A DNA stretch of 64,000 nt from NCBI RefSeq assembly GCF_022846255.1, contig NZ_AP025682.1, one strand, 5' to 3'. Both the position numbers and the translations under genes were made by a program. How positions within the stretch are numbered: the first letter of the stretch is position 1; the number at the start of each line of letters is the position of its first letter. A model generated the notes under the pieces. That model made no database searches. It worked only from the letters and a program-made list of their open reading frames with translations, and had not been told where the DNA came from. Source of the stretch: Escherichia coli (GTDB lineage: Bacteria; Pseudomonadota; Gammaproteobacteria; Enterobacterales; Enterobacteriaceae). Shown here one piece after another: positions 1 through 64,000 of the stretch.

Positions 1-325
1 AGGTCGCCAGCGCCAGGTTGATAAGCGCAAAGGCATAGACAATGGGTAGCAACAACCAGCCACGATTGCGAGAAGCCACAATGGTCATTACCGTACAGAT
101 CATCAAACTGACCAATGAACCAACGTTCAGCAGGCTGAGGTTTTGTCCGCTATCACCGTCGGGCAGGATGCGGGCTTCCAGAGCGATTGCGTGGCAGACC
201 AGCGCGATGACCGCAGAAATAATAGCCATGCGCCGCCAGCCGCCGTTTTTTTGCAGCAGACCGGGAACAATCAGCGCAAGACTGACGGAGTAGGCGACAA
301 GCGCGAGCAGAGCAAAAACGGGCAT
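1..325 (-). CDS. ypjD: Inner-membrane protein YpjD, N-terminal part only (gene runs off the window start); an alternative upstream ATG is at 400
   Basis: Hand translation of the minus strand from 400 downward gives MQRLEQRSPDAILLLFLIAQTVDITMPVFALLALVAYSVSLALIVPG..., hydrophobic and membrane-like; divergent from ffh as in K-12. Absent from the ORF track because it has no in-window stop. Confidence 0.7.
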   Translation of the reverse strand, partial: MPVFALLALVAYSVSLALIVPGLLQKNGGWRRMAIISAVIALVCHAIALEARILPDGDSGQNLSLLNVGSLVSLMICTVMTIVASRNRGWLLLPIVYAFALINLALAT

Positions 326-491
326 AGTAATGTCGACAGTTTGAGCAATAAGAAAGAGAAGCAGTATAGCGTCAGGTGAACGCTGCTCCAACCGTTGCAT
401 AACAACAAAGACGCCTTCATGTTATACTGCGGCAAAATACTGATGATGTGTCGCGATTGCGGCCAACCGTTTCCACCCCAGGCGAGAGACA

Positions 492-1853
492 ATGTTTGAT
501 AATTTAACCGATCGTTTGTCGCGCACGCTGCGCAATATCAGTGGCCGTGGACGCCTCACTGAAGACAACGTAAAAGATACGCTGCGCGAAGTGCGCATGG
601 CGCTGCTGGAGGCGGACGTCGCTCTGCCGGTAGTGCGTGAGTTTATCAATCGCGTAAAAGAGAAAGCGGTTGGTCATGAAGTTAATAAGAGCCTGACGCC
701 GGGGCAGGAGTTCGTCAAAATTGTCCGTAACGAACTGGTTGCGGCGATGGGCGAAGAGAACCAGACCCTGAACCTGGCTGCGCAACCGCCTGCGGTCGTG
801 CTGATGGCGGGCCTGCAAGGTGCCGGTAAAACAACCAGCGTTGGTAAACTCGGTAAGTTCCTGCGCGAGAAGCACAAGAAGAAAGTGCTGGTGGTTTCTG
901 CCGACGTCTATCGCCCGGCGGCAATCAAACAGCTTGAGACGCTGGCAGAGCAGGTGAGCGTTGATTTCTTCCCTTCTGATGTTGGTCAGAAGCCGGTAGA
1001 TATCGTTAACGCGGCGCTGAAAGAAGCCAAACTGAAATTCTACGACGTGCTGCTGGTGGATACTGCCGGTCGTCTGCACGTTGACGAAGCGATGATGGAC
1101 GAGATCAAACAAGTCCATGCGTCGATTAATCCGGTTGAAACCCTGTTTGTGGTCGATGCCATGACCGGTCAGGATGCGGCCAATACGGCAAAAGCATTCA
1201 ATGAAGCGTTACCGCTTACCGGTGTAGTGTTGACCAAAGTGGACGGCGATGCCCGCGGCGGTGCGGCGCTCTCTATTCGTCACATCACTGGCAAACCGAT
1301 CAAGTTCCTCGGTGTTGGCGAGAAAACCGAGGCGCTGGAGCCATTCCATCCGGACCGTATTGCCTCCCGTATTCTCGGCATGGGCGACGTACTGTCACTG
1401 ATCGAAGATATCGAAAGCAAGGTTGACCGCGCGCAGGCAGAGAAATTAGCCAGCAAGCTGAAAAAAGGCGACGGCTTCGATCTCAACGACTTTCTTGAGC
1501 AGCTGCGCCAGATGAAAAATATGGGCGGCATGGCTAGCCTGATGGGCAAGCTGCCGGGCATGGGGCAGATCCCGGATAACGTCAAGTCACAGATGGACGA
1601 TAAAGTGCTGGTGCGTATGGAAGCCATCATCAACTCGATGACGATGAAAGAGCGCGCTAAGCCAGAAATCATCAAAGGTTCGCGTAAGCGTCGTATCGCT
1701 GCCGGTTGCGGTATGCAGGTGCAGGACGTTAACCGTCTTCTGAAACAGTTCGACGACATGCAGCGCATGATGAAGAAAATGAAGAAGGGCGGGATGGCGA
1801 AGATGATGAGAAGCATGAAAGGGATGATGCCGCCGGGATTTCCTGGTCGCTAA
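492..1853 (+). CDS. ffh: Signal recognition particle protein Ffh (453 aa)
   Basis: ORF 492..1853; GTPase motifs GLQGAGKTT and DTAGR, Met-rich C-terminal M domain; length matches Ffh. Confidence 0.97.
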   Translation: MFDNLTDRLSRTLRNISGRGRLTEDNVKDTLREVRMALLEADVALPVVREFINRVKEKAVGHEVNKSLTPGQEFVKIVRNELVAAMGEENQTLNLAAQPPAVVLMAGLQGAGKTTSVGKLGKFLREKHKKKVLVVSADVYRPAAIKQLETLAEQVSVDFFPSDVGQKPVDIVNAALKEAKLKFYDVLLVDTAGRLHVDEAMMDEIKQVHASINPVETLFVVDAMTGQDAANTAKAFNEALPLTGVVLTKVDGDARGGAALSIRHITGKPIKFLGVGEKTEALEPFHPDRIASRILGMGDVLSLIEDIESKVDRAQAEKLASKLKKGDGFDLNDFLEQLRQMKNMGGMASLMGKLPGMGQIPDNVKSQMDDKVLVRMEAIINSMTMKERAKPEIIKGSRKRRIAAGCGMQVQDVNRLLKQFDDMQRMMKKMKKGGMAKMMRSMKGMMPPGFPGR

Positions 1854-1911
1854 ATGACCTTATGCGACAGAGTTATTAACTGCTGATTGCATTTTCTCCA
1901 GAAATCAGTAA

Positions 1912-2238
<327 letters not shown>

Positions 2239-2256
2239 TCTGTCACGGTGGTCATG

Positions 2257-2805
2257 ATGAGCAAACAACTCACCGCGCAAGCACCTGTTGATCCCATCGT
2301 TTTGGGAAAAATGGGTTCGTCTTACGGTATTCGTGGGTGGCTCAGAGTGTTTTCTTCCACCGAAGACGCCGAAAGCATTTTTGACTATCAGCCCTGGTTT
2401 ATCCAGAAGGCGGGTCAGTGGCAGCAAGTCCAACTGGAAAGCTGGAAGCACCACAATCAGGACATGATCATCAAGCTGAAAGGCGTTGACGATCGTGATG
2501 CGGCGAACCTGCTGACGAATTGTGAAATTGTCGTGGATTCATCGCAGTTGCCTCAGCTTGAAGAGGGGGACTACTACTGGAAAGACCTGATGGGCTGCCA
2601 GGTAGTAACCACTGAAGGCTACGATCTCGGTAAAGTCGTAGATATGATGGAAACCGGATCTAATGACGTTCTCGTCATTAAGGCAAACCTGAAAGATGCG
2701 TTTGGTATCAAGGAACGTCTCGTACCGTTCCTCGATGGGCAGGTTATCAAGAAAGTCGATCTCACTACTCGTTCAATCGAAGTAGATTGGGATCCTGGTT
2801 TTTAA
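2257..2805 (+). CDS. rimM: Ribosome maturation factor RimM (182 aa)
   Basis: [32 protein letters not shown]; the track ORF begins at a GTG at 2248, the ATG at 2257 gives the canonical length. Confidence 0.93.
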
Positions 2806-2835
2806 ACCACCGGATAAACGGTAAAAGACGGCGCT

Positions 2836-3603
2836 ATGTGGATTGGCATAATTAGCCTGTTTCCTGAAATGTTCCGCGCAATTACCGATTACGGGGTAAC
2901 TGGCCGGGCAGTTAAAAATGGCCTGCTGAGCATCCAGAGCTGGAGTCCTCGTGACTTCACGCATGACCGGCACCGTACCGTGGACGATCGTCCTTACGGC
3001 GGCGGACCGGGGATGTTAATGATGGTGCAACCCTTGCGGGACGCCATTCATGCAGCAAAAGCCGCGGCGGGTGAAGGCGCAAAGGTGATTTATCTGTCAC
3101 CACAGGGACGCAAGCTTGATCAAGCGGGCGTCAGCGAACTGGCAACGAATCAAAAATTGATTCTGGTGTGTGGTCGCTACGAAGGTATAGATGAGCGCGT
3201 GATCCAAACCGAAATTGACGAAGAATGGTCAATCGGCGATTACGTTCTCAGTGGTGGTGAGTTACCAGCAATGACGCTGATTGACTCCGTTTCCCGGTTT
3301 ATTCCGGGAGTACTGGGACATGAAGCCTCGGCAACGGAAGATTCCTTTGCTGAAGGATTGCTGGATTGCCCGCACTATACGCGGCCTGAGGTGTTAGAAG
3401 GGATGGAAGTTCCGCCAGTGTTACTGTCGGGCAACCATGCCGAGATACGTCGCTGGCGTTTGAAACAGTCGCTGGGCCGTACCTGGCTTAGAAGACCTGA
3501 ACTTCTGGAAAACCTGGCTCTGACTGAAGAGCAAGCAAGGTTGCTGGCGGAGTTCAAAACGGAACACGCACAACAGCAACATAAACATGATGGGATGGCG
3601 TAA
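2836..3603 (+). CDS. trmD: tRNA (guanine37-N1)-methyltransferase TrmD (255 aa)
   Basis: [13 protein letters not shown]...; position in the rpsP-rimM-trmD-rplS operon. Confidence 0.96.
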
Positions 3604-3641
3604 GCCCCCGAGATATCAGTTTACCCAGGATAAGAGATTAA

Positions 3642-3992
<351 letters not shown>

Positions 3993-4022
3993 GATTTCGC
4001 TTAAGCGACATCCTGTTAAGAA

Positions 4023-4051
4023 GGGCTGGCCAATTGGCTGGCCCTTTTTTT
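4023..4051 (+). terminator. Rho-independent terminator of the rpsP-rplS operon
   Basis: GC-rich imperfect palindrome gggctggccaattggctggccc followed by a run of T. Confidence 0.6.
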
Positions 4052-4068
4052 GTCTGTTTGCTCGTGTT

Positions 4069-4551
4069 TTAAGGGGTTGTAATCACCACTGCGACGCGGC
4101 GGTTCTCGGCGCGGCCCTGGGCGGTCTTGTTACTGGCTATGGGATATTTTTTTCCTAAACCCTGAGTGGTGAGATTGCTGCGCGGAATTTGTCCACCCAT
4201 AGCCCATGCATCGGCCACGACATTCGCCCGTTTCAATGATAAGACTTCGTTGTAACTGTCTTCACCATAGTTGTCGGTGTGTCCATCCATACGGGCATGT
4301 GTTAGCCCTGTCGAGGCCAATTTGGCTGCCATGGTTTGGATTTGTTGCTGGCTTTCCGGGAGCAATTTGTAGTCATTTTTTGCAAACAGAATGGCATCTG
4401 ATAAGCCCAGCGACCAGTCGCCGGCGGATTCAGTAAATCCATAAGATTGCATAGCGGCGACTTGCTCAGGAGTAAACTTTCCCTGAGGGGACTGGCAGCC
4501 AGTAAGTATTAGCGAGGTGAAAATCAGGGGTGCTAGCAGGTGCTTTATCAT
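4069..4551 (-). CDS. yfiB: OmpA-family outer-membrane lipoprotein YfiB (160 aa)
   Basis: Lipobox LTGC near the N-terminus; OmpA-like C-terminal motif NRRVAVVI; synteny with dgcN and yfiR. Confidence 0.92.
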   Translation of the reverse strand: MIKHLLAPLIFTSLILTGCQSPQGKFTPEQVAAMQSYGFTESAGDWSLGLSDAILFAKNDYKLLPESQQQIQTMAAKLASTGLTHARMDGHTDNYGEDSYNEVLSLKRANVVADAWAMGGQIPRSNLTTQGLGKKYPIASNKTAQGRAENRRVAVVITTP

Positions 4552-4566
4552 ATCGATATATCCTTG

Positions 4567-5793
4567 TTATCTCACCAGCTTTTCGGCACGCTGGTGTTTG
4601 GCCTGATACATATTGTGATCGGCAAGCTCTTGTAAATTTTCCGCAGAGGCGTGCTCAATAGTCATCGCGTAACCAATGCTTAATGTCATGGTAGTTTGAT
4701 GGCCATTATGAAGATCAAACGGGAGATTAAAAATTTGTGTCAGTGCTGAGCATATCTGCTGCACTTCAGATTCCGACTGTACATCATAGAGCACCATAGC
4801 GAATTCATCGCCGCCCAGGCGGTATGCTTTATGTCGCAGCCCGCCAAATTCAGCTAACCGTTTTGCTATTTCAATCAAGACTCTATCGCCCGTCGCATGA
4901 CCCCAGGTATCATTGATATATTTGAAATTATCGCCATCAAGAAATAGTAACGCCGACGTTTTTCGGGCATCGGAATTGTTCATCAACGTGTTGATGCCGC
5001 TACGAAACGCTGCGCGGTTAGCCAGCCCGGTTAATGGGTCATGTAGCGCGGTACGTAGAAGCTGCGCATTTTTGGCCTGTAAACGAAGCTGCCACTCTTC
5101 CATTTCATCCAGCAGACTGTTGAAGTCGAGAGCGAAGCGGTGAAACTCAGCGATACGTTCTTCCGAAACTCGTCGGGAAAAATTGCGGTTAGAACGCACA
5201 TCATGTACGACATCGGTGATATTTTTCAGCGCTTCCACCAGGCCATTGTGCAAATGGCGGGTGAGGGTAATTGCGATGCCTGATGCCAGCAGAATACAAC
5301 CGGTCAGGACAGCGAGCGAAAACCAGATAAAATGGCTGATTGAACTGTCGCGAGCAGTTAAGCGTACTTCGCCAATGGTTTCACCATTGTGGCGAATCGG
5401 CTGAATGATGGGGGCAGGGAAGAGCCAGTGGCTTATGAAATTGCTGAAAGTATCGCCTGGTTCCTTATGGGTGTAATGCCAGGATGCCAGAATATTTTGC
5501 TGCTTATCACGCACTTCTGCAGTTGAAAATTGGCCTTGCTGGCCCAGCGCTGCCAGTGTTTCAGTTGCTGCAGGGCCATCGGCAAAAACGACAGCTGCTT
5601 CCAGACTGTAAGTCATTGTTGCTGCTGTCAGTGCCAGGTTTTTTTGCGCGTATTGTTTCAGGGTTAGCACTGACGTCACGGAAAGCAGCAGCCAGATCAG
5701 CGTCATAGTGATAAATATGCTGGTCATGCTGATGTTGCGTAATGCTCTTTTAAACGTGGGGCGCTTATGAAGAGAATTATCGTTATCCATCAT
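4567..5793 (-). CDS. dgcN: Diguanylate cyclase DgcN/YfiN (408 aa)
   Basis: Two transmembrane segments, HAMP-like region and a GGDEF domain (RLGGDEF motif). Confidence 0.93.
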
Positions 5794-6301
5794 TTTTCTT
5801 CCGTGCGAGCATTAAGACATCCGGGTTGACCTTTACACCGCTACGCGATAAGGCATCCAGGTTTACGGCAAATCTGACGTCATTATTGTGGATGATCAGA
5901 CAAAAGGCGCTACCAATAATGCACTCGGTATTTTGTTCGGCAATTAATAATAACGCCTTTGACGGATATTGTTCGGTTAATTCCATCTGGAATGTCGGTG
6001 ACTCGTTGCCAAAATAAAAACCATTGCAGCCTGAAATTATCGCCTCTTGTTGAGTATGAATGATGACAGGCAGATAAGGTAAAGATGTAGCAGCATTTTC
6101 TTGTAAGGCGGTACTAAAACGTGAAGATGAAAAGATACATAACTTTGGTGGCCCTGATAGCCCAGGCCAGCGGGTGTAACTGACAATACCGGAAACCATC
6201 ATACGCACGTTTTTCGCAACGTCAGAAGGTTCCTGAGCGAGTATTGGTGCTCCCGTCAGCAGGAGAATCAGCAGTAAGAACAGTCGGTGAGAAAAACGCA
6301 T
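5783..6301 (-). CDS. yfiR: Periplasmic repressor of DgcN, YfiR (172 aa)
   Basis: Signal peptide; overlaps the dgcN start as in the K-12 yfiRNB operon. Confidence 0.9.
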
Positions 6302-6449
6302 TCAGGGATCCTCACCATCTTCGCTCGAAATGCATCGATATTTTTTCAGAATGCTCATTAAAATATCATCCTTTCATGCGGTCGTCATCAATGTGAGAAA
6401 TAAAACATAATGAGTAAAATCTCATGCTTAATTGATTTTGGGGGGGTAA

Positions 6450-6815
6450 TTAATTTAATCGTATTGTGCTGGCATTTTCATCAGCCCCTTTTCGCCATAC
6501 TTCATGCAGTTGGCTGGCATTTTCAACATTATTGCAGCTGGCAGGAAAGCTTTTACCAGAAAGTCCCCGGGCATAAGTAAAATCGGTCTGGCAAGTTTTC
6601 TTTTGCCCTTCGGCATATCCTTTAAGGTATAGACCGCGATCCGCCTGTGAATCGCTAAATGCATCGTCATCTTTAATGGCGCTGCCCGATATCGCATCTT
6701 CCATACCAACATCATACCAGTCGGTGCTGGTCAAGGTTGGCGCGTGAGTATAAGGATCAATCTGACATCCGCTAACCAGTAAAGCCAACAAGGGGGCGAT
6801 AAATTTTTTCATCAT
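6450..6815 (-). CDS. yfiL: Lipoprotein YfiL
   Basis: MMKKFIAPLLALLVSGCQ lipobox; start placed at the first ATG (6815); the track ORF extends to a TTG at 6833. Confidence 0.85.
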   Translation of the reverse strand: MMKKFIAPLLALLVSGCQIDPYTHAPTLTSTDWYDVGMEDAISGSAIKDDDAFSDSQADRGLYLKGYAEGQKKTCQTDFTYARGLSGKSFPASCNNVENASQLHEVWRKGADENASTIRLN

Positions 6816-6860
6816 TTCTTTCTCCTTTTTCAAAGCATAGCGGATTGTTTTTAAAGCTGG

Positions 6861-6930
6861 TGTAAATTTATTTATACAGAAATAAGGGGAAAAAGCGCGA
6901 ATAAATTGCTTATGTAAAGAAATATGTACG
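6861..6930 (+). promoter_or_regulatory. aroF promoter region with TyrR-box-like sequences
   Basis: TGTAAATTTATTTATACA at 6861..6878 and TGTAAAGAAATATGTACG at 6913..6930 resemble the TyrR box consensus TGTAAA-N6-TTTACA; located upstream of aroF. Confidence 0.5.
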
Positions 6931-7024
6931 AAATATGGATTGAAAACTTTACTTTATGTGTTATCGTTACGTCATCCTCGCTGAGGATCAACTATCGCAA
7001 ACGAGCATAAACAGGATCGCCATC

Positions 7025-8095
7025 ATGCAGAAAGACGCGCTGAATAACGTACATATTACCGCCGAACAGGTTTTAATGACTCCGGAACAACTGAAGGCCG
7101 CTTTTCCATTAAGCCTGCAACAAGAAGCCCAGATTGCTGACTCGCGTAAAACCATTTCAGATATTATCGCCGGGCGCGATCCTCGTCTGCTGGTAGTATG
7201 TGGTCCTTGTTCCATTCATGATCCGGAAACTGCTCTGGAATATGCTCGTCGATTTAAAGCCCTTGCCGCAGAGGTCAGCGATAGCCTCTATCTGGTAATG
7301 CGCGTCTATTTTGAAAAACCCCGTACCACTGTCGGCTGGAAAGGGTTAATTAACGATCCCCATATGGATGGCTCTTTTGATGTAGAAGCCGGGCTGCAGA
7401 TCGCGCGTAAATTGCTGCTTGAGCTGGTGAATATGGGACTGCCACTGGCGACGGAAGCGTTAGATCCGAATAGCCCGCAATACCTGGGCGATCTGTTTAG
7501 CTGGTCAGCAATTGGTGCTCGTACAACGGAATCGCAAACTCACCGTGAAATGGCCTCCGGGCTTTCCATGCCGGTTGGTTTTAAAAACGGCACCGACGGC
7601 AGTCTGGCAACGGCAATTAACGCTATGCGTGCCGCCGCCCAGCCGCACCGTTTTGTTGGCATTAACCAGGCAGGGCAGGTTGCGTTGCTACAAACTCAGG
7701 GGAATCCGGACGGGCATGTGATCCTGCGCGGTGGTAAAGCGCCAAACTATAGCCCTGCGGATGTTGCGCAATGTGAAAAAGAGATGGAACAGGCGGGACT
7801 GCGCCCGTCTCTGATGGTAGATTGCAGCCACGGTAATTCCAATAAAGATTATCGCCGTCAGCCTGCGGTGGCAGAATCCGTGGTTGCTCAAATCAAAGAT
7901 GGCAATCGCTCAATTATTGGTCTGATGATCGAAAGTAATATCCACGAGGGCAATCAGTCTTCCGAGCAACCGCGCAGTGAAATGAAATACGGTGTATCCG
8001 TAACCGATGCCTGCATTAGCTGGGAAATGACCGATGCCTTGCTGCGTGAAATTCATCAGGATCTGAACGGGCAGCTGACGGCTCGCGTGGCTTAA
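7025..8095 (+). CDS. aroF: Tyr-sensitive DAHP synthase AroF (356 aa)
   Basis: [30 protein letters not shown]...; start at ATG 7025 inside the longer track ORF. Confidence 0.95.
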
Positions 8096-8105
8096 GAGGT
8101 TTATT

Positions 8106-9227
8106 ATGGTTGCTGAATTGACCGCATTACGCGATCAAATTGATGAAGTCGATAAAGCGCTGCTGAATTTATTAGCGAAGCGTCTGGAACTGGTTGCTGA
8201 AGTGGGCGAGGTGAAAAGCCGCTTTGGACTGCCTATTTATGTTCCGGAGCGCGAGGCATCTATGTTGGCCTCGCGTCGTGCAGAGGCGGAAGCTCTGGGT
8301 GTACCGCCAGATCTGATTGAGGATGTTTTGCGTCGGGTGATGCGTGAATCTTACTCCAGTGAAAACGACAAAGGATTTAAAACGCTTTGTCCGTCACTGC
8401 GCCCGGTGGTTATCGTCGGTGGTGGCGGTCAGATGGGACGTCTGTTCGAGAAGATGCTGACACTCTCGGGTTATCAGGTGCGGATTCTGGAGCAACATGA
8501 CTGGGATCGAGCGGCTGATATTGTTTCCGATGCCGGAATGGTGATTGTTAGTGTGCCCATCCACGTTACTGAGCAAGTTATCGGCAAATTACCGCCTTTA
8601 CCGAAAGATTGTATTCTGGTTGATCTGGCATCGGTGAAAAATGGACCATTACAGGCCATGCTGGCGGCGCACGATGGCCCGGTGCTGGGGTTACACCCGA
8701 TGTTCGGCCCGGACAGCGGTAGCCTGGCAAAGCAAGTTGTGGTCTGGTGTGATGGACGTAAGCCGGAAGCATACCAATGGTTTCTGGAGCAAATTCAGGT
8801 CTGGGGCGCTCGGTTGCATCGTATTAGCGCTGTCGAGCACGATCAGAATATGGCGTTTATTCAGGCTCTGCGCCACTTTGCTACTTTTGCTTATGGGCTG
8901 CACCTGGCAGAAGAAAATGTTCAGCTTGAGCAACTACTGGCGCTCTCTTCGCCGATTTACCGCCTTGAGCTGGCGATGGTCGGGCGACTGTTTGCTCAGG
9001 ATCCGCAGCTTTATGCCGACATTATTATGTCGTCAGAGCGTAATCTGGCGTTAATCAAACGTTACTATAAGCGTTTCGGCGAGGCGATTGAGCTGCTGGA
9101 GCAGGGCGATAAGCAGGCGTTTATTGACAGTTTCCGCAAGGTGGAGCACTGGTTCGGCGATTACGCACAGCGTTTTCAGAGTGAAAGCCGCGTGTTATTG
9201 CGTCAGGCGAATGACAATCGCCAGTAA
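8106..9227 (+). CDS. tyrA: Chorismate mutase / prephenate dehydrogenase TyrA (373 aa)
   Basis: [37 protein letters not shown] chorismate-mutase N-terminus followed by GGGGQMG Rossmann motif. Confidence 0.96.
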
Positions 9228-9233
9228 TAATCC

Positions 9234-9263
9234 AGTGCCGGATGATTCACATCATCCGGCACT
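9234..9263. terminator. Terminator hairpin between convergent tyrA and pheA
   Basis: Perfect 13-bp inverted repeat agtgccggatgat / atcatccggcact with loop tcac, followed by TTTTT on the plus strand. Confidence 0.65.
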
Positions 9264-9269
9264 TTTTCA

Positions 9270-10430
9270 TCAGGTTGGATCAACAGGCACTACGTTCTCA
9301 CTTGGGTAACAGCCCAATACCTTCATCGAACGGGTGATTTCCCCTAACTCTTTCAATGCTTTTTGCATTTCCGCTGATTCAAGATTGGCCTGAATATCCA
9401 GATAAAACATCTCTTCCCACGGATTACCGTGAATCGGACGTGATTCCAGACGGGTCATAATCAGACTGTGATTGCGCAGTACCAGCAACGCTTCAACCAG
9501 TGCACCAGCTTGTTGTCCGGTCGCCATTAACAACGTCGTTTTCGCCGGAACCTGGTCAGAAACGTTAATGGCTTTACGTGCCAACACCACAAATCGGGTG
9601 AAGTTTTGTCGCTGATTCGCTTCAATACGCTCCAGTACCTGCAAACCGTACAAAGTGCCGCCAGCTTCGCTTCCCAACGCAGCAACATGCGGTGATTTTG
9701 CCTGTGCAACCTTTTCCATTGCCGCAGACGTACTTTCGGTATATTCAATCTTCCAGTGCGGATAACGATTAAGGAATTTGCTGCATTGCTGGAATGGCTG
9801 CGGATGGCTGTAGACCGTATTGATGGCGGATAAATCAGTAGTGCCGGAGACCAACAAACAATGATCGATAGTTAACGTCATCTCGCCAACAATCGACAAA
9901 CTGGTATGTTGCAGCAGATCGTAAACGTCGTTTATGGCACCGGAGCTGGTATTTTCAATCGGTACGACGGCATAGTCGGCCTGGCCGGTTTCCACCTGAT
10001 TAAAAATATCGGCAAATTTGGCGCAGCCACTTTCAATGAATTGCTCAAAGTGACGAGCAGCATACTGGCGCGCCGCAAGATGGGAATAAGAACCTTTGGG
10101 GCCGAGAAAAGCGATGCGTGCTGAGTGCGGATTAATTTTATTGAGATGTTGTTGGAGCAAAGCCTGCTGAGTTAATACGGAATCTTCAATGATGAGCTGG
10201 AACAGGCGAGTAATGTAATGGGCGTCCAGATGGTGCGCTTTACCGAGCGTAATTAATCTTTCCAGCAAATCGCGTTCACGATCAATATCACGTACCGGGC
10301 GATGCGAGAGCAGTTTGGCTTTTCCCACCTCGACGGCCAGTTCGCGTCGCTCTGCCAGTAATGCTAATAATTTTTCATCCAGCGCGCTGATTTTCTCTCG
10401 CAGCGCCAGTAACGGGTTTTCCGATGTCAT
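9270..10430 (-). CDS. pheA: Chorismate mutase / prephenate dehydratase PheA (386 aa)
   Basis: [40 protein letters not shown]...; ACT domain at the C-terminus. Confidence 0.96.
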
Positions 10431-10439
10431 AGTGTTGCC

Positions 10440-10528
10440 TTTTTGTTATCAATAAAAAAGGCCCCCCGATTTGGGAGGCCTTATTGTTCGTCTTCGCATT
10501 CTGTTTCACACGACGAAACGCCTCCCAT
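10440..10528 (-). promoter_or_regulatory. pheA transcription attenuator (terminator/antiterminator region)
   Basis: On the minus strand ggcctcccaaatcggggggcc hairpin followed by a U-run, lying between pheL and pheA. Confidence 0.7.
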
Positions 10529-10576
10529 TCAGGGGAAGGTAAAAAAGAATGCGAAGAAAAACGGTGTGTGTTTCAT
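10529..10576 (-). CDS. pheL: pheA leader peptide PheL (15 aa, [15 protein letters not shown])
   Basis: Minus-strand reading atgaaacacataccgtttttcttcgcattcttttttaccttcccctga; seven Phe codons; too short for the ORF track. Confidence 0.9.
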   Translation of the reverse strand: [15 protein letters not shown]

Positions 10577-10679
10577 GTTTGTTTCCTTAAGTGACTTTAG
10601 TACAGTACCCGTACTGTTTTCACGCTGTCAACAAAAAACGCGCCCGAAGGCGCGTTGGCGATACACTCAATATAAAGGA

Positions 10680-11075
<396 letters not shown>

Positions 11076-11254
11076 TCAAAATGTGTGATGGAAATCTCAT
11101 AATTTTGTCACTTTTTGTCAACGAATCTTTTTTGTGAGAAATCGCAGGAAGAGGTGTTTTTTTACTTGAGGAATATCTCAAAGCGAGCCATATTTGATGA
11201 GATCGATAGTGACTAAATCGCTTCAGTTTCACAACTAACAGAATAAAAAAACGG

Positions 11255-11267
11255 CAGCTCAAGGCTG
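11255..11267. repeat. IS4 target-site duplication, left copy (cagctcaaggctg)
   Basis: Exact 13-bp direct repeat of 12694..12706, immediately flanking the IS4 inverted repeat. Confidence 0.85.
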
Positions 11268-12693
11268 TAATGCCAGTCAGTTAAGCAACTGACTGGCTCT
11301 TTTTCGGGGCTGTGGGGTATTTCCAGGGCCTCTCCTTTACCACTCTCGGGAAGGCCCTTTCCCTTCTTGTCGGTAATTTCACAAGTTGTCCCATACTTGC
11401 AAGATCGCGCATCAGCTCCGGTATACGTCCCGGTGAAGCGCCCTGCAATGTCATCAGCATTCTCATCACCATTCCACATGATTCTGAGAAACTCAGTTGA
11501 TTCGGCCAGTAACCTTTCAGATGTTCCGCCATTTTAATCATCTGATATCTCACCAGATTATAAGCCAGTAAGACACCCCACAGCTCTTGCTCCACAAGCT
11601 CCGGTTTTTTACTTCTCAGCGTCAGCCTGCTCAGTTGCATCGTCTGTTTTATCTCCCTGTATCCCAGTTCGATTTCCCAGCGATGACTGTACAGATCCGC
11701 CATTTCTCCTCCGGGGAAGCGCATGGCGTCCGTCATCGACGTCAGCAGATGGCAGACTTTTCCTTTGCGCGTCACGGTCAGCAGGCGGGCTGTCACTTCA
11801 TTTCCCAGTCCCGGCCACTTTTTTCGTGCCTGCGGGCTGGTTTTCAGCTTCACCAGATGATCGCCTTTACCCAGTTTTCTGATCTCTTCATATTGCGCTC
11901 CCTTTCTGAGAGGTATCATCCAGTGGCGGTGTTCTCCCGCCAGGCTCCAGGCATTTAACAGTCCCAGTGAGTAATAACCTTTATCCATTAACGTCAGAGT
12001 GTTATCGCCGGTTTGTTCTATAAGTTGCTCAGCAAGCTCATTTTCGCTGTTCTTCATCGTGCCGAAGGCTGCAGCCGTCAGCAGATGGCTGGTCAGTTCC
12101 ATCTGGCAGACCATTTTGACCTGCGGGTAGAGCGCCGGGTTCCCGGCATGTGTCTGGCGGGGGAAGGCTGCATCGTTCTCTGGTGTATCCGGTGTGCGCC
12201 AGAACACACCATCGATGGCCAGCAGGGTCAGGCCGCACCAGTGCGGATGCGGCGTGGCGTTATGCCAGAGCTGCGCTGTTTTCGTGAACACGCGGCGGAC
12301 AGCCTCACTTCCCAGGCGCTGGCGGGCCTGAATAACGGCACTGGGGGCAACGAAGGGGCGATTGCCCGGCAGCATGATGTCCAGGCGATTCACAATCTGG
12401 TGAAGAGGTTCTTTACGCTCAAGCGCCATGCCAACAATACACCAGACCATCATTTCGAGGGGAAGACGGCGCTTGCGTAGCGTTACAGTACCTGATTCGG
12501 CAAGGCAACGAGAGATGAGTTCGGGGTCGAGGTAATCCCCCAGAGAAGTCAGTGGGTTACGCAGAGAATCGTAACGGGATACCAGATCAAGAGCCTGTCC
12601 AATGTGCATAAAAAAATCCGGAAACAAGTGAGCGTTTCCGGATTCTTACACAGCCACTGGATCGGTCAACTGATCCTTAACTGATCGGCATTA
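11268..12693 (-). mobile_element. Insertion sequence IS4 (1426 bp), intact
   Basis: Terminal inverted repeats taatgccagtcagttaag (left) and cttaactgatcggcatta (right); single transposase ORF; flanked by a 13-bp direct repeat. Confidence 0.9.
11281..12609 (-). CDS. insG: IS4 transposase InsG (442 aa from [10 protein letters not shown]; track ORF extends to 12627)
   Basis: DDE transposase; sequence recalled as IS4 transposase (…[14 protein letters not shown]… region). Confidence 0.9.
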
Positions 12694-12706
12694 CAGCTCA
12701 AGGCTG
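12694..12706. repeat. IS4 target-site duplication, right copy (cagctcaaggctg)
   Basis: Exact 13-bp direct repeat of 11255..11267. Confidence 0.85.
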
Positions 12707-12729
12707 CCGTTTTGTGTTTCAGGTTTCTG

Positions 12730-13467
12730 TTATGTATTGCTGCTGTTTGCGGCGATGATTTTCGCTACTTTTTCAGCTTGCGCATTCATCTGCATCTGAC
12801 GGTATGCATTTTCCATCAGCGGCAGCGCATCACGCGTAGCCTGGGTATCCGGATAGTCGCGCAACATGCCTTCTACGCGGTTAACGACAGCAACCCATGC
12901 ACCACGTTCTGTATAATACTCGGCAACGGAGTATTCATATTTCGCCAGACGATCTTTCAGGAATACCAGACGTTTGGTGGCATCGGTGGTGTACTGACTG
13001 TTCGGATAGCCGCGCACCAGTTTGGAAAAGTCACTAAACGCAGCTCGTGCATGTTGAGGATCGCGATCGCTACGGTCAACGCCAAAGAACCCTTGCAGCG
13101 CACTGTCATCCAGCGCCATATTGGTCAGGCCACGCATGTACATGACATAATCGATATTCGGATGGGTCGGGTTAAGGCGAATAAAACGATCGATGGCAGC
13201 CTGTGCTAACGGCAAATCGGCGTTTTTATAGTAGGCGTAGATGAGATCCAGCTGCACCTGCTGCGAATACGGACCAAACGGATAGCGATTATCTAACGCT
13301 TCCAGTTGCGTTATTGCCTGTCTCCAGTTACCGTCCTGCAGCTTTTGTTGTGCAGTCGCGTAAATTTCATTTGGCGGATTATCAGGTACTTCTTCCTTTG
13401 ACCCCGAGCAACCCGCCAAAAACAGGCTTAGTGTGGCGGCTGCCACCAGATATTTCATGCGCGTCAT
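12730..13467 (-). CDS. bamD: Outer-membrane protein assembly factor BamD/YfiO (245 aa)
   Basis: Lipobox LAGC; TPR-like repeats; [26 protein letters not shown]. Confidence 0.95.
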
Positions 13468-13601
13468 GACGTTTTGACTTTCCTCAAAATGTAATACGGG
13501 AGATTCTCTGTTCCTGCTCCCGGTTAAGACCAGCTACAATAGCACACTATATTAAACGGCAAAGCCGTAAAACCCCAACGATAAACGAAGAAGCAGTATA
13601 T

Positions 13602-14582
13602 ATGGCACAACGAGTACAGCTCACTGCAACGGTGTCCGAAAACCAACTCGGTCAACGCTTAGATCAGGCTTTGGCCGAAATGTTCCCGGATTATTCACGT
13701 TCGCGAATAAAAGAATGGATCCTCGACCAGCGCGTGCTGGTTAACGGCAAAGTTTGTGATAAGCCGAAAGAAAAAGTATTGGGTGGCGAGCAGGTGGCCA
13801 TCAACGCTGAGATTGAAGAAGAAGCGCGTTTTGAACCGCAGGATATCCCGCTGGATATCGTCTATGAAGATGAAGATATCATCGTCATTAATAAACCGCG
13901 CGACCTGGTGGTACATCCTGGCGCGGGTAACCCGGATGGTACGGTACTGAATGCGTTGCTTCATTACTATCCGCCCATTGCCGATGTACCGCGTGCGGGC
14001 ATCGTCCATCGTCTGGATAAAGACACCACCGGCCTGATGGTTGTGGCAAAAACCGTTCCGGCTCAGACGCGTTTAGTCGAATCTTTGCAACGGCGTGAAA
14101 TTACTCGTGAGTATGAAGCGGTGGCAATTGGTCATATGACCGCTGGCGGTACAGTAGATGAACCAATCAGCCGCCACCCGACCAAACGTACTCACATGGC
14201 GGTGCATCCGATGGGTAAACCGGCGGTCACTCACTATCGCATCATGGAACACTTCCGTGTGCACACGCGTCTGCGGTTGCGTCTGGAAACTGGACGTACG
14301 CACCAGATCCGCGTGCATATGGCCCATATCACTCATCCGCTGGTGGGCGATCCGGTTTATGGTGGCCGTCCGCGTCCGCCAAAAGGTGCTTCGGAAGCGT
14401 TTATCTCCACGCTGCGTAAGTTTGACCGCCAGGCGCTTCATGCAACCATGCTGCGTCTTTATCACCCGATCTCCGGTATCGAAATGGAATGGCATGCGCC
14501 TATTCCACAAGATATGGTGGAGCTGATTGAGGTGATGCGCGCCGATTTCGAAGAGCATAAGGATGAAGTGGACTGGTTATGA
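13602..14582 (+). CDS. rluD: 23S rRNA pseudouridine synthase RluD (326 aa)
   Basis: S4 domain N-terminus; catalytic HRLDKDTTG motif. Confidence 0.95.
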   Translation: MAQRVQLTATVSENQLGQRLDQALAEMFPDYSRSRIKEWILDQRVLVNGKVCDKPKEKVLGGEQVAINAEIEEEARFEPQDIPLDIVYEDEDIIVINKPRDLVVHPGAGNPDGTVLNALLHYYPPIADVPRAGIVHRLDKDTTGLMVVAKTVPAQTRLVESLQRREITREYEAVAIGHMTAGGTVDEPISRHPTKRTHMAVHPMGKPAVTHYRIMEHFRVHTRLRLRLETGRTHQIRVHMAHITHPLVGDPVYGGRPRPPKGASEAFISTLRKFDRQALHATMLRLYHPISGIEMEWHAPIPQDMVELIEVMRADFEEHKDEVDWL

Positions 14583-15310
14583 GTAAGCTGATTGTCCCGC
14601 AGTGGCCGCTGCCAAAAGGTGTTGCGGCCTGTAGCTCTACCCGTATCGGCGGCGTGAGCTTGCCGCCTTACGACTCTCTCAACCTTGGCGCTCATTGTGG
14701 TGATAACCCGGATCACGTTGAGGAGAATCGCAAGCGACTTTTTGCTGCGGGCAATTTGCCTTCTAAACCGGTCTGGCTTGAGCAGGTACACGGCAAAGAT
14801 GTGCTTAAGCTTACTGGTGAACCTTATGCCTCAAAACGAGCAGATGCCTCTTATAGCAATACGCCCGGCACGGTTTGCGCAGTGATGACTGCCGATTGCC
14901 TCCCTGTGCTGTTTTGCAATCGAGCGGGAACGGAAGTCGCCGCCGCTCATGCTGGCTGGCGTGGACTGTGCGCAGGCGTGCTGGAAGAGACGGTTTCCTG
15001 TTTTGCTGATAATCCGGAAAATATTCTCGCCTGGTTAGGGCCGGCAATTGGTCCACGCGCGTTTGAAGTGGGGGCGGAGGTTCGCGAGGCGTTTATGGCA
15101 GTAGACGCCAAAGCGAGTACAGCTTTCATTCAGCATGGTGATAAGTATCTGGCGGATATTTATCAGCTTGCCCGGCAGCGTCTGGCGAGCGTTGGTGTTG
15201 AACAAATTTTCGGCGGCGACCGTTGTACATATACGGAAAATGAGACTTTCTTCTCTTATCGTCGCGACAAGACCACCGGTCGTATGGCAAGTTTCATTTG
15301 GCTGATATAA
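14579..15310 (+). CDS. pgeF: YfiH/PgeF purine nucleoside phosphorylase-like (polyphenol oxidase family) protein (243 aa)
   Basis: Overlaps the rluD stop by 4 nt; synteny with rluD and clpB. Confidence 0.9.
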   Translation: MSKLIVPQWPLPKGVAACSSTRIGGVSLPPYDSLNLGAHCGDNPDHVEENRKRLFAAGNLPSKPVWLEQVHGKDVLKLTGEPYASKRADASYSNTPGTVCAVMTADCLPVLFCNRAGTEVAAAHAGWRGLCAGVLEETVSCFADNPENILAWLGPAIGPRAFEVGAEVREAFMAVDAKASTAFIQHGDKYLADIYQLARQRLASVGVEQIFGGDRCTYTENETFFSYRRDKTTGRMASFIWLI

Positions 15311-15371
15311 CCTAAAGAATCAAGACGATCCGGTACGCGTGATTTTCTTTTCACATTAATCTGGTCAATAA

Positions 15372-15405
15372 CCTTGAATAATTGAGGGATGACCTCATTT
15401 AATCT
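15372..15405 (+). promoter_or_regulatory. Probable sigma-32 heat-shock promoter of clpB
   Basis: cttgaa (-35-like) and cctcatttaa (-10-like, compare CCCCATNT) about 40 bp upstream of the clpB ATG. Confidence 0.5.
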
Positions 15406-15439
15406 CCAGTAGCAACTTTGATCCGTTATGGGAGGAGTT

Positions 15440-18013
15440 ATGCGTCTGGATCGTCTTACTAATAAATTCCAGCTTGCTCTTGCCGATGCCCAATCACTTG
15501 CACTCGGGCACGACAACCAATTCATCGAACCACTTCATTTAATGAGCGCCCTGCTGAATCAGGAAGGGGGTTCGGTTAGTCCTTTATTAACATCCGCTGG
15601 CATAAATGCTGGCCAGTTGCGCACAGATATCAATCAGGCATTAAATCGTTTACCGCAGGTTGAAGGTACTGGTGGTGATGTCCAGCCATCACAGGATCTG
15701 GTGCGCGTTCTTAATCTTTGCGACAAGCTGGCGCAAAAACGTGGTGATAACTTTATCTCGTCAGAACTGTTCGTTCTGGCGGCACTTGAGTCTCGCGGCA
15801 CGCTGGCCGACATCCTGAAAGCAGCAGGGGCGACCACCGCCAACATTACTCAAGCGATTGAACAAATGCGTGGAGGTGAAAGCGTGAACGATCAAGGTGC
15901 TGAAGACCAACGTCAGGCTTTGAAAAAATATACCATCGACCTTACCGAACGAGCCGAACAAGGCAAACTCGATCCGGTGATTGGTCGTGATGAAGAAATT
16001 CGCCGTACCATTCAGGTGCTGCAACGTCGTACTAAAAATAACCCGGTATTGATTGGTGAACCCGGCGTCGGTAAAACTGCCATCGTTGAAGGTCTGGCGC
16101 AGCGTATTATCAACGGCGAAGTGCCCGAAGGGTTGAAAGGCCGCCGCGTACTGGCGCTGGATATGGGCGCGCTGGTGGCTGGGGCGAAATATCGCGGTGA
16201 GTTTGAAGAACGTTTAAAAGGCGTACTTAACGATCTTGCTAAACAGGAAGGCAACGTCATCCTGTTTATCGACGAATTACATACCATGGTCGGCGCGGGT
16301 AAAGCCGATGGCGCAATGGACGCCGGAAACATGCTGAAACCTGCTCTGGCGCGTGGTGAATTGCACTGCGTAGGTGCCACGACGCTTGACGAATATCGCC
16401 AGTACATCGAAAAAGATGCTGCGCTGGAACGTCGTTTCCAGAAAGTGTTTGTTGCCGAGCCTTCTGTTGAAGATACCATTGCTATTCTGCGTGGCCTGAA
16501 AGAACGTTATGAGCTGCACCACCATGTGCAAATTACTGACCCGGCAATTGTTGCAGCGGCGACGTTGTCTCATCGCTACATTGCTGACCGTCAGCTGCCG
16601 GATAAAGCCATCGACCTGATCGATGAAGCAGCATCCAGCATTCGTATGCAGATTGACTCAAAACCAGAAGAACTCGACCGACTCGATCGTCGTATCATCC
16701 AGCTCAAACTGGAACAACAGGCGTTAATGAAAGAGTCTGATGAAGCCAGTAAAAAACGCCTGGATATGCTCAACGAAGAACTGAGCGACAAAGAACGTCA
16801 GTACTCCGAGTTAGAAGAAGAGTGGAAAGCAGAGAAAGCCTCGCTTTCTGGTACGCAGACCATTAAAGCGGAACTGGAACAGGCGAAAATCGCTATTGAA
16901 CAGGCTCGCCGTGTGGGTGACCTGGCGAGGATGTCTGAACTGCAATACGGCAAAATCCCGGAACTGGAAAAGCAACTGGAAGCCGCAACGCAGCTCGAAG
17001 GCAAAACTATGCGTCTGTTGCGTAATAAAGTGACCGATGCCGAAATTGCTGAAGTGCTGGCGCGTTGGACGGGAATTCCGGTTTCTCGCATGATGGAAAG
17101 CGAGCGCGAAAAACTGCTGCGTATGGAGCAAGAACTGCACCATCGCGTTATTGGTCAGAACGAAGCGGTTGATGCGGTATCTAACGCTATTCGTCGTAGC
17201 CGTGCGGGGCTGGCGGATCCAAATCGCCCGATTGGTTCATTCCTGTTTCTCGGCCCAACGGGTGTGGGGAAAACAGAGCTTTGTAAGGCGCTGGCGAACT
17301 TTATGTTTGATAGCGACGAGGCGATGGTCCGTATCGATATGTCCGAGTTTATGGAGAAACACTCGGTGTCTCGTCTGGTTGGTGCGCCTCCGGGATATGT
17401 TGGTTATGAAGAAGGTGGCTATCTGACCGAAGCGGTGCGTCGTCGTCCGTATTCCGTCATCCTGCTGGATGAAGTGGAAAAAGCGCATCCGGATGTCTTC
17501 AACATTCTGTTGCAGGTACTGGATGATGGGCGTCTGACTGACGGGCAGGGGAGAACGGTCGACTTCCGTAATACGGTCGTCATTATGACCTCTAACCTCG
17601 GTTCCGATCTGATTCAGGAACGTTTTGGTGAACTGGATTATGCGCACATGAAAGAGCTGGTGCTCGGTGTGGTAAGCCATAACTTCCGTCCGGAATTCAT
17701 TAACCGTATCGATGAAGTCGTCGTCTTCCATCCGCTGGGTGAACAACACATTGCGTCGATTGCGCAGATTCAGTTGAAACGTCTGTACAAACGTCTGGAA
17801 GAACGTGGTTATGAAATCCACATTTCTGACGAGGCGCTGAAACTGCTGAGCGAGAACGGTTACGATCCGGTCTATGGTGCACGTCCTCTGAAACGTGCTA
17901 TCCAGCAGCAGATCGAAAACCCGCTGGCACAGCAAATACTGTCTGGTGAATTGGTTCCGGGTAAAGTTATTCGCCTGGAAGTTAATGAAGACCGGATCGT
18001 CGCCGTCCAGTAA
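15440..18013 (+). CDS. clpB: Chaperone/disaggregase ClpB (857 aa); internal GTG at 15884 corresponds to the known ClpB-80 start
   Basis: [24 protein letters not shown]...; two AAA+ modules (GEPGVGKT and GPTGVGKTE Walker A motifs). Confidence 0.96.
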
Positions 18014-18020
18014 TGATAAA

Positions 18021-18045
18021 ACGAGCCTTCGGGGCTCGTTTTTGT
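18021..18045 (+). terminator. clpB rho-independent terminator
   Basis: acgagcc ttcgg ggctcgt followed by TTTTT. Confidence 0.7.
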
Positions 18046-18126
18046 CTATAAGTTAGACGGAAAAGACTATATTAAAGATGTTTTGCCTGAAAAATGAGCG
18101 AACAATAAAGTTTTTATATTTTTTGC

Positions 18127-18273
18127 TTGTCAGGCCGGAATAACTCCCTATAATGCGCCACCACTGACACGGAACAACGGCAAACACGCCGCCGGGTCAG
18201 CGGGGTTCTCCTGAGAACTTCGGCAGAGAAAGCAAAAATAAATGCTTGACTCTGTAGCGGGAAAGCGTATCAT
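18127..18273 (+). promoter_or_regulatory. rRNA operon tandem promoters P1 and P2
   Basis: P1 TTGTCA (18127..18132) with TATAAT (18149..18154); P2 TTGACT (18246..18251) with tatcat at about 18268; boxA-like gctctttaacaa at about 18313. Confidence 0.8.
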
Positions 18274-18452
18274 GCACACCCCGCGCCGCTGAGAAAAAGC
18301 GAAGCGGCACTGCTCTTTAACAATTTATCAGACAATCTGTGTGGGCACTCGAAGATACGGATTCTTGACGTCGCAAGACGAAAAATGAATACCAAGTCTC
18401 TGAGTGAACACGTAATTCATTACGAAGTTTAATTCACGAGCATCAAACTTTT

Positions 18453-19994
<1,542 letters not shown>

Positions 19995-20079
19995 CCTTAA
20001 AGAAGCGTACTTTGCAGTGCTCACACAGATTGTCTGATAGAAAGTGAAAAGCAAGGCGTCTTGCGAAGCAGACTGATAC

Positions 20080-20155
20080 GTCCCCTTCGTCTAGAGGCCC
20101 AGGACACCGCCCTTTCACGGCGGTAACAGGGGTTCGAATCCCCTAGGGGACGCCA
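20080..20155 (+). tRNA. gltW: tRNA-Glu (anticodon UUC), spacer tRNA of the rRNA operon
   Basis: gtccccttcgtctagaggcccaggacaccgccctttcacggcggtaacaggggttcgaatcccctaggggacgcca; ends in encoded CCA. Confidence 0.95.
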
Positions 20156-20387
20156 AGCGTTAACTGATGAGGTCAAACCTCCCAGGGGACGCCACTTGCT
20201 GGTTTGTGAGTGAAAGTCACCTGCCTTAATATCTCAAAACTCATCTTCGGGTGATGTTTGAGATATTTGCTCTTTAAAAATCTGGATCAAGCTGAAAATT
20301 GAAACACTGAACAACGAGAGTTGTTCGTGAGTCTCTCAAATTTTCGCAACACGATGATGAATCGCAAGAAACATCTTCGGGTTGTGA

Positions 20388-23291
<2,904 letters not shown>

Positions 23292-23389
23292 ACAACGCCG
23301 AAGATGTTTTGGCGGATAGAGAGAAGATTTTCAGCCTGATACAGATTAAATCGACAGGTCATAACGAGACGTGTTGATAAAACAGAATT

Positions 23390-23509
23390 TGCCTGGCGGC
23401 CGTAGCGCGGTGGTCCCACCTGACCCCATGCCGAACTCAGAAGTGAAACGCCGTAGCGCCGATGGTAGTGTGGGGTCTCCCCATGCGAGAGTAGGGAACT
23501 GCCAGGCAT
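23390..23509 (+). rRNA. rrfG: 5S ribosomal RNA (120 nt)
   Basis: tgcctggcggccgtagcgcggtggtcccacctgaccccatgccgaactcag...gggaactgccaggcat. Confidence 0.96.
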
Positions 23510-23521
23510 CAAATTAAGCAG

Positions 23522-23548
23522 AAGGCCATCCGTCAGGATGGCCTTTTT
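23522..23548 (+). terminator. rRNA operon terminator
   Basis: ggccatcc gtca ggatggcc followed by TTTTT. Confidence 0.8.
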
Positions 23549-23831
23549 GCGCTGGTGCAGAAAAAAATGCCTAATGCGATGCTGCGCGTCTTATACTCCC
23601 ACATATGCCAGATTCAGCAACGGATACGGTTTCCCCAACTTGCCTACTTCCATACGTGTCCTCCTTACCAGAAATTTATCCTTAAGCTCCTCAATAACCA
23701 TTTTCCTGCTAACTAAATTCATGGTTAAGGTTGCATAACGATACGCAACAAATGTATAGCATTTTCTTTACCAAAAAAATAAACAACAGCGACCGACAAA
23801 AGCATCGGATTACGGCAGGAGACATAATGGC

Positions 23832-25130
23832 ATGGCTGAAAGTACTGTAACGGCAGACAGCAAACTGACAAGTAGTGATACTCGTCGCCGCATTTGGGCA
23901 ATTGTGGGGGCCTCTTCAGGTAATTTGGTCGAGTGGTTCGATTTCTATGTCTACTCGTTCTGTTCACTCTACTTCGCCCACATCTTCTTCCCTTCCGGGA
24001 ACACGACGACTCAACTACTGCAAACAGCAGGTGTTTTTGCTGCGGGATTTCTGATGCGCCCAATAGGCGGTTGGCTATTTGGTCGCATAGCCGATAAACA
24101 TGGTCGCAAAAAATCGATGCTATTATCGGTGTGTATGATGTGTTTCGGCTCACTGGTTATCGCCTGTTTGCCAGGCTACGAAACAATCGGTACCTGGGCT
24201 CCGGCATTATTGCTTCTCGCTCGTTTATTCCAGGGATTATCCGTTGGCGGAGAATATGGCACCAGCGCCACCTATATGAGTGAAGTTGCCGTTGAAGGGC
24301 GCAAAGGTTTTTACGCATCATTTCAGTATGTGACGTTGATCGGCGGGCAACTGCTAGCCCTACTGGTTGTCGTGGTTTTACAACATACCATGGAAGACGC
24401 AGCACTCAGAGAGTGGGGATGGCGTATTCCTTTCGCGTTAGGAGCTGTGTTAGCTGTTGTGGCGTTGTGGTTACGTCGTCAGTTAGATGAAACTTCGCAA
24501 CAAGAAACGCGCGCTTTAAAAGAAGCTGGATCTCTGAAAGGATTATGGCGCAATCGCCGTGCATTCATCATGGTTCTCGGTTTTACCGCTGCGGGCTCCC
24601 TTTGTTTCTATACCTTCACCACTTATATGCAGAAGTATCTGGTAAATACTGCGGGAATGCATGCCAACGTGGCGAGTGGCATTATGACTGCCGCATTGTT
24701 TGTATTCATGCTTATTCAACCACTTATTGGCGCGCTGTCGGATAAGATTGGTCGCCGTACCTCAATGTTATGTTTCGGTTCTCTGGCAACCATTTTTACC
24801 GTTCCTATTCTCTCAGCATTGCAGAACGTTTCCTCGCCTTATGCCGCTTTTGGTCTGGTGATGTGCGCCCTGCTGATAGTGAGTTTTTATACTTCAATCA
24901 GTGGAATACTGAAGGCTGAGATGTTCCCGGCACAGGTTCGCGCATTAGGCGTTGGTCTGTCATATGCGGTCGCCAATGCTATATTTGGTGGGTCGGCGGA
25001 GTACGTAGCGTTGTCGCTGAAATCAATAGGAATGGAAACAGCCTTCTTCTGGTATGTGACCTTGATGGCCGTGGTGGCGTTTCTGGTTTCACTAACATTG
25101 CACCGTAAAGGAAAAGGGATGCGGCTTTAG
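23832..25130 (+). CDS. kgtP: Alpha-ketoglutarate permease KgtP (MFS transporter, 432 aa)
   Basis: [41 protein letters not shown]; 12-TM MFS profile. Confidence 0.95.
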
Positions 25131-25450
25131 TGACGGGTCAGTTGCCAGACGGTATAGCCGGTGCTTGCACCGGCGATATCCCAGGCAAAATCCTTCCAGC
25201 TCCAGCCGCTCCCCTCAGGGCGGCTATCCCAAAGCTCTTTTGACGCCCCCAGACTGACAGAGAACATCAATCCAAACATGGCACTGCGATCCCGGCTCAT
25301 CCCCTGATGCTGTGAATATTCATTTCCGGCGGCGGAAAGCATCGCCGAGGCGATAAAGTGTTGAGCTTTATCCTGCCCGCTCCAGCTATCGTTAGCCATA
25401 TGGCTGCATCCAGAAAGTAACAATAGCGAACAGACAAAAAGAATACGCAA
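25127..25450 (-). CDS. yfiM: Lipoprotein YfiM (start uncertain: TTG at 25450 with strong GGAGG RBS, or the track start at 25471)
   Basis: [23 protein letters not shown] lipobox; synteny between kgtP and pssA. Confidence 0.8.
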
Positions 25451-25495
25451 AACGTGGCCTCCAAAAAACAAACCCCGTACAGGACGGGGTTGTGA

Positions 25496-26851
25496 TTACA
25501 GGATGCGGCTAATTAATCGGTCGATGCGGATACGGCGCAAACGGCGGATGAGTTTACGAACCTTCACCGGATAATCGGCAATACTTTGCAGATCGCGGTA
25601 GTGCTTAACGATGGTGGTATGCTCGCGGATCAGATCCAGTTCTTTCTCTCGCTGTGGCGCAAGCTCCAGTTGCGGATCGTGGATCAAAATGGCGTTTTCC
25701 AGATCCAGACGCCAGGCGCGCGGGTTCAGGTTATTACCGGTGATCAACATCCACTTATCATCAACCCACATCCCTTTCAGGTGATAGGTGTTGTCGTCAT
25801 CTTTCCATAACCGAACCACTAACTGGTCAGTATTGACGTAATACTGCAAACGGCTCAGGAAACGACGCAGATTGATCTCATAGAGATAAGGCAATGCGCC
25901 AATTATCTTGAAAGGTTCATCTTCCGGAATGTAGAAGTCATTCGCGGTTTTATCACCAACAATAATTTCGACCTTTTTCCCTTCGCGCAGCAACTGGATA
26001 ATATTGCGCACAAGGATTGCTGGCAGGTTGAAGTATGGCGTACAGATGGTTAGTTTCTGCTCGGCACAAGGCATAAGATGGAAAATGGTCTTGTTCAACA
26101 GACTCGATTTCCCCAGCCCCACTAGCGGCGTTACGGAAAGCTGATCGTTGTCGGCATCGCCCTGGAAATGATAAGCGGCATCACGCAGCTCCTGGCGGAA
26201 CAGGCGAATGTCGTTCTTGATTTCCGGGCTTTTTGGCCGATTAACATCATCCAGACGATTAACGCCGCGGCCATTCATAATATTCTGTGTAACCCATTCA
26301 AACATAATGTCTGACATCTTACGGTTACGGATCAGATGATAACGGTCGTAGCGATATTTATCGTGCTGATGCAGGTAAACATCGTTCAGGCTGGCACCGC
26401 TATAAAGTACGCTATCGTCGATGATAAAGCCTTTAAAGTGCAGAACACCAAGGGCTTCACGGGTATTGATTGGAACGCCATAAACTGGAACATCTACGCC
26501 CGGATTTTCCTGCGCCATGCGGCAGTACCAGTCAGCGTTAGTGTTAGATGCCGCAGCGCCAATGCGTCCACGTTGTGCACGATGCCAGTCGACCAGCACC
26601 CGTACATCCAGTTCCGGACGCTGCCTTTTAGCCTCATACAACGCGTTCAGAATGCCTTTGCCACCGTCATCCTGTTCGAGATACAGGGCGACAATGCAAA
26701 TGCGCTGCTTCGCGCTGGCTATTTTTTCCAGCAGCGTCTCCCGGAAGTCGGCGGGAGCGTAAAAGAAATCGACATCATCAACTGATTGAGAAATCTTGGG
26801 TAGTTGGGCAAGGTGTTGTTGATGTTTATTACGCTTAAATTTTGACAACAT
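25496..26851 (-). CDS. pssA: Phosphatidylserine synthase PssA (451 aa)
   Basis: MLSKFKRNKHQQHLAQLPKISQSVDDVDFFYAPADFRETLLEKIASAKQRI; two PLD-like HKD regions. Confidence 0.95.
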   Translation of the reverse strand: MLSKFKRNKHQQHLAQLPKISQSVDDVDFFYAPADFRETLLEKIASAKQRICIVALYLEQDDGGKGILNALYEAKRQRPELDVRVLVDWHRAQRGRIGAAASNTNADWYCRMAQENPGVDVPVYGVPINTREALGVLHFKGFIIDDSVLYSGASLNDVYLHQHDKYRYDRYHLIRNRKMSDIMFEWVTQNIMNGRGVNRLDDVNRPKSPEIKNDIRLFRQELRDAAYHFQGDADNDQLSVTPLVGLGKSSLLNKTIFHLMPCAEQKLTICTPYFNLPAILVRNIIQLLREGKKVEIIVGDKTANDFYIPEDEPFKIIGALPYLYEINLRRFLSRLQYYVNTDQLVVRLWKDDDNTYHLKGMWVDDKWMLITGNNLNPRAWRLDLENAILIHDPQLELAPQREKELDLIREHTTIVKHYRDLQSIADYPVKVRKLIRRLRRIRIDRLISRIL

Positions 26852-26964
26852 CACAGTGCATTTCTTCTCTGTTCATTGAAGGGTCCTCTGTGCAATGCAG
26901 ACGACATAAGCGGGCAATAATAACACCAGTCCCGATTAAGTGGTCAACATTTCCAGTACCTTAC

Positions 26965-29625
26965 TCATGATTCCTCGCGCTGGGCAAGATTTAGCGTAAG
27001 CCCAACGATCCCCTCTTCGAGCTGGATATCAACGTTAAACCCGAGCTTGCGGGCCAGCGCCACCATGCCACGATTGTTTGGCATCGTAATACCATTCAGA
27101 CGTTGCAGTCCGTGATCTCGCGTATAGGTAATCAACTTTTCCATTAAGCGTCGACCTAAGCCTAACCCTTTGAGATCCGAGCGAACAAGCACGGCAAATT
27201 CGGCATCGATGTTATCAGGGTCGGAGATCGCACGCGTGACGCCAAGGATCTCTTCTGTTTGATCAATACGTCGTACCGCCACAAAAGCCATTTCCCGATC
27301 GTAGTCGATCTGCGTCATGTTGGCTAAATCTTCATGGGTAAATTCGTTGATCTCGCTAAAGTAGCGGTAATAAAGATCTTCTTTGGTGACTCGCGAAATG
27401 AACTGCTGAAGTTGTGGCTCATCTTCTGGCAAAATCGGGCGGAACAAGCAGCGTTCACCGTTTTTCAATTCTACCCACTCTTCCAGCTGATGTGGATAAG
27501 GGCGCACTGCCAGCCGGCTCTCGTTATCGCCTTCAAACGGCGCGATATCCAGCGTGACATCCAGCGCGGTAAATTCACTGCCAGAAGCCAGCAAAGGATG
27601 AATGTCCAGACGTTGAATTTCCGGGCAATCGACAATCAAGTTGGAAACCTGCACCAGAAGCTGGCTCAAGCCTGCAACATCCAATGGGCGTAGCGCACTG
27701 CGCGCACGAATCTTTTTACTTTTGATCCCCTGAATAACCAGATAGCGGGCCAAGTTCATGTTCAGCGGCGGCAGTGCGACGACGGCTTGATCTTCAGGAC
27801 GCCACTCCACACCGCCTTCACCCAGCATGATCAACGGCCCGAAAACCGGATCGTGCTCAACCACAACCCGCAACTCCTGAGCGCCAGCACGGTTAGCCAT
27901 ACTTTGCACCAACAGGCCGTGGACCCGCGCCTGCGGCCAGGCCATTTTTACGCGATCGAAAATAGCGTTTGCCGCTTGCTGGACTTCATTGGCTGTACGT
28001 AGGTAGAGCATGACGCCCTGAACTTCCGATTTATGTGGAATATCCGGCGAGCGCAATTTCAGTGCCACCGGATAGCCAATCTGTTCGGCAATATGTACCG
28101 CTTCGGTGCTATCACTGGCAATCCAGGTAGGGAGAGTATTCATACCATACGCTTGCAGGATGGGCTGAACTTCATGGGTATCGAGCGACGTAGCCCCTTC
28201 GGCAATCGCCTGTTGCAACAGAAGATGCGCTTCTGCGGTATTGGAAGTCAGATTGCTGGGCAACGCCGGCGTTTCGCGTAGTTGCTTCTGATTACGCCGG
28301 TACTCGACCATATGCATAAAAGCAGTGATGGTTCCTTCCGGAGTACGGTAGGTCGGCAGCCCGGCTTCGCTGAATAAACGTCGTGCCTCTTGCGAAGAGT
28401 GTTCGCCGCACCAGTTCGTCAGCAGAGAGACATACTTGCTGCGAGGGTGATGCTTTACCGCTTCAATTAATGCCAGTGCGCTTTCTGTGGCGGGAGCAGC
28501 AGCACTGGGCGAATGAATAACCATCAGCGCATCAAAATCCTGGCTGTGGAGCAGAATGTCCAGCGTTTTGACATAATGCTCGCTGCTGGCGTCATCGCGC
28601 AGATCGAGCGGGTTAGAGATTGCCACATGCCCTGGCAGTGCATCGCGCAGTTTCTGGCAGGTTTCTTCGCTTAGCGTTGCCAGCTTGCCATTACGTGACC
28701 ATAAGGCATCCAGCGCCAGCGCGGCAGGCGCAGCACCGTTGCTGATAATCATCAATCGGTCGCCACGTAGCGGCCGCATATGGCTAAGGGTTTCTACCGC
28801 TGAAAACAGTTCGTGGGTGTCCTGTACCCGCAACAAACCGGCACGCTGAATAGCTGCATCCCACGCCGGATCCATTCCTGCCGTGGTGTTCAACAGACGT
28901 TGAGCCGCCGGGCTACGTCCGCTTTTAATAACCAGAATCGGTTTATTGCGCGAGGCACTACGGGCCGCCGAAACAAAGCGTCGCGCGTCGCTTAACTGTT
29001 CGAGATAGAGCAGGATGGCGCTGGTTTTACTGTCGCGCGCCAGATAGTCGAGCAATTCATCAACGTCGATATCCAGGCTGTCGCCGAGCGCAATAAAGTA
29101 GGAAAAGCCCATCTCACGCTGTTGCGCCCAGTCGAGGATGGTGTTGGAGACAGCAGCCGATTGCGAAATAAACGCCAGCTTGCCGCGTTTGATTGGCACA
29201 GGCGAAAAGCTGGCATTCAGACCTTGCCAGGGAGCCAGTAAGCCCAGACTGTTTGGTCCTAGCAGGCGCATGTTATGGCGCAGGGCACAGGCGCGGAGAT
29301 CTTCATGTTGCGATGCCGGGGCGGAAAGAATAATGCAGGTTTTACAGCCTTTCTCGCCGAGCTCTTCCAGAAGAGCAAGATTACGGCTGGCATTGGTACA
29401 TAAAACCGCAAGGTCGGGTGTAAAGGGCAAGCTGGCAATATCCGGCCAGGCCAACACACCCAACACCGCTTTCCAGGCTGGCGTCACCGGGAGTACCGGT
29501 CCGTTAAAGCCTCCCGCCAGCAGGTTACGCATCATCAGGTAACCTGCGCGATTGGGTTTCATCGATGCGCCAATTACCGCAATCGATTTTGGTCGCAGTA
29601 GTGCTTCCAGTCCTCGCTGACTCAT
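26965..29625 (-). CDS. patZ: Protein lysine acetyltransferase PatZ/Pka/YfiQ (886 aa)
   Basis: N-terminal CoA-binding/acyl-CoA synthetase-like part and C-terminal GNAT domain; length 886 aa. Confidence 0.93.
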   Translation of the reverse strand: MSQRGLEALLRPKSIAVIGASMKPNRAGYLMMRNLLAGGFNGPVLPVTPAWKAVLGVLAWPDIASLPFTPDLAVLCTNASRNLALLEELGEKGCKTCIILSAPASQHEDLRACALRHNMRLLGPNSLGLLAPWQGLNASFSPVPIKRGKLAFISQSAAVSNTILDWAQQREMGFSYFIALGDSLDIDVDELLDYLARDSKTSAILLYLEQLSDARRFVSAARSASRNKPILVIKSGRSPAAQRLLNTTAGMDPAWDAAIQRAGLLRVQDTHELFSAVETLSHMRPLRGDRLMIISNGAAPAALALDALWSRNGKLATLSEETCQKLRDALPGHVAISNPLDLRDDASSEHYVKTLDILLHSQDFDALMVIHSPSAAAPATESALALIEAVKHHPRSKYVSLLTNWCGEHSSQEARRLFSEAGLPTYRTPEGTITAFMHMVEYRRNQKQLRETPALPSNLTSNTAEAHLLLQQAIAEGATSLDTHEVQPILQAYGMNTLPTWIASDSTEAVHIAEQIGYPVALKLRSPDIPHKSEVQGVMLYLRTANEVQQAANAIFDRVKMAWPQARVHGLLVQSMANRAGAQELRVVVEHDPVFGPLIMLGEGGVEWRPEDQAVVALPPLNMNLARYLVIQGIKSKKIRARSALRPLDVAGLSQLLVQVSNLIVDCPEIQRLDIHPLLASGSEFTALDVTLDIAPFEGDNESRLAVRPYPHQLEEWVELKNGERCLFRPILPEDEPQLQQFISRVTKEDLYYRYFSEINEFTHEDLANMTQIDYDREMAFVAVRRIDQTEEILGVTRAISDPDNIDAEFAVLVRSDLKGLGLGRRLMEKLITYTRDHGLQRLNGITMPNNRGMVALARKLGFNVDIQLEEGIVGLTLNLAQREES

Positions 29626-29656
29626 ACCGGTCTCCCGCAGAAGTGACCGAATGATT

Positions 29657-30355
29657 TTAAACGCTTTCTAACTGTTCTGCTGTGATACTGCCCAGATGTT
29701 GCGTTTTTCCTGCCAGATAGCGTGTTTTAAAGCGGGTAAAATGCTCGCCTAACCCTGCCGCCGCCCCGGTATCGCCGGCCATATCTAACAGTGCGATGGC
29801 TACCTCGGCAGTACAATATTGGCCTTCAGCCTGGGCTTCACGCAGGCGATAGGCAGAAAGCCGGGAAAGATCGACGGAAATGACGGGAAGATTATCCAGA
29901 TACGGACTTTTACGAAACATCTTGCGAGCTTCAGGCCAGGTACCATCGAGCATGATAAATAGCGGAGGCTTACCGGCAGGTGGTGTGAAGATCACTTCCC
30001 GTTGCTCATCAGCATACGAGGCGGGAAAGACCACCATTGGCTGATAGTCCGGGTTTTGTACCAGATCCAGCAAATCTAGCGAGGGTTCGGTACGCGACCA
30101 TTGAAACGCAACGGTATCAGGCAAAATATCAGCAATCAGACGCCCGGTATTACTGGGCTTCATTGGCTCGGTGTCGAACATCAGCAAACAGAAGCGACTT
30201 TTTGCTTGTGCTGGGGTAATTGTCGAACAGAGACATAATGTCTCTGGCAAAAGACAGCGTTGGCAGCGACGAACGCGATTACCGCGGGCAAGAAAAGGAC
30301 GTGTTGCGCGCGCAATACGCTCGGCGCGTAACTGGAGAACAGCGTTTTCGGTCAT
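29657..30355 (-). CDS. tapT: DTW-domain tRNA-uridine aminocarboxypropyltransferase TapT/YfiP (232 aa; track ORF extends to 30406)
   Basis: MTENAVLQLRAER...RCQRCLLPETLCLC; DTW motif (MLDGTWPEARKM). Confidence 0.88.
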   Translation of the reverse strand: MTENAVLQLRAERIARATRPFLARGNRVRRCQRCLLPETLCLCSTITPAQAKSRFCLLMFDTEPMKPSNTGRLIADILPDTVAFQWSRTEPSLDLLDLVQNPDYQPMVVFPASYADEQREVIFTPPAGKPPLFIMLDGTWPEARKMFRKSPYLDNLPVISVDLSRLSAYRLREAQAEGQYCTAEVAIALLDMAGDTGAAAGLGEHFTRFKTRYLAGKTQHLGSITAEQLESV

Positions 30356-30423
30356 AAGAGAGCGTCGAAAAAACGCCATTGTCGCAGAGGAGAAAACGGG
30401 GCACAAGATGCGCCCCGGTAAGA

Positions 30424-30843
30424 TTAAAGAGATTCGTTCAGCCAGCTATCAAACGGCGCTTTCGGTACTGCGCCATTAAGCATGTCGACAACCTGACCGT
30501 TTTTGAAAATCATGATCGTCGGTATACTACGAATTCCAAAGCGACTGCTCAATTCACGTTCAGCTTCGGTATTCACTTTCACAAAGCGCACTTTACCGCT
30601 ACGCTCTTGCGCGACATCTTCAAAAATTGGTGCGAAATTACGGCAGGGGCCGCACCACGGTGCCCAGAAGTCGATCACCACAGGTAGATCATCTTTCAGC
30701 AATTTGTCGAGCGTTTCACCGGTCGCATTAATCACCTCTCCGTCAAACAAGTCGTGACCGCAGCGTCCGCATTTTGCCGCATCTTCGATCCGATCGTCGG
30801 GAATGCGATTGATGGCCTGACAATGGGTACAAACGGTATTCAT
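30424..30843 (-). CDS. trxC: Thioredoxin 2 (139 aa)
   Basis: N-terminal zinc-binding CxxC pairs followed by the WCGPC active site. Confidence 0.95.
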
Positions 30844-31049
30844 AACTAACCTCGGGATGAGTAAGGAGACTTATCGGCAACGACGCCGGTATGTTTCTAA
30901 TATGTTACATATTATCGGGGACATTGTTCCAGACAACAATCTGTTTTATTCAATAGGTATGATAGACACAGGCTTTGGAACGAAATCATGGCGAACCGCG
31001 CGGACTTCGGGTAATCTGCGCGCTTCGCGCAGCGCTGGTGGAGAAAAGC

Positions 31050-32087
31050 ATGAACGATGAAATGAAAGGTAAAAGCGGCAAGGTCAAAGTGATGTATGTC
31101 CGCAGTGATGATGATTCTGATAAACGTACCCACAACCCGCGTACCGGGAAAGGGGGCGGGCGTCCAGGAAAATCTCGTGCTGACGGTGGCCGTCGCCCCG
31201 CCCGCGATGACAAACAGAGTCAGCCCCGTGACCGCAAGTGGGAAGAGTCGCCGTGGCGCACAGTTTCCCGCGCGCCGGGTGATGAGACGCCGGAAAAGGC
31301 CGATCACGGTGGCATCAGTGGTAAAAGTTTTATTGATCCGGAAGTGTTGCGTCGTCAGCGTGCGGAAGAAACCCGCGTCTACGGCGAAAATGCCTGTCAG
31401 GCACTGTTCCAGAGCCGTCCGGAAGCGATTGTTCGCGCCTGGTTTATCCAGAGTGTAACGCCGCGTTTTAAAGAAGCCTTGCGCTGGATGGCAGCAAACC
31501 GCAAAGCGTACCATGTGGTAGATGAAGCGGAACTGACAAAAGCGTCAGGCACGGAACATCACGGCGGCGTTTGCTTCCTGATCAAAAAGCGTAACGGTAC
31601 AACCGTGCAGCAGTGGGTAAGCCAGGCAGGCGCGCAGGATTGTGTACTGGCGCTGGAAAACGAATCTAACCCGCATAACCTGGGTGGCATGATGCGCAGC
31701 TGCGCGCACTTCGGCGTGAAAGGCGTTGTGGTGCAGGATGCGGCACTGCTGGAGTCGGGGGCGGCTATCCGTACCGCAGAAGGCGGCGCAGAGCACGTTC
31801 AGCCGATTACTGGCGACAACATTGTTAACGTGCTGGATGATTTCCGTCAGGCAGGTTACACCGTAGTGACCACTTCCAGCGAGCAGGGGAAACCGCTGTT
31901 CAAAACCAGTCTGCCAGCGAAAATGGTACTGGTGCTGGGTCAGGAATATGAAGGGTTACCGGATGCCGCACGCGATCCGAACGATTTGCGCGTGAAGATT
32001 GATGGTACTGGCAACGTTGCCGGGCTAAATATCTCTGTTGCAACCGGCGTTTTGCTTGGTGAATGGTGGCGTCAGAATAAAGCCTGA
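31050..32087 (+). CDS. yfiF: SpoU-family RNA methyltransferase YfiF (345 aa)
   Basis: [14 protein letters not shown]...; basic N-terminal extension then SpoU methylase fold; start at ATG 31050 inside the longer track ORF. Confidence 0.9.
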
Positions 32088-32134
32088 TAAATCAGCCGGG
32101 TGGCAACGCTGCCATCCGGCGTTTTCCTGCAAAT

Positions 32135-32824
32135 TTACTCACTTTCTGCCGGTAATACTGGCATCCAGTCAATCGGTTTCTCGCCACGTTGTTCCAGCCA
32201 CTGATTTGCCAGCACAAAATGGTTGCAGCCAAAGAACCCACGATGCGCAGAAAGCGGTGATGGATGCGGCGCTTTCAGTATGTGATGGCGTTGCTTATCA
32301 ATAATCGCCCCTTTCTTTTGCGCATGTGAGCCCCACAACAAAAACACCACGCCTTCGCGGTGCTGGTTAATCAGGCTGATTACTTTATCGGTGAAGGTCT
32401 CCCAGCCGAGGCTGGCGTGGGAATGCGCCTGACCTGCGCGTACCGTCAACACAGTATTGAGTAGCAGAACGCCCTGACGCGCCCAGCTTTCAAGATAACC
32501 ATGATTAGGGCGGGTGAAACCGGGAATAGTATTTTCCAGCTCTTTATACATATTCAGCAGTGACGGCGGTGTCGCAATGCCGGGGCGAACGGAAAATGCC
32601 AGACCATGCGCCTGTCCCGGTCCGTGATAAGGATCCTGGCCGAGAATCACCACTTTAACGTCACCCAACTCTGTAAAGCGGAACGCGTTAAAGACATCTT
32701 TTTGTGGCGGATAGATAGTGACGCCGGACTGCCGCTCGCTGGCGACGGTCTGTAGGGTATTAAGAAAATAGGGTTGCTGCTTCTCTTCAGCCAGCACATC
32801 ATGCCAGGTTAATTCGTTAGCCAT
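32135..32824 (-). CDS. ung: Uracil-DNA glycosylase Ung (229 aa)
   Basis: [79 protein letters not shown]. Confidence 0.96.
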
Positions 32825-33128
32825 CTCGCTCTCCTGCGAATCTTCAATCCGCCTAGCTTAACTGCTTCTTTCTACAGAACAAAATCATGCTCATTTTATA
32901 GACAAAAAGACATGCAAAAAAATGTAAATTGGTAAAATTTCACACCTGCATAAGTTGATGTAAAACAATAAAATCCATTTGTGACCACATTCGATATGTG
33001 GTATTTATTGATTTAAATCAAAGAATCAAGGGTGTTTGAGGAGTATATATACACTCAAGCAACAATGGTTTTACCAATTGGCCGCGACAGGCTGAACAAA
33101 TCAAATAATTTTGCCGGGGAGGCATCAC

Positions 33129-33512
33129 ATGATTACAGGTATCCAGATTACTAAAGCCGCTAATGACGATCTGCTGAACTCTTTCTGGCTGCTGGACAGC
33201 GAAAAAGGCGAAGCGCGTTGCATCGTTGCGAAAGCAGGTTTTGCAGAAGACGAAGTGGTTGCAGTAAGCAAACTGGGTGACATTGAGTACCGTGAAGTTC
33301 CAGTAGAAGTGAAACCAGAAGTTCGCGTTGAAGGTGGTCAACACCTGAACGTAAACGTTCTGCGTCGTGAAACTCTGGAGGATGCAGTTAAGCATCCGGA
33401 AAAATATCCGCAGCTGACCATCCGTGTATCCGGTTATGCAGTTCGCTTTAACTCTCTGACTCCGGAACAGCAGCGCGACGTTATCGCTCGTACCTTTACT
33501 GAAAGCCTGTAA
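33129..33512 (+). CDS. grcA: Autonomous glycyl radical cofactor GrcA/YfiD (127 aa)
   Basis: [20 protein letters not shown]...[29 protein letters not shown] glycyl-radical motif. Confidence 0.95.
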
Positions 33513-33566
33513 GGCTTAAGTAGCAAGTTACTAAGCGGAAGAGGGCGACCTCTTCCGCTTTTTTCA

Positions 33567-34154
33567 TTAATAGAAAATGCGTACCGCGCAATAGACCAGC
33601 AGCAGCGCGAGCACGATATTTAACTGGCGACCATACTGGCGAAACAATCGCTGAAACAGGTGCCCCGCCAGCGCCCAGCACACATTGCCAAACGTCCCAA
33701 TCATCGCCAGCAAAACGCTGACGCCAATTATCCAGCTTAGCGCCTGCGTTTGCGGCAGGACAAACGTCGACAGTGCTGTAATGCCATACAAAATGATTTT
33801 GACGTTCACAAACTGCAAAGCAAAGCTGGCCCAAAAACTGATTGGTTTTGTCTGAAGCCCATCTTCCTTTGTTGGACTGGTAGCGATTTTCCACGCCAGC
33901 CAGACAATATATGCCGCCCCCGCCCAACTCAACAGATGCACTGCTGCCGGGTCGATAACAGCCAGTGAAAACGAAATTCCCGCGCATAGCAACATGACGA
34001 TTAAAAATCCCAGACTCATCCCTGCCAGCACGCGAGTACTCTGACGAAATCCGTGCGTTGTAGCTGAGCTAAGGGCGAGAATATTGTTCGGTCCTGGCGT
34101 CATGGCGGTAATCAGGGTGTAAGTCCAAAAAGCACTTAAAAGGGTCGGTGTCAC
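33567..34154 (-). CDS. eamB: Cysteine/O-acetylserine exporter EamB/YfiK (LysE family, 195 aa)
   Basis: MTPTLLSAFWTYTLITAMTPGPNNILALSS LysE-type N-terminus. Confidence 0.93.
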   Translation of the reverse strand: MTPTLLSAFWTYTLITAMTPGPNNILALSSATTHGFRQSTRVLAGMSLGFLIVMLLCAGISFSLAVIDPAAVHLLSWAGAAYIVWLAWKIATSPTKEDGLQTKPISFWASFALQFVNVKIILYGITALSTFVLPQTQALSWIIGVSVLLAMIGTFGNVCWALAGHLFQRLFRQYGRQLNIVLALLLVYCAVRIFY

Positions 34155-34256
34155 TTGTTATCTCCTCTGTTTTGGTAGACAGTACCCGACACGGAACATT
34201 TAAAAAAATGAATGTTTTTACATTCTAAATTCGATATTTTCGATAGGTTTGGGGTT

Positions 34257-35138
34257 ATGGATCTGCGCCGTTTTATTACACTTAAAACCGTGGTGGAAGA
34301 GGGTTCCTTTTTGCGAGCTTCGCAAAAATTGTGCTGTACACAATCGACGGTGACTTTTCATATTCAGCAGCTTGAGCAGGAGTTCTCGGTACAATTGTTT
34401 GAGAAAATTGGTCGACGAATGTGCCTTACCCGCGAAGGAAAAAAGTTGCTGCCGCACATCTATGAACTTACCCGAGTGATGGATACGCTTCGTGAGGCTG
34501 CGAAAAAAGAGTCGGATCCGGACGGGGAACTACGCGTTGTTTCAGGCGAAACGTTGCTCTCTTACCGAATGCCGCAGGTGTTGCAGCGTTTTCGGCAACG
34601 CGCTCCAAAAGTGCGTTTATCGTTGCAGTCGCTGAACTGTTACGTGATCCGTGATGCGCTACTGAATGATGAGGCCGATGTCGGGGTTTTTTATCGCGTA
34701 GGGAATGATAATGCTCTGAACCGGCGAGAGTTGGGTGAACAATCGCTGGTGCTGGTGGCTTCACCGCAAATTGCAGATGTCGATTTTACTGAGCCGGGAA
34801 GACATAACGCCTGTAGTTTTATTATCAATGAACCGCAATGTGTCTTCCGCCAGATATTTGAGAGCACGCTGCGCCAGCGACGGATCACGGTGGAAAACAC
34901 CATTGAGCTTATAAGTATCGAAAGCATCAAGCGTTGTGTCGCGGCAAATATCGGGGTCAGTTACCTGCCGCGCTTTACAGTGGTAAATGAACTTGCGAGT
35001 GGCGAATTAATCGAATTGCCTTTTGGCGAACAGTCGCAGACGATTACGGCAATGTGCGCTCACCATGCCGGAAAAGCGGTTAGCCCGGCGATGCACATTT
35101 TTATTCAGTGTGTTGAAGAGTGTTTTTTGCCGGGATAA
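34257..35138 (+). CDS. yfiE: LysR-family transcriptional regulator YfiE (293 aa)
   Basis: MDLRRFITLKTVVEEGSFLRASQKLCCTQSTVTFHIQQLEQEF HTH; divergent from eamB. Confidence 0.9.
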   Translation: MDLRRFITLKTVVEEGSFLRASQKLCCTQSTVTFHIQQLEQEFSVQLFEKIGRRMCLTREGKKLLPHIYELTRVMDTLREAAKKESDPDGELRVVSGETLLSYRMPQVLQRFRQRAPKVRLSLQSLNCYVIRDALLNDEADVGVFYRVGNDNALNRRELGEQSLVLVASPQIADVDFTEPGRHNACSFIINEPQCVFRQIFESTLRQRRITVENTIELISIESIKRCVAANIGVSYLPRFTVVNELASGELIELPFGEQSQTITAMCAHHAGKAVSPAMHIFIQCVEECFLPG

Positions 35139-35170
35139 AAATAATGCCGGGCTTAAACCCGGCATTGAGA

Positions 35171-36505
35171 TTACTCTTCTGTCGTTTGCGGTGGCACGCC
35201 CGTTCCGCTCGGTTTACGGCGCTTACCAATATTTTTGGTGTCGCGATGGCGTTTTTTCACCCGCGGCTTATCTTTCTCTTTAGCTTTTTTCTTCTCGGCG
35301 CGTTTAGCCAGTACTTTCTTCGATGGCTTGCCGGTCTGCTTCTCGCTTGGCGCACGCGTTTTCGGGCGTAACTCATCAATTACACGAGCTTTAATTGGCT
35401 CTTCAATATAGCGACCAACTTTGCCCAGCAGCAGATGGTCATGGGCTTCTACCAGCGAAATTGCGGTGCCTTTACGACCGGCGCGCGCGGTACGTCCGAT
35501 ACGGTGCAAATAAGTATCGCCACTGCGCGGCATATCGAAGTTAAAGACGTGGCTGACGTCAGGAATGTCGATACCGCGCGCGGCAACATCGGTTGCAACC
35601 AGTACGTTTACGCGACCTTCGGTCAAACGCTTGATCGCTTCGTTACGCTTGCCCTGTACCATCTCACCTTCGAGATAGCAGTTGTTGATGCCCGCTTCGC
35701 GCAGCCAGTTTGCCAGCTCATGCACACGCTCACGCTTACGCACAAACACAATTGAGCGGGTCGCTTCCGGCTGTTTTAACAGGTGCACCAGCAATGCGGT
35801 TTTATGTTCCAGGTCATCGGCGCGGTAATACCACTGATGAATTTTTTTGCGCTCACGGGTGGACGGATTGGCAGAAACCTCCACCGGATCTTCCAGCAGA
35901 CGCTCGGCAAAGTCCTGAATCGCATCGCCTTCCAGCGTTGCCGAAAAGAGCAGGGTCTGTTTACGCCAGCGCGTTTCGCCAGCAATATGTTCGATATCCT
36001 GAGCGAAGCCCATATCCAGCATACGGTCTGCTTCGTCGAGGATCAGCGTTTCAACCGCGCGGCAATCGAAGTTCTCTTCTTTTATGTATTGCAGCAGACG
36101 TCCGGTCGTGGCGACCACAATGTCCTGGTTTTCGCTGAACACTTCTGCGTGGTTCATATAGGCCACGCCGCCGGTGATGGTGGCGATATCCAGATGCGTA
36201 TGTTTCGCCAGTTCGCGGGCATGATCGGCCACCTGCATCGCCAGCTCGCGAGTTGGGGTGAGGATCAAAATACGCGGCGGACCGGATTTCTTACGTGGGA
36301 AATCGAGCAGGTGCTGCAACGCTGGCAGCAGATACGCCGCCGTTTTACCGGTGCCTGTCGGCGCAGAACCGAGTACATCACGGCCATCGAGCGCAGGCGG
36401 AATGGCGGCAGCCTGAATGGCGGTCGGGCGAGTGAAACCTTTATCCTGGAGGGCTTCCAGCAGGCTTTCGTCGAGTTCAAGTTCGGAAAAAGTCGTTACA
36501 GTCAT
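35171..36505 (-). CDS. srmB: DEAD-box RNA helicase SrmB (444 aa)
   Basis: Q motif, GTGKT Walker A, DEAD box ([14 protein letters not shown]), HRIGRTAR motif. Confidence 0.96.
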
Positions 36506-36636
36506 GTTCTACCTCTGTGTGGGGCGCTGATTATAGACGTTACGGCTGCAATCTTCATCTGTTTGTATGGATATCGCTTCTCGGGTATTGTTCTCACCCG
36601 GTGCTATCGCCGTTTTTCCTGCAAGGTTTTATTTTC

Positions 36637-38990
<2,354 letters not shown>

Positions 38991-39388
38991 TTAATTTACT
39001 AAACATGGTTTGGTCAGCATAGCATCATGTTGTGCGAATAAACACCTGCTATTTTAATATTTGTTACAGTTGCTAAACACGCTGACGCAGGGCGGCGAGA
39101 AAAAGAGAAGTTACTGGCTGGTGGAGGATTAGGTGGTGAAATAAAAAGGCCGTTGGGTTACTCTTCAGGCAGTTAAATGGGCATTTCTACACAGATAATG
39201 CGATGTTCAGATTCTGTAGACTTATAATGATAGATAATGATCCGTCTACAGCATGACAAACAAAAACAGATGCGTTACGGAACTTTACAAAAACGAGACA
39301 CTCTAACCCTTTGCTTGCTCAAATTGCAGCTAATGGAGTGGCGTTTCGATAGCGCGTGGAAATTTGGTTTGGGGAGACTTTACCTCGG

Positions 39389-39964
39389 ATGAGCGAGCAG
39401 TTAACGGACCAGGTCCTGGTTGAACGGGTCCAGAAGGGAGATCAGAAAGCCTTTAACTTACTGGTAGTGCGCTATCAGCATAAAGTGGCGAGTCTGGTTT
39501 CCCGCTATGTGCCGTCGGGTGATGTTCCCGATGTGGTACAAGAAGCTTTTATTAAAGCCTATCGTGCGCTGGATTCGTTCCGGGGAGATAGCGCTTTTTA
39601 TACATGGCTGTATCGGATTGCTGTAAATACAGCGAAAAATTACCTGGTTGCTCAGGGGCGTCGTCCACCTTCCAGTGATGTGGATGCCATTGAAGCTGAA
39701 AACTTCGAAAGTGGCGGCGCGTTGAAAGAAATTTCGAACCCTGAGAACTTAATGTTGTCAGAAGAACTGAGACAGATAGTTTTCCGAACTATTGAGTCCC
39801 TCCCGGAAGATTTACGCATGGCAATAACCTTGCGGGAGCTGGATGGCCTGAGCTATGAAGAGATAGCCGCTATCATGGATTGTCCGGTAGGTACGGTGCG
39901 TTCACGTATCTTCCGAGCGAGGGAAGCTATTGATAACAAAGTTCAACCGCTTATCAGGCGTTGA
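39389..39964 (+). CDS. rpoE: RNA polymerase sigma-E factor RpoE (191 aa)
   Basis: MSEQLTDQVLVERVQKGDQKAFNLLVVRYQHKVASLVSRYV. Confidence 0.96.
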   Translation: MSEQLTDQVLVERVQKGDQKAFNLLVVRYQHKVASLVSRYVPSGDVPDVVQEAFIKAYRALDSFRGDSAFYTWLYRIAVNTAKNYLVAQGRRPPSSDVDAIEAENFESGGALKEISNPENLMLSEELRQIVFRTIESLPEDLRMAITLRELDGLSYEEIAAIMDCPVGTVRSRIFRAREAIDNKVQPLIRR

Positions 39965-39996
39965 CGATAGCGGGATACTGGATAAGGGTATTAGGC

Positions 39997-40647
39997 ATGC
40001 AGAAAGAACAACTTTCCGCTTTAATGGATGGCGAAACGCTGGATAGTGAGCTGCTTAACGAACTGGCTCATAACCCAGAAATGCAGAAAACCTGGGAAAA
40101 CTATCACTTAATCCGTGACTCAATGCGGGGTGATACTCCCGAGGTGCTCCATTTCGATATCTCTTCACGCGTGATGGCCGCCATTGAAGAAGAGCCAGTA
40201 CGTCAACCGGCGACATTGATCCCGGAAGCCCAGCCTGCGCCGCATCAATGGCAGAAAATGCCATTCTGGCAGAAAGTACGTCCGTGGGCGGCACAGCTTA
40301 CCCAAATGGGCGTAGCCGCATGCGTATCGCTTGCAGTTATCGTTGGTGTCCAGCACTATAATGGACAATCTGAAACGTCCCAGCAGCCCGAAACGCCGGT
40401 ATTTAATACACTGCCGATGATGGGTAAAGCCAGCCCGGTAAGCCTGGGAGTACCTTCTGAAGCGACCGCAAACAATGGTCAACAGCAGCAGGTACAGGAG
40501 CAGCGTCGTCGCATTAATGCAATGTTGCAGGATTACGAACTGCAACGCCGACTCCACTCTGAACAGCTTCAGTTTGAGCAGGCGCAAACCCAGCAAGCCG
40601 CTGTACAGGTGCCAGGAATTCAAACTTTAGGAACGCAATCGCAGTAA
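39997..40647 (+). CDS. rseA: Anti-sigma-E factor RseA (216 aa)
   Basis: MQKEQLSALMDGETLDSELLNELAHNPEMQKTWENYHLIRD. Confidence 0.95.
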   Translation: MQKEQLSALMDGETLDSELLNELAHNPEMQKTWENYHLIRDSMRGDTPEVLHFDISSRVMAAIEEEPVRQPATLIPEAQPAPHQWQKMPFWQKVRPWAAQLTQMGVAACVSLAVIVGVQHYNGQSETSQQPETPVFNTLPMMGKASPVSLGVPSEATANNGQQQQVQEQRRRINAMLQDYELQRRLHSEQLQFEQAQTQQAAVQVPGIQTLGTQSQ

Positions 40648-41603
40648 TGAAGCAACTTTGGTTTGCCATGTCATTAGTGACAGGTAGCCTGTTATTCTCT
40701 GCTAACGCCTCGGCCACTCCCGCGTCCGGGGCGTTATTACAGCAGATGAACCTGGCCAGTCAGTCACTGAATTACGAGCTGTCATTCATCAGCATCAATA
40801 AACAGGGTGTTGAGTCTCTGCGTTATCGACATGCACGCCTCGATAACCGTCCTCTTGCACAATTGTTGCAAATGGATGGCCCGCGCCGGGAAGTGGTACA
40901 GCGCGGCAATGAGATCAGCTATTTTGAACCGGGACTTGAACCGTTCACGCTTAATGGCGATTACATTGTTGATTCTCTGCCATCGCTCATCTATACCGAT
41001 TTCAAACGCCTTTCTCCTTACTACGACTTTATCTCCGTCGGGCGCACGCGTATTGCTGATCGTCTTTGCGAAGTTATTCGCGTGGTTGCCCGAGATGGTA
41101 CACGCTACAGCTACATCGTGTGGATGGACACCGAATCGAAATTACCGATGAGGGTTGATCTCCTTGATCGCGATGGTGAAACGCTGGAACAATTTCGCGT
41201 GATTGCTTTTAATGTCAATCAGGATATCAGCAGCAGTATGCAGACGCTGGCGAAGGCAAATTTGCCGCCGTTGCTTTCTGTTCCTGTAGGTGAAAAAGCC
41301 AAATTCAACTGGACTCCAACCTGGTTGCCACAGGGTTTTAGCGAAGTTTCCAGTAGTCGACGTCCGCTACCGACGATGGACAACATGCCTATTGAATCAC
41401 GTCTCTATTCCGACGGATTATTCAGCTTCTCGGTAAACGTTAACCGCGCTACGCCATCGAGCACCGATCAGATGTTGCGCACCGGACGCAGAACCGTCAG
41501 TACAAGCGTACGTGATAACGCCGAAATCACCATTGTCGGTGAACTGCCGCCGCAAACGGCGAAACGCATTGCCGAGAATATTAAGTTCGGGGCAGCGCAA
41601 TGA
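40647..41603 (+). CDS. rseB: Sigma-E regulatory protein RseB (318 aa)
   Basis: Signal peptide; synteny in rpoE-rseABC. Confidence 0.95.
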   Translation: MKQLWFAMSLVTGSLLFSANASATPASGALLQQMNLASQSLNYELSFISINKQGVESLRYRHARLDNRPLAQLLQMDGPRREVVQRGNEISYFEPGLEPFTLNGDYIVDSLPSLIYTDFKRLSPYYDFISVGRTRIADRLCEVIRVVARDGTRYSYIVWMDTESKLPMRVDLLDRDGETLEQFRVIAFNVNQDISSSMQTLAKANLPPLLSVPVGEKAKFNWTPTWLPQGFSEVSSSRRPLPTMDNMPIESRLYSDGLFSFSVNVNRATPSSTDQMLRTGRRTVSTSVRDNAEITIVGELPPQTAKRIAENIKFGAAQ

Positions 41604-42079
41604 TCAAAGAGTGGGCTACCGTCGTCTCCTGGGAAAACGGGCAGGCGCTGGTTAGTTGTGATGTTAAAGCCTCATGCAGCAGCTGCGCTTCACGCGCCGG
41701 TTGCGGTAGCCGCGTGTTGAATAAACTTGGCCCGCAAACCACGCATACCATTGTCGTACCCTGTGATGAACAGTTAGTGCCGGGGCAAAAAGTAGAATTA
41801 GGAATCGCCGAAGGCAGCCTGCTTAGCTCCGCATTACTGGTTTATATGTCGCCGTTGGTGGGACTATTCCTCATCGCTTCACTATTTCAGCTACTCTTTG
41901 CTTCAGATATTGCAGCATTATGCGGTGCGATTCTCGGTGGCGTTGGTGGATTCCTGATTGCACGTGGCTGCTCTCGAAAGTTTGCTGCCCGGTCTGAATG
42001 GCAACCGATCATCTTAAGCGTGGCCTTGCCGCCTGGCCTTGTGCGATTTGAAACATCTTCGGAAGACGCGAGCCAGTGA
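41600..42079 (+). CDS. rseC: RseC (159 aa)
   Basis: Cys-rich N-terminus and two TM helices; synteny. Confidence 0.93.
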   Translation: MIKEWATVVSWENGQALVSCDVKASCSSCASRAGCGSRVLNKLGPQTTHTIVVPCDEQLVPGQKVELGIAEGSLLSSALLVYMSPLVGLFLIASLFQLLFASDIAALCGAILGGVGGFLIARGCSRKFAARSEWQPIILSVALPPGLVRFETSSEDASQ

Positions 42080-42276
42080 TTTCACTGGCTTTGTTGCATT
42101 TTGCATAACAAATGCGAGGACGTTTCCAGATACCACAATCCATACGGTATGAACATTTCCTCGCCTCAATGTTGTAGTGTAGAATGCGGCGTTTCTATTA
42201 ATACAGACGTTAAGCTCAGAACAGCGACTTCTAAAAGCCTGGTTAACCGGGCATTAAGGCACAATAATCATACTTT

Positions 42277-44076
<1,800 letters not shown>

Positions 44077-44091
44077 CCCTTAGGAGTTGGC

Positions 44092-45066
44092 ATGGCGAAT
44101 ATGTTTGCCCTGATTCTGGTGATTGCCACACTGGTGACGGGCATTTTATGGTGCGTGGATAAATTCTTTTTCGCACCTAAACGGCGGGAACGTCAGGCAG
44201 CGGCGCAGGCGGCTGCCGGTGACTCACTGGATAAAGCAACACTGAAAAAGGTTGCGCCGAAGCCTGGCTGGCTGGAAACCGGTGCTTCTGTTTTTCCGGT
44301 GCTGGCTATCGTATTGATTGTGCGTTCGTTTATTTATGAACCGTTCCAGATCCCGTCAGGTTCGATGATGCCGACTCTGTTAATCGGTGATTTTATTCTG
44401 GTAGAGAAGTTTGCTTATGGCATTAAAGATCCTATCTACCAGAAAACGCTGATCGAAACCGGTCATCCGAAACGCGGCGATATCGTGGTCTTTAAATATC
44501 CGGAAGATCCAAAGCTTGATTACATCAAGCGCGCGGTGGGTTTACCGGGCGATAAAGTCACTTATGATCCGGTCTCGAAAGAGCTGACGATTCAACCGGG
44601 ATGCAGTTCCGGCCAGGTATGTGAAAACGCGCTGCCGGTCACCTACTCCAACGTGGAACCGAGCGATTTCGTTCAGACCTTCTCACGCCGTAATGGTGGG
44701 GAAGCGACCAGCGGATTCTTTGAAGTGCCGAAAAACGAAACCAAAGAAAATGGAATTCGTCTTTCCGAGCGTAAAGAGACACTGGGTGATGTGACGCATC
44801 GTATTCTGACAGTGCCGATTGCGCAGGACCAGGTGGGGATGTATTACCAGCAGCCAGGGCAACAACTGGCAACCTGGATTGTTCCGCCGGGACAATACTT
44901 CATGATGGGTGACAACCGCGACAACAGCGCGGACAGCCGTTACTGGGGCTTTGTGCCGGAAGCGAATCTGGTCGGTCGGGCAACGGCTATCTGGATGAGC
45001 TTCGATAAGCAAGAAGGCGAATGGCCGACAGGTGTGCGCTTAAGCCGCATTGGCGGCATCCATTAA
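44092..45066 (+). CDS. lepB: Signal peptidase I LepB (324 aa)
   Basis: Catalytic SGSMMPTL serine motif; two TM segments. Confidence 0.96.
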   Translation: MANMFALILVIATLVTGILWCVDKFFFAPKRRERQAAAQAAAGDSLDKATLKKVAPKPGWLETGASVFPVLAIVLIVRSFIYEPFQIPSGSMMPTLLIGDFILVEKFAYGIKDPIYQKTLIETGHPKRGDIVVFKYPEDPKLDYIKRAVGLPGDKVTYDPVSKELTIQPGCSSGQVCENALPVTYSNVEPSDFVQTFSRRNGGEATSGFFEVPKNETKENGIRLSERKETLGDVTHRILTVPIAQDQVGMYYQQPGQQLATWIVPPGQYFMMGDNRDNSADSRYWGFVPEANLVGRATAIWMSFDKQEGEWPTGVRLSRIGGIH

Positions 45067-45079
45067 TAGCCCATCTTCG

Positions 45080-45112
45080 TTCACGTTGTCGCCGTTATGG
45101 CGACAACGTGAA
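45080..45112 (+). terminator. lepAB terminator (long perfect palindrome)
   Basis: ttcacgttgtcgcc gttat ggcgacaacgtgaa, 14-bp stem, followed by ttatttat. Confidence 0.65.
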
Positions 45113-45308
45113 TTATTTATGAGATAAATCTCCCGTGGCTAACGACATCCCCCGTCGTTGTGTATAGAATATTCCCCCGAAGTTTAAGGTTGGCACCTCC
45201 AGGTTGCCACGGCACACGAAACAGCGTTGGTCCCCATATACCGGTAAACTGAAACTGCAGCGAAGCAGTTAGCAGAGCCATGTATATCAGGTCTGTTTCG
45301 TGTGCTGA

Positions 45309-46921
<1,613 letters not shown>

Positions 46922-46932
46922 GAGTAACTCCG

Positions 46933-47661
46933 ATGGAAGGCTGGCAGCGCGCATTTGTCCTGCATAGTCGCCCGTGGAGCGAAACCAGCTTGATGCTGGA
47001 CGTCTTCACGGAGGAATCGGGTCGCGTGCGTCTGGTTGCCAAAGGCGCACGCTCTAAACGCTCTACTCTGAAAGGTGCATTACAGCCTTTCACCCCTCTC
47101 TTGCTACGTTTCGGCGGGCGTGGCGAAGTAAAAACGCTGCGCAGTGCTGAAGCCGTCTCGCTGGCGCTGCCATTAAGCGGTATCACGCTTTACAGCGGTC
47201 TGTACATCAACGAACTTCTCTCCCGCGTACTGGAATACGAGACGCGCTTCTCTGAACTCTTTTTCGATTACTTGCACTGCATTCAGTCACTTGCAGGTGC
47301 CACTGGTACGCCAGAACCCGCGCTGCGCCGCTTTGAACTGGCACTGCTCGGGCATCTGGGCTATGGCGTCAATTTTACCCATTGTGCGGGTAGCGGCGAG
47401 CCGGTAGATGACACCATGACGTATCGTTATCGCGAAGAAAAAGGGTTTATCGCAAGCGTCGTTATCGACAATAAAACGTTCACCGGAAGGCAGTTAAAAG
47501 CGTTAAACGCGCGGGAATTTCCTGACGCAGACACACTGCGCGCCGCGAAACGCTTTACCCGCATGGCGCTTAAGCCGTATCTTGGCGGTAAACCATTAAA
47601 GAGCAGGGAACTGTTCCGGCAGTTTATGCCTAAGCGAACGGTGAAAACACATTATGAATGA
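46933..47661 (+). CDS. recO: DNA repair protein RecO (242 aa)
   Basis: [41 protein letters not shown]. Confidence 0.96.
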
Positions 47662-47672
47662 TGAGGATTGTC

Positions 47673-48404
47673 ATGGCTGAATTACTGTTAGGCGTCAACA
47701 TTGACCATATTGCAACGCTGCGTAACGCACGCGGTACTGCTTACCCGGATCCGGTGCAGGCGGCGTTTATTGCCGAGCAGGCGGGAGCAGACGGCATTAC
47801 CGTGCATTTACGTGAAGATCGCCGCCACATTACCGACCGCGATGTGCGCATCCTGCGTCAGACGCTGGATACCCGCATGAATCTGGAGATGGCGGTGACC
47901 GAAGAGATGCTGGCGATCGCCGTTGAGACGAAGCCACATTTTTGCTGTCTGGTACCGGAAAAGCGTCAGGAAGTAACAACCGAAGGCGGCCTGGACGTCG
48001 CTGGACAGCGTGAAAAAATGCGCGATGCCTGCAAACGTCTGGCGGAGGCCGGGATCCAGGTTTCTCTGTTTATCGACGCCGATGAAGAGCAGATCAAAGC
48101 TGCGGCAGAGGTTGGCGCACCGTTTATCGAGATCCACACAGGTTGCTATGCTGATGCCAAAACTGACGCCGAACAGGCGCAAGAGCTGGCGCGTATCGCC
48201 AAAGCCGCGACCTTTGCCGCCAGTCTCGGTCTGAAAGTTAACGCTGGTCACGGTCTGACCTATCACAACGTGAAAGCCATTGCCGCCATTCCTGAGATGC
48301 ACGAACTGAATATCGGTCATGCCATTATTGGTCGTGCAGTGATGACCGGACTGAAAGATGCGGTGGCAGAAATGAAGCGTCTGATGCTGGAAGTGCGTGG
48401 CTAA
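47673..48404 (+). CDS. pdxJ: Pyridoxine 5-phosphate synthase PdxJ (243 aa)
   Basis: [31 protein letters not shown]; start at ATG 47673 inside the track ORF. Confidence 0.95.
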
Positions 48405-48784
48405 TGGCAATATTAGGTTTAGGTACGGATATTGTGGAGATCGCTCGCATAGAAGCGGTGATCGCCCGATCCGGTGAACGCCTGGCACGCCGCGTATTAA
48501 GCGATAACGAATGGGCAATCTGGAAAACGCACCACCAGCCGGTGCGTTTTCTGGCGAAGCGTTTTGCTGTGAAAGAAGCGGCGGCAAAAGCGTTTGGCAC
48601 CGGGATCCGCAATGGTCTGGCGTTTAATCAATTTGAAGTATTCAATGATGAGCTCGGCAAACCACGGCTACGGCTATGGGGTGAGGCATTAAAACTGGCG
48701 GAAAAGCTCGGCGTTGTAAATATGCATGTAACGCTGGCAGATGAACGCCACTATGCTTGTGCCACGGTAATTATTGAAAGTTAA
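48404..48784 (+). CDS. acpS: Holo-[acyl-carrier-protein] synthase AcpS (126 aa)
   Basis: [32 protein letters not shown]. Confidence 0.96.
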
Positions 48785-48809
48785 AAAATACCGTTCTCTT
48801 TATAAAGTA

Positions 48810-48845
48810 AAACCCCCGAACTGGTAAGGAACGGGGGTTTTCAGT
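48810..48845 (+). terminator. Terminator after acpS
   Basis: cccccg ... cggggg inverted repeat followed by TTTT. Confidence 0.55.
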
Positions 48846-49204
48846 TTACAACTTTAATTTTGTGCAGCACACGATTCCAACGGAAATAATTATGGATCAA
48901 TTTCGTTGACCTGTACAAGCAACTTGCAATCTCTGACATAAAAAACGCGAGCCTTTACGAAGAAATCGACATTGATGAAAAGATTAACGTGACCGCTTTT
49001 TGATAAGTACATTAAAATCGGTTTCATTATTGGCAATTTTGCTGTGCTTTACACCATGCCACTGAATTCCCCCATTGAAACGAGTGGTGTCGTCAAAGCT
49101 CTGGTGTGGAGTGCAGCACTCGATTCCAATAACTCGCACGTTCAGTTTTGGGGAGATGTAAGGGCTAATCTGAACGGCTGCATTCCTTGTTTAAGGAAAA
49201 ACGA

Positions 49205-49285
49205 ATGACTGATTGCCGATACCTGATTAAACGGGTTATCAAAATCATCATTGCTGTTTTACAGCTGATCCTTCTGTTCTTATAA
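49205..49285 (+). CDS. shoB: Type I toxin ShoB (26 aa, MTDCRYLIKRVIKIIIAVLQLILLFL)
   Basis: Hand translation of atgactgattgccgatacctg...ctgttcttataa; hydrophobic small peptide; lies between acpS and yfhL as in K-12; too short for the ORF track. Confidence 0.85.
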   Translation: MTDCRYLIKRVIKIIIAVLQLILLFL

Positions 49286-49478
49286 CACAAGGAAACGTAC
49301 TTAAGGTGCGTCCGGTGAACCAGTCGGACGCGCCTTTAATAACTATAAATAAGTGTCTGGGCAGATACTATATAAATTAACTTAGTGAATGATTATGCTA
49401 ATGTCATCATTTAAATAAATATAATAGCGTTAAGATTTTTCTATAAAATAATTAACACTCTACTTCCAGAGCAGAATA

Positions 49479-49748
<270 letters not shown>

Positions 49749-49954
49749 TTACCGTTAAATCATTTTAAAAATCAGTAAGTTGTATCGAGTTTGTATGCTT
49801 TACTGTCATTAACTTACTGTATGTTGATCCAGTGTATTTAACCTTGATAAACTCAGTCCAGTAACACAAAGCCGCAACACATTGCATTTTGTCCCGTAGA
49901 AAAGACTTGTATGTGTGTGCTTGTTTTCTGCGCCTACGCAGATAAGGATTGAGA

Positions 49955-51352
49955 ATGCCGCGCACTGTAACACATAATCCGGATAGCCCCAATAATGACG
50001 ATGTTTTAGCCGCATCTGAAAAATGGGACGCCTGTAAACCCCCCTATACCAGCGCACACATGAAAATCTGTGTTGCTGCCGCCAAAATCATCCTCGCTGC
50101 TTCCGGCGTGGCTCGCCGTTCCAAATACGAAAAAGAGAACTATCTCCGTATCGATTTCAGCAAAGCCGGTAAGGTTACATTTTACGCCGAGTTTCCAAAA
50201 AAGATGGGCCTCAAAGGTAAAAAGCTCGGCGAGTGGCCGGAGCTCGCTATCCAGCTGGCGCGCGAAAAAGCGCTAGGTATGGCTGACGGTGGCCTGCGGG
50301 CAGAGTCCGTACATGCAGCGCTGGAAATGTACCGGGATGACCTCAAAGCCAAAGTCGCCCGGCAGAAGCTGAGCCCGGACAGTTTCACAACCTACGGGGT
50401 GCGTATCGACCGGATTAAAGCAACGTTCGGCGAGCGCGAGGTGTTCAGCGACGTAACATACAATCGGCTGGTGGAAGTGCTGGACGAGTGGATCGCTACT
50501 CGCTCGAACAATAACGCCCTGGAGTTGTTTGCCGAGCTCCGTCGGTTCTGGAAGTTCTGCGCACCTACTCTTTGCAACGGCCGCAATGTTGCCGCCAGTC
50601 TGCCAGATGATTATGTTTCCTCCCGCGTACAGAAACCTACCCCCACACGGCTTTTTACCGATATTGAATCAATCGCCCGACTCTGGCTCAATGTTGCTGC
50701 CTGCACCTCTGTACACCAGAAGAATGCTGTTCGCTTCATGATCATCACTGGTGTTCGTCCGATTAATGTCCATAACCTGCGCTGGGACTACGTTCACGAG
50801 GAGGCTGGTGAAATTGTTTATCCGGAAGGGGTTATCGGCATGCGAGGGGCTATGAAAACACAAAAGGCTTTCCGCCTGCCGATAACCCCTGAGATCCGGC
50901 GGATTATCGACGAGCAGAAAGCCTGGCGTGATTCAGTTCCTGAGTGCAACAGGGATTATGTATTTTTGCAGCCACGTGATCCAATGCAGCCATTTTCAAA
51001 ACGATCACTGGATAAGCTGGTGAAAACATACAGCCCGGACGGGGCTGTAAAAGGAATAAAACATGATGGGACTGTTAAAGGGAAAGACGGTGCATTTAAT
51101 ACGATGTGCCGTAAATTCCTTAAGAGCAATGTTATTGCCTTGATGAAGGAAAGAGGCTATTCCCGCTCAGACCGAAGGGAAATCAGCCTCCTTTGCCTTC
51201 ACCACTCCAGCAAGTCAGATGACCCGATGGCAGAACATTACGACTTTTCTGATGAGATTTTACAGGAAGAGATTGCGTTGAAGCGCGAAGCTTTCGAGGC
51301 TCACGAGCGGAGCATACTTGCGCAGGTGGCATTGCTACGGCGGCGAGGTTAA
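49955..51352 (+). CDS. Phage-type tyrosine integrase (start uncertain: TTG 49949, ATG 49955 with AAGGA RBS, or ATG 50060)
   Basis: C-terminal catalytic-domain pattern ending ...LHHSSKSDDPMAEHYDF with the tyrosine nucleophile; arm-binding-like N-terminus; position at the element boundary. Confidence 0.85.
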   Translation: MPRTVTHNPDSPNNDDVLAASEKWDACKPPYTSAHMKICVAAAKIILAASGVARRSKYEKENYLRIDFSKAGKVTFYAEFPKKMGLKGKKLGEWPELAIQLAREKALGMADGGLRAESVHAALEMYRDDLKAKVARQKLSPDSFTTYGVRIDRIKATFGEREVFSDVTYNRLVEVLDEWIATRSNNNALELFAELRRFWKFCAPTLCNGRNVAASLPDDYVSSRVQKPTPTRLFTDIESIARLWLNVAACTSVHQKNAVRFMIITGVRPINVHNLRWDYVHEEAGEIVYPEGVIGMRGAMKTQKAFRLPITPEIRRIIDEQKAWRDSVPECNRDYVFLQPRDPMQPFSKRSLDKLVKTYSPDGAVKGIKHDGTVKGKDGAFNTMCRKFLKSNVIALMKERGYSRSDRREISLLCLHHSSKSDDPMAEHYDFSDEILQEEIALKREAFEAHERSILAQVALLRRRG

Positions 51353-51549
51353 TACTGGCTGCGACATTTTTGAATAAAAGCGTCGATATTTCGGCGCTCA
51401 TAACGAACTACTTTTGCACTGAAACGAATTGGTGCCAGGATAGCCCGATGACGATGCTTAATATTCCACTCACATAGCGTTTTCTGTGTAATACCTAACT
51501 TTTGGCATACTTCATCCGGGGTGAGTAAATCGTCGGGTTTCTCGCTCAT
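51349..51549 (-). CDS. AlpA/excisionase-family small DNA-binding protein (66 aa)
   Basis: MSEKPDDLLTPDEVCQKLGITQKTLCEWNIK HTH resembling the AlpA/Xis family; convergent with and overlapping the integrase 3-prime end. Confidence 0.7.
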   Translation of the reverse strand: MSEKPDDLLTPDEVCQKLGITQKTLCEWNIKHRHRAILAPIRFSAKVVRYERRNIDAFIQKCRSQY

Positions 51550-52940
51550 GCTATACCTCTCTTTTTCATGGCATCGAGCAGGATGTCCTGCACTGTTCGT
51601 TTTGAGTTGCGCCGCTCCATCACCATTTCATCCATAGTGTCGGCAGCAATAATGTGGTGAATAAATACCGGACGATTGTGTCCGGCCTGTATCTGCCTGG
51701 TGGGGCCGATACGTTCAATAATTTGCTGATATTGCTCCAGGTCCCACCAGTGTGAGAAAAATACCAGTATATTTCCGCCGTCCTGCATGTTCAGGCCGTG
51801 GCCCGCGCTGGCTGGGTGTGCAAAGAGAACAGGAATCTTTCCGGAATTCCAGTCGCGCAGTGTCTGTGGATCCTGGTCGAGGTGACGACCGCGAGGGAAT
51901 GCTTTAAGCAAGCGTTCAAGATCGTGTTTCCAGTGATAAGCAACCAGCACAGGTGCGCCAGCTGCTTCGGTCAGTATGCTGTCCAGCGCCTGTAGTTTGG
52001 TGTCATGCAGTTCTGACCAACTTCCGGTGTCATCTGTGTATACTGCGCCGCTGGCGATTTGCAGACACTTCAGTGTCTTTGCCGCGGCGTTCGGTGCTTC
52101 GATGCCTTCGCCATTCAGCTCGAGGAACATTTCCTTTTCCATTTCACGATACTGCTGACGGGCCTTCGGTGGCATATCCACGCGGATTACGTTATGGATG
52201 GGGTCTTTGATATCGAACCAGTCGGCCGCATCCAGCGAGAGGGTTACATCGGCTAACGCTCGCTGTATTTCACCCTGTGAGTGAGCAAAAGGCTCCAGTT
52301 TGGTCCAGCTCTGCCCCGGAAACTGTATCGAGTTGAACCAGCGTGAGGTAAACGCGCCGTAAGTGCGCCCGAGACGTTGCCCCTGGTCCACAAACCACGA
52401 TTGTCCCCACAAATCTACCAGGCCGTTCGGTGCTGGCGTACCGGTGAGATTTATCCAGCGCCGGACATACTTATGCGCCACTTTGCCCAGCGCCGCCGCG
52501 CGCTTACCACCACCGCGCAGCCGGAAGGATTTTAGCCGGGTGCTTTCATCTGGAATGACAGTACCGAACGGCCATCGTTCTCCCAATTCTTCAATCAGCC
52601 AGACAAGGTTATCGTAGTTGATGGTGAACACGCTTGCGTTGCTGTTCGTCAGCGCCATAGAGCGCGCTTTGGCATTACCAATAATTGGCTGCACCTCGAT
52701 ATTGCGCAAATGTCCCCACTTCAGTGCTTCATCCGGCCATGTGCTGGCAGCCACGCGCAGCGGCGCGAGGACCAGTGCGGGGCATGTTTCTGCCCCTGCC
52801 ATAAAGAGATCTTCCAGCGCAGTGAGCGTTGCCACGGTTTTACCCATTCCCATCCCCGCCCAGATGTTGCCGCGCAGGGTTTCGGTTTCGTGGTTGATAA
52901 TGAGATCTTGGTAGGGGCGAGGTATATATTTTGGGGGCAT
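51546..52940 (-). CDS. SNF2/DEAD-like superfamily-2 helicase (464 aa)
   Basis: Walker A GMGMGKT, DExx-like VIPDESTRL, helicase C-terminal domain; AGGAG RBS 9 nt upstream of the ATG at 52940. Confidence 0.8.
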   Translation of the reverse strand: MPPKYIPRPYQDLIINHETETLRGNIWAGMGMGKTVATLTALEDLFMAGAETCPALVLAPLRVAASTWPDEALKWGHLRNIEVQPIIGNAKARSMALTNSNASVFTINYDNLVWLIEELGERWPFGTVIPDESTRLKSFRLRGGGKRAAALGKVAHKYVRRWINLTGTPAPNGLVDLWGQSWFVDQGQRLGRTYGAFTSRWFNSIQFPGQSWTKLEPFAHSQGEIQRALADVTLSLDAADWFDIKDPIHNVIRVDMPPKARQQYREMEKEMFLELNGEGIEAPNAAAKTLKCLQIASGAVYTDDTGSWSELHDTKLQALDSILTEAAGAPVLVAYHWKHDLERLLKAFPRGRHLDQDPQTLRDWNSGKIPVLFAHPASAGHGLNMQDGGNILVFFSHWWDLEQYQQIIERIGPTRQIQAGHNRPVFIHHIIAADTMDEMVMERRNSKRTVQDILLDAMKKRGIA

Positions 52941-52961
52941 ATAATATGGCTCCTAAACAAC

Positions 52962-52983
52962 AAAAGGCCAATTTAGGCCTTTT
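52962..52983. terminator. Terminator hairpin after the cargo gene at 53003..53920
   Basis: aaaaggcc aattta ggcctttt, 8-bp stem flanked by A/T runs (reads as a terminator on both strands). Confidence 0.6.
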
Positions 52984-53002
52984 GTTGTTTTAAAAATGTT
53001 AT

Positions 53003-53920
53003 TTATAATAGTGCTGTTACTATTGCATCTTTAAAAATATTTTCTTCTTCATTTATTAAAGGTGATGACAGATGAATAATTACTTCTTTTCCTGTCAATA
53101 CTATTTGCTCGACTTGAAATCCTGCGTTGTGTAGTCTTTGGCGTAACTTTTCTAGTGCTGATTTTGATATACTAAATCCTTCACTCCTTATAGTATAACT
53201 GGCAACTCCATTTTTAATAATATCTACAGAGTTGTCAATTTCCTGCTGCGAGTAATTTTTCGGTGAGTCGAAAAATCTGGATTTTGTCGTTGCTGTTGCC
53301 CTAAGAGATATCAATAATGATTTGATATCTTTAATCTCAGATGCCAGATACTCAGTTTCTGATACTTCTTTCTGGTCTAGTTGTGCAACTTTGAAAGTGC
53401 CAAAATGTTTGAGGAATGTTGTGTATTCAGGATCAGTTACTGACTTTAAATATGTTTCTTTTATCTTGCTCGCAAGTCTTTCTTTGAATAAATTGATTGA
53501 TTGGTATCTTAAATCCGAAGGGTACTCTAAATGTTCAATTGATGAAATGTCAAAGCTATAAGGAGTGCGCTCGTCCTTAATAATTACGGTCGGTTTGTCA
53601 AATGCGAGACGCATTCCTAATTCAAACATTACATTAGCGTTTCGAGCACTTATATCGCAAACAACTATGGGGTTTTCATAAAGATTTTGAACAATTCGTT
53701 TTTGTATTACTGCAACATCATCATCTGAACTTACCAAATTTGCCTTGAATCCGGCATCATTTGATGCTTCACAAATAATGTCATGAACATTTCTCCAATG
53801 TCCAGTGGGATAACCTTCTATGTCCGCAATTGGCATAATAATGCCGCATATATGAGGTGGCATATTTTTGTTGTCTTTTACATCATCTTGGTTTATTTCT
53901 TTCGTTTGTTGCTTAGCCAT
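53003..53920 (-). CDS. Hypothetical cargo protein (305 aa) with a Rossmann-like N-terminal domain of NDT/TIR-fold appearance and an unknown C-terminal domain
   Basis: N-terminal pattern ICGIIMPIAD ... IVVCDISARNANVMFELGMRLAFDKPTVII (beta-strand, then conserved Glu in an FELG context, as in nucleoside 2-deoxyribosyltransferase/TIR-like folds); gene is conspicuously AT-rich; own terminator. Confidence 0.5.
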   Translation of the reverse strand: MAKQQTKEINQDDVKDNKNMPPHICGIIMPIADIEGYPTGHWRNVHDIICEASNDAGFKANLVSSDDDVAVIQKRIVQNLYENPIVVCDISARNANVMFELGMRLAFDKPTVIIKDERTPYSFDISSIEHLEYPSDLRYQSINLFKERLASKIKETYLKSVTDPEYTTFLKHFGTFKVAQLDQKEVSETEYLASEIKDIKSLLISLRATATTKSRFFDSPKNYSQQEIDNSVDIIKNGVASYTIRSEGFSISKSALEKLRQRLHNAGFQVEQIVLTGKEVIIHLSSPLINEEENIFKDAIVTALL

Positions 53921-53935
53921 AGCTTACACAGACTC

Positions 53936-54220
53936 CTATTGTAATTTTTTGCCTAATATACATGAAAGCTCCTTACTATCCAGTACTACCACGGTAAAGC
54001 CCAGTTTTCGCAGACGTTCATGCTCGCGCAACTGATCAGGTCGTGGTGGTTTGCCTGGTGCTTTGCATTCGACAAAGACGATGCGACCGCCGGGTAGCAG
54101 AACAATGCGATCTGGTACCGAGCGGAGACCGGGAGATACGAACTTAAAGGCAACCCCGCCAGCCTTTTTTACTTCAGCGACGAGGTGCTTTTCGATTAGG
54201 TTTTCACGTTCATAGGCCAT
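53936..54220 (-). CDS. VRR-NUC domain nuclease (94 aa)
   Basis: PD-(D/E)xK-type motif ...PDRIVLLPGGRIVFVECKAPG...; typical partner of phage SNF2 helicases. Confidence 0.75.
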   Translation of the reverse strand: MAYERENLIEKHLVAEVKKAGGVAFKFVSPGLRSVPDRIVLLPGGRIVFVECKAPGKPPRPDQLREHERLRKLGFTVVVLDSKELSCILGKKLQ

Positions 54221-54414
54221 TAGCTTTCGCCTTCCTGCTTTTTGCGTTTCTTCATGCAGATAGCGCAGTTCTCAGGATGGTCATGCCATTCGTCAATCCT
54301 GATACCTGTGAACATCCATTTTCCGCATAGTGATATGGCTTCCCCCGAATTAAAGAAATGTGCTTTTTTCGACAGGGCGGGGAACCCCCAACCTTTATTA
54401 TCGATATTAGACAT
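54220..54414 (-). CDS. Small Cys/His-containing phage protein (64 aa), possible zinc ribbon
   Basis: ...SLCGKW...HDHPENCAICMKKRKKQ; stop overlaps the VRR-NUC start. Confidence 0.45.
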   Translation of the reverse strand: MSNIDNKGWGFPALSKKAHFFNSGEAISLCGKWMFTGIRIDEWHDHPENCAICMKKRKKQEGES

Positions 54415-54602
54415 CGTCCACCTCCTTACGCTTTTCGCGCATGTTCTGCATCAGACAAAAATCAAACCGACGTTCGCTTTGGCCCAGACCTGCATCGCCC
54501 GGTCGTACCCGCTGGACTGTTCAAGGCGCAAAGCCTCCCGCGCAGTCCGGTAATAAAGCGGACTGTCCCGGTATTTAAATGACATAGGGTTTTTATTCCC
54601 AA

Positions 54603-54625
54603 ATAAAAAACCCCGCAATGCAGGG
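54603..54625 (-). terminator. Rho-independent terminator after the TIR-like gene
   Basis: Minus-strand RNA cccugc auu gcgggg (one G-U pair) followed by UUUUUU. Confidence 0.6.
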
Positions 54626-54649
54626 TTGTAATCAACAATAAGGGGGTAA

Positions 54650-55411
54650 TTACGAGGAAGCGTTAGCTATTTGAGCTTGTGTAAATTCGAAACCAGAATT
54701 TTGTAACCGTTGCACTAGACGAGGAACTGTTTCACGTACATGGTCGTTGAAATTCAGATACAAAATCCCGTTAGCATCAGAAGGCTGTTCTAGGTGCTGT
54801 TTCTGAAGGATTGCTACATTGCTGCGCCCTAAGGACGAAAGAAGCATACCCATCTCGAGTACAACGTTCTGTCTTGCGCGGGGTTGGATTTCTGCTTCAC
54901 CGGCGCGCTTTGAGTATCCCATATCATCAGGTGTCAAAAGAACAATCCCGAAACGGGTAGCAGTTTGTCCTTGCCCAATTTCACGTTCAAGCTCTTCAAT
55001 AATGGTGAGTCCAGTCCCTCCCGTATTCTGCAAAATGAAATGGTCTGGTAATCCAAGTTTATGAAGGATTAGCTCAAGTTGTTCCTTTGCAGTATGGTCA
55101 TGGCCGTGAACAATGAATATCTTTTTGGGAAGCTCAGATGGCTGTTCTACGGCTAGTGGTGTTGCCGTGGGGGGCGTTCCTAAATGGGACATTATTGCAG
55201 TTTCAACATTGGGACGTTCTTGAGGGTTACCTTGAAACTGAATGGTCCGGGTGGTGTAAAGGTTAACAATTACGCCATTCGTTAAACGATAGCAGTCATA
55301 AGTCTCACGCTGTTCGTGGGAAAAATTGGTGAACCCACACTCCCTCAAAAAGTCAGGAAAAGATTCTCTCGGGTATGGATAGGTGATCGGCATTTCAGTT
55401 AGTTCCTGCAT
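54650..55411 (-). CDS. TIR-like nucleotide-binding domain protein (253 aa), Cap12-like TIR-like family with an unknown about 80-aa N-terminal domain
   Basis: KIFIVHGHDHTAKEQLELILHKLGL ... FGIVLLTPDDMGY ... RARQNVVLEMGMLLSSLGRSNVAIL, matching my recollection of the 'predicted nucleotide-binding protein containing TIR-like domain' family (PF10137); AAGGA RBS; own terminator. Confidence 0.65.
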   Translation of the reverse strand: MQELTEMPITYPYPRESFPDFLRECGFTNFSHEQRETYDCYRLTNGVIVNLYTTRTIQFQGNPQERPNVETAIMSHLGTPPTATPLAVEQPSELPKKIFIVHGHDHTAKEQLELILHKLGLPDHFILQNTGGTGLTIIEELEREIGQGQTATRFGIVLLTPDDMGYSKRAGEAEIQPRARQNVVLEMGMLLSSLGRSNVAILQKQHLEQPSDANGILYLNFNDHVRETVPRLVQRLQNSGFEFTQAQIANASS

Positions 55412-55475
55412 AAGTATTGTTCCTTTAATTTACTCGAATTCAGCATGTCGCCATAGCTCGATAAGGTGAGTTATA

Positions 55476-57551
55476 TCAATCTTTTTTGTAGTGGTACGCC
55501 TCAAAGCCGCCAGCGTTCAGCGGAATATCGGGTGCCCATTCGGGGTTAGTGGAGAGAAGCGCGGAAAGCGCTTTATCGTTGAAATCTTCTGTGTCTGGTG
55601 CTTCGGTGATCACCTCGTCGTGTACCGTTAGCACAATGCTGTAACCGGCACCCTCGATCAGCGGCATGTTTCTGGCCAGAACGTCGCGGGCGGCCGCCTG
55701 GGTGACGTTCTCCACCAGCTTTCCGCCGTAGGTTTTGAGTCGTTGCCATTTACGCGAATAAGAGTTAACACCCATGTAGGTGATATTCCCTTGTTCGATA
55801 ACCGGAGACGGGTAGCATACAGCGCGTCCGGATGGTAGCTGTATGCGCAGCCACGCGCCATCACGTCGGATTTTAAGATAGCCGCAATACAATGTTTTTT
55901 GCGGTGTGGCGATTGCTGTGCGGACAGTGCGCTCCAGCTCGTACCAGAAATCGCAGGTCGCCGGGTGCGCCCTGCGCCACAGGCGCTTGAGCGAGTCACA
56001 TGCGATGAATACACGCTCGGACAGGCCAAAGGTCGACTTACGCTTAACCGATTCGTCGTACCAGCTTTTTGCCTCGCGGATAACATCGCGGGGAATGTTT
56101 GGCAGTGCGGCGTTCGCCAGCTCGTCGAGATCGAGACCGTAAACCAGAGCAAAAGTGATGAAAGCCGATACACCACCTCCATAACCCAGACCGAGTTCCA
56201 TGACTTTACCGATCTGACGCATGTGTTTATCAACATCATCTGGTGCAATATCGAAAGCTTTTGCATACGCCAGTTTATATAAGTCCGGACCCGTTCCAGC
56301 GTCATACTCTCTGAATGCATTCAGTTTCCATTCTTCTCCCGCCAGCCATGCCAGCATACGGCCTTCAATGTTTGACAAGTCACTTACCACTAGTTTTTTG
56401 CCTGTTGGCGCGATAATGCAGCCACGTAACGCTGAACTGGTTAGTTCCATGATATTGTCAAACAGCAGGTCTGCACATCCGGCTTTCAGTGCTTCGATGC
56501 CTTCGTCTATTTGTTCCTGTTTTAGTGAAGGGCGGGGAAGGTTCTGGGGCTGGAATAGCCGTCCGGCCCAACGACCGGTACGTGACGCCCCGCAGAACTG
56601 TAGCGTACCGCGTAAGCGCCCGTCGTGGCTTACGCCTTTCATCAGTGCCTTGTATTTACTGGTGCTGGTAGTACTGGCTTGCAGGCGGATAGCCAGCAGT
56701 TCTTTCACGGCAGATGATAAATCGGGGTCGGCCATACGACGTTCCAGGGTACTGCGTTGCATGTCTGGTAGCTCCACACCGTAGGATTCAACGATGTGCT
56801 TAATCAACGCGTCCCGTTGTGTGGCTGCCTGCACTTCGCCATCAGTCATTTCCTGTGTACGCTTTGCTAGGCGCTTTTGCTCCTGGTCTACCGCTTCGAT
56901 CGCAGCGCGCGCGAGTTGCATGTCCATGCAGACGCCCCGGTCGTTGATCTGCTGATCACGATGCCAGAGCGCCAGCTCTGTCCCCTGATAATTCCACTTC
57001 GGCAGACGTTTATAGACTTCGCGCATTGCCTCGATATCCAGTCCGGCGTAAGCAACAAAGCGCCGCCATTCTTCCGGGTGGGTTTTGCTGGTGGCACGGC
57101 GCAGTTTGCTGTTTTTCGGGCGGGGCTTACAGAACAGCTGGATCAGCGCTTTACCTTCTTTGTCCTTCGCTTTGTCTTGCGGGACGCCGAGTATTTCGCA
57201 GAGTTCCCCCAGAGACCCCGGGAGACCGTGCGCCAGCGCCTGCACCATTGTGTCTCGCCAGCGTTTGGCGCTACCTGCAACAACGCATTGGGGAGTGTGC
57301 AGCAATGCATGGCGCAACATGGTGCGATCGAAATGGCTGTTGTGTGCATATATTAGTACGCTCTCATCGCTGAGAGCTGTCAGTAGTCGTGTCGGCAAGT
57401 TATAGTCTGTGGTTAAATCGTGTACGCTGACGGGGTCTTCGTCGATTGCCCATGCGAATAACATGATTTCGACTCCTTCTGCATAGACATGGGTGCCGTT
57501 TTTTATTGGGATTTCGCTGAAAGTTTCGAGGTCTAACCAAAGTTTTTGCAT
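55476..57551 (-). CDS. Phage family-A DNA polymerase with N-terminal 3-5 exonuclease (start at ATG 57551; track ORF extends to a TTG at 57593)
   Basis: Exo I motif LDLETFSE near the N-terminus, Exo-like [12 protein letters not shown], polymerase motif [14 protein letters not shown]-type motif YGGK. Confidence 0.85.
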
Positions 57552-57580
57552 CAAGTAAGGACCCGTTGGATTTAATAAAT

Positions 57581-57607
57581 AAAAAGCCGCCAAAATGGCG
57601 GCTTTTT
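57581..57607 (-). terminator. Rho-independent terminator after the SIR2-like gene
   Basis: Minus-strand aaaagccgcc atttt ggcggctttt followed by a U-rich tract. Confidence 0.65.
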
Positions 57608-57627
57608 ATAACCGAAGTTAAGAATGC

Positions 57628-59130
57628 TTAATATGATAAATAATCATACAAGCATAAAAGTCGCCTGTATTGGGTATCAATTTTATGCCCTGGTTTTGTT
57701 AAATAATCTCGTAGTTGTTTCAATGAAATAGTATCGTTTAGTACGCAATACATAATCGTGTTAGCAACTTTATACTCTTTCGTTTCTTTTAGTATTTCAT
57801 CAATAGACACAGCCTCACTCTTACATGTTTTAATTCGAGAAAGGTTACCAATGATTTTATCTAGCTGCCGTTTTCTGTATGTCTCGGTATTTTCTAGTTC
57901 AGGGCAGATAGAACTAAAAGCGTATATTGGAAAGTGTTCGCTATTAGCTATGGTTTGCTTATTCAGTAATGCGATAAGCTGAGAGTTTGCTTCGTCAACT
58001 ATTTTAAAATAGTTCTGTATCATTTCAGATTTTGTTTGATAAACATATTGTACGGTTCTTTCTGAACCAACAGCAATGACCATTTCATCATTGCGAAGTT
58101 CATCTAAATTTTCTGTAATTTTAACCTTTATCTCACCACCACTTTTGATGGTACTCCAAACTTTTTGAACCTTTCTTATGTCCATTGCGGATACTGGCAA
58201 AACTAGTCCCGAGATGGCATCATATACAGCTTTGTAATTGTTTGTTTTTATTTTGTTTATTCTTATGATAGACATGCCTTCTATATCTATGTCATGCTCC
58301 GTAATTTCAGTTGACATGCTGTCTTTTTCGTATTCAACCAAAAGAAAATTATCTTTTATCCTTTTTGCAAGTTCGGTATTTAAGTCAACGTATGAGAATA
58401 TGGTTTTTAATAAGTACTTAATGTTTTTATCGCTAATACTATACCCTATAAATATGATAGGGTTGTGTATGAATATTGAGAGTAATTGAGCGCGAATTAA
58501 CTCATATTTATTGTCGAAGTTTGCGTAGTCTTCACCTGTGATAATTATGTTGTTAGGATCACTAACACAGCCATGTATTTTGTAAACTGAACCGTATGGG
58601 TTACTTAAAAGAATGTTATTACCAATCAGTGGGTTAAATTCGAAGATGTTCTCTACGAGTTGGTCGTAGTTTGTTGTAATGATGGAGCCTATGTTTTTTC
58701 TTGTTTTTATTAAGCTGTTTATTTCCTCCATCATTGACTCTTTTATCTTTAGGTCTTTAAGTATTGAAGTTAAATAAATTTTGAATCGACTTAGTTTTTT
58801 TCCTTTTTTCATGTGCTCATAGAAAACATCATTGATGTCTTTGAACTTACCGTTACGATCTTCTGCCAGCTTTTTATTAAAAATATCTTCAAGTTTTGTA
58901 GCTAAGATATCATATCGATAGTCGTCACCTTCTAGGCTTTCAGCTTTCAAATCGTAGTAAAACTCAGCATTACCGGTTAGTTCCATTGCGACACTCAAAA
59001 GAAGACCATCCCAGCTAAATGAGTTTTCTAGATACCGTAGGCTAAATCCTGTTCCAATGAATAGAACAGGGTGGTTTTTATAGTGACTTACAAACTCTTG
59101 GATTTCCATACCGATTCTCAAAGTTGACAC
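57628..59130 (-). CDS. SIR2-like (sirtuin-fold, SIR2_2-type) protein, 500 aa, with an about 250-aa C-terminal domain of unknown type
   Basis: Motifs PVLFIGTGFS, SIITTNYD, YKIHGC and IIFIGYSISD, in the order seen in defence-associated SIR2 domains; GTG start at 59130 with AGAGG RBS (first ATG at 59109); roughly 30% GC by hand count versus about 50% in flanking polymerase; own terminator. Confidence 0.75.
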   Translation of the reverse strand: MSTLRIGMEIQEFVSHYKNHPVLFIGTGFSLRYLENSFSWDGLLLSVAMELTGNAEFYYDLKAESLEGDDYRYDILATKLEDIFNKKLAEDRNGKFKDINDVFYEHMKKGKKLSRFKIYLTSILKDLKIKESMMEEINSLIKTRKNIGSIITTNYDQLVENIFEFNPLIGNNILLSNPYGSVYKIHGCVSDPNNIIITGEDYANFDNKYELIRAQLLSIFIHNPIIFIGYSISDKNIKYLLKTIFSYVDLNTELAKRIKDNFLLVEYEKDSMSTEITEHDIDIEGMSIIRINKIKTNNYKAVYDAISGLVLPVSAMDIRKVQKVWSTIKSGGEIKVKITENLDELRNDEMVIAVGSERTVQYVYQTKSEMIQNYFKIVDEANSQLIALLNKQTIANSEHFPIYAFSSICPELENTETYRKRQLDKIIGNLSRIKTCKSEAVSIDEILKETKEYKVANTIMYCVLNDTISLKQLRDYLTKPGHKIDTQYRRLLCLYDYLSY

Positions 59131-59220
59131 GTAATACCTCTATAAAAACAAATAGCCGTAAAAATTCCAATAGCTTTTTGGATCTCGCCCGGTGTGTAAC
59201 CGGGCGTCTATGAAGAAGGG

Positions 59221-59769
59221 TTAAATCAGTGCTTCAGCATCAGCACCTTCGCTGATATCGTCGAAATCGTCAGCGCTTGCCACTCCGCCGCCAGCGAATG
59301 CATCGCCGTCTCGCAGGAACTGGACTCCGCCGAGTGAGGCATTAATGCGTTTACCGAAATTATTGTCCTGTGCCCAGATATCGATAACGGCGTTTACATA
59401 GCACCCTGCATAGGGACGTCCATCAGCCTGAATTAGTGGCGAACGATCGCGATCAAGAACAGCTGGGCGCGCTTTGTTAGCAGCGTTCAGGAAGAAATTG
59501 CCGGGAAAACCTTCATACTCTGCTTTTTCATCACCATCATGCAGGCACAGATTGAGTTTTTTCTCCAGCTGGTTATAAATGGACTCCCACTTCTCCCCCC
59601 ATTTTTCCTTCGCTACCTGCTTCATAGCTTTACGGATTTCTTCCAGTTGTGGGTGTTTGGGAGACATTAAAAATACTGCGGAGAAACGCGGATCGCCTTC
59701 GCCGTTTACAGTTTTAGCTTCAAACAGAGACGGGAAGGCCAGACGAACATTGTTCAACTTCAGTTTCAT
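59221..59769 (-). CDS. Phage ssDNA-binding protein (DUF2815-like, 182 aa)
   Basis: MKLKLNNVRLAFPSLFEAK N-terminus and acidic C-terminal tail (DDFDDISEGADAEALI), typical of phage SSBs. Confidence 0.7.
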   Translation of the reverse strand: MKLKLNNVRLAFPSLFEAKTVNGEGDPRFSAVFLMSPKHPQLEEIRKAMKQVAKEKWGEKWESIYNQLEKKLNLCLHDGDEKAEYEGFPGNFFLNAANKARPAVLDRDRSPLIQADGRPYAGCYVNAVIDIWAQDNNFGKRINASLGGVQFLRDGDAFAGGGVASADDFDDISEGADAEALI

Positions 59770-59784
59770 GGGTATTTCCTTAAA

Positions 59785-61086
59785 TCAGATGAGGTCTGCG
59801 GTTAGCGTATCGTCGGATACGTCGTCGAAATCATTTACAGGGTTGATATTGAGTGCGGGGCGTGGGTCTGACTCGGGAACGACGGTGGGTTTACCATCAG
59901 CTCGTGTTATCAGTGCCTCGACTTTTGACCAACGGCGCGGACTGGCCTTTTTGATAAGTTTTTCGGCTTTTGTGGGACTAATAAGTTTAAAGTCGAATAC
60001 TTCTTCAGTTTTGTACCTGAACTGGTCCTTCAGAAGTGCGCGAGCTGCCTCTTCATCACTCCAGGCCCGGTTACCTTGTTTTCCTGTTACCAGTTTAAAC
60101 CCCGGTACCGAATGTCCGGCATTGAGTTCATTGTGAACCCGGTCCCGTACTTCCTTTAGCCAGGATTCAATAAAGTCGGCCTGGCTATAGATCTCCGCAA
60201 GCTGCTCAATGGTTAACAGAGGTACACGTGCGCTGGCATTGGTGATTATTTCGCTGACAGGCTTTGTCAGATCTTCAAAGTCGCTGGCCGCTGTTTGTAA
60301 ATGCTGCATTTTCTGGGCAGTGCAAATAGCTTTTGCTTTACAGAAGCGGCACTGTTTTTCTCCAGGTATGAATTTTTCCAGCGGTAGTGTCTCAATGCCT
60401 TCGCATTCAGCAATATTGAGAACAAGCATCGCACTGGTTGCGGCCTCCTGTGCCCGTTCACCGAAAGACTGAAGTTCCTGCACGGTTAACGACCATTCTG
60501 AAACGTGGTTGAGCCTTGGCTGGTGAATAAATAATCTTACAGTCTCAAAGTCATACAGCATGCTGAATTGTTCGAGCGCACCCAGAGCATACAGTTGTAG
60601 TTGCTCATTTTGTTCTGCATCAATGCGGACGCCTTTGCCATATTTCAGGTCGTGGATTTGTAATTCGTTACCAGCGATGATTATGCCGTCGGCAGTTCCG
60701 AAAGATTCTTCCACACCCGTTATATGTGAGAAATCAACACGTTGTTCAACCAATAGTTCATTATTCTTTGCAAGAGTCCAGACCGTATCAACATACCGGC
60801 CGACGGCTTCGACCATTTCATCATCCACCTGTGGGCCAGATGTATCATCAGGATTTTCGCGAAGGGGGTATGAGCCGAGAAACATAGAAACATTGCATCC
60901 GGCGTAGTGTTCCGGGTGGCTTTGCCTGTTTCGTAGAACTTTTTCAGCAAGCGCGTGCGCTGCAGTGCCCTCGATTGCAAAAGTTGTTTCTTTATCCGGT
61001 TGTGTGGCCTCCAGCGCCAGACTTCCTGGGCAGCGCATCCATCGATGCGCTGATGATGGAGAAAGTTGTGCATGAACGTCTGGCAT
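59785..61086 (-). CDS. Phage PD-(D/E)xK nuclease (DUF2800-like, 433 aa)
   Basis: N-terminal [15 protein letters not shown] motif and C-terminal Cys cluster ([10 protein letters not shown]); acidic tail. Confidence 0.7.
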
Positions 61087-61088
61087 GA

Positions 61089-61991
61089 TTAACCCTCCAG
61101 TGCTTTTTCAGCCAGGGTGATTACTTCAGCGAGATTTTCATCCGTTACTTCACCAAGTTTCCTGGCTCCCTGTTTTTCCAGAATTGCAATAGCTTCTGCC
61201 CGGTAACCCCCTTTTGCTAACTGGAGGATCAACCCTTCAGCTTGTTTGCGTAGTGCCGCGAAATCAATTGTATGGTCATCTTTGGCGTCATTATTCTGGC
61301 TGGAATTTGCTGCGTCTCTGCGTGCAAATTCTTCCTGCAGCTGAAGGTACTCAACACGGTTGATCTCGATATGGCCTTTTTTCAGCATCTCGTTCAACTT
61401 GCGTAAGGTGTGGAGTTCACTGGCTGCTGTGCCGGATACATTTTTGACGTAAAACGGCCCCGTGCGTTCTCCATCTTTGTTACTGGCCTTTTTCGGCTTA
61501 ACTTCATCACGCCCATCCGCAGGTGCATCAAGTAGCTGCTCGGCAAAAGCACGTCGCTCGCCGATGGTTGGCAGGTCGTCCCAGAACTTAAGGATGTTAC
61601 GGGACAGGTCCAGGAGAGCAGGTTTAAGCAGCGCCCTGGCTCGTTTGACGCCCTGCAATGCGCTGTCGAGAGCATCAATCTGAACTACTCGTTTATCGCC
61701 TTCAGCATCACGGTAGGCAACAGCACGTTGCAGCATGTCTTCTGTGATAGGGGTGGCTACCGGGTAGAAACCCGCCAGTGCGATAACGTCGCTGAACTCC
61801 AGATCATCCAGTGTCATTGCCGCTGACATATTTTCAGTTTCAGTTGCTGTATCCCGACATTCCTGCACTCGTGAAATCGTGTCAGGATGCATAACAATGC
61901 CTGATGCCATTGTGCGGATAAGACGTTCAAGCAGCGCATTATGTTGTGCCAGAAGTTGATTATTAAGTTCTAGACTGGTTTCTAAACTCAT
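61089..61991 (-). CDS. Hypothetical phage protein (300 aa)
   Basis: ORF in operon upstream of the DUF2800 gene; no motif recognised. Confidence 0.5.
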
Positions 61992-62170
61992 ACTGTGGTC
62001 CTCGCTACAAGGAGAATGAAAGTGATGATCAGACCGAGCGCAGTGGCAACGGCCAGACCGGTCATCAAATCGAAGTTTTTACGGCGATAACGGAGAACAT
62101 CGCGCCCCGTCAGTCGATGGATGTGTTCAGGTTTCATCGGTTGTATTCCTTTTTTCATATCGGGGAGCAC
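61988..62170 (-). CDS. Small hypothetical membrane protein (60 aa)
   Basis: One predicted TM helix (LAVATALGLIITFILLV); stop overlaps the next gene. Confidence 0.4.
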   Translation of the reverse strand: MLPDMKKGIQPMKPEHIHRLTGRDVLRYRRKNFDLMTGLAVATALGLIITFILLVARTTV

Positions 62171-62253
62171 GCTGTTGCGAGTGCGCTTTCAGACATAAAA
62201 AAGCCCGTCACTTGAGGCGGGCAAAGACTACACACAGCAATTACATGGATGAT

Positions 62254-62448
62254 TCAGTTGGTATTGTGCGTACGTGGTACCACAAGGTTGAAGCGGACAC
62301 GCCAGTGCGTTGCAATGGTATGCAGGAAAGCACCACATCCAGGGCAGTGCTCATAACATTCGTTGATTTGGTATCGTTTTGGCTTTGGTGTCAGAAGCTG
62401 TGTTTGGCAAGCAGGGCATTCACCTTTGAGCGGTTTATACGTTTTCAC
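62254..62448 (-). CDS. Small Cys-rich phage protein (64 aa), possible zinc finger
   Basis: CPACQ ... CYEHCPGCG; first gene of the leftward operon. Confidence 0.45.
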   Translation of the reverse strand: MKTYKPLKGECPACQTQLLTPKPKRYQINECYEHCPGCGAFLHTIATHWRVRFNLVVPRTHNTN

Positions 62449-62717
62449 GCCGTTTCCTCATTCAGTTCACTTTGGTGGTTCGGCGGCTTCGACTTGTATC
62501 AGTAGACAGTGCTTCGCCGCACCCCAAAGGGAACTTACTGACCCGTATTGCCGACATCCTGTCCCGCCACGGTCCCGACGCATGGTTTAGAGTCGCGCCG
62601 TTCGACTTGTGGTTTAAATATCTGTGTATAGATATCTTAACTTTACGCGTATAGTTAAGACTTCTAAACTCACAAAGTCAAGTGTTGAGGTTAAGAAAAG
62701 TGAACTTTTTCGGATAG

Positions 62718-62746
62718 GTAAAGAAAAGCCCGCTTAGGAAGCGGGC
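62718..62746 (-). terminator. Terminator after the CI-like repressor gene
   Basis: Minus-strand gcccgcuu ccu aagcgggc followed by UUUUCUUU. Confidence 0.6.
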
Positions 62747-62770
62747 ATGTGGTATAGAGTGAATTTACGC

Positions 62771-63463
62771 TCAGAGCAGAACGGAGTACCAAAATACTTG
62801 GCCTATAATCCTGATTTTATTAGCCTCTTGATTAAAATACTCTTCGTCTGCGTATTCATCCCTATTGAAAGAGCGTATCCGGAGTCCGCTTGGGAGACGG
62901 TACAATAGTTTGACACGAAGTAATCCGTCTTGGTCTATGGCGTACATTTGACCATCTTTTACACCTGTTTTTGATGTATCTATGCCGACGACAGCGCCAT
63001 CCGGTAATACCGGTTCCATGCTGTTGCCGTGGATGCTGACACAAGCCGCACAATTTACGTCAACACCTGCTTTGCGCAACGTTGAACGGGCGAATCTTAA
63101 CTTACATCCCATTCGATCTATATCAACATAAGTACCATTACCGGCAGATAGCTCAATTTCCTGATAGAACGGTATTTCCACTTCATCATCCTCTAATGGC
63201 GTTGATGAGTCCCATACAGAAAACCCTCCCTCAACTTGTGCATTAGAATGTATTTCTTTGGTATCGCTTGTTTTGCCTGAAAGTAGCCACTCTGGAGAAA
63301 CGTTCAATGCTTCGGCCAGATTTATAAGATTTTTCCCGTTAGGTGTGGTGTTTCCGGATTCCCATTGTGAAATCGTGGCTTTAGTTAGACCAATACGTTT
63401 AGCAAGCGCATCCTGCGTTAGGTGGACATTGCGACGAGCCTCGCGAATACGATCATTAATCAT
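62771..63463 (-). CDS. CI-like repressor (HTH_XRE plus S24 LexA-like peptidase domain, 230 aa)
   Basis: N-terminal HTH LTQDALAKRIGLTKATISQWESG; C-terminal S24-like region with GNSMEP (Ser nucleophile) and a downstream Lys; GAGG RBS. Confidence 0.8.
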   Translation of the reverse strand: MINDRIREARRNVHLTQDALAKRIGLTKATISQWESGNTTPNGKNLINLAEALNVSPEWLLSGKTSDTKEIHSNAQVEGGFSVWDSSTPLEDDEVEIPFYQEIELSAGNGTYVDIDRMGCKLRFARSTLRKAGVDVNCAACVSIHGNSMEPVLPDGAVVGIDTSKTGVKDGQMYAIDQDGLLRVKLLYRLPSGLRIRSFNRDEYADEEYFNQEANKIRIIGQVFWYSVLL

Positions 63464-63576
63464 GGTTTTACCCTCATATAGTTTAGTTAGCTTAACTTAA
63501 TCAGGGTATCGCTTTCTTGACTTGTTGGTTTAGTTTTCTTAACCTCATATAACCATATATTTCCTGGGTAACGGTT
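63464..63576. promoter_or_regulatory. Divergent promoter/operator region of the CI-like / Cro-like switch
   Basis: 113-bp AT-rich intergenic region between divergent repressor genes, with near-palindromic elements such as agttagcttaact. Confidence 0.5.
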
Positions 63577-63762
63577 ATGAAAAAAGCAGAAGCAATTGAG
63601 CTTGCAGGAAGTAAAGCGAAACTAGCGAGACTATTGAAGGTTTCCAAAGGAGCCGTATCTCAATGGGGGGAGGAAATCCCAGAGTTAAGAGCTCTTCAAC
63701 TTGAAAAGATTTTGGAGCAAAAAAATGTAGTCAAACAAAAAGGCTTAACCCATGTCCGATAG
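63577..63762 (+). CDS. Cro/YdaS-like small HTH protein (61 aa)
   Basis: LAGSKAKLARLLKVSKGAVSQW HTH; divergent from the CI-like gene. Confidence 0.7.
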   Translation: MKKAEAIELAGSKAKLARLLKVSKGAVSQWGEEIPELRALQLEKILEQKNVVKQKGLTHVR

Positions 63763-64000
63763 CAAACCATGGGGAGCTACGCCTGATGAGTGGTTTCATT
63801 TTGACCTGGTATTGGGGAGAACTGATCATCTTCTGCCAGTTGTATGTAACCCCGGTGCGACCATATCCCCTGATAGTAAACTGAAAGCGTTGGGTAAGAC
63901 GCCGAGTCGCTATAACCGGGACCGCCAGGTCACCGGTATTGCTCAATGGACCGGGCATGTTGTTACTGAGCATGATTTTGCCCGCTGGTCGAATGAACCG
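63752..64000 (+). CDS. Hypothetical phage protein, N-terminal fragment (continues beyond the window); possibly replication/primase-related
   Basis: ATG at 63752 opens MSDSKPWGATPDEWFHFDLVLGRTDHLLPVV... with no stop before the window end; overlaps the Cro-like stop. Confidence 0.45.
   Translation, partial: MSDSKPWGATPDEWFHFDLVLGRTDHLLPVVCNPGATISPDSKLKALGKTPSRYNRDRQVTGIAQWTGHVVTEHDFARWSNEP

What the first reader, a model, noticed from the sequence alone, without database searches (positions are those of the whole stretch)
6861..6930. TyrR-box-like sequences upstream of aroF
Two sites close to the TGTAAA-N6-TTTACA consensus lie upstream of aroF, consistent with TyrR-mediated tyrosine repression of the aroF-tyrA operon.
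Basis: partly seen in the sequence, partly recalled or inferred. Interest (0 to 1): 0.15.

Follow-up and report, generated by a model that had tools for sequence, protein, structure and literature searches.

The report
Known TyrR operator of E. coli aroF
The two sequences are the well-known binding sites through which the tyrosine-sensing repressor TyrR shuts off the E. coli aroF-tyrA tyrosine-synthesis operon, so the finding is correct but ordinary.

Summary
The window is E. coli chromosome, and 6861-6930 runs from the first base of one TyrR-box-like 18-mer to the last base of a second. The first is 6861-6878, TGTAAATTTATTTATACA (11/12 to consensus). The second is 6913-6930, TGTAAAGAAATATGTACG (10/12). 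Both lie in the 209-bp yfiL/aroF intergenic region. Two such sites occur there in 0.05% of composition-matched shuffles. A weight matrix built only from other K-12 TyrR-regulon promoters ranks them 1st and 2nd of 63,983 window positions. They align base for base with the K-12 aroF upstream region: all 24 half-site bases are identical, although the surrounding 120 bp differ at 15 positions.

The three-box layout is kept in 24 of 24 Enterobacteriaceae species examined. Box 2 to box 1 is always 23 bp; box 3 to box 2 is 51-53 or 61-63 bp.

This matches the textbook mechanism: a tyrosine- and ATP-induced TyrR hexamer occupies all three boxes and blocks RNA polymerase. The finding is already known and of low interest. 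I could not read the primary operator-mapping papers in the held library, so the box names rest on my recollection.

The parts
6861..6878 (.). Distal strong TyrR box ('box 3' of aroF): TGTAAATTTATTTATACA, 11/12 to consensus, G2/C17 present
   Evidence: PWM rank 1 of 63,983. Aligns to K-12 TGTAAATTTATCTATACA, differing only in the N6 spacer. A box lies 51-53 or 61-63 bp upstream of box 2 in 24 of 24 Enterobacteriaceae species.
6913..6930 (.). Proximal strong TyrR box ('box 2'): TGTAAAGAAATATGTACG, 10/12 to consensus, G2/C17 present
   Evidence: PWM rank 2. Aligns to K-12 TGTAAATAAAAATGTACG, with two spacer differences only. Arm identity to the window base is 0.96 and 0.87 across 24 species, against 0.45 for the inter-box DNA.
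6936..6953 (.).
   Evidence: 4 mismatches, G2/C17. PWM rank 6. Identical in K-12. It starts exactly 23 bp after box 2 in 24 of 24 species. Arm identity 0.99 and 0.93. The same 23-bp strong/weak pairing is seen in K-12 aroP, aroL and tyrP.
6940..6967 (+). aroF sigma-70 promoter: -35 TTGAAA (6940-6945), 16-bp spacer, -10 TATCGT (6962-6967) preceded by TG. The transcription start is inferred near 6974.
   Evidence: It is the only promoter-like site in the intergenic region. Identity across 24 species is 0.95 for the -35 and 0.80 for the -10. The start site is inferred, not measured here.
6879..6912 (.). Inter-box DNA between box 3 and box 2: poorly conserved in sequence but constrained in length (box starts 52 bp apart, about five helical turns)
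   Evidence: Identity 0.45 across species. Eight of the 15 differences from K-12 fall here. The spacing distribution is 51-53 or 61-63 only.
7025..9227 (+). Regulated operon: aroF (7025-8095, Tyr-sensitive DAHP synthase) and tyrA (8106-9227, chorismate mutase/prephenate dehydrogenase)
   Evidence: Annotation of the identical strain D8 and of K-12. ORFs.

Best explanation
The two sequences are the two strong TyrR boxes (boxes 3 and 2) of the classical operator of the E. coli aroF-tyrA operon. Together with an adjacent weak box (box 1, 6936-6953) that overlaps the -35 hexamer, they form a three-site operator. TyrR dimers occupy the strong boxes. When tyrosine and ATP are abundant, TyrR becomes a hexamer that also fills the weak box. 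The roughly five helical turns of DNA between boxes 3 and 2 would be bent so that all three sites face one protein complex. Occupation of box 1 keeps RNA polymerase off the promoter, so synthesis of the tyrosine-sensitive DAHP synthase and of chorismate mutase/prephenate dehydrogenase is shut down.

Shown here: the sites, their statistical and evolutionary support, their geometry, and the overlap with the promoter. Inferred from published work on K-12: binding, hexamer formation and promoter occlusion.
For: Sequence: 11/12 and 10/12 matches with the G-N14-C pair, which meets the strong-box definition in PMC4374768.

Chance: p of about 0.0005 for two sites in the intergenic region, and 1 of 300 window shuffles gave such a pair.

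Independent PWM from other regulon promoters: ranks 1, 2 and 6 of 63,983.

Orthology: the window is E. coli. The segment is present once in 5425 of 5426 complete genomes, always between yfiL and aroF in the 15 records listed. All 36 half-site bases are identical to K-12 while the 120 bp upstream part differs at 15 positions, none of them in half-sites (hypergeometric p = 0.028 for boxes 3 and 2).

Architecture: box 1 overlaps the only promoter-like site. The 23-bp strong/weak pairing recurs in K-12 aroP, aroL and tyrP, and aroL repeats the 53 + 23 layout.

Phylogenetic footprint: in 24 Enterobacteriaceae species the box arms score 0.74-0.99 identity against 0.43-0.45 for flanking and inter-box DNA. 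The box 2 to box 1 distance is 23 bp in 24 of 24. The box 3 to box 2 distance is 51-53 bp in 20 species or 61-63 bp in 4, that is, whole helical turns. TyrR-like boxes also precede aroF in Yersiniaceae, Morganellaceae, Erwiniaceae and Vibrionaceae, in other layouts.

Literature: the aroF promoter is regulated by TyrR with tyrosine as corepressor (PMC11878033). Tyrosine-mediated repression of aroF-tyrA occurs through a TyrR hexamer that inhibits polymerase access (PMC10170061). TyrR is proposed to bind as dimers to three boxes, forming a repressing hexamer (PMC2831303). aroF is derepressed 39.5-fold in a Yersinia pestis tyrR mutant (PMC4325908).
Against: Nothing in the data contradicts it. The limits are these. 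No binding or expression data exist for this strain. tyrR itself lies outside the window. The primary operator-mapping papers (Garner & Herrmann 1985; Cobbett & Delbridge 1987; Cobbett 1988; Andrews et al. 1991; Pittard et al. 2005) could not be read here, so the numbering and experimental status of the K-12 boxes rest on my recollection. The window-wide count of consensus-like sites is not by itself above chance. The two spacer substitutions in box 2 and one in box 3 relative to K-12 could change affinity slightly.
Confidence: 0.95

Rival explanations
1. The two matches are chance products of an AT-rich intergenic region and have no regulatory role.
For: The window as a whole holds as many sites with at most 2 mismatches as its shuffles do: 3 against 2.8. 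The intergenic region is only 34% G+C.
Against: Two sites in this region occur in 0.05% of composition-matched shuffles. They rank 1st and 2nd in an independent PWM scan. Half-sites and spacing are conserved across 24 species while neighbouring bases are not. They lie in front of a gene documented as TyrR-repressed.
Confidence: 0.01
2. The distal box (6861-6878) serves mainly, or additionally, the divergent gene yfiL, whose start codon is 46 bp away. TyrR bound there would control a yfiL promoter rather than, or as well as, aroF.
For: Box 3 lies between yfiL's conserved leader (6833-6842 block) and aroF. Its reverse complement contains TATAAA, a possible -10 (read directly from the sequence). 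A genomic SELEX peak for RNA polymerase holoenzyme with a minor sigma factor (in the paper's section on heat-shock promoters) was reported in the aroF/yfiL spacer of K-12 (PMC5493296).
Against: The consensus scan finds no promoter-like site on the minus strand. The distal box keeps a helical-turn-quantised distance to box 2, as expected if it works with the aroF boxes. No paper retrieved links yfiL to TyrR. From my recollection of Cobbett 1988, the upstream box is needed for full aroF repression.
Confidence: 0.1
3. The sites are bound by a different regulator of aromatic amino-acid genes, for example TrpR, which is predicted to control aroF-tyrA in Shewanellaceae, rather than by TyrR.
For: Regulator swapping for aroF-tyrA between TyrR and TrpR has been inferred in other gammaproteobacteria (PMC5343134).
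Against: The same paper places aroF-tyrA in the TyrR regulon of Enterobacteriales. The sequences match the TyrR consensus and a PWM built from TyrR-regulon promoters. I did not scan the region for a TrpR operator.
Confidence: 0.01

Closest known systems
E. coli K-12 aroF-tyrA operator (TyrR boxes 1, 2 and 3)
   Same: It is the same locus (yfiL-aroF-tyrA-pheA synteny) with the same three boxes at the same positions relative to the promoter and start codon. All 36 half-site bases are identical, and the core promoter and leader are 100% identical over 6936-7024.
   Different: Three substitutions fall in the N6 spacers: one in box 3 (C to T) and two in box 2 (T to G, A to T). Twelve more fall in non-box DNA upstream, so this upstream part is 12.5% diverged from K-12. 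No functional difference is predicted.
E. coli K-12 aroL (aroLM) TyrR operator
   Same: It has the same three-box layout: a distal strong box 53 bp upstream of a pair of boxes whose starts are 23 bp apart. It is also tyrosine-repressed through a TyrR hexamer (PMC10170061).
   Different: It is a different gene. aroL is additionally controlled by TrpR (PMC5343134). In aroL the box nearest the gene is the better match (2 mismatches) and the middle one is weak, the reverse of aroF.
tyrP and aroP strong/weak TyrR box pairs
   Same: Adjacent strong and weak boxes with starts 23 bp apart. The weak box depends on its strong neighbour (PMC4374768).
   Different: They have two boxes only, with no distal third box. 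tyrP is also activated by TyrR with phenylalanine, and the aroP boxes lie downstream of its main promoter (PMC4374768).

Membership tests
TyrR box (operator site of the TyrR regulon) | 18-bp palindrome TGTAAA-N6-TTTACA; at least 10 of 12 matches makes a strong box, fewer a weak box (PMC4374768) | tested here: met
   6861-6878 scores 11/12 and 6913-6930 scores 10/12, so both are strong. 6936-6953 scores 8/12, so it is weak.
TyrR box (operator site of the TyrR regulon) | Invariant G and C, 14 bp apart (positions 2 and 17), essential for binding (PMC4374768) | tested here: met
   Present in all three boxes of the window, in all six E. coli sequences and the E. albertii sequence aligned, and in all boxes tabulated for 24 species (the scan required it).
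TyrR box (operator site of the TyrR regulon) | Scores as a site under a model built from other, independent regulon members | tested here: met
   A PWM from aroP, aroL, aroG, tyrR, tyrP and mtr sites of K-12 gives ranks 1, 2 and 6 of 63,983 window positions. The training sites were themselves picked by consensus match in known regulon promoters, so the test is only partly independent.
TyrR box (operator site of the TyrR regulon) | A weak box needs an adjacent strong box | tested here: met
   Weak box 1 starts 23 bp after strong box 2. The same 23-bp offset occurs in K-12 aroP, aroL and tyrP and in 24 of 24 Enterobacteriaceae aroF promoters.
aroF-tyrA operator of E. coli | Lies in the promoter of aroF-tyrA, with one box overlapping the -35 region | tested here: met
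   aroF and tyrA are identified by annotation of identical and K-12 genomes. Box 1 (6936-6953) covers -35 TTGAAA at 6940-6945.
aroF-tyrA operator of E. coli | Positional identity with the experimentally mapped K-12 boxes (operator-constitutive mutations, footprints) | tested here: inconclusive
   Alignment to K-12 is exact, with half-sites identical. The papers that map the boxes are not in the held library. That the aligned K-12 18-mers are the mapped boxes is my recollection of Pittard & Davidson 1991 and Pittard et al. 2005.
aroF-tyrA operator of E. coli | Conservation in orthologous promoters | tested here: met
   Three-box layout in 24 of 24 Enterobacteriaceae species, with arm identity 0.74-0.99 against 0.43-0.45 for background.
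aroF-tyrA operator of E. coli | TyrR binds and represses in response to tyrosine in this organism; tyrR is present in the genome | not testable with these tools
   tyrR is not within the 64-kb window. It is annotated in K-12. Binding and repression need experiments.

The most novel reading that the evidence does not exclude
The most novel reading not excluded is that the distal box does double duty. Besides completing the aroF operator, TyrR bound at 6861-6878 would also control the divergent, uncharacterised lipoprotein gene yfiL, 46 bp away, adding a new member to the TyrR regulon. A related minor point is that the distal-box distance is quantised in whole helical turns (51-53 or 61-63 bp) across Enterobacteriaceae. 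This is comparative support for face-of-helix looping by the hexamer.
Probability: 0.12. Interest if true: 0.25.

Novelty: already known. Interest (0 to 1): 0.06.

Why it matters
It matters little beyond correct annotation. The aroF-tyrA operator is a textbook example of repression by a ligand-induced TyrR hexamer, and it is routinely removed or exploited in metabolic engineering of aromatic amino-acid producers. Confirming it shows that the first-stage reader recognises real operators from sequence alone. The comparative data give a clean phylogenetic footprint: invariant 23-bp pairing, and a distal spacing restricted to whole helical turns. That footprint is consistent with the published looping and hexamer model.

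Tried and rejected
1. Primary literature. I searched the held library for the K-12 box sequences and for phrases on aroF TyrR boxes. I also tried to open Pittard 2005, Andrews 1991, Yang 2007 and Cobbett & Delbridge 1987 by id. None is held, so no direct check against published footprints was possible. Several engineering reviews that were retrieved said nothing on box positions.

2. Raw consensus counting over the window is uninformative: 25 against 27 expected at 3 mismatches, and 3 against 2.8 at 2 mismatches. Clustering and PWM tests were needed.

3. The tyrB upstream region of K-12 gave no good consensus match under my filter, so it was left out of the PWM.

4. I looked for a structured RNA element in the highly conserved aroF leader. 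The fold is no better than shuffles (z = 0.97) apart from a 5'-terminal 6-bp hairpin, so I did not pursue it.

5. I looked for a yfiL promoter on the minus strand. The consensus scan finds none.

6. The other high PWM hits in the window (25311, 35367) lie inside the kgtP and eamB coding sequences and are taken as chance.

Full report
**What is there.** The window is Escherichia coli chromosome. Segment 6700-7100 occurs once in 5425 of 5426 complete E. coli genomes. It lies between yfiL and aroF in every one of the 15 records listed and is 100% identical to strain D8. Transferring the D8 annotation gives, in window coordinates, yfiL 6450-6815 (-), aroF 7025-8095 (+), tyrA 8106-9227 (+) and pheA 9270-10430 (-). 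The order is the same as in K-12. The finding therefore lies in the 209-bp divergent yfiL/aroF intergenic region (6816-7024, 34% G+C).

**Check of the observation.** The first is 6861-6878, TGTAAATTTATTTATACA, with 1 mismatch to TGTAAA-N6-TTTACA. The second is 6913-6930, TGTAAAGAAATATGTACG, with 2 mismatches. Counting consensus-like sites over the whole window is uninformative: 3 sites with at most 2 mismatches against 2.8 expected. The clustering is not chance. A pair 18-100 bp apart arose in 1 of 300 dinucleotide-preserving shuffles of the window, and two non-overlapping sites arose in 0.05% of 20,000 shuffles of the intergenic region itself.

I took the best G2/C17 consensus matches from the K-12 promoters of aroP, aroL, aroG, tyrR, tyrP and mtr (loci; sites), built a symmetrised matrix and scanned the window. 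The two sites rank 1st and 2nd of 63,983 positions. The next hits (35367, 25311) lie inside the eamB and kgtP coding sequences.

**A third box.** Five bases downstream of the second site lies 6936-6953, TGGATTGAAAACTTTACT. It matches 8 of 12 consensus bases, keeps the G at position 2 and the C at position 17, and ranks 6th in the PWM scan. It overlaps the -35 hexamer of the only sigma-70-like promoter in the region: TTGAAA 6940-6945, a 16-bp spacer, and TATCGT 6962-6967 preceded by TG. By the published definition, boxes with at least 10 of 12 matches are strong and those with fewer are weak. The G and C 14 bp apart are essential, and weak boxes need an adjacent strong box (PMC4374768). So the region holds two strong boxes and one weak box. 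Start-to-start distances are 52 bp (distal to middle) and 23 bp (middle to weak).

**Comparison with K-12.** The intergenic regions align without gaps. Positions 6936-7024 (weak box, promoter, leader) are 100% identical. The upstream 120 bp differ at 15 positions (12.5%), against 0.7-2.2% in the flanking genes. None of the 15 differences falls in a half-site. Three are in N6 spacers (6872, 6919, 6923) and twelve are in non-box DNA. The hypergeometric probability of no difference in the 24 half-site positions of the two strong boxes is 0.028. Five further E. coli sequences and one from E. albertii show the same pattern of variable inter-box DNA, a kept G2/C17, and only occasional single half-site changes.

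The aligned K-12 18-mers are TGTAAATTTATCTATACA, TGTAAATAAAAATGTACG and TGGATTGAAAACTTTACT. As I recall them from Pittard & Davidson 1991 and Pittard et al. 2005, these are boxes 3, 2 and 1 of the aroF operator. I could not verify this against those texts because they are not in the held library.

**Architecture within the regulon.** The same scan of K-12 promoters shows strong/weak pairs with starts 23 bp apart in aroP, aroL and tyrP. aroL repeats the 53 + 23 three-box layout. The aroF geometry is therefore the regulon's standard repression geometry.

**Comparative evidence.** One scan of the species-representative genome collection, using a degenerate pattern for the AroF peptide VCGPCSIHD, returned 120 loci. 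tblastn against the window's AroF and TyrA, together with a requirement for enough upstream sequence, left 97 aroF upstream regions. Among the 24 species whose AroF is at least 84% identical to the window's, the results were as follows.
- Genera included Citrobacter, Enterobacter, Lelliottia, Leclercia, Kluyvera, Cedecea, Pluralibacter, Siccibacter, Mangrovibacter, Phytobacter, Superficieibacter, Pseudescherichia and E. albertii.
- All 24 have the three boxes.
- The middle-to-weak distance is 23 bp in 24 of 24.
- The distal-to-middle distance is 51-53 bp in 20 species and 61-63 bp in 4, with nothing in between. That corresponds to five or six helical turns.

In a MAFFT alignment of these species, identity to the window base is 0.74-0.99 in the six half-sites. 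It is 0.57-0.78 in the spacers, 0.45 between boxes 3 and 2, and 0.43 upstream of box 3.

Outside the Enterobacteriaceae, TyrR-like boxes still precede aroF, but in other layouts:
- Yersinia, Serratia and Pectobacterium have a pair 22-23 bp apart.
- Photorhabdus, Proteus and Xenorhabdus have a strong box 42 bp upstream of the weak one.
- Erwinia and Pantoea have a distal box about 104-108 bp upstream.
- Vibrio has a pair plus a third box about 28 bp before the start codon.

This agrees with the comparative study that lists aroF-tyrA among the most conserved TyrR regulon members (PMC5343134).

**Mechanism.** Published work states the following.
- The aroF promoter is regulated by TyrR with tyrosine as corepressor (PMC11878033).
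- TyrR goes from dimer to hexamer with tyrosine, and tyrosine repression of aroLM and aroF-tyrA occurs because the hexamer blocks polymerase access (PMC10170061; PMC4374768).
- TyrR is proposed to bind as dimers to three boxes to form the repressing hexamer (PMC2831303).
- In Yersinia pestis, deleting tyrR raises aroF 39.5-fold (PMC4325908).

The anatomy found here fits that model: two high-affinity nucleation sites, a weak site over the -35 that needs cooperative help, an invariant 23-bp offset, and a distal spacing restricted to whole helical turns. The sites, geometry and conservation are shown here. Binding, hexamerisation and occlusion are inferred from the literature on K-12.

**Rivals.** Chance is excluded by the statistics and the footprint. 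A different regulator such as TrpR, which is predicted for aroF-tyrA in Shewanella, has no support in Enterobacteriales. The one reading left open is that the distal box also affects the divergent yfiL gene. Its start codon is 46 bp away, and the reverse complement of the box contains TATAAA. However, no minus-strand promoter is detected, and no retrieved paper links yfiL to TyrR.

**Verdict.** This is a known, textbook operator in a slightly divergent E. coli haplotype. It is not novel and its interest is low.

Noticed in passing
window 6816-6935: The upstream part of the yfiL/aroF intergenic region is 12.5% diverged from K-12 (15 of 120 positions). Flanking genes differ by 0.7-2.2% and the adjacent 6936-7024 is identical. 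Other E. coli strains carry further haplotypes of this patch. Only 424 of 5425 genomes are at least 99% identical to the window over 6700-7100. This could be a local hotspot of polymorphism or an old recombinant segment.
   Followed up: partly
window 6974-7024 (aroF leader), especially 6990-7008 AACTATCGCAAACGAGCAT and 6974-6988 ATCCTC-GCT-GAGGAT: The aroF 5' leader is almost invariant across 24 Enterobacteriaceae species, as conserved as the coding sequence. It has a perfect 6-bp hairpin at the inferred 5' end. The overall fold is no better than shuffles. The reason for the conservation is unexplained; it might be an sRNA or protein target, or a translation signal.
   Followed up: partly
loci L016-L127 (24 Enterobacteriaceae aroF promoters), aligned to window 6861-6953: The distal-box spacing takes only the values 51-53 bp (20 species) or 61-63 bp (4 species: Siccibacter colletis, Enterobacter sp. 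R1(2018), Mangrovibacter yixingensis and an Enterobacteriaceae MAG). That is a one-helical-turn jump. The box 2 to box 1 distance is 23 bp in all 24.
   Followed up: yes
L129 (E. coli ESDR8), aligned to window about 6856-6860: A run of G just upstream of box 3 is 7 bases longer in this strain, about 12 G in the alignment. It lengthens the yfiL-side flank without touching the boxes. It may be a slippage-prone tract or an assembly artefact.
   Followed up: no
window 6816-7024 (aroF/yfiL spacer): A genomic SELEX study lists a peak for RNA polymerase holoenzyme with a minor sigma factor, in its section on heat-shock promoters, in the K-12 aroF/yfiL spacer (PMC5493296). Box 3 lies 46 bp from the yfiL start codon, and its reverse complement contains TATAAA. 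The yfiL promoter is not identified.
   Followed up: partly
window 25311-25328 and 35367-35384: These are the next-best TyrR PWM hits: TGTGAATATTCATTTCCG inside kgtP and CGTAACTCATCAATTACA inside eamB. Both are within coding sequence and are probably chance.
   Followed up: partly
L087 (GTDB representative labelled E. coli SCPM-O-B-8794): Its AroF is 99.3% identical to the window's over the 297 residues aligned. Its aroF upstream region is much more diverged than those of the other E. coli strains (different inter-box DNA, 53-bp distal spacing, box 2 TGTAAATTATTATTTACG), although all three boxes are kept. It may be a cryptic Escherichia lineage or a recombinant promoter.
   Followed up: no
window 22240-24792 (from D8 annotation): Two frameshifted transposase pseudogenes (IS3-like IS1397 family and IS110 family) lie just downstream of the rRNA operon at 17015-22109.
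   Followed up: no

Follow-up and report, generated by a model that had tools for sequence, protein, structure and literature searches.

The closest described counterpart of the element analysed here is the annotated IS4 of Escherichia coli K-12 MG1655 (insG, b4278; NC_000913.3, positions 4502090–4503515), which lies between yjgZ and nanX, is bracketed by a 12-bp duplication, ATCTTGGTTCTG, and encodes a 442-aa transposase within 1426 bp. Klaer et al. in 1981 and Mayaux et al. in 1984 are said to have found IS4 inserted into galT and into the attenuator of pheST and to have arrived at the target consensus AAA-N20-TTT; the pheST insertion reportedly lies in a terminator or attenuator hairpin. 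The K-12 site, AAA-taggcatcttggttctggtg-TTT, fits this consensus, as does the target in the DNA described below, AAA-acggcagctcaaggctgccg-TTT. Set against the preference known from the 1980s, the insertion reported here follows the same preference and shows no difference in kind.

The IS4 subgroup comprises elements of 1400–1650 bp with direct repeats of 10–13 bp and a target-arm specificity that has been called "spectacular" (De Palmenaer et al. 2008, PMC2266710), and 8 new IS4 insertions were recorded in a mutation-accumulation study (PMC5009759). Other insertion sequences are also directed to palindromes: IS1397 and ISKpn1 enter REP/BIME elements, and ISRm22, a member of the IS4 family, enters REPs (Tobes and Pareja 2006, PMC1525189). 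These elements likewise use intergenic hairpin-forming palindromes, not genes, whereas the IS4 target considered here, a predicted intrinsic terminator, is unique and does not belong to the dispersed REP repeats.

The present copy was found in a 64-kb window (the whole stretch of E. coli DNA that was analysed), between bamD and raiA. It shares with the K-12 copy the length of 1426 bp, the terminal repeats, including their 16/18 mismatch pattern, and the 442-aa transposase. It differs from the K-12 copy in its location, in its duplication of 13 bp and by five point differences (1421/1426 positions identical).

An intact IS4 between bamD and raiA

The insertion sequence spans positions 11268–12693 (1426 bp), with its transposase gene on the minus strand, co-directional with bamD and raiA. 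Its ends are TAATGCCAGTCAGTTAAG on the left (IRL, 11268–11285, the "AG" variant) and the reverse complement of TAATGCCGATCAGTTAAG on the right (IRR, 12676–12693). Both terminal repeats begin with TAATGCC, the same as in the annotated K-12 IS4 (the subgroup end signature is -AATR--------WTW). The 18-bp inverted repeats named in the initial annotation are indeed present, with the qualification that they match each other at 16 of 18 positions.

The transposase (InsG) is encoded at 11281–12609 on the minus strand, as defined by the list of open reading frames, its translation and a profile match. It has 442 residues from the ATG, and the frame stays open up to a TTG at 12627, which gives the 448 residues used in the RefSeq annotation. 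Against the NCBIfam profile NF033592 (IS4 family transposase), the protein scores 304 bits, with a cut-off of 115, over profile positions 3–332 of 332. The length, the inverted repeats, the single uninterrupted transposase reading frame, the flanking duplication and the near-identity to known copies that characterize the IS4 subgroup are thus all present at 11268–12693. The element is 100% identical to copies in IAI39, CE10, SMS-3-5 and many other E. coli genomes; both ends and the reading frame are intact, and identical copies occupy many sites in E. coli genomes. The initial annotation had described an intact IS4 with a perfect 13-bp duplication, a description confirmed by the 1426-bp length, the ends, the transposase reading frame and the match of the empty site given below.

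The left end of IS4 exists in two forms. The form found in the window (11268–11297), TAATGCCAGTCAG..., has a 16/18 terminal repeat and a perfect 11-bp subterminal hairpin. The other form, TAATGCCGATCAG... (L002, positions 3302–3331), has a perfect 18/18 repeat and two mismatches in the hairpin. Both forms are present at the raiA–bamD site.

Target duplication and the uninterrupted site

The direct repeat CAGCTCAAGGCTG is found at 11255–11267 and 12694–12706 and nowhere else in the 64-kb window; the identity does not extend on either side, and each 13-bp copy directly adjoins an IS4 end. By chance, two fixed positions would share 13 bp with a probability of about 1.5e-8. Removal of the element together with one repeat copy gives AAAAAAACGGCAG-CTCAAGG-CTGCCGTTTT, and the rejoined sequence around the insertion point reads ...AATAAAAAAACGGCAGCTCAAGGCTGCCGTTTTGTG.... 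The target that had been proposed, a palindrome resembling a terminator hairpin between an A run and a T run, can be recognized in this reconstruction.

Over 200 bp, the reconstruction without IS4 agrees at every position (100% identity) with Nissle 1917 and the type strain ATCC 11775, among others, and it is covered over at least 80% of its length in 5007 of 5426 complete E. coli genomes. The raiA–bamD spacer of K-12 MG1655 is the same empty site, uninterrupted in the alignment, and the single IS4 of K-12 is located elsewhere, as the initial annotation had stated. Since removal of the element and one repeat copy restores an uninterrupted site, the 13-bp repeat is a true target-site duplication. 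Its length is 13 bp at this insertion and 10–14 bp in other IS4 copies.

Assignment of the interrupted hairpin to bamD

All genes around the insertion lie on the minus strand, and transcription proceeds in the order bamD (13467 to 12730), hairpin, a spacer of about 230 bp, raiA (11021 to 10680), pheL and pheA. Both genes next to IS4 are intact: bamD (12730–13467) encodes 245 residues, and raiA (10680–11021) encodes 113. The TAA stop codon of bamD is 23 nt from the right repeat copy and 36 nt from the end of IS4, so that the distance of 24 bp given in the initial annotation is essentially right for the repeat, the IS end itself being the more distant of the two. On the other side, the start codon of raiA lies 246 bp downstream of the IS4 end, which places the insertion 233–246 bp upstream of that codon.

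In the empty site of Nissle 1917, a consensus scan of the minus strand finds an 11-pair hairpin, AAAACGGCAGCCTTGAGCTGCCGTTTT, followed by TTTATTCTGT, 23 nt after the bamD stop codon. This hairpin folds at −16.5 kcal/mol, and seven T come after it on the minus strand. Because bamD lies upstream, both genes are on the minus strand and the hairpin precedes the seven T on that strand, the split hairpin is, as judged from the sequence, the intrinsic terminator of bamD and not that of raiA. In the window, the raiA-side half (11245–11267, minus strand, AAAAAAACGGCAGCTCAAGGCTG) retains the 3′ stem arm, the loop and the seven-T tract and includes the left repeat at 11255–11267; the bamD-side half (12694–12713, minus strand) consists of the 5′ stem arm and loop and includes the right repeat at 12694–12706.

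This assignment corrects the annotation of the hairpin, which belongs to bamD rather than raiA by the reading above, and two claims do not survive it. The statement that the insertion separates raiA from its terminator had the orientation wrong: raiA has its own intrinsic terminator at 10656–10637 on the minus strand, identified by the terminator scan both in the window and in Nissle 1917, and this is unaffected by the insertion. Sense read-through into the essential bamD, which had also been suggested, is impossible with bamD upstream on the minus strand. What the insertion can change is the 3′ end of bamD transcripts and transcription towards raiA.

Several features lie around raiA. The sRNA RaiZ is annotated in K-12 as ending in the raiA-terminator region. 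Upstream of raiA, at approximately 11084–11099, a candidate CRP-like motif, TGTGA-N6-TCTCA, can be read by eye in a region unchanged by the insertion. An Rfam scan places the Phe leader at 10452–10577.

Recurrent occupation of the bamD–raiA spacer

IS4 lies at bamD–raiA in the window's orientation in 317 of the 5426 complete E. coli genomes, as found with a query made up of IS4 and 300 bp on either side at a coverage of at least 80%; IS4 alone makes up 70% of this query, so a match has to reach into the flanks. A synthetic query in which IS4 was turned round, searched at the same coverage of at least 80%, identified 70 further genomes of the 5426 with the opposite orientation, which was confirmed by hand in NCTC86. 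The site is thus occupied in 387/5426 genomes, or about 7% of complete E. coli, and holds 387 of the approximately 5500 IS4 copies in these genomes. In the RefSeq annotation of occupied genomes, the bamD–raiA spacer holds an "IS4-like element IS4 family transposase". Iso00225, ZH063, ST95-32 and E2348/69 carry IS4 at the identical insertion point, NCTC86, IAI39 and CE10 carry it in reverse orientation, and other occupied lineages differ from the window by a 14-bp duplication, the 18/18 inverted-repeat variant, the opposite orientation or an internal deletion.

Forward insertions were classified by loop allele (GG or GGG) and IRL variant (TAATGCCAG... or TAATGCCGA...), with 40-mers spanning the left junction. 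The window's type, with GG loop and AG IRL, is found in 39 genomes, and GG loop with GA IRL in 13; the GGG loop is combined with AG IRL in 189 genomes and with GA IRL in about 80. The four classes sum to about 321, consistent with the 317 obtained with the full-length query. Counts from a 59-mer at the right junction (581 matches at or above 80%) were not used, as they are inflated by partial matches at other IS4 sites, e.g., yicI. In the GGG lineages the extra G is present in both repeat copies and gives a 14-bp duplication, and the GG allele gives one of 13 bp. Both loop alleles also exist as empty sites, the intergenic spacer of K-12 (270 bp) being 1 bp longer than that of Nissle 1917 (269 bp). 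With two orientations and two target alleles, IS4 must have inserted independently at least four times, each time at the same staggered-cut positions. By this comparison of junctions, the bamD–raiA spacer is a recurrent natural hot spot and not the place of a strain-specific event, and the earlier wording of "strain-specific IS activity" was overstated for a site that is occupied so widely, by several independent insertions.

No exact match to the window was found among the genomes of the collection. The closest genomes, 99.4% identical over 25 kb, are ST95-like B2 strains with the window's junction type. Our literature search found no publication on IS4 at raiA–bamD.

In E. coli 2013C-4282 (NZ_CP027579.1, 4838174–4839032), the left and right IS4 junctions at raiA–bamD are only about 0.86 kb apart, which suggests, from the junction sequences, an internally deleted IS4 that persists at the site. 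The gene in this strain is annotated just as "IS4 family transposase", and several other genomes with the window's junction are annotated alike.

In the closest genomes (NZ_CM142666.1, NZ_CP051719.1 and others), about 27.7 kb correspond to the 25-kb stretch at 1–25000 of the window and include an IS3-like IS1397 transposase; the window appears, from this alignment, to be without the IS1397 copy carried by its relatives. The Rfam scan of the window returned ordinary E. coli features and nothing unusual, namely an rRNA operon (16S, tRNA, 23S, 5S), AsrC antisense to rseC, the rncO leader, the OhsC sRNA and RyfD, with coordinates grouped as 18453–23507, 41564–42395, 45179–45393, 48804–48881 and 15321–15459.

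Target preference of IS4 in other genomes

For a wider view of IS4 targets, one representative genome per species was scanned for the last 22 bp of IS4, and the flank beyond each match was extracted. This yielded 113 distinct IS4-end junctions from other genera of Gammaproteobacteria, including Aeromonas, Budvicia, Kosakonia, Pectobacterium, Photorhabdus, Silvania and Dryocola. A T run (at least four T starting 11–24 nt from the IS end) is present at 73% of the 113 junctions versus 7% of controls, the latter being random 45-mers from the same loci. A short palindrome at the start of the flank is found at 72% of the junctions versus 15% of controls, and both features occur together at 57% versus 1.1%. 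Complete IS4 copies elsewhere have whole targets such as AAAAAAACCGCCTGAAACGGCGGTTTTTTT or AAAAAAGCTGCCATTGGCAGCTTTTTTT, with duplications of 10–14 bp at the top of the hairpin; duplication lengths were taken only from rows with an element length of approximately 1398–1428 bp. Judged from these flanks, IS4 seeks out hairpins that resemble terminators and lie between an A run and a T run; the terminator of bamD is a model case of such a target. The survey of 113 junctions agrees with the target specificity described by De Palmenaer et al. (PMC2266710).

At yicI and further loci, IS4 junctions align with the IS4 end plus its bamD-side flank at 88–92% identity across some 50 bp; the separate targets of IS4 are therefore alike in sequence as well as in shape. 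In Kosakonia oryziphila REICA_142 (L061–L080) and in the metagenome-assembled genome CTSoil_132 (L006–L018), 13–20 or more contigs each carry an exact IS4 terminus, from which we conclude that IS4 has expanded strongly in some hosts other than E. coli. Almost all insertions in these two genomes lie beside hairpin-plus-T-run sequences. A 265-bp contig of the Methylobacterium mesophilicum NBRC 15688 assembly (NZ_BPQU01000128.1, L059) holds an IS4 end followed by ATCTTGGTTCTGGTGTTTGTAACAAACTATCAGC..., a flank identical to the K-12 IS4 site between yjgZ and nanX; by its sequence, the contig looks like K-12 contamination of the M. mesophilicum assembly.

Predicted transcription through the insertion

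In the account that we favour, the IS4 transposase picks pseudo-palindromic sites, composed of an A-run, stem, loop, stem and T-run, with staggered cuts 10–14 bp apart around the loop. At the present locus, IS4 has transposed into the stem-loop of the bamD terminator, duplicating 13 bp at the top of the hairpin, and the native terminator has thereby been destroyed. Beside bamD, only a 5-bp stem without a U tract is left at the occupied site, where the scan of the minus strand now comes up without a terminator; the remnant on the raiA side has a 4-bp stem only.

The element itself carries two hairpins near its ends. Near the IRR, at 12644–12610 on the minus strand, AATCCGGAAAC-N8-GTTTCCGGATT, with GCTCACTT as the N8 loop, has a T tract behind it, with the ATG of the transposase immediately beyond. 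The stem of this hairpin is 11–15 bp long, and RNAfold gives −18.8 kcal/mol versus −16.5 for the native bamD terminator. The terminator scan makes no call here; our tentative reading is that it extends the stem into the T run, through A/T pairs at the stem base, and that the hairpin then fails the T-tract rule. At the IRL end, on the plus strand at 11272–11307, the terminator scan and the fold both find a subterminal hairpin with a perfect 11-bp stem followed by TCTTTTTCGG, which, as modelled, resembles a terminator that would act on transcripts entering IS4 at this side.

In the window's orientation, bamD transcripts would pass 36 nt to the IS end, enter via the IRR and meet the hairpin at 12644–12610 after about 50 nt. 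Most would stop within IS4, at the U tract ending approximately 119 nt after the stop codon, so that the 3′ UTR of bamD is predicted to be about 119 nt instead of about 57 nt. In the reverse-orientation insertions, bamD transcripts would instead meet the IRL-end hairpin at 11272–11307.

The same hairpin at 12610–12644 would mask the ribosome-binding site of the transposase in transcripts that come from outside. A candidate transposase promoter (TTGACC-16 nt-AAGAAT with an upstream TG, 12642–12669, minus strand) was picked up by the consensus scan, which reports 3 promoter-like sites versus 3.7 in shuffled sequence, so that the candidate is no better than chance and serves as a lead only. Since this candidate overlaps the 5′ arm of the hairpin, IS4's own transcript would carry the hairpin in incomplete form, and transcripts from outside would be terminated or masked. 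Such shielding would resemble the way in which the insertion sequences IS10 and IS50 are protected against activation from outside.

No U tract follows the hairpin behind the transposase stop codon, and low-level transcription from IS4 towards raiA may occur. By the same account, raiA retains its promoter region, coding sequence and own terminator, and little or no phenotype is therefore expected.

Alternative explanations

A native duplication of other origin, with IS4 merely adjoining it, was weighed for the 13-bp repeat. The repeat is partly palindromic, so a local duplication is imaginable, but nothing else was found in its favour: the repeats directly flank the IS4 ends, excision of the element and one copy gives exactly the single-copy sequence of 5007 genomes, and where the loop allele has an extra G, that G is present in both copies. 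Two copies of the repeat without IS4 were seen in none of the genomes; the 5007 have a single copy. This explanation is already refuted by the empty-site alignment, and we give it practically no credence. Nor do we think that all occupied genomes go back to one ancient insertion spread by descent and recombination, without any hot spot. Most occupied genomes do fall into a few junction classes; however, opposite orientations would need excision and reinsertion, the GG and GGG alleles are each duplicated within their own repeats, and the same two loop alleles are found as empty sites, which together make a single origin highly improbable.

It might also be asked whether the frequency of about 7% reflects a selected regulatory effect, such as altered stability of bamD mRNA through the new 3′ UTR, or raiA being driven or insulated by the element. 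The insertion is common (387/5426 genomes), some clonal groups with a single junction type are large (189 genomes in the largest), and the 3′ UTR of bamD is predicted to grow from ~57 to ~119 nt. Yet both orientations occur, whose regulatory effects would differ, copies with an apparent internal deletion are retained at the site, IS4 selects hairpins that resemble terminators wherever it is found, the proximal upstream region of raiA is unchanged at least 233 bp from the insertion, and the large groups are explained by clonal inheritance. Selection of this kind we regard as unlikely, if less so than the two preceding alternatives. With high confidence, we favour the account in which a canonical IS4 entered the bamD terminator by its normal target choice, with the 3′ end of bamD transcripts now predicted inside IS4.

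Implications

The element is known, its behaviour is known and the site is annotated in hundreds of public genomes; the insertion is, in this respect, ordinary, and matters little. It is usable as a lineage marker and offers an example of a target-specific insertion sequence placed harmlessly behind an essential gene. IS4 copies at bamD–raiA can also be substrates for rearrangement. In Shigella sonnei lineage 2, an inversion of about 45 kb is reported to start at raiA, with IS4-family transposases on its flanks (PMC12795559), which suggests that an IS4 copy beside raiA served as recombination substrate there.

We further consider, as a tentative proposal that we rate at somewhat below an even chance, that IS4 is a dedicated "terminator-homing" element which supplies a substitute terminator: it would insert in terminator loops, and each of its ends carries a terminator-like hairpin that faces inward. 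The preference for such targets has long been known; a limited literature search did not turn up the notion that the terminator lost to IS4 is replaced by IS4 itself. If the proposal is true, the upstream gene would regain a terminator within approximately 40–120 nt in either orientation, and transcription from outside would be kept away from the transposase gene. This would explain why IS4 insertions directly behind essential genes such as bamD are tolerated and recur.

Follow-up and report, generated by a model that had tools for sequence, protein, structure and literature searches.

The clpB locus and its internal start

The stretch of DNA analysed here (the window, 64,000 nucleotides) comes from Escherichia coli, and carries clpB in the gene order rluD-yfiH-clpB, followed by an rRNA operon (16S-tRNA-Glu-23S). 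The protein encoded by clpB is identical to RefSeq WP_001235102.1, an 'ATP-dependent chaperone ClpB', and the RefSeq annotation, transferred to this DNA, has the gene begin with the ATG at 15440. The RefSeq record that we inspected has a single coding sequence for clpB. An earlier note on this DNA had pointed to a second potential start, a GTG at codon 149 that is in frame within clpB, and to a Shine-Dalgarno-like (SD-like) sequence at 15872..15879. Both were found, with all coordinates exact. The features of the locus that bear on two translation starts are the following.

15373..15400, + strand: sigma-32 promoter-like motif CTTGAA-14 nt-CCTCATTT upstream of clpB (regex match)
15430..15437, + strand: SD sequence GGGAGGAG of the primary start, the ATG at 15440 (-10.2 kcal/mol)
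15440..18013, + strand: clpB coding sequence, stop codon included (open reading frame and translation), for full-length ClpB (ClpB95), 857 amino acids, 95.6 kDa
15440..15883, + strand: N-terminal domain, codons 1-148, in the long isoform only (PDB 1khy_A, Pfam Clp_N)
15872..15879, + strand: internal SD sequence GGAGGTGA, within codons Arg144-Gly145-Gly146-Glu147
15884..15886, + strand: GTG, codon 149 (Val149), the internal in-frame start assigned to ClpB80
15884..18013, + strand: reading frame of the short isoform, ClpB80, 709 amino acids, 79.9 kDa with fMet replacing Val149
18453..19994: 16S rRNA gene of the adjoining rrn operon
19984..19991, + strand: anti-SD sequence TCACCTCC at the 3' end of 16S rRNA, which pairs with the internal SD (reverse-complement match of GGAGGTGA)

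The GGAGG core of the internal SD ends 7 nt upstream of GTG149, and all 8 nt of the element are complementary to the 3' end of 16S rRNA. The gene for the latter is itself in the window and ends in ...GGATCACCTCCTTA, which contains the anti-SD. Upstream of clpB, the CTTGAA-14 nt-CCTCATTT motif is the only match to the sigma-32 regex on either strand of the window. Based on the known sigma-32 consensus, we take it to be the putative heat-shock promoter of clpB.

The domains of the protein follow the order expected for ClpB, a class 1 Hsp100 disaggregase of the AAA+ type, namely an N-domain, a first nucleotide-binding domain (NBD1), a lid and M-domain region, NBD2 and a C-terminal D2-small domain. 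The corresponding Pfam matches (Clp_N in two stretches, AAA, AAA_lid_9, AAA_2 and ClpB_D2-small) are all far above cut-offs, and many PDB chains of E. coli ClpB match residues 1-857. The isolated N-domain has been solved as a 148-residue chain that matches residues 1-148 (1khy_A), and thus GTG149 is the codon immediately following the solved domain, at the boundary between the N-domain and NBD1. Another structure, 4ciu_A, is of an N-terminally truncated E. coli ClpB that comprises residues 143-857. The masses that we computed for the full-length protein (95.6 kDa) and for Met plus residues 150-857 (79.9 kDa) fit the names ClpB95 and ClpB80.

Matches to the 2.8-kb clpB region were found in 5425 of 5426 complete E. 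coli genomes; identity is 99.8% to Nissle 1917, CFT073 and their relatives, and just 95-99% across the whole region in 4807 genomes. The 81 nucleotides around the internal start (15845..15925) are nevertheless 100% identical in 5350 of the 5425 genomes, including NEB5-alpha, a derivative of K-12. In the one variant allele of this segment that we opened, the change is at 15913, outside both the SD and the GTG. This is the dual-start clpB system of K-12: besides the species and the 81-nt context, the codon at which the second start lies, its SD, the domain boundary and the sizes of both products all agree. The difference is one of strain background alone (this clpB is nearest to the Nissle 1917/CFT073 type), and no change was seen at or near the site.

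The primary reports of the internal start in ClpB are those of Squires et al. 1991 and Park et al. 1993. More recent work gives an alternative GUG start at position 149 of E. coli ClpB (PMC6168691), and clpB is one of three E. coli genes, together with infB and mrcB, whose internal starts had been characterised before they were revisited by Ribo-RET (10.1101/520783). The earlier note had proposed ribosome profiling as a check, and the literature already holds the answer: in both E. coli BW25113 and BL21, Ribo-RET gives a well-defined and specific ribosome peak at the verified internal site of clpB (10.1101/520783). The same paper cites a mutation of the start codon in E. coli that removed the product of about 80 kDa, which it credits to Park et al. 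1993.

Strength of the internal Shine-Dalgarno sequence

To place the internal SD among the other potential ribosome binding sites of the gene, all ATG, GTG and TTG triplets in the three frames of clpB (133 sites) were scored by pairing the region from -20 to -3 with the 3' end of 16S rRNA. GTG149 ranks first of the 133, at -10.6 kcal/mol, ahead of the canonical start (-10.2 kcal/mol) and of the next best site (-6.4 kcal/mol). With an extended anti-SD (GAUCACCUCCUUA), the value for GTG149 becomes -15.2 kcal/mol via eight consecutive pairs, and that of the annotated start stays at -10.2 kcal/mol.

We then considered how often a site of this kind would be expected from the peptide and the codon usage of the gene. 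When the peptide was held fixed and synonymous codons were redrawn from the usage of clpB itself, 1.1% of 20,000 resamplings had a GTG with an SD at least as strong. The key choice for the internal SD is the codon GGA at Gly145, which is the rarest glycine codon in clpB (4 of 63). The bare 8-mer, on the other hand, is unremarkable: the window holds three copies of GGAGGTGA against 1.2 expected, and one of these is the complement of the 16S 3' end. Taken alone, the sequence pattern is weak evidence for an internal start. The conserved R-G-G-E/Q peptide by itself yields a G-rich, SD-like stretch. The internal SD is also predicted to be mostly base-paired in the mRNA, with an unpaired probability of 0.15-0.36.

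Codon conservation in Enterobacterales-like and other bacteria

To examine selection at synonymous sites among close relatives, we searched contigs from metagenomes for a degenerate pattern of residues 150-160, a choice that avoids both the SD and codon 149. The scan returned 120 loci and 100 distinct alleles (about 65-100% nucleotide identity over codons 1-160, four out-of-register alleles excluded), of which 80 were intact and in register over 390 codons. These 80 alleles are Enterobacterales-like, with 83-100% protein identity.

In 79 of the 80 alleles, Val149 is encoded by GTG. The entropy of this codon column (0.10 bit) is the lowest of the 22 conserved valine columns; in the other 21, the GTG fraction ranges from 0.04 to 0.87 and the entropy is mostly 1.3-1.9 bit. 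A similar bias is found at Gly145, where the codon is GGA (71) or GGG (7) in 78 of 79 alleles, compared with a combined GGA and GGG fraction of at most 0.85, and in most cases of about 0.2 or below, in the other 30 conserved glycine columns. Immediately adjacent third positions are free to vary, with CGT, CGC, CGG and CGA all used at Arg144 and all four glycine codons at Gly146. Given that these positions vary while Gly145 and the GTG are held, the constraint singles out the GGAGG and the start codon and not the whole stretch. The sole allele without GTG149 (L145, in which the codon is GTC) has RSGSN in place of RGGES, and has lost the SD as well. Shared ancestry is controlled for informally here, since the columns compared come from the same sequences. 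In the Enterobacterales-like clade, GTG149 and the SD core are under purifying selection beyond the needs of the protein.

The picture is different across a broader range of species. Scanning a genome collection yielded 80 clpB loci, each from a different species and most of them from Gamma- or Betaproteobacteria, with 66-98% protein identity, and 81 sequences were compared. All 81 have V, I or M at the column of Val149, where the codon is GTG in 34, ATG in 3 and GTC, GTT, GTA or ATT in 44. Relative to the valine usage of each gene, GTG is not enriched among the 74 valine codons of this column (34 observed, 36.7 expected). Nor is a start codon at column 149 associated with a strong SD in the 81 species (10 of 37 with a start codon, 12 of 44 without); these 12 still score -7 kcal/mol or lower. 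In the 44 species that have no start codon at column 149, in-frame starts within the linker (residues 140-160) are no commoner than in other windows of 21 codons. Conservation of the codon-149 start throughout the Proteobacteria was rejected on these three counts. Outside the Enterobacterales-like clade the site is scattered among other gammaproteobacteria, and occurs in Rodentibacter, Marinobacter, Alcanivorax, Methylophaga and some metagenome-assembled genomes (MAGs).

The same comparison indicates how easily the pattern can arise. At an unrelated column, residue 262, amino-acid content produces a start codon together with an SD in 25 of the 81 species. The combination of a start codon and an SD was therefore discarded as a lone detector of internal starts.

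We lean slightly towards the view that the ClpB80 start is restricted to a clade and not near-universal, and that most other Gamma- and Betaproteobacteria keep Val149 for protein reasons only. If true, many proteobacteria make full-length ClpB only, or produce a short form by another route. The absence of GTG enrichment in the 81 proteobacterial sequences stands against the high conservation of this codon that was claimed from a protein alignment (PMC6168691). That study concerned Mycobacterium tuberculosis, in which ClpB and ClpB-deltaN, isoforms of about 93 and 80 kDa, are ascribed to an internal start at the equivalent valine. M. tuberculosis belongs to a distant lineage that lies outside our sample, and the description of its GTG as 'highly conserved' rests on the protein alignment. 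A conserved valine in such an alignment is no proof of a conserved start codon, which bears on claims that the pair of isoforms is universal.

Proposed origin of two proteoforms from one clpB mRNA

We consider it almost certain that translation of the clpB mRNA also starts internally and in frame, at the GTG at 15884..15886, and that ClpB80 is made from there. That GTG149 is the start of this isoform in E. coli, as the earlier note had it, is supported by the identity of the locus, the published work, the computed masses and the constraint at synonymous sites. In this scenario, 30S subunits would bind the GGAGGUGA element (15872..15879) through eight base pairs with the 3' end of 16S rRNA, and initiation at GUG149 with fMet would give ClpB80 (709 amino acids, 79.9 kDa). 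The short protein would begin right after the N-terminal substrate-binding domain and would retain NBD1, the M-domain and NBD2. Ribosomes that enter at the ATG at 15440 would make full-length ClpB95. A single heat-shock-inducible mRNA, probably driven from the sigma-32-like motif, would thus offer two ribosome entry points.

The two products may then mix into hetero-hexamers with a better disaggregation activity. Published work describes hetero-oligomers of ClpB95 and ClpB80 as synergistic, with a higher disaggregation activity than either form alone, and in substrate-engaged ClpB the N-domains form a trimer contributed by alternating protomers (PMC6941012, PMC6546751). For this synergy, for initiation at the site and for the loss of the short form on mutation, we rely on the papers cited; this strain presumably behaves like K-12 and BL21. 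The internal start of ClpB95/ClpB80 is textbook knowledge, and the analysis adds no new E. coli biology. Its novelty is modest and consists of a codon-level map of selection, at the third position of Gly145 and at GTG149, together with an indication that the start is clade-restricted. For annotation, the point is that one E. coli gene encodes two chaperone proteoforms, and we suggest that the internal start merits a feature of its own.

Other roles for the element must be weighed. One is that the internal start is switched by temperature, with a hairpin resembling an RNA thermometer that hides the SD when it is cold. The minimum free energy fold of 15835..15935 does pair CACC.GCC (15835..15842) with GGA.GGUG (15872..15878), with z = -2.1 relative to shuffled sequences, and the ratio of short to long form is higher under heat stress according to Chow and Baneyx 2005, as cited in PMC11005335. 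However, between 30 and 50 C the prediction shows no trend in the unpaired probability of the SD, which stays at 0.15-0.20 when 40 or 60 nt of flank are included and at 0.35-0.36 when 100 nt are. The z-score is modest, and predicted pairing is the norm for G-rich SDs at nearly any site, including the canonical one (unpaired probability 0.13-0.22). In addition, ribosomes arriving from the primary start would keep unwinding the region. With the predicted accessibility of the SD unchanged from 30 to 50 C, such a hairpin is unsupported and we regard a thermometer as very unlikely.

We attach the same low probability to the idea that the internal GGAGG is mainly an elongation pause site that aids co-translational folding, with initiation as a side effect. 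The element lies exactly at the boundary between the N-domain and NBD1, and its affinity for the anti-SD is above that used by the primary start, both of which would suit a pause. Pausing by SD-like sequences is itself disputed. A pause needs no start codon 7 nt downstream, yet the GTG is kept in 79 of 80 alleles, and in the sole exception (L145) the GTG and the SD are lost together.

It is even less probable, and in our estimate extremely so, that the GTG and the SD are by-products of encoding the ...RGGESV... linker, and that the 80-kDa protein comes from an internal promoter or from proteolysis of the N-domain. An RGG peptide does give an SD-like sequence with or without a start codon behind it, the GTG count across the 81 Gamma- and Betaproteobacteria is no higher than valine codon usage predicts (34 against 36.7), and internal transcripts of clpB have been suggested in Leptospira (PMC6941012). 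A scan of 15250..16000 with the sigma-70 consensus, which is a weak test, returned 0 promoter-like sequences where 0.9 would be expected by chance, and an internal sigma-70 promoter for a short transcript was set aside on that basis. What the linker peptide cannot explain is the synonymous constraint in the Enterobacterales-like clade (GTG in 79 of 80, GGA or GGG in 78 of 79, with neighbouring third positions free), and both the Ribo-RET peak and the mutagenesis of the start codon point to initiation (10.1101/520783, PMC11005335).

Finally, a start of the short isoform at Met143 (ATG, 15866..15868), six codons upstream, with GTG149 as incidental, is the least likely reading of all: although ATG is the better of the two start codons and an automated caller chose Met143 from the Salmonella Ribo-RET data, next to nothing of an SD precedes this codon (-2.4 kcal/mol with the extended anti-SD, against -15.2 for GTG149, the GGAGG being downstream of Met143), the selection on GTG149 at synonymous sites would be left unexplained, and in Salmonella a Met143 mutant keeps both forms whereas the change GTG445->CTT at Val149 leaves the long form only (PMC11005335).

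Internal initiation at GTG149 has close parallels in other genes and organisms. The two other E. coli genes, infB (IF2-alpha/beta) and mrcB (PBP1b), likewise yield two in-frame proteoforms and have internal Ribo-RET peaks (10.1101/520783). They encode unrelated proteins, and the internal start of clpB differs in that it removes a whole folded domain and gives products that co-assemble in one hexamer. The nearest parallel outside E. coli is the ClpB-L/ClpB-S pair of Salmonella Typhimurium, for which the homologous GTG start at Val149 was established by chromosomal mutation and Ribo-RET (PMC11005335). Salmonella is a different genus, but it falls inside the clade that holds the start codon and the SD core at synonymous sites.

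The relative amounts of the two forms are a separate matter. Although its SD outranks that of the primary start, the internal site is reported to give the minor product, with a short-form band about ninefold weaker than that of the long form in Salmonella (PMC11005335). SD strength alone therefore does not explain the isoform ratio, which could instead reflect the use of GTG and not ATG, local structure or the traffic of elongating ribosomes. In Salmonella Typhimurium, the ratio of ClpB-L to ClpB-S is reported to shift under SPI-2-inducing conditions (PMC11005335).

Internal Shine-Dalgarno sequence and its predicted hairpin

The internal Shine-Dalgarno (SD) sequence that precedes the GTG at codon 149 of clpB is stronger than the primary SD. 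Despite this, the short ClpB isoform is reported to be the minor product, as in Salmonella (PMC11005335). The internal SD is predicted to lie in one arm of a hairpin:

15835..15878, +, predicted hairpin in which CACC.GCC pairs with GGA.GGUG of the internal SD

The predicted fold of 15835..15935 has a minimum free energy of -24.1 kcal/mol (z = -2.1), and the predicted accessibility of the internal SD is low and constant over temperature.

Start-like codons in other clpB alleles

Among 100 Enterobacterales-like alleles, only L145 (metagenome contig Ga0224527_1000112) lacks GTG at codon 149, where it has GTC. Within codons 144-149 it also has RSGSN instead of RGGES, and the SD is gone; it looks as if the internal start and its SD were lost jointly in one lineage.

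In more distant relatives, start-like codons occur at or near the same place. Val is replaced by Met (ATG) at the residue-149 column in some Betaproteobacteria, namely the Comamonadaceae-like MAGs L063, L067 and L072. The residue-143 column is GTG with a -9.3 kcal/mol SD in three Betaproteobacteria (L058, L061 and L072), and column 150 is ATG in Thiomicrorhabdus (L037) and Acinetobacter (L079). These could be independent or shifted internal starts.

The residue-262 column (about 16223..16225 in the window) is a ready-made false positive for the prediction of internal starts from sequence only. Across loci L002-L081 it holds a conserved Val after the sequence coding for GEFEERLKG, and in 25 of the 81 species its amino-acid content alone makes it score as a start codon with an SD.

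Choice of the clpB start

A mechanical ORF list opens clpB further upstream (MGGVM...), at the following codon:

15428..15430, +, alternative in-frame ATG, four codons 5' of the annotated clpB start

We set this ATG aside. At -4.9 kcal/mol it has weak SD pairing, and GGGAGGAG, the SD, is situated downstream of it, between the two ATGs; the annotated start at 15440 is therefore the sensible choice.

RNA genes and Rfam matches in the window

A complete rRNA operon adjoins the 3' side of clpB (18453..23507, +):

18453..19994, +, 16S rRNA
20080..20152, +, tRNA (tRNA-Glu per the matching Nissle 1917 annotation)
20272..20380, +, StyR-44 (Rfam match)
20388..23291, +, 23S rRNA
23392..23507, +, 5S rRNA

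Four other Rfam matches, all at gathering level, have no relation to the clpB internal start:

10452..10577, -, Phe leader
41564..42395, -, AsrC (antisense RNA of rseC)
45179..45393, +, rncO regulatory element
48804..48881, -, ohsC antitoxin sRNA

A further match falls at the 5' end of clpB:

15321..15459, +, RF02768 (Ysr155/RyfD sRNA; Rfam, 125 bits vs a gathering score of 42)

This match overlaps both the sigma-32-like promoter and the 5' UTR of clpB and reaches into the opening codons of the gene. The Ysr155/RyfD "sRNA" may be no more than the leader of clpB, or a short transcript of its 5' end.

What the first reader, a model, noticed from the sequence alone, without database searches (positions are those of the whole stretch)
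49100..49290. shoB type I toxin ORF present but invisible to the ORF track; antisense ohsC expected just upstream
The 26-codon hydrophobic ORF MTDCRYLIKRVIKIIIAVLQLILLFL at 49205..49285 is the ShoB membrane toxin as I recall it. Its antisense regulator OhsC should be encoded divergently in the roughly 100 bp upstream. The toxin-antitoxin pair lies less than 700 bp from the prophage junction, so it is worth checking that the prophage insertion left it intact.
Basis: partly seen in the sequence, partly recalled or inferred. Interest (0 to 1): 0.35.

Follow-up and report, generated by a model that had tools for sequence, protein, structure and literature searches.

The report
Intact shoB–ohsC toxin–antitoxin locus
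This is the ordinary, already known E. coli ShoB small-toxin gene with its OhsC antisense RNA, undamaged by the nearby prophage; it carries the less common of two natural versions in which the RNA and its target site have changed together.

Summary
Window 49205..49285 (+) encodes MTDCRYLIKRVIKIIIAVLQLILLFL, 26/26 identical to K-12 ShoB, in the K-12 gene order pdxJ-acpS-ohsC-shoB-yfhL. One detail is wrong: ohsC is not within about 100 bp upstream. Rfam places it at 48804..48881 (-), 89 bits, with its 5' end 324 bp upstream of the ATG, as in K-12. The 100 bp upstream of the ORF is the shoB 5' UTR, which holds the OhsC target (49111..49130) and an anti-SD/SD hairpin.

The locus is intact. Promoters, SD, ORF and both terminator hairpins are present. 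The prophage junction lies at about 49710 inside the first codons of yfhL, about 425 bp past the shoB stop codon.

Aligning to K-12 shows 7 changed bases in the OhsC 5' seed and 7 in the target. Six are the same change on both sides, so pairing is kept: 18 Watson-Crick pairs, one G·U and one fixed U·U mismatch. About 31% of 5,426 complete E. coli genomes carry this "type B" allele and about 67% the K-12 "type A". Predicted cross-pairing is weak. I found one natural mismatched mosaic strain.

Verdict: a known system, low interest, with a modest testable side point about allele specificity.

The parts
48802..48881 (-). ohsC antitoxin sRNA gene. The 5' end is at 48881 and nt 1-20 are the seed that pairs with shoB mRNA. 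The 3' part is a G+C-rich terminator hairpin.
   Evidence: Rfam RF02495 matches 48804..48881, 89 bits, E=4e-14, full model 1-77. The K-12 annotated ohsC (b4608) maps to 48802..48881 through alignment A1. The fold shows the terminator hairpin.
48889..48918 (-). ohsC promoter: -10 CATAAT (48894..48889) and -35 TTGTAC/TGTACA (48918..48912).
   Evidence: Consensus scan. The hexamers match those tabulated for E. coli in PMC11264685: -10 CATAAT in 100% of loci, and the -35 TTGTAC variant in 33.1%.
48989..49018 (+). shoB promoter: -35 GTGACC (48989..48994), 18-nt spacer, -10 TAAAAT (49013..49018).
   Evidence: Consensus scan. These are the same hexamers reported as 99.9% and 99.6% conserved in PMC11264685.
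49025..49204 (+). shoB 5' UTR of about 180 nt. The start is inferred from the -10 position and was not mapped here. It forms a long 5' hairpin followed by an anti-SD/SD hairpin.
   Evidence: The fold of 49025..49338 gives -109 kcal/mol, z = -6.0. The consensus structure over 10 haplotypes agrees. The predicted length of about 314 nt fits the ~320-nt full-length transcript cited in PMC5668327.
49111..49130 (+). OhsC target site in the shoB 5' UTR (GTGCAGCACTCGATTCCAAT). At the DNA level it is a direct repeat of 48862..48881.
   Evidence: It is the only site in the 64-kb window, other than ohsC itself, within 4 mismatches of the seed complement. The 20-nt seed/target duplex is -32.0 kcal/mol. 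Scanned against the whole mRNA the seed gives -32.9, against shuffled seeds at -16.5 ± 2.4 with a best of -26.8.
49183..49198 (+). Hairpin that sequesters the Shine-Dalgarno sequence: anti-SD TTCCTT (49183..49188) pairs with SD AAGGAA (49193..49198).
   Evidence: Predicted in the single fold and in the consensus fold, with all six pairs invariant in 10 haplotypes.
49205..49285 (+). shoB CDS: 26 codons plus stop, encoding the small hydrophobic membrane toxin.
   Evidence: Translation is identical to K-12 ShoB. RefSeq homologues are annotated as ShoB.
49303..49336 (+). shoB 3' terminator hairpin: a 14-bp stem followed by a weak U tract.
   Evidence: Folds. One-sided changes that keep the pair, and one two-sided change, occur among haplotypes. 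The simple terminator scan missed it because the T-run is short.
49479..49739 (-). yfhL (4Fe-4S ferredoxin), the convergent downstream neighbour. The prophage crossover lies in its first ~30 nt, at about 49710. It is context only and not part of the toxin-antitoxin pair.
   Evidence: ORF list. Homology to uninterrupted E. coli ends at 49729. A base-by-base comparison shows identity decaying from about 49710, and the N-terminus is MSLLITKR instead of MALLITKK.

Best explanation
This is the chromosomal shoB-ohsC type I toxin-antitoxin locus of E. coli, complete and at its usual site between acpS and yfhL. shoB is transcribed from a sigma-70 promoter as a highly structured mRNA of about 315 nt. 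Its SD is locked in a local hairpin and its 5' 40 nt pair with the region that OhsC recognises. Published K-12 work says only a transcript shortened at the 5' end by about 40 nt is translated into the 26-aa membrane-depolarising peptide. OhsC is a divergently transcribed sRNA of about 78 nt, 324 bp upstream. It uses its first 20 nt to pair with the 5' UTR 75-94 nt upstream of the start codon. This blocks translation, probably by the standby-site mechanism known for IstR-1/tisB, and exposes the duplex to RNase III. The window carries the minority 'type B' allele. Seven seed positions and seven target positions differ from K-12 in a matched way, leaving 18 Watson-Crick pairs, one terminal G·U and one central U·U mismatch. 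Shown here: the sequences, positions, synteny, pairing potential, allele frequencies and intactness. Inferred or taken from the literature: the transcription start, 5' processing, toxicity and mode of repression.
For: The peptide is identical to K-12 ShoB. ohsC is found by the Rfam model at 89 bits against a gathering score of 50. Gene order and spacing match K-12. The promoter hexamers, SD and ORF length equal those reported as over 99% conserved across E. coli. The mRNA fold has z = -6, with the SD sequestered and the target flanks paired to the 5' end. The predicted length fits the ~320-nt full-length and ~280-nt active forms quoted in PMC5668327. The seed/target duplex is -32 kcal/mol against -16.5 ± 2.4 for shuffled seeds, and the site is unique in the window. 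RNase III cleavage in the shoB/OhsC duplex region was detected in vivo in K-12 (PMC6212723). The type-B seed is identical in 1,692 complete genomes, and the type-B target region is present in 1,695. The prophage junction is about 425 bp beyond the stop codon and about 375 bp beyond the terminator.
Against: Nothing here measures expression, toxicity or repression. The shoB transcription start and processing site are inferred for this strain. The type-B duplex has a central U·U mismatch and is 7 kcal/mol weaker than in K-12. PMC11264685 states that sufficiency of pairing has not been established for shoB-ohsC. No Pfam or NCBIfam profile exists for ShoB, so identification of the toxin rests on sequence identity and synteny.
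Confidence: 0.93

Rival explanations
1. The pair is present but functionally uncoupled in this allele. The central U·U mismatch makes OhsC unable to repress shoB, so the locus is silenced only by the mRNA's own structure, or it is decaying.
For: The duplex is interrupted (9 + 9 bp) and weaker than in K-12, -32.0 against -39.2 kcal/mol. Pairing requirements have never been tested for shoB-ohsC. A strain with a frankly non-cognate pair exists and is viable.
Against: The mismatched configuration is fixed in about 1,600-1,690 genomes with an invariant seed, which is the opposite of decay. The ORF, SD and promoters are all conserved. For the analogous zorO-orzO pair, 17 nt with one internal mismatch is enough for repression (PMC11264685), and this duplex has 18 pairs plus a G·U.
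Confidence: 0.08
2. OhsC is a true overlapping cis-antisense RNA encoded within about 100 bp upstream of the ORF.
For: The 100 bp upstream does contain a 20-nt stretch complementary to OhsC (49111..49130).
Against: The Rfam hit is at 48804..48881 only. No promoter-like site occurs on the minus strand within 49100..49290. The K-12 annotation puts ohsC 323 bp from the shoB start codon. The literature describes the pair as divergent and non-overlapping (PMC3919570 and PMC2887945).
Confidence: 0.02
3. The prophage insertion leaves the sequence of shoB-ohsC intact but changes its expression indirectly. It replaces everything upstream of yfhL, so altered convergent transcription through yfhL could run antisense into the 3' end of shoB.
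For: The native upstream neighbour yfhH and the yfhH-yfhL spacer are replaced by phage DNA from about 49710 onward. yfhL is convergent with shoB, and only 193 bp separate the two stop codons.
Against: No data on transcription were obtained. A strong hairpin (49303..49336) lies between the two genes. The same prophage sits at the same site in 159 genomes.
Confidence: 0.05

Closest known systems
shoB-ohsC of E. coli K-12 MG1655 (b4687/b4608; Kawano 2005, Fozo 2008)
   Same: The peptide is identical. Gene order, orientation and spacing are the same (ohsC 5' end 323-324 bp from the ATG). The promoter hexamers, SD, anti-SD hairpin and both terminators are the same.
   Different: Seven of the 20 seed positions and seven of the 20 target positions differ (OhsC nt 5-9, 11 and 12). 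K-12 pairs 19 nt perfectly plus a G·U; the window pairs 9 + 9 nt around a U·U mismatch plus a G·U. The ohsC -35 is TTGTAC instead of TTGTAA. The whole ohsC-shoB interval is about 89% identical.
shoB-ohsC of phylogroup B2/D/E/F strains (e.g. O157:H7, ST131, E2348/69), called 'type B' here
   Same: The OhsC seed and target are the same as in the window. OhsC cloned from O157:H7 EDL933 has been used experimentally as a scaffold and control (PMC3919570).
   Different: There are only a few private SNPs. The best full-locus match is 99.0-99.1%.
tisB-istR-1 (E. coli)
   Same: The antitoxin is divergent and non-overlapping. Its 5' end pairs with about 20 nt far upstream of the RBS in a long structured 5' UTR. 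The primary transcript is inactive and 5' processing activates it. RNase III cleaves the duplex (PMC4147584 and PMC5668327).
   Different: There is no sequence similarity. tisB is LexA-controlled and has the upstream tisA ORF. The standby-site mechanism is demonstrated for tisB and only inferred for shoB.
zorO-orzO / zorP-orzP (E. coli O157:H7)
   Same: The architecture is divergent, with an 18-nt 5' seed. Sequence variation in the pairing region sets the specificity between variants (PMC3919570 and PMC11264685).
   Different: The zor-orz variants coexist as tandem paralogues in one genome. The shoB-ohsC variants are alleles of a single-copy locus split between lineages.

Membership tests
ShoB type I toxin | 26-aa hydrophobic peptide with the ShoB sequence | tested here: met
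   26/26 identical to K-12 b4687. Identical to the peptide encoded by RefSeq loci annotated WP_000128776.1 ShoB.
ShoB type I toxin | Conserved chromosomal position between acpS and yfhL | tested here: met
   The order pdxJ-acpS-ohsC-shoB-yfhL is collinear with K-12 and other E. coli.
ShoB type I toxin | Own promoter, a long structured 5' UTR and the SD AAGGAA | tested here: met
   GTGACC/TAAAAT promoter and the SD at 49193..49198, as tabulated in PMC11264685. The fold has z = -6.
ShoB type I toxin | Match to a curated protein family profile | tested here: inconclusive
   No hit in Pfam-A or NCBIfam at E <= 1. For a 26-aa peptide this result carries no weight either way.
ShoB type I toxin | Overexpression is toxic and depolarises the membrane | not testable with these tools
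   Reported for the identical K-12 peptide (Fozo 2008, as cited in PMC5668327).
OhsC antitoxin sRNA (Rfam RF02495) | Covariance-model score above the gathering threshold | tested here: met
   89 bits against 50, full-length match 1-77.
OhsC antitoxin sRNA (Rfam RF02495) | Transcribed divergently from shoB from a promoter with -10 CATAAT, and ended by an intrinsic terminator hairpin | tested here: met
   Minus strand, with -10 CATAAT at 48894..48889. A 10-bp G+C-rich hairpin followed by a U tract.
OhsC antitoxin sRNA (Rfam RF02495) | The 5' end is complementary to about 19 nt of the shoB 5' UTR | tested here: met
   nt 1-20 pair with 49130..49111: 18 Watson-Crick pairs, 1 G·U and 1 internal U·U, -32 kcal/mol, at a site unique in the window. 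The duplex is interrupted, unlike the 19 continuous pairs in K-12.
OhsC antitoxin sRNA (Rfam RF02495) | Represses ShoB synthesis and toxicity | not testable with these tools
   Shown for K-12 only (Fozo 2008, through). Sufficiency of pairing in variant alleles is explicitly left open in PMC11264685.
Divergent (tisB/istR-1-like) type I TA architecture | The antitoxin does not overlap the toxin gene, and its target lies far upstream of the RBS in the 5' UTR | tested here: met
   The two inferred transcription starts are 143 bp apart. The target lies 75-94 nt upstream of the ATG.

The most novel reading that the evidence does not exclude
shoB-ohsC exists in E. coli as two specificity alleles that do not cross-repress: type A in about 67% of genomes and type B in about 31%. 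The 20-nt OhsC seed and its target are a direct DNA repeat 249 bp apart that changed in concert at 6-7 clustered positions. The variable core lies in a predicted internal loop of the shoB 5' hairpin, so it would be free to evolve and available for first contact with OhsC. Under this reading the U·U mismatch fixed in type B is a tuned feature rather than damage. Rare mosaics such as strain Z1323CEC0015 (type-B seed with type-A target) would then be natural strains lacking effective antitoxin pairing.
Probability: 0.4. Interest if true: 0.35.

Novelty: already known. Interest (0 to 1): 0.15.

Why it matters
For annotation, this confirms a small toxin gene and an sRNA gene that length-thresholded ORF tracks miss. 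It also shows that the prophage at yfhL did not damage them.

The side result fills a gap left open in the 2024 survey of more than 2,000 E. coli genomes (PMC11264685). That study saw large variation in the shoB-ohsC pairing region but could not say whether pairing potential is kept. Here the variation resolves into two matched allele classes in tight linkage: 1,692 genomes with the type-B seed and 1,695 with the type-B target. Predicted cognate duplexes are -32 to -39 kcal/mol and cross duplexes -17 to -19 kcal/mol.

This gives ready-made natural reagents to define the pairing rules of OhsC: two alleles, a fixed internal mismatch and one natural mosaic. It is an incremental point within a known system.

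Tried and rejected
- Pfam-A and NCBIfam scans of the 26-aa peptide gave no hit, so they could not serve as a membership test.
- Fozo et al. 2008 (PMC2597788) and Fozo 2012 (RNA Biol) are not held. The transcript sizes and the '19 nt' figure are therefore quoted second-hand from PMC5668327 and PMC3919570.
- The simple terminator scan found none in 48700..49800, because both terminators have short or interrupted T-runs. Folding shows the hairpins.
- Sub-threshold Rfam hits were dismissed as chance: rnk_pseudo at 23 bits, overlapping the ohsC terminator, and mir-208 at 19 bits.
- Chimeric queries (type-B ohsC with type-A UTR, and the reverse) were used to look for recombinants. Only one record rose above the parental background, at 96.0%; the reverse chimera gave nothing above 95.1%. 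This ranking can miss recombinants with other breakpoints, so the marginal counts are the stronger evidence for linkage.
- I folded a transcript shortened by 40 nt to model the processed form. The MFE structure has an ensemble frequency of 0.0001 and I do not know the real processing site, so I draw no conclusion from it.
- I considered that the K-12 differences in the antisense region mean disruption. I rejected this because the changes are matched on both sides and fixed in about 1,690 genomes.
- The 41-aa minus-strand ORF antisense to shoB (49165..49290) and the in-frame TTG extension (49187) were treated as artefacts of mechanical ORF listing.

Full report
**1. Observation**

Window 49205..49285 (+) translates to MTDCRYLIKRVIKIIIAVLQLILLFL followed by a stop. 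The K-12 shoB CDS (b4687, NC_000913.3 2700117..2700197) gives the identical peptide. At the DNA level the two ORFs differ by one synonymous base. An SD AAGGAA lies 6 nt before the ATG. The mechanical ORF list shows the ORF only at min_aa 20, as a 32-aa ORF from an upstream in-frame TTG. That explains why a thresholded ORF track would not show it.

The surrounding genes are pdxJ (47658..48404), acpS (48404..48784) and yfhL (49479..49739, minus strand), as in K-12 and other E. coli. The 696-bp acpS-yfhL interval matches 5,425 of 5,426 complete E. coli genomes. RefSeq annotates the ORF there as 'type I toxin-antitoxin system toxin ShoB'.

**2. Where OhsC is**

A scan against all Rfam families finds ohsC_RNA (RF02495) at 48804..48881 on the minus strand. 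The score is 89 bits against a gathering score of 50, E = 4e-14, with a full-length match. The K-12 annotated ohsC (b4608) maps through the alignment to 48802..48881.

Its 5' end is therefore 324 bp upstream of the shoB ATG (323 bp in K-12), not about 100 bp, and it lies outside the interval of the finding. The 100 bp upstream of the ORF is shoB 5' UTR. No minus-strand promoter-like site occurs within 49100..49290. The pair is divergent and non-overlapping, as the literature describes (PMC3919570 and PMC2887945).

**3. Anatomy**

- **Promoters.** The consensus scan recovers the shoB promoter (-35 GTGACC at 48989, -10 TAAAAT ending at 49018) and the ohsC promoter (-35 TGTACA/TTGTAC, -10 CATAAT, 48917..48889 on the minus strand). 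These are the hexamers reported as conserved across more than 2,000 E. coli genomes. TTGTAC is the 33% variant of the ohsC -35 (PMC11264685).
- **Transcript length.** A start about 7 nt after the -10 (about 49025, inferred) and the hairpin at 49303..49336 give an mRNA of about 314 nt. This fits the ~320-nt full-length transcript reported for K-12 (Fozo 2008, as cited in PMC5668327).
- **mRNA structure.** The RNA is far more structured than shuffled controls: -109 kcal/mol, z = -6.0, with 0 of 100 shuffles as stable. A consensus fold over ten distinct haplotypes gives the same picture. The first ~35 nt pair with the conserved outer parts of the OhsC target. The SD AAGGAA (49193..49198) is paired with TTCCTT (49183..49188), and all six pairs are invariant.
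- **Processing.** According to PMC5668327, only a ~280-nt form processed at the 5' end is translated. Removing about 40 nt would delete the strand that masks the target. That step is an inference; my fold of such a shortened RNA was too uncertain to use.

**4. The pairing**

OhsC nt 1-20 (GUUGGAAUCGUGUGCUGCAC, window 48881 to 48862) pair with shoB 49130 to 49111.

- The duplex has 18 Watson-Crick pairs, a terminal G·U and one central U·U (OhsC U11 opposite U49120), at -32.0 kcal/mol.
- Scanned against the whole mRNA the seed gives -32.9 kcal/mol. Shuffled seeds give -16.5 ± 2.4, with a best of -26.8 in 1,000 shuffles.
- The site is the only one in the 64-kb window, apart from ohsC itself, within four mismatches of the seed complement.
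- At the DNA level the seed and the target are a 20-nt direct repeat 249 bp apart.

**5. Comparison with K-12 and the allele structure**

On the plus strand the ohsC side reads CACACGATTCC where K-12 reads CATGCACCCTC. The shoB side reads CACTCGATTCC where K-12 reads CATGCACCCTC. That is seven changes on each side, six of them identical.

| Measure | Type B (window-like) | Type A (K-12-like) |
|---|---|---|
| Identity of the ohsC-shoB interval to the window | 95-99%, 1,735 genomes | 80-90%, 3,654 genomes |
| Genomes with the type-B seed region, all identical over the informative 28+ nt | 1,692 | not applicable |
| Genomes by identity of the 66-nt target region to the window | 1,695 at 95% or more (1,590 exact) | about 3,540 at 90-95% |

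The near-equality of 1,692 and 1,695 indicates tight linkage of the seed and target types. All eight type-B representatives I read have the same U·U configuration. They include O157:H7, O6:K2:H1 and other strains.

Predicted 20-nt duplex energies:

| OhsC allele | shoB target allele | Energy (kcal/mol) |
|---|---|---|
| A | A | -39.2 |
| B | B | -32.0 |
| A | B | -17.0 |
| B | A | -19.3 |

The seven variable target bases fall in a predicted internal loop of the 5' hairpin, while the conserved flanks are paired. This would explain why they are free to vary. It is an inference from the folds.

[quoted passage not shown] For zor-orz, 17 nt with one internal mismatch suffices for repression, and the window's duplex exceeds that.

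**6. Exceptions found**

- Chimeric queries found one mosaic, NZ_CP148423.1 (strain Z1323CEC0015). It carries a patch of about 45 bp of type-B sequence, covering the OhsC seed and the ohsC promoter, inside a type-A locus. This gives a non-cognate pair.
- The reverse chimera found none.
- Truly disrupted loci look different. One strain has an IS66 element between ohsC and shoB (NZ_AP022351.1). Another has lost shoB next to an IS1 (NZ_CP060748.1).
- The window shows none of these.

**7. The prophage**

- **Junction.** Homology to uninterrupted E. coli ends at 49729. Base by base, identity decays from about 49710, within the first ten codons of yfhL.
- **yfhL is regenerated.** Its ORF now starts MSLLITKR instead of MALLITKK.
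- **Distance.** The junction is about 425 bp beyond the shoB stop codon and about 375 bp beyond its terminator. No part of the toxin-antitoxin pair is touched.
- **Gene content.** The inserted DNA encodes an integrase, an SNF2 helicase, a family A DNA polymerase, a DUF2800/PD-(D/E)XK nuclease and a CI-like repressor.
- **Identity and distribution.** It is 99.3% identical over 62% of its length to induced phages vB_EcoM-689R2, 611R5 and 606R2. It sits at the same site in 159 complete genomes.

**8. Mechanism, and what is shown versus inferred**

Shown here: sequence identity, positions, promoter hexamers, predicted structures, pairing potential, allele frequencies and intactness.

Taken from the literature on the identical K-12 peptide and the homologous RNAs:
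- toxicity and membrane depolarisation on overexpression;
- rescue by OhsC;
- an inactive full-length mRNA and an active processed mRNA;
- inhibition of protein synthesis;
- RNase III cleavage within the duplex region in vivo.

Inferred: OhsC blocks a standby or unfolding region 75-94 nt upstream of the ATG, as IstR-1 does on tisB. Also inferred: the two alleles do not cross-repress.

**9. Verdict**

[quoted passage not shown] Novelty: already known. Interest is low. The matched two-allele structure of the seed and target is a modest, testable addition to what has been published.

Noticed in passing
window 49710-64000 (runs off the window end): A temperate prophage is integrated into the first ~30 nt of yfhL and regenerates the ORF. 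It is 99.3% identical over 62% to induced phages vB_EcoM-689R2, 611R5 and 606R2, and it sits at the same site in 159 of 5,426 complete E. coli genomes. yfhL loses its native upstream neighbour yfhH.
   Followed up: partly
window 54650-55411 (-) and 57628-59130 (-): Among its replication genes the prophage carries two candidate anti-phage defence genes. One is a TIR-domain protein (PADLOC PDC-S35, 360 bits; Pfam CAP12-PCTIR_TIR). The other is a SIR2-like protein (PADLOC PDC-S25, 526 bits; weaker ThsA-like match).
   Followed up: partly
L013 (NZ_CP148423.1, strain Z1323CEC0015), equivalent to window 48870-48913: This is a natural mosaic. A patch of about 45 bp of type-B sequence, covering the OhsC seed and the ohsC promoter, sits inside an otherwise type-A locus. 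It gives a non-cognate OhsC/shoB pair with a predicted duplex of -19.3 kcal/mol.
   Followed up: yes
L015 (NZ_AP022351.1) and L016 (NZ_CP060748.1): These are examples of truly disrupted loci in other strains. One has an IS66-family element inserted between ohsC and shoB. The other has an IS1 where shoB should be and has lost shoB, with only about 70 bp of the ohsC region matching.
   Followed up: partly
window 49303-49336 and the same columns in L003, L009 and L012: The shoB terminator stem exists in at least three haplotypes. Most of the differences keep the pair: five stem positions show one-sided changes and one shows a two-sided change. In two haplotypes one position is unpaired (A·A).
   Followed up: no
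window 49033 / 49126 (mRNA columns 9 and 102): The base pair closing the variable internal loop of the shoB 5' hairpin is G-C, G·U or A-U in different haplotypes. A third element, the 5' end of the mRNA, therefore tracks the target allele in part.
   Followed up: partly
window 42787-49729: The chromosomal backbone is 97.8% identical to strain 2015C-4136CT1, the best hit for the acpS-yfhL interval, and 95.3% to K-12 over 46902-49729. The best complete-genome match to the acpS-yfhL interval is 99.1% (none is identical). The exact source strain is apparently not among the 5,426 complete genomes, although its prophage end is (100% in strain 82.0312).
   Followed up: no

What the first reader, a model, noticed from the sequence alone, without database searches (positions are those of the whole stretch)
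51349..51552. Convergent, overlapping integrase and excisionase-like genes, with the helicase coupled to the excisionase-like gene
The integrase stop (51350..51352) and the AlpA-like stop (51349..51351) overlap, and the AlpA-like start overlaps the helicase stop. The excisionase-like gene is therefore the last cistron of the long leftward replication operon and is transcribed towards int, an arrangement that could couple excision to replication-operon expression.
Basis: seen in the sequence. Interest (0 to 1): 0.2.

Follow-up and report, generated by a model that had tools for sequence, protein, structure and literature searches.

The report
Prophage integrase and excisionase, tail-to-tail
An E. 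coli prophage inserted in the yfhL gene carries its integrase gene and a small excisionase-type gene pointing at each other and sharing their stop codons, a compact layout already characterised in the Shiga-toxin phage Phi24B, so it is ordinary.

Summary
The integrase gene (49955-51352, +) and a 66-aa gene (51349-51549, -) share a TTAA that holds both stop codons. An ATGA joins the SNF2 helicase stop to the 66-aa start, behind a GAGAGG ribosome-binding site.

The window is E. coli chromosome with a ~42 kb lambda-like prophage inserted in yfhL. The 66-aa protein is under strong purifying selection. It is an HTH_17 (MerR-type winged-helix) protein, not Pfam Phage_AlpA. Its model resembles solved excisionases (RdfS, Pukovnik Xis, GIsul2 Xis).

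The gene stays with this integrase and the yfhL site in over 80 related prophages, whatever gene lies upstream (helicase, DnaQ-like exonuclease, small ORFs). The helicase link is therefore incidental, and int-xis is a portable integration module.

The same module is annotated integrase/excisionase in the mitomycin-inducible Serratia phage OS31. The same geometry was characterised in Stx phage Phi24B: inverted int with its own promoter, and xis overlapping its 3' end as last gene of the repressor-controlled leftward operon.

Unproven: that the leftward genes form one uninterrupted operon. Terminator-like hairpins and inserted defence-type genes interrupt it.

Verdict: new member of a known kind, low interest.

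The parts
49692..49709 (.). attL core: 18-bp identity TTCACACATATCACAATT, inside yfhL codons 11-16. The second copy, at attR, lies outside the window.
   Evidence: Exact repeat between the two prophage ends in L001 (920 and 43156). It is homologous to the 23-bp att repeat reported for phage OS31 (PMC7556043).
49710..49954 (.). Phage-derived P' arm. It contains a surrogate yfhL 5' end (49710-49739, MSLLITKR instead of native MALLITKK) and the integrase upstream regulatory region. The best promoter-like match is TTGATC-18-TAAACT at 49824-49853 (+).
   Evidence: attL/attR alignment. Conserved sequence blocks across divergent relatives. Relaxed promoter scan. The promoter is inferred, not shown.
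49862..49869 (+). Candidate integrase arm-type site P'1 (TAACACAA).
   Evidence: The motif YAACACA(A/T) recurs in both att arms. The same paired layout is present in OS31. Inferred.
49875..49882 (+). Candidate integrase arm-type site P'2 (CAACACAT), about 13-14 nt after P'1.
   Evidence: Inferred.
49968..49975 (+). Candidate arm-type site P'3 (TAACACAT), inside integrase codons 5-7.
   Evidence: Inferred.
49955..51352 (+). Tyrosine integrase gene (465 aa), transcribed away from attL into the prophage.
   Evidence: Pfam Phage_integrase 30.4 bits against a cut-off of 27.1. phrog_1 integrase E = 1.4e-26. RefSeq CDS. Start codon chosen from the alignment of relatives. 76.5% identical to the OS31 integrase.
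51349..51352 (.). TTAA palindrome holding both stop codons (int TAA 51350-52; xis TAA on the minus strand 51351-49).
   Evidence: A 4-nt stop overlap is kept in 69 of 79 related loci, with TTAA at most junctions read. One relative, L083, has CTAG.
51349..51549 (-). 66-aa HTH_17 winged-helix gene, the probable excisionase (recombination directionality factor).
   Evidence: HTH_17 across the full profile, E = 1.1e-5; 18 of 18 relatives match. phrog_4745, phrog_66 and phrog_1553. The AF2 model matches BldC, RdfS, Pukovnik Xis and GIsul2 Xis. Purifying selection. Co-inherited with int.
51556..51561 (-). Shine-Dalgarno GAGAGG for the 66-aa gene, inside the last helicase codons.
   Evidence: A GAGG core is present in all contexts examined.
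51546..51549 (-). ATGA overlap of the helicase stop (TGA) and the 66-aa start (ATG).
   Evidence: Present in 54 helicase-type loci and in L083 and L084.
51546..52940 (-). SNF2-family helicase gene (464 aa), the gene upstream of xis in this phage lineage only.
   Evidence: Pfam SNF2-rel_dom. phrog_62 E = 4e-156.
51029..51049 (-). Stable hairpin followed by UGUUUUC, 300 nt downstream of the xis stop and antisense to int. Possibly a lineage-specific stop for the leftward transcript.
   Evidence: dG -13.4 kcal/mol, z = -5.5. The stem decays without compensation in more distant relatives, so function is doubtful.
54609..54627 (-). Terminator-like hairpin plus U-run after the TIR-domain gene, inside the leftward gene string and upstream of xis.
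   Evidence: dG -11.3 kcal/mol, z = -2.8.
62728..62746 (-). Strong terminator-like hairpin just after the cI-like repressor gene. The early-left promoter should lie between it and 62170.
   Evidence: dG -14.1 kcal/mol, z = -5.0.
62771..63463 (-). CI-like repressor gene (HTH plus an S24 peptidase-type C-terminal region). It would keep the leftward genes, xis included, silent in the lysogen.
   Evidence: NCBIfam DicA/RstR-type HTH and an S24-type match. RefSeq annotation and lambda-like layout.
63577..63762 (+). Cro/DicC-like gene that starts the rightward operon.

Best explanation
The region is the integration/excision module of a ~42 kb lambda-like temperate phage sitting in the E. coli yfhL gene.

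Proposed mechanism:
- The integrase gene reads inward from attL, from its own promoter in the phage P' arm. That arm also holds candidate integrase arm-type sites, so autoregulation is possible.
- The 66-aa gene encodes a MerR-type winged-helix (HTH_17) recombination directionality factor. It is the last gene of the leftward, CI-repressed early gene string.
- In the lysogen, integrase can be made without Xis, which keeps the prophage stable.
- After repressor loss, leftward transcription reaches xis. Xis is translated from its own Shine-Dalgarno, immediately after or coupled to the preceding gene. Together with integrase it recombines attL with attR.
- The shared TTAA stop is genome compaction at the junction of two converging transcription units.

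Status of each step:
- Shown here: gene anatomy, protein family and fold, selection on the ORF, att core, and conservation of the module.
- Inferred: excisionase activity, promoter positions, arm sites, and control by CI.
For: - Anatomy.
- Prophage boundaries and att core in yfhL.
- Lambda-like layout with cI, cro, Q, lysis and structural genes.
- Family: HTH_17 in 18 of 18 members.
- Fold: the best PDB matches include RdfS excisionase 8dgl, Pukovnik Xis 4j2n, GIsul2 excisionase 8c3t and BldC.
- The ORF is coding: pN 0.02-0.12 against pS 0.7-0.9, and a GAGG ribosome-binding site is conserved in all contexts.
- xis travels with this int and the yfhL site behind different upstream genes.
- The homologous pair in Serratia phage OS31 is annotated excisionase/integrase. 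That phage integrates in the homologous ferredoxin gene and was induced with mitomycin C.
- The same geometry was tested experimentally in Phi24B: int 236-1405 (+) and xis 1389-1571 (-) as last gene of the pL operon, with pInt independent of CI and Xis required for excision.
- An int promoter overlapping attL, with autoregulation, is a known paradigm (PMC2951348).
- Candidate arm sites are conserved between the E. coli phage and OS31.
Against: - There is no experimental evidence for excision activity of this protein family.
- The window protein scores 26.0 bits on HTH_17, one bit under Pfam's cut-off.
- It has no NCBIfam hit, no Phage_AlpA hit, and no BLASTP similarity to TorI.
- Foldseek E-values are modest (0.009-0.2), and the same fold occurs in pure transcription factors such as BldC, SoxR and RacA.
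- One Salmonella homologue (L085) is not next to an integrase of this family.
- Terminator-like hairpins lie between the presumed early-left promoter and xis, and no antiterminator for the leftward unit was identified.
- The integrase promoter could not be located with confidence.
Confidence: 0.8

Rival explanations
1. The 66-aa protein is only a transcription regulator. It would act like AlpA acting on intA, like BldC, or like D29 Gp36, switching the integrase or other phage genes on or off rather than acting architecturally in the excisive intasome.
For: The best structural matches include BldC, and other MerR-type regulators appear lower in the list. RefSeq names the protein 'helix-turn-helix transcriptional regulator'. 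RDF-like proteins are known to moonlight or act purely as regulators: D29 Gp36 (PMC12266134) and AlpA (discussed in PMC3064807).
Against: There is no Phage_AlpA match. The gene is co-inherited with one integrase family and one att site across otherwise unrelated phage backbones, which is the signature of a cognate RDF. No other excisionase candidate lies near int in this window. A dual role is not excluded.
Confidence: 0.12
2. The tail-to-tail overlap is itself a regulatory device. With no room for a terminator between the genes, the int transcript runs antisense into xis and the helicase gene and damps leaky Xis in the lysogen. After induction, the early-left transcript runs antisense through int and limits integrase and re-integration. 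This would add to the best explanation, not replace it.
For: There is zero intergenic space, with shared stop codons. No conserved intrinsic terminator lies within 300 nt on either side. The overlap is kept in 69 of 79 relatives, and as CTAG in L083. Phi24B has an even longer 17-nt overlap.
Against: Nine relatives tolerate a ~525-bp insert carrying another gene between xis and int, and one tolerates a 174-nt gap, so the overlap is dispensable. In this lineage a stable hairpin at 51049-51029 could stop the leftward transcript after about 300 nt. No transcript data exist. The Phi24B study describes no antisense effect in the passages read.
Confidence: 0.2
3. The 66-aa protein is an accessory factor of the SNF2 helicase or the replication module, translationally coupled to it for stoichiometry, and unrelated to excision.
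For: An ATGA overlap with the helicase stop. The best PHROG hit, phrog_4745, is filed under 'DNA, RNA and nucleotide metabolism'.
Against: In phages with the same xis and int, the upstream gene is a DnaQ-like exonuclease or a small ORF and there is no helicase. The gene tracks int, not the helicase.
Confidence: 0.03

Closest known systems
Stx2 phage Phi24B (vB_EcoP_24B) int/xis region (Fogg et al. 2011, PMC3064807; GenBank HM208303)
   Same: The integrase is inverted relative to lambda and reads away from the att site from its own promoter. The small winged-helix xis lies adjacent to the integrase 3' end, convergent and overlapping it (17 nt there, 4 nt here). xis is the last gene of the leftward, CI-controlled early operon.
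   Different: There is no detectable sequence relationship. Neither the window int nor xis hits Phi24B by tblastn against 50,697 phage records. Phi24B Xis is distantly Phage_AlpA-like, whereas this protein is HTH_17. The att site, the phage backbone and the early-left gene content all differ. Function is demonstrated there and only inferred here.
Serratia phage vB_SspS_OS31 integrase (p01) and putative excisionase (p02) (Bujak et al. 2020, PMC7556043; MT843276)
   Same: True homologues: int 76.5% and xis about 69% identical. It has the same 4-nt convergent overlap and the same target, the yfhL-type 2x[4Fe-4S] ferredoxin gene, with a homologous att core. xis is the last gene of the leftward operon after cI. 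The same arm-type repeat layout is present.
   Different: OS31 is a lambdoid siphovirus in which xis follows a 3'-5' exoribonuclease gene. Here the phage has myovirus-type structural genes, and the leftward string holds DNA polymerase A, an Enc34-type SSB, a VRR-NUC nuclease and an SNF2 helicase. The excisionase role in OS31 is also only an annotation.
KplE1 (CPS-53) IntS/TorI and relatives HK620, Sf6, CUS-3 (Panis et al. 2010, PMC2951348)
   Same: The integrase gene reads inward from attL, so its promoter overlaps the recombination region. Transcription of int and of the RDF is uncoupled, and excision hinges on RDF expression.
   Different: In KplE1, torI sits at the other prophage end, in the same direction as intS (xis-attP-int in the circle). 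It is not adjacent and not convergent. TorI shows no BLASTP similarity to the 66-aa protein. KplE1 targets a tRNA gene.
Phage lambda int-xis in the pL operon
   Same: xis is a distal gene of the long leftward early operon controlled by CI, and cI and cro have the same layout. This comparison rests on established knowledge, summarised in PMC2951348.
   Different: In lambda, int follows xis on the same strand and is co-transcribed from pL, with pI and sib retroregulation. Here int is on the opposite strand and cannot be part of the leftward transcript.
Mycobacteriophage L5 Gp36 / Pukovnik Xis (HTH_17-type excisionases)
   Same: The fold class is the same: 4j2n is among the top structural matches. 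The gene also lies near the distal end of a long early gene string that contains DNA polymerase I.
   Different: In L5, int (gene 33) and xis (gene 36) are on the same strand and are separated by attP and other genes. It is therefore not a convergent precedent. I checked this because I had remembered it otherwise.

Membership tests
Pfam HTH_17 (PF12728; MerR-type HTH shared by many excisionases) | Match to the profile at or above the curated gathering score | tested here: inconclusive
   The window protein scores 26.0 bits against a cut-off of 27, E = 1.1e-5, covering profile positions 1-51 of 51. All 18 family members match, best E = 6.5e-7. Several homologues carry a precomputed PF12728 assignment.
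Pfam Phage_AlpA (PF05930; AlpA, TorI, phi80 Xis) | Match to the Phage_AlpA profile | tested here: not met
   No hit at E <= 1 in any of 18 family members. There is no BLASTP alignment to TorI, whose sequence was verified as PDB 1z4h.
Recombination directionality factor (excisionase) | Small winged-helix/MerR-like DNA-binding fold | tested here: met
   AF2 model with mean pLDDT 78 and topology H-H-strand-H. Foldseek against the PDB returns BldC, RdfS excisionase, Pukovnik Xis and GIsul2 excisionase at TM 0.6-0.79.
Recombination directionality factor (excisionase) | Encoded next to, and co-inherited with, its cognate integrase and att site | tested here: met
   Adjacent to the same integrase family beside yfhL in 79 of 79 related loci with enough sequence: 69 with a 4-nt overlap and 10 with an insert or gap. 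The upstream genes differ. One exception is L085.
Recombination directionality factor (excisionase) | Stimulates attL x attR recombination and inhibits attP x attB | not testable with these tools
   This needs an excision assay. The only indirect support is that OS31, which carries the homologous pair, was induced with mitomycin C and its DNA recovered.
Recombination directionality factor (excisionase) | Specific binding sites, usually direct repeats, in an att arm | not tested
   Conserved blocks exist in the P' arm. I could assign candidate sites only to the integrase (YAACACA repeats), not to Xis.
Phi24B-type recombination module | int inverted relative to lambda and reading away from att; xis adjacent to the int 3' end and convergent | tested here: met
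   Window anatomy compared with the HM208303 annotation.
Phi24B-type recombination module | int transcribed from its own promoter independently of CI; xis under CI control through the early-left promoter | not testable with these tools
   Gene order and strand make a separate int promoter necessary, because no co-directional gene lies upstream in either the integrated or the circular form. Only weak promoter-like matches were found, and no expression data exist.
KplE1-type autoregulated integrase | Integrase-binding sites overlapping the integrase promoter in attL | tested here: inconclusive
   Three YAACACA(A/T) repeats lie between 49862 and 49975, around the int start, and are conserved in OS31. 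Neither the promoter nor binding is shown.
Tyrosine recombinase (Pfam Phage_integrase PF00589) | Profile match above the gathering score | tested here: met
   30.4 bits against 27.1, covering residues 248-361 only. phrog_1 integrase E = 1.4e-26. No PDB sequence relative at E <= 0.01. The catalytic residues were not verified.

The most novel reading that the evidence does not exclude
Because the two genes converge with no intergenic space and no conserved terminator, their transcripts must overlap. This might form a two-way antisense or transcriptional-interference switch. The int transcript would silence leaky xis in lysogens. The induced early-left transcript would shut down int after excision. 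The unusually high synonymous divergence confined to the xis ORF could be a trace of selection at the RNA level or of allele swapping.
Probability: 0.15. Interest if true: 0.35.

Novelty: new member of a known kind. Interest (0 to 1): 0.12.

Why it matters
It matters little beyond annotation.
- The 66-aa gene, which RefSeq calls a generic HTH regulator, can be labelled a probable excisionase of a yfhL-targeting integration module. The module is present in about 3% of complete E. coli genomes (160 of 5426) and in other Enterobacteriaceae, including Stx2b prophages reported at yfhL.
- If the Phi24B logic holds, integrase would be made in lysogens while Xis stays under repressor control. That bears on lysogen stability and on multiple lysogeny at yfhL.
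- The att core and candidate arm sites give a defined substrate set for anyone who wants to test this integrase as a tool.

Tried and rejected
- Integrase start. I rejected TTG 49949 and ATG 50060. The alignment of relatives supports ATG 49955, and 50060 is ATT in L081. The best consensus promoter hit (49949-49978) therefore lies inside the coding region and was discarded.
- A conserved terminator downstream of xis. The hairpin at 51049-51029 is stable here but decays without compensation in relatives.
- Sequence relation to known proteins. There is none to TorI. PDB chains gave no significant match: phmmer best E = 0.2, and the family profile only BldC at E = 0.03. NCBIfam gave no hit and PADLOC gave no hit.
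- Phage L5 as a convergent int/xis precedent. The annotation shows both genes on the same strand, so I rejected it.
- KplE1 as an adjacent convergent precedent. torI lies at the far prophage end, so I rejected it.
- GenBank 'phage' records ON470579, ON470582 and ON470588 as evidence about the phage ends. ON470579 is a mis-bounded prophage extract: it contains host genes tadA, yfhB and yfhH, stops exactly at the helicase stop, and lacks int and xis. In all three records the match ends exactly at a record terminus.
- RNA features. Rfam found only ohsC outside the prophage, and there is no tRNA.
- I did not run the large representative-protein search or a metagenome scan, because the answer did not depend on them.
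Full report
**What is in the sequence**

The region holds three genes.
- A tyrosine-integrase ORF lies on the plus strand and ends with TAA at 51350-51352.
- A 66-aa ORF lies on the minus strand at 51349-51549.
- A 464-aa SNF2 helicase ORF lies on the minus strand at 51546-52940.

The two converging ORFs share the palindrome TTAA at 51349-51352, which supplies both stop codons. The helicase TGA and the 66-aa ATG overlap as ATGA at 51546-51549. RefSeq annotates the same three genes in an identical prophage of strain WP3-W18-ESBL-08.

The integrase start is better placed at ATG 49955, which follows AAGGA, than at the TTG six bases upstream. The next ATG (50060) is not conserved in relatives.

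**Context**

The window is E. coli chromosome (rnc-era-recO-pdxJ-acpS, ohsC/shoB, yfhL), followed by a prophage of about 42 kb.

The prophage ends share an 18-bp core, TTCACACATATCACAATT. This is window 49692-49709, inside yfhL codons 11-16. The phage carries a replacement 5' end for yfhL, so the 86-codon frame stays open.

The layout is lambda-like:
- attL, then int reading rightward.
- A leftward string: xis, SNF2 helicase, a 305-aa gene, VRR-NUC nuclease, a 64-aa gene, a TIR-domain gene, family-A DNA polymerase, a SIR2-like gene, Enc34-type SSB, DUF2800, and two more ORFs.
- A leftward CI-like repressor.
- A rightward string: cro-like gene, primase, Q antiterminator, lysis genes and myovirus-type structural genes.

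The int-xis-helicase stretch occurs in 160 of 5426 complete E. coli genomes, always on the chromosome. yfhL is already listed as a prophage site, including for Stx2b prophages.

**Is the 66-aa ORF a real gene, and what is it?**

It is a real gene.
- Against relatives, non-synonymous differences are 0.02-0.12 per site while synonymous sites are near saturation.
- A GAGG ribosome-binding site sits 6-8 nt before the ATG in every genomic context examined.

Its family is HTH_17.
- All 18 members of its narrow enterobacterial family match Pfam HTH_17 over the whole profile.
- None matches Phage_AlpA.
- The window protein itself is one bit below the HTH_17 cut-off.
- PHROG hits include two excisionase families.

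Its predicted fold is that of known excisionases. An AlphaFold model (mean pLDDT 78) best matches BldC, the RdfS excisionase, Pukovnik Xis and the GIsul2 excisionase, at TM 0.6-0.79. There is no BLASTP similarity to TorI.

**The module and its neighbours**

I examined 83 related loci: 80 from IMG/VR, two assembly contigs and Serratia phage OS31.
- In 79 loci with enough sequence, the same integrase family lies beside a yfhL homologue.
- In 69 of these it is convergent with exactly a 4-nt stop overlap.
- In nine, a ~525-bp insert sits between the two genes; in the locus inspected (L062) it carries a 129-aa secreted-protein gene. One locus has a 174-nt gap.
- A relative with about 71% protein identity has CTAG instead of TTAA. 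Both stops change and both preceding codons stay synonymous.

The upstream gene varies. It is the helicase with ATGA in 54 loci and in L083. In most other phages it is a DnaQ-like 3'-5' exonuclease ending one base before the ATG. In one phage it is a 106-aa ORF, again with ATGA.

So xis is always the last gene of the leftward early string and belongs with int and the att site. It does not belong with the helicase. One Salmonella homologue lies elsewhere, without this integrase.

**Known precedents**

*Serratia phage OS31.* This is the only record among 50,697 deposited phages with homologues of both proteins (int 76.5%, xis about 69% identity).
- Its authors annotated them as integrase and putative excisionase.
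- They reported a 23-bp att repeat in the host two-cluster ferredoxin gene.
- They induced the phage with mitomycin C.

*Stx phage Phi24B.* The geometry was characterised experimentally here.
- int (236-1405, +) is inverted relative to lambda and has its own promoter, which is not repressed by CI.
- xis (1389-1571, -) overlaps the int 3' end by 17 nt and is the last gene of the pL operon.
- Xis is required for excision.

*KplE1.* It shares only two features: the integrase promoter overlaps attL, and int transcription is uncoupled from the RDF. Its torI gene lies at the opposite prophage end.

*Mycobacteriophage L5.* I had remembered it as a convergent case. It has int and xis on the same strand.

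**Mechanism proposed**

Integrase must have its own promoter, because no co-directional gene precedes it in either the integrated or the circular form. The best candidate is a weak match at 49824-49853 inside a conserved block.

Repeats of YAACACA(A/T) lie at 49862, 49875 and 49968, and in the other att arm. The same layout is present in OS31. They are likely integrase arm-type sites and would allow autoregulation. This is inferred.

Xis would be made only when the leftward unit is derepressed, and would then direct attL x attR recombination.

That the leftward genes form one uninterrupted operon is not shown.
- Terminator-like hairpins lie after cI (62746-62728, -14.1 kcal/mol) and after the TIR gene (54627-54609, -11.3 kcal/mol).
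- A weaker one lies at 62222-62203 (-9.8 kcal/mol).
- Two low-GC inserts carry defence-type genes.

Antitermination or internal promoters may therefore be needed, as in lambda.

**What remains open**

With no intergenic space and no conserved terminator, the two transcripts must overlap, so antisense effects are possible. However, relatives tolerate an insert between the genes.

One oddity is unexplained. Among close relatives the xis ORF is far more diverged at synonymous sites (pS 0.69-0.93) than the integrase (pS 0.29-0.54) and, where a helicase gene is present, the helicase (pS 0.42-0.55). Third-position GC ranges from 0.39 to 0.69 for proteins that are 94% identical. Mosaic exchange of xis alleles is the simplest reading.

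**Verdict**

It is a new member of a known kind, and interest is low.

Noticed in passing
window 49692-49800; L001 43156-43210: The phage integrates inside the 5' coding part of yfhL and brings its own replacement. It supplies 10 codons (MSLLITKR instead of MALLITKK) plus upstream sequence, so the 86-aa ferredoxin frame stays intact. The native 5' end is left as a fragment at attR. A survey paper lists yfhL among genes 'disrupted' by prophages (PMC3603311).
   Followed up: partly
window 51349-51549 compared with L050, L044 and L054: The xis ORF is only 77-81% identical in DNA where the adjoining int and helicase ends are 92-97% identical. Nearly every third codon position differs although the proteins are 94% identical. 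Third-position GC is 0.39 here against 0.64-0.69 in those relatives. This is probably allele mosaicism, but it is unexplained.
   Followed up: partly
window 54650-55411, 57628-59130 and 53003-53920 (minus strand): Defence-type single genes sit inside the leftward early gene string. One is a CAP12/Pycsar-type TIR protein (PADLOC PDC-S35, E = 1e-108). One is a SIR2-like protein (PDC-S25, E = 4e-158, about 32% GC). One is a 305-aa low-GC protein with a weak TIR-effector hit. In strain WP3-W18-ESBL-08 the SIR2 slot holds a different gene on the opposite strand.
   Followed up: partly
L002 (GenBank ON470579); also ON470582 and ON470588: These records are deposited as complete phage genomes. ON470579 looks like a mis-bounded prophage extract: it includes host genes (tadA, yfhB, yfhH), ends exactly at the helicase stop codon, and so lacks xis, int and attL. 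In ON470582 and ON470588 the match likewise ends exactly at a record terminus, but their annotation was not inspected.
   Followed up: yes
L062 4247-4636, and about eight similar loci: In some relatives a ~525-bp insert lies between xis and int. In L062 it carries a 129-aa gene with a signal-peptide-like N-terminus, on the integrase strand, and starts a few bases after the shared TTAA.
   Followed up: no
window 54415-54600 (minus strand): Between the TIR-gene terminator and the next gene, RefSeq marks a frameshifted ANR-family regulator pseudogene.
   Followed up: no
E. coli genome search: There are 163 matching places in 160 genomes, so up to three genomes carry two copies of the int-xis-helicase region. 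This could be double lysogeny, which would be of interest given the Phi24B precedent for CI-independent integrase.
   Followed up: no
L085 5001-5195 (Salmonella contig): A 64-aa homologue of the xis-like protein, with a different N-terminus, sits in another island. It lies near a P4-type integrase 4 kb away and near an HTH/M78-peptidase pair. It is not next to a yfhL-type integrase.
   Followed up: no
window 62254-62448 (minus strand): A 64-aa ORF with two CxxC pairs (zinc-ribbon-like) lies between the cI terminator and the first leftward gene, and is followed by a weak terminator-like hairpin. The same interval holds different genes in strain WP3-W18-ESBL-08. Its role, for example as an early regulator, is unknown.
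   Followed up: no
window 48804-48881 (minus strand): The ohsC antitoxin sRNA of the shoB/ohsC type I toxin-antitoxin pair lies just outside the prophage (Rfam, 89 bits).
   Followed up: yes

Follow-up and report, generated by a model that had tools for sequence, protein, structure and literature searches.

Three genes that interrupt the replication operon of an Escherichia coli prophage are best explained, in our view with fair probability, as autonomous single-gene abortive-infection cassettes seated one each in three separate hotspots and not signalling to one another. Judging from their domains and conserved residues, their products (an SIR2 protein, a TIR-like protein and a third that we call cargo A) are probably NAD+/nucleotide hydrolases with variable sensor domains. 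All three are encoded on the minus strand of the window (the whole stretch of DNA analysed, 64,000 nucleotides), where the open reading frames listed in an earlier note on this DNA were confirmed: cargo A in slot A (305 aa, 53003..53920), the TIR-like protein in slot B (253 aa, 54650..55411) and the SIR2 protein in slot C (500 aa from a GTG, 57628..59130; the start is probably ATG 59109, giving 493 aa).

The host element is a temperate phage of E. coli that has integrated next to yfhL, and the segment is part of its leftward replication operon. An ORF for a tyrosine integrase (49949..51352, plus strand) marks the left prophage end and adjoins the host yfhL; RefSeq relatives carry a tyrosine-type recombinase/integrase at the same site. 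Direct comparison with PHROGs identified the backbone genes, all on the minus strand: an SNF2-type DNA helicase on the left flank of slot A (51546..52940; phrog_62 DNA helicase, 4e-156), a VRR-NUC endonuclease (53936..54220; phrog_93 endonuclease, 3e-31), a family-A DNA polymerase (55476..57551; phrog_17, 1e-123), a DUF2815 / Gp2.5/Enc34-type SSB (59221..59769; phrog_112, 2e-56) and a DUF2800 exonuclease (59785..61086; phrog_69, 4e-136). RefSeq names on 97–99% identical relatives agree with these calls, which bear out the view that a replication module is interrupted by three genes. The polymerase probably starts at ATG 57551 rather than TTG 57593, as in relatives it is annotated at 2064–2076 bp. 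Two further minus-strand features precede slot B: a gene for a 64-aa protein, backbone or semi-variable (54220..54414; phrog_2358, function not assigned), and the remains of a frameshifted ANR-family regulator gene (54415..54592), which is 73% similar to intact copies and is a pseudogene in the RefSeq annotation of near-identical relatives.

The backbone occurs at the same site in 160 of 5426 complete E. coli genomes. Comparison by blastn with eight related loci revealed sharp breakpoints, common to all eight, around each cargo gene. Slot A (52923..53970, ~1.05 kb) is bounded by sibling homology that ends at 52913–52927 and restarts at 53966–53973, slot B (54593..55474) by breakpoints at 54592 and 55475/55488, and slot C (57534..59186, ~1.65 kb) by breakpoints at 57533 and 59187/59221. 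A backbone hairpin (59186..59206, minus strand; MFE -15.8, z -4.4), which lies a short way downstream of the DUF2815 gene and is kept in SIR2-less relatives, marks where slot C ends on the right; homology with three loci (L003, L009 and L013) restarts at 59187. In relatives, slot A holds the prophage gene BstA itself (1.4e-115), PDC-S42 (6e-40), DUF6338, Dcm, Rha/Arc or unknown genes; the slot B interval holds DUF4406, DUF7446, a type II methyltransferase, YfbU, Ant or an ATP-binding protein; and slot C holds Nmad5 with a small ORF, plus-strand unknowns of 199–229 aa, Ant, or nothing. A RefSeq-annotated DNA cytosine methyltransferase is found in sibling slots as well. The window element is an ST38-type prophage (98–99% identical) in which slot C alone has been swapped. 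Thus the cassettes are exchanged independently among otherwise 97–99% identical prophages, and, as had been proposed, the replication module is conserved while its variable slots carry the three genes as accessory cargo.

Among the 160 related prophages, SIR2 is carried by four, the TIR-like gene by 36 and cargo A by 23, and none of these backbone-carrying genomes has all three together. The TIR-like gene is likewise found without SIR2 or cargo A. Wherever an E. coli locus with cargo A was inspected, the TIR-like gene stood alongside it, as it does in all 18 genomes on both match lists. This counts against independence, but the E. coli genomes in which these two co-occur represent one near-clonal prophage variant.

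The arrangement recalls the hotspots of P2/P4 prophages and satellites, in which conserved flanks likewise surround interchangeable cassettes, known defence genes among them (Rousset et al., 2022, PMC9122126). Here, in contrast, three (possibly four) hotspots are interleaved in a replication operon, and the phage is of a different type (DUF2800/DUF2815/PolA/VRR-NUC/SNF2). We found no prior description of these replication-operon hotspots in the literature.

In anatomy the cargo genes are moron-like, each having low GC and a private terminator. While backbone genes have a GC content of 0.49–0.55, that of cargo A is 0.344, that of the SIR2 gene 0.332 and that of the TIR-like gene 0.453, so the AT-richness claimed for all three is clear for the first two but only modest for the last. 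Folding recovered the three hairpins noted earlier, all on the minus strand. The first, directly 3' of the cargo-A stop (52955..52990; 15-bp stem, MFE -23.3 kcal/mol, z -6.3, with none of 200 shuffles equally good), has A- and U-tracts on its flanks and is possibly a bidirectional terminator; the others are intrinsic terminators 3' of the TIR-like gene (54609..54627; 8-bp stem and U-run, MFE -11.3, z -2.9) and 3' of the SIR2 gene (57579..57609; 14-bp stem and U-run, MFE -20.1, z -6.4). A generic terminator scan, taken as a whole, was not enriched (14 found versus 13.4 expected in shuffles) and listed only 54609..54627 of the three, the other two resting on folding. No convincing sigma-70 promoter was seen upstream of the cargo genes, the best candidate having 9 of 12 matches in a scan that was not enriched.

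The cargo genes lie inside the replication genes in identical orientation, so they could be co-expressed with them in the lytic cycle. They might then be lytic-cycle genes of the phage's own, co-transcribed with the replication operon and encoding either nucleotide-pool/DNA-modification enzymes, such as a nucleotide glycosidase of NDT/DNPH1-like type, or counter-defence enzymes that remodel host NAD+/nucleotide metabolism. Consistent with this, the corresponding sibling slots hold phage-serving Nmad5, DUF4406 (which we take to be a member of the NDT Pfam clan) and methyltransferases, so that slot membership is no proof of defence. However, each gene is absent from most of the 160 related prophages, and SIR2 also from the isolated phage vB_EcoM-611R5, making the genes dispensable; a strong terminator after each would stop read-through into the next replication gene; and the pairing of a conserved enzyme with a hypervariable accessory domain is an architecture typical of immune sensors. 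We therefore regard a lytic-cycle role as unlikely.

The SIR2 protein comprises an SIR2 domain, a conserved middle segment (300–365) and a helical C-terminal domain (366–500). Profile search confirmed the first as PF13289 SIR2_2 (E 1.2e-20, residues 149–246), with the expected motifs TTNYD (152–156) and IHGC (185–188), and N154, D156 and H186 are invariant in the family alignment. The extra C-terminal domain that had been noticed does exist and is predicted to be all-helical; profile searches gave it no SLOG or Macro match, a search of 1.84 billion representatives found it in only 184 proteins, and 19 of 20 long matches scanned also bear SIR2_2. Mean pairwise identity is 66% in the SIR2 domain and 44% in the C-terminal domain. 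The protein is a full member of PADLOC family PDC-S25 (E 4.1e-158, residues 4–500 on profile positions 4–514 of 517), with no differing feature, and this ~500-aa architecture is present in 1731 clusters; the family is a computational candidate, of which we found no published test. We also compared SIR2 effectors with solved structures, namely KomC (Kongming), ThsA, Avs5 SIR2-STAND, SIR2-HerA, DSR1/DSR2 and human FAM118B. In contrast to these, the protein here is one ~500-aa polypeptide with a private helical C-terminal domain and has no HerA, STAND or KomAB partner; the Dsr1 model gave a weak, partial match (3.7e-5).

The TIR-like protein consists of an N-terminal domain (~8–78), which the earlier note had rightly set apart, a variable linker and a CAP12/PycTIR-type TIR domain (95–253; PF10137, E 4.5e-31, residues 97–222) containing the predicted NVVLEMG motif (182–188). 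It is a full member of PDC-S35 (E 1.3e-108, residues 10–253 on profile positions 3–245 of 245), again without a differing feature; this family of ~250-aa proteins (2703 clusters) is likewise a candidate only. Mean pairwise identity is 72% in the TIR domain and 34% in the N-terminal domain. PF10137 is shared with Cap12 (CBASS TIR-STING/TIR-SAVED) and PycTIR (Pycsar), and NVVLEMG aligns with the VVFEFG motif of Cap12, placing the putative catalytic Glu186 opposite the Cap12 glutamate. Yet the protein reaches 34.8 bits with the NCBIfam Cap12 model, whose cut-off is 450, lacks STING, SAVED and cyclic-nucleotide-binding domains, and has no cyclase gene nearby. Instead, we propose a resemblance of its N-terminal domain to the N-domain of RNase HIII and to the N-terminal repeated domain (NRD) of RnlA/LsoA, the top three PDB matches to its profile being LsoA, RNase HIII and 4py5 (deposited as 'Ribonuclease'). 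The descriptions of PDC-S35 that we found do not mention such a resemblance.

The presence of SIR2 and TIR-type domains within one 6-kb stretch had suggested a dispersed Thoeris-like system, in which one of the TIR-like proteins would make an NAD-derived signal on infection that would bind the SIR2 C-terminal domain and switch on NAD+ depletion, the intervening polymerase gene being incidental. As in type I Thoeris (ThsA SIR2-SLOG plus ThsB TIR), a TIR-superfamily protein is encoded near the SIR2 gene, whose NADase domain shares homology with that of ThsA, its nearest solved structure by sequence (E 4e-9); searches for Thoeris-type systems have used PF10137 as one of their TIR Pfams; and three of the four E. 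coli SIR2 genomes also carry the TIR-like gene. Those three, however, share protein accessions over most of the locus and so count as one lineage, whereas E. coli 21KM1392, Klebsiella and Aeromonas provide cases of SIR2 without any TIR, and SIR2 is missing from at least 32 of the 36 E. coli TIR carriers. By distribution, the Thoeris reading is largely refuted. Furthermore, ThsA models match over the SIR2 domain only, there is no SLOG/Macro signal-binding domain, neither TIR-like protein matched a ThsB model in profile search, and the two genes are non-adjacent, in different exchange cassettes, with no obligate co-occurrence. Altogether we think such a system very improbable, and favour what had been offered as a fallback, independent single-gene systems.

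Cargo A has a conserved N-terminal TIR/NDT-like domain (~23–165), a helix and a hypervariable C-terminal domain (~228–305) of beta-beta-alpha-beta-beta-alpha topology; mean pairwise identity is 70% in the N-domain and 16% in the C-region. No significant Pfam, NCBIfam or PDB-sequence match was found (the best Pfam NDT match among 54 family members is 6e-3, and a PDB profile search was empty), and the defence catalogue searched (PADLOC 2023) does not include the family. By predicted fold, its nearest neighbours are MilB/DNPH1/NDT glycosidases and TIR domains. The putative catalytic Glu100, in NVMFELG, is invariant in the family and pairs with E186 of the TIR-like protein (hhalign, E 2e-4). That the best folds are nucleotide glycosidases such as MilB (a CMP/hydroxymethyl-CMP hydrolase) and DNPH1 (Rcl) would suit a lytic-cycle role; unlike MilB, DNPH1 and the nucleoside 2'-deoxyribosyltransferases, to which it has no significant sequence match, cargo A has the extra helix and hypervariable domain. 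Its layout is that of Swarozyc, a DUF4062 TIR-like NADase with an auxiliary domain, which the phage portal activates (bioRxiv 10.64898/2026.05.01.722283): both are single genes with an N-terminal TIR/NDT-like and a C-terminal auxiliary domain and a conserved Glu near residue 100. On the other hand, cargo A has no Pfam DUF4062 match in a scan to E 10, DUF4062 is absent from the families listed for 54 members, and its closest folds lean to MilB/DNPH1/NDT.

Members of each family are also found by themselves on other mobile elements. Homologues of cargo A were found in an accessory slot of a lambdoid prophage and bordering a small integrative element, and in a Vibrio integron one forms a single-gene cassette with attC-like repeats on both flanks; TIR homologues stand alone in integrase-bounded islands with Mrr, PemK and SMC-like genes as neighbours. 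An SIR2 homologue (55% identical) stands alone amid housekeeping genes in Aeromonas, and another (71% identical) is intact in a degraded Klebsiella prophage remnant in hundreds of assemblies, both without TIR. Such contexts, outside phages or in decayed ones, argue against lytic-cycle genes. Another idea is that these are selfish addiction or toxin cassettes (post-segregational toxicity), or decaying hitchhikers kept by linkage, with no defence role. An IS1 insertion disrupts SIR2 in strain 23CRST009 and apparently cargo A in JNEC-KY203 (a match in two pieces with an IS1 transposase beneath), suggesting a cost, and low GC indicates recent foreign origin. But each family has many members, is strongly conserved and keeps its catalytic residues invariant, homologues at the inspected loci have no conserved antitoxin-like neighbour, and all three window ORFs are intact, so that we hold this idea to be quite unlikely.

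We thus return to three autonomous cassettes. PDC-S25 and PDC-S35, matched here over nearly their whole profiles, are 'phage defence candidates' in PADLOC. Each hotspot would hold one self-contained cassette, a gene with its own terminator, whose product would couple a conserved domain hydrolysing N-glycosidic bonds to an accessory domain that varies more and may keep the enzyme off until an invading phage is recognised. Once triggered, the SIR2 protein would hydrolyse NAD+ via Asn154 and His186, possibly after oligomerising like its structural neighbours KomC, ThsA and Avs5. The TIR-like protein would hydrolyse NAD+ through Glu186, and its N-terminal domain would probably be the sensor, recognising perhaps a nucleic-acid duplex. 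Cargo A would cleave NAD+ or a nucleotide using Glu100, its hypervariable domain serving as the specificity sensor. With no signalling among the three proteins, each candidate defence gene would be expressed for the lysogen's benefit.

The chromosomal part of the window carries the E. coli genes rnc-era-recO-pdxJ-acpS-yfhL and is followed, on the yfhL side, by the prophage, whose first ORF encodes a tyrosine integrase (49949-51352, plus strand). The prophage extends past the right end of the window, and its replication operon runs leftward. PHROGs matches identify a small DNA-binding protein (51349-51549), an SNF2-type helicase (51546-52940), a VRR-NUC endonuclease (53936-54220), a family-A DNA polymerase (55476-57551), a Gp2.5/Enc34-type single-stranded DNA-binding protein (DUF2815, 59221-59769), a DUF2800 exonuclease (59785-61086), a 300-aa protein of unknown function (61089-61991) and a CI-like repressor (62771-63463). 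The names of these backbone genes agree with the RefSeq annotation of relatives that are 97-99% identical, and the same module is present at 99.3% identity in the isolated phage vB_EcoM-611R5 (42.7 kb), together with two of the three cargo genes considered here.

These cargo genes, which the earlier note had singled out as AT-rich interruptions of the operon, are intact ORFs on the minus strand in the places it had indicated: cargo A (53003-53920, 305 aa), a gene for a TIR-like protein (54650-55411, 253 aa) and a gene for a SIR2 protein (57628-59130, 500 aa). The description as AT-rich holds strikingly for cargo A (GC 0.344, third-codon-position GC 0.258) and the SIR2 gene (0.332), and only mildly for the TIR-like gene (0.453), relative to 0.49-0.55 in the backbone genes. 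Each is followed, as had been proposed, by a hairpin of its own 13-23 nt past the stop codon, at 52955-52990 for cargo A (-23.3 kcal/mol, z -6.3 against shuffled sequences), 54609-54627 for the TIR-like gene (-11.3 kcal/mol, z -2.9, also recovered by the terminator scan) and 57579-57609 for the SIR2 gene (-20.1 kcal/mol, z -6.4). As the terminator scan overall showed no enrichment over shuffles (14 found, 13.4 expected), the case for these terminators rests on their position and stability rather than on counts. They suggest that transcription of a cassette stops short of the replication genes downstream, and from them we infer that the cassettes are transcribed independently; the search for sigma-70 promoters returned only weak 9/12 matches for each cassette, in a scan likewise without enrichment over shuffles. 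Two gene starts probably need adjustment. The polymerase probably begins at the ATG at 57551, as it does in relatives, because the alternative TTG at 57593 would make the gene overlap with the SIR2 terminator. The SIR2 protein probably begins at the ATG at 59109 rather than 59130, since Met8 is invariant among its homologues and RefSeq has a 493-aa protein in most relatives.

Comparison by blastn with eight relatives places the three genes in three slots whose breakpoints are common to those relatives. Homology stops at 52913-52927 and resumes at 53966-53973 around cargo A (slot A), and the corresponding limits are 54220/54592 to 55475/55488 around the TIR-like gene (slot B) and 57533 to 59187/59221 around the SIR2 gene (slot C). 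The element in the window is an ST38-type prophage, 98-99% identical on either side, in which slot C alone has been replaced by the SIR2 cassette. The expectation that these positions hold variable cargo in related prophages was borne out, with at least seven alternative contents in slot A, at least five in slot B and at least five in slot C. Slot A may instead hold BstA (PADLOC, 1.4e-115), PDC-S42 (6e-40) with two unknowns, DUF6338, Dcm, Rha/Arc regulators or several opposite-strand unknowns; slot B may hold DUF4406, DUF7446, a type II methyltransferase (8e-74), YfbU, Ant or an ATP-binding protein; and slot C may hold Nmad5 with a small ORF, opposite-strand unknowns of 199-229 aa, Ant, or nothing. 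In having conserved flanks around variable content that includes BstA and PDC-S42 (slot A), the region behaves as a prophage defence hotspot, a well-known concept (PMC9122126); our literature search found no description of hotspots inside a DUF2800/DUF2815/PolA/VRR-NUC/SNF2 module. These alternatives mix defence genes with regulators and with DNA- or nucleotide-modification genes, and the slot contents thus support, but do not prove, a defence role for the cargo.

Several further features of the slots and their surroundings were observed. Sibling slots carry Nmad5, DUF4406 and two methyltransferases (locus L002 8524-9162, L007 4431-4730 and L010 3493-5269), so the hotspots also trade DNA- or nucleotide-modification genes, which may protect the phage's own DNA; DUF4406 presumably belongs to the NDT Pfam clan. 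A fourth variable slot (62171-62770) separates the replication operon from the CI-like repressor. In relatives it holds a plus-strand gene of 525-570 bp (e.g. locus L003 14110-14679); in the window, nothing but a 64-aa Cys-rich ORF (62254-62448, minus strand) and a strong terminator (62728-62746) is present. The remnant of a frameshifted ANR-family regulator (54415-54592, minus strand) lies between a 64-aa ORF and the TIR-like gene; this regulator is frameshifted in all ST38-type relatives and intact in others. Directly after the DUF2815 gene lies a conserved GC-rich hairpin lacking a U-run (59186-59206, minus strand). Relatives whose slot C holds different cargo keep it too, and at this edge of the cassette it may serve for attenuation or processing.

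Do the three cargo genes form one system? The earlier note had favoured a dispersed, Thoeris-like pairing of the SIR2 and TIR-like genes, with independent single-gene systems as the fallback; membership of Thoeris was rejected because the domains do not fit, the genes are not neighbours and each is distributed independently of the other. The SIR2 protein lacks a ThsA-type signal-binding domain such as SLOG or Macro, neither TIR-like protein matches a ThsB model, and the SIR2 and TIR-like genes lie in different cassettes, with the polymerase gene between them, and each occurs without the other. Of 5426 complete E. coli genomes, 160 have the backbone at the same site, and none has all three cargo genes together; the E. 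coli genomes with each gene number four for SIR2, 36 for the TIR-like gene and 23 for cargo A. E. coli 21KM1392 has SIR2 without TIR, an Aeromonas copy of SIR2 (55% identical) stands alone among housekeeping genes, and, of the genomes with TIR, at least 32 lack SIR2 and at least 13 lack cargo A. Elsewhere, TIR homologues are found alone in integrase-bounded islands near Mrr, PemK and SMC-like genes, and cargo A has homologues among the accessory genes of a Klebsiella lambdoid prophage and on the border of a small integrative element of Pseudomonas. One association might be read as a functional pair, as cargo A in E. coli always accompanies TIR where this can be checked (three loci, and 18 genomes common to both match lists). 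The carriers share identical protein accessions and hence represent one near-clonal prophage variant, and each family occurs alone elsewhere; we therefore discount this pairing. The three cargo genes are not one system, and their reading as cargo and defence candidates is supported.

Two of the settings in which homologues were found deserve mention in their own right. Beside sbcB in Klebsiella (loci L019-L021), a decayed relative of the prophage, in which the DUF2800 gene is truncated and only a fragment of VapE is left, retains an intact SIR2 gene (71% identical) in the corresponding SSB/PolA slot, without TIR. This locus recurs across hundreds of assemblies, is indexed in 668 blocks of the collection and has the appearance of a domesticated remnant. 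In Vibrio parahaemolyticus (locus L034, 7836-8959), a homologue of cargo A forms a single-gene integron cassette with attC-like repeats immediately on both sides, within a chromosomal array of at least 24 such repeats that also encodes a protein with a BstA_C domain (12681-13553).

The SIR2 assignment of the slot C protein was upheld by a Pfam match to SIR2_2 (PF13289, E 1.2e-20), and PADLOC places the protein in the family PDC-S25 (PDLC04968, E 4.1e-158, residues 4-500 on profile positions 4-514 of 517). Its TTNYD and YKIHG motifs align with TTNYD and YKMHG of ThsA, and N154, D156 and H186, which lie in these motifs, are invariant in 40 homologues of 55-86% identity; from ThsA, we take Asn and His residues of the N154/H186 type to be catalytic. 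Matches to ThsA, Dsr1 and other SIR2 models are confined to the SIR2 part of the protein. Membership of DSR1/DSR2 was rejected, as the match to the Dsr1 model (3.7e-5), whose profile has 1248 positions, covers residues 149-278 alone, and Dsr2 gave no match. The remainder of the protein is more singular. Residues 366-500 are predicted to be all-helical and returned no match, and a profile of residues 298-500 retrieved only 184 proteins from 1.84 billion representatives, of which the long ones carry the domain at the same C-terminal position; 19 of 20 long matches scanned have SIR2_2. This scarcity, constant position and nearly constant partner rule out a promiscuous sensor module and mean that the C-terminal domain, as judged from sequence, is essentially private to the SIR2 family. 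A role for it as a SLOG or Macro signal receiver was likewise rejected. The sole exception among the scanned matches, P0453 (432 aa, a metagenomic representative), joins an N-terminal Schlafen AlbA_2 domain to the last ~140 residues of the C-domain, with 25% identity across 156 aa, and is the one instance of an exchanged effector.

The slot B protein does contain a TIR domain, of the CAP12/PycTIR type (PF10137, E 4.5e-31, residues 97-222), and PADLOC places it in PDC-S35 (PDLC05003, E 1.3e-108, residues 10-253 on profile positions 3-245 of 245). Its NVVLEMG motif aligns to VVFEFG of solved Cap12 TIR-STING proteins, and E186 is invariant in 41 homologues. It thus has in common with the Cap12/PycTIR effectors of CBASS and Pycsar a PF10137 domain with a putative catalytic Glu. 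Membership of that group was rejected: the NCBIfam Cap12 model scores 34.8 bits against a cut-off of 450, STING, SAVED, a cyclic-nucleotide-binding domain and cyclase are all missing, and the neighbours are all replication genes. For the N-terminal 70-80 residues, a profile search against 177,635 PDB sequences gave as its best three matches the second N-terminal domain of LsoA (residues 107-164, E 0.009), RNase HIII (0.019) and 4py5 (0.35), the last deposited as 'Ribonuclease' and presumably an RNase H3-substrate complex. All three share a '(Y/W)x(T/S)Gxhx(F/V)QG' motif, and a few family members show weak Pfam matches to RnlA_toxin and DUF3378. Each of these matches is marginal by itself; taken as a set, they point to the kind of domain with which RNase HIII begins and which RnlA/LsoA carry as their N-terminal repeated domain (NRD). 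Domains of this type have a TBP-like (TATA-box-binding-protein-like) fold, which in RNase HIII contacts the RNA/DNA duplex. For PDC-S25 and PDC-S35 alike, we found no published tests, only passing mentions as 'phage defence candidate'.

Cargo A is the least documented of the three. It has no significant match in Pfam, NCBIfam or PDB sequences, its PHROGs matches are all of unknown function, and its profile found nothing relevant among PDB sequences even at E 10; it is absent from PADLOC 2023, Pfam-A and NCBIfam, and our search found no paper on it. Its family is nonetheless large, with at least 4466 clusters at 90% identity (E <= 1e-3) of ~300-aa proteins spread over many Gammaproteobacteria (Enterobacterales, Vibrio, Aeromonas and Pseudomonas). 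The label 'RNA helicase', which some of them bear, finds no support in our analysis. Residues 23-190 average 70% pairwise identity and include 55 invariant positions, among them H41, N94, N96, E100, R104, D108 and K109. In the structural model (pLDDT 74), an alpha/beta N-domain is followed by a long helix and then by a C-domain predicted with confidence as beta-beta-alpha-beta-beta-alpha. The PDB entries that Foldseek matches best (3e-5 to 1e-3) are nearly all MilB, DNPH1/Rcl and nucleoside 2'-deoxyribosyltransferases; profile-profile comparison with the PF10137 family aligned 'ANVMFELGMRLAFDKPTVII...EHLEYPSD' with 'QNVVLEMGMLLSSLGRSNVAIL...QHLEQPSD' (E 1.9e-4, probability 48%), thereby equating E100 with E186 of the TIR-like protein; and the PADLOC CBASS TIR-effector model matches residues 54-134 (1e-6). 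At the level of predicted fold, then, 'NDT/TIR-fold-like' appears an apt description of cargo A. Its layout may also be compared with that of Swarozyc, a single-gene arrangement of TIR-like domain, auxiliary domain and conserved Glu, to which the predicted domains and invariant E100 of cargo A would correspond. Membership of the DUF4062/Swarozyc family itself was rejected, as DUF4062 was found neither in a Pfam scan to E 10 nor among the families listed for 54 homologues.

Most likely, each cassette is an autonomous abortive-infection gene. Each protein would combine a conserved enzyme that cleaves N-glycosidic bonds with a faster-evolving accessory domain that senses infection; the predicted substrate is NAD+ for the SIR2 and TIR-like proteins and NAD+ or a nucleotide for cargo A. 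Mean pairwise identity of accessory vs enzyme domain is 16% vs 70% in cargo A, where residues 191-305 are hypervariable, 34% vs 72% in the TIR-like protein and 44% vs 66% in the SIR2 protein, a contrast that fits such a layout. There are precedents: DSR2 is reported to be activated by a phage tail tube protein, and for Swarozyc, a TIR-like protein encoded by one gene, the activator is the phage portal, with both Glu97 and the auxiliary domain required (bioRxiv 10.64898/2026.05.01.722283). A more specific proposal for cargo A, which we consider improbable, is that it founds a new, widespread single-gene anti-phage family whose effector is a MilB/DNPH1-like nucleotide N-glycosidase and not an NADase; recognition of a phage protein by the C-domain would trigger destruction of (deoxy)nucleoside monophosphates, possibly modified ones (hydroxymethyl-dCMP or hydroxymethyl-dUMP).

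Two disrupted copies of these genes were also seen. In strain 23CRST009, IS1 is inserted in the 5' end of the SIR2 gene (locus L005, 7905-8602), and in strain JNEC-KY203 (search match H79) IS1 apparently lies in the cargo A gene, where the match falls into two pieces with an IS1 transposase beneath it. These insertions hint that the SIR2 and cargo A genes can be costly to fitness.

Overall, these are prophage hotspots with single-gene NADase-type candidates, which is a known kind, plus one promising uncatalogued family in cargo A. Should the genes not be protective, the slots remain a clear case of modular cassette exchange in prophages, ordinary by itself. If all three protect the lysogen, this phage type would be a compact natural test bed, with three interchangeable slots in one replication operon, each holding a different candidate immune gene. 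The catalogued families PDC-S25 and PDC-S35 would then gain a function, and the large family of cargo A would become a new defence gene that joins a TIR/NDT-like enzyme to a rapidly diversifying sensor domain; were its effector indeed MilB/DNPH1-like, bacterial immunity would gain an effector chemistry of a new kind. The prophage would also make tractable the question of how a temperate phage avoids triggering its own NAD+- or nucleotide-degrading cargo at induction.
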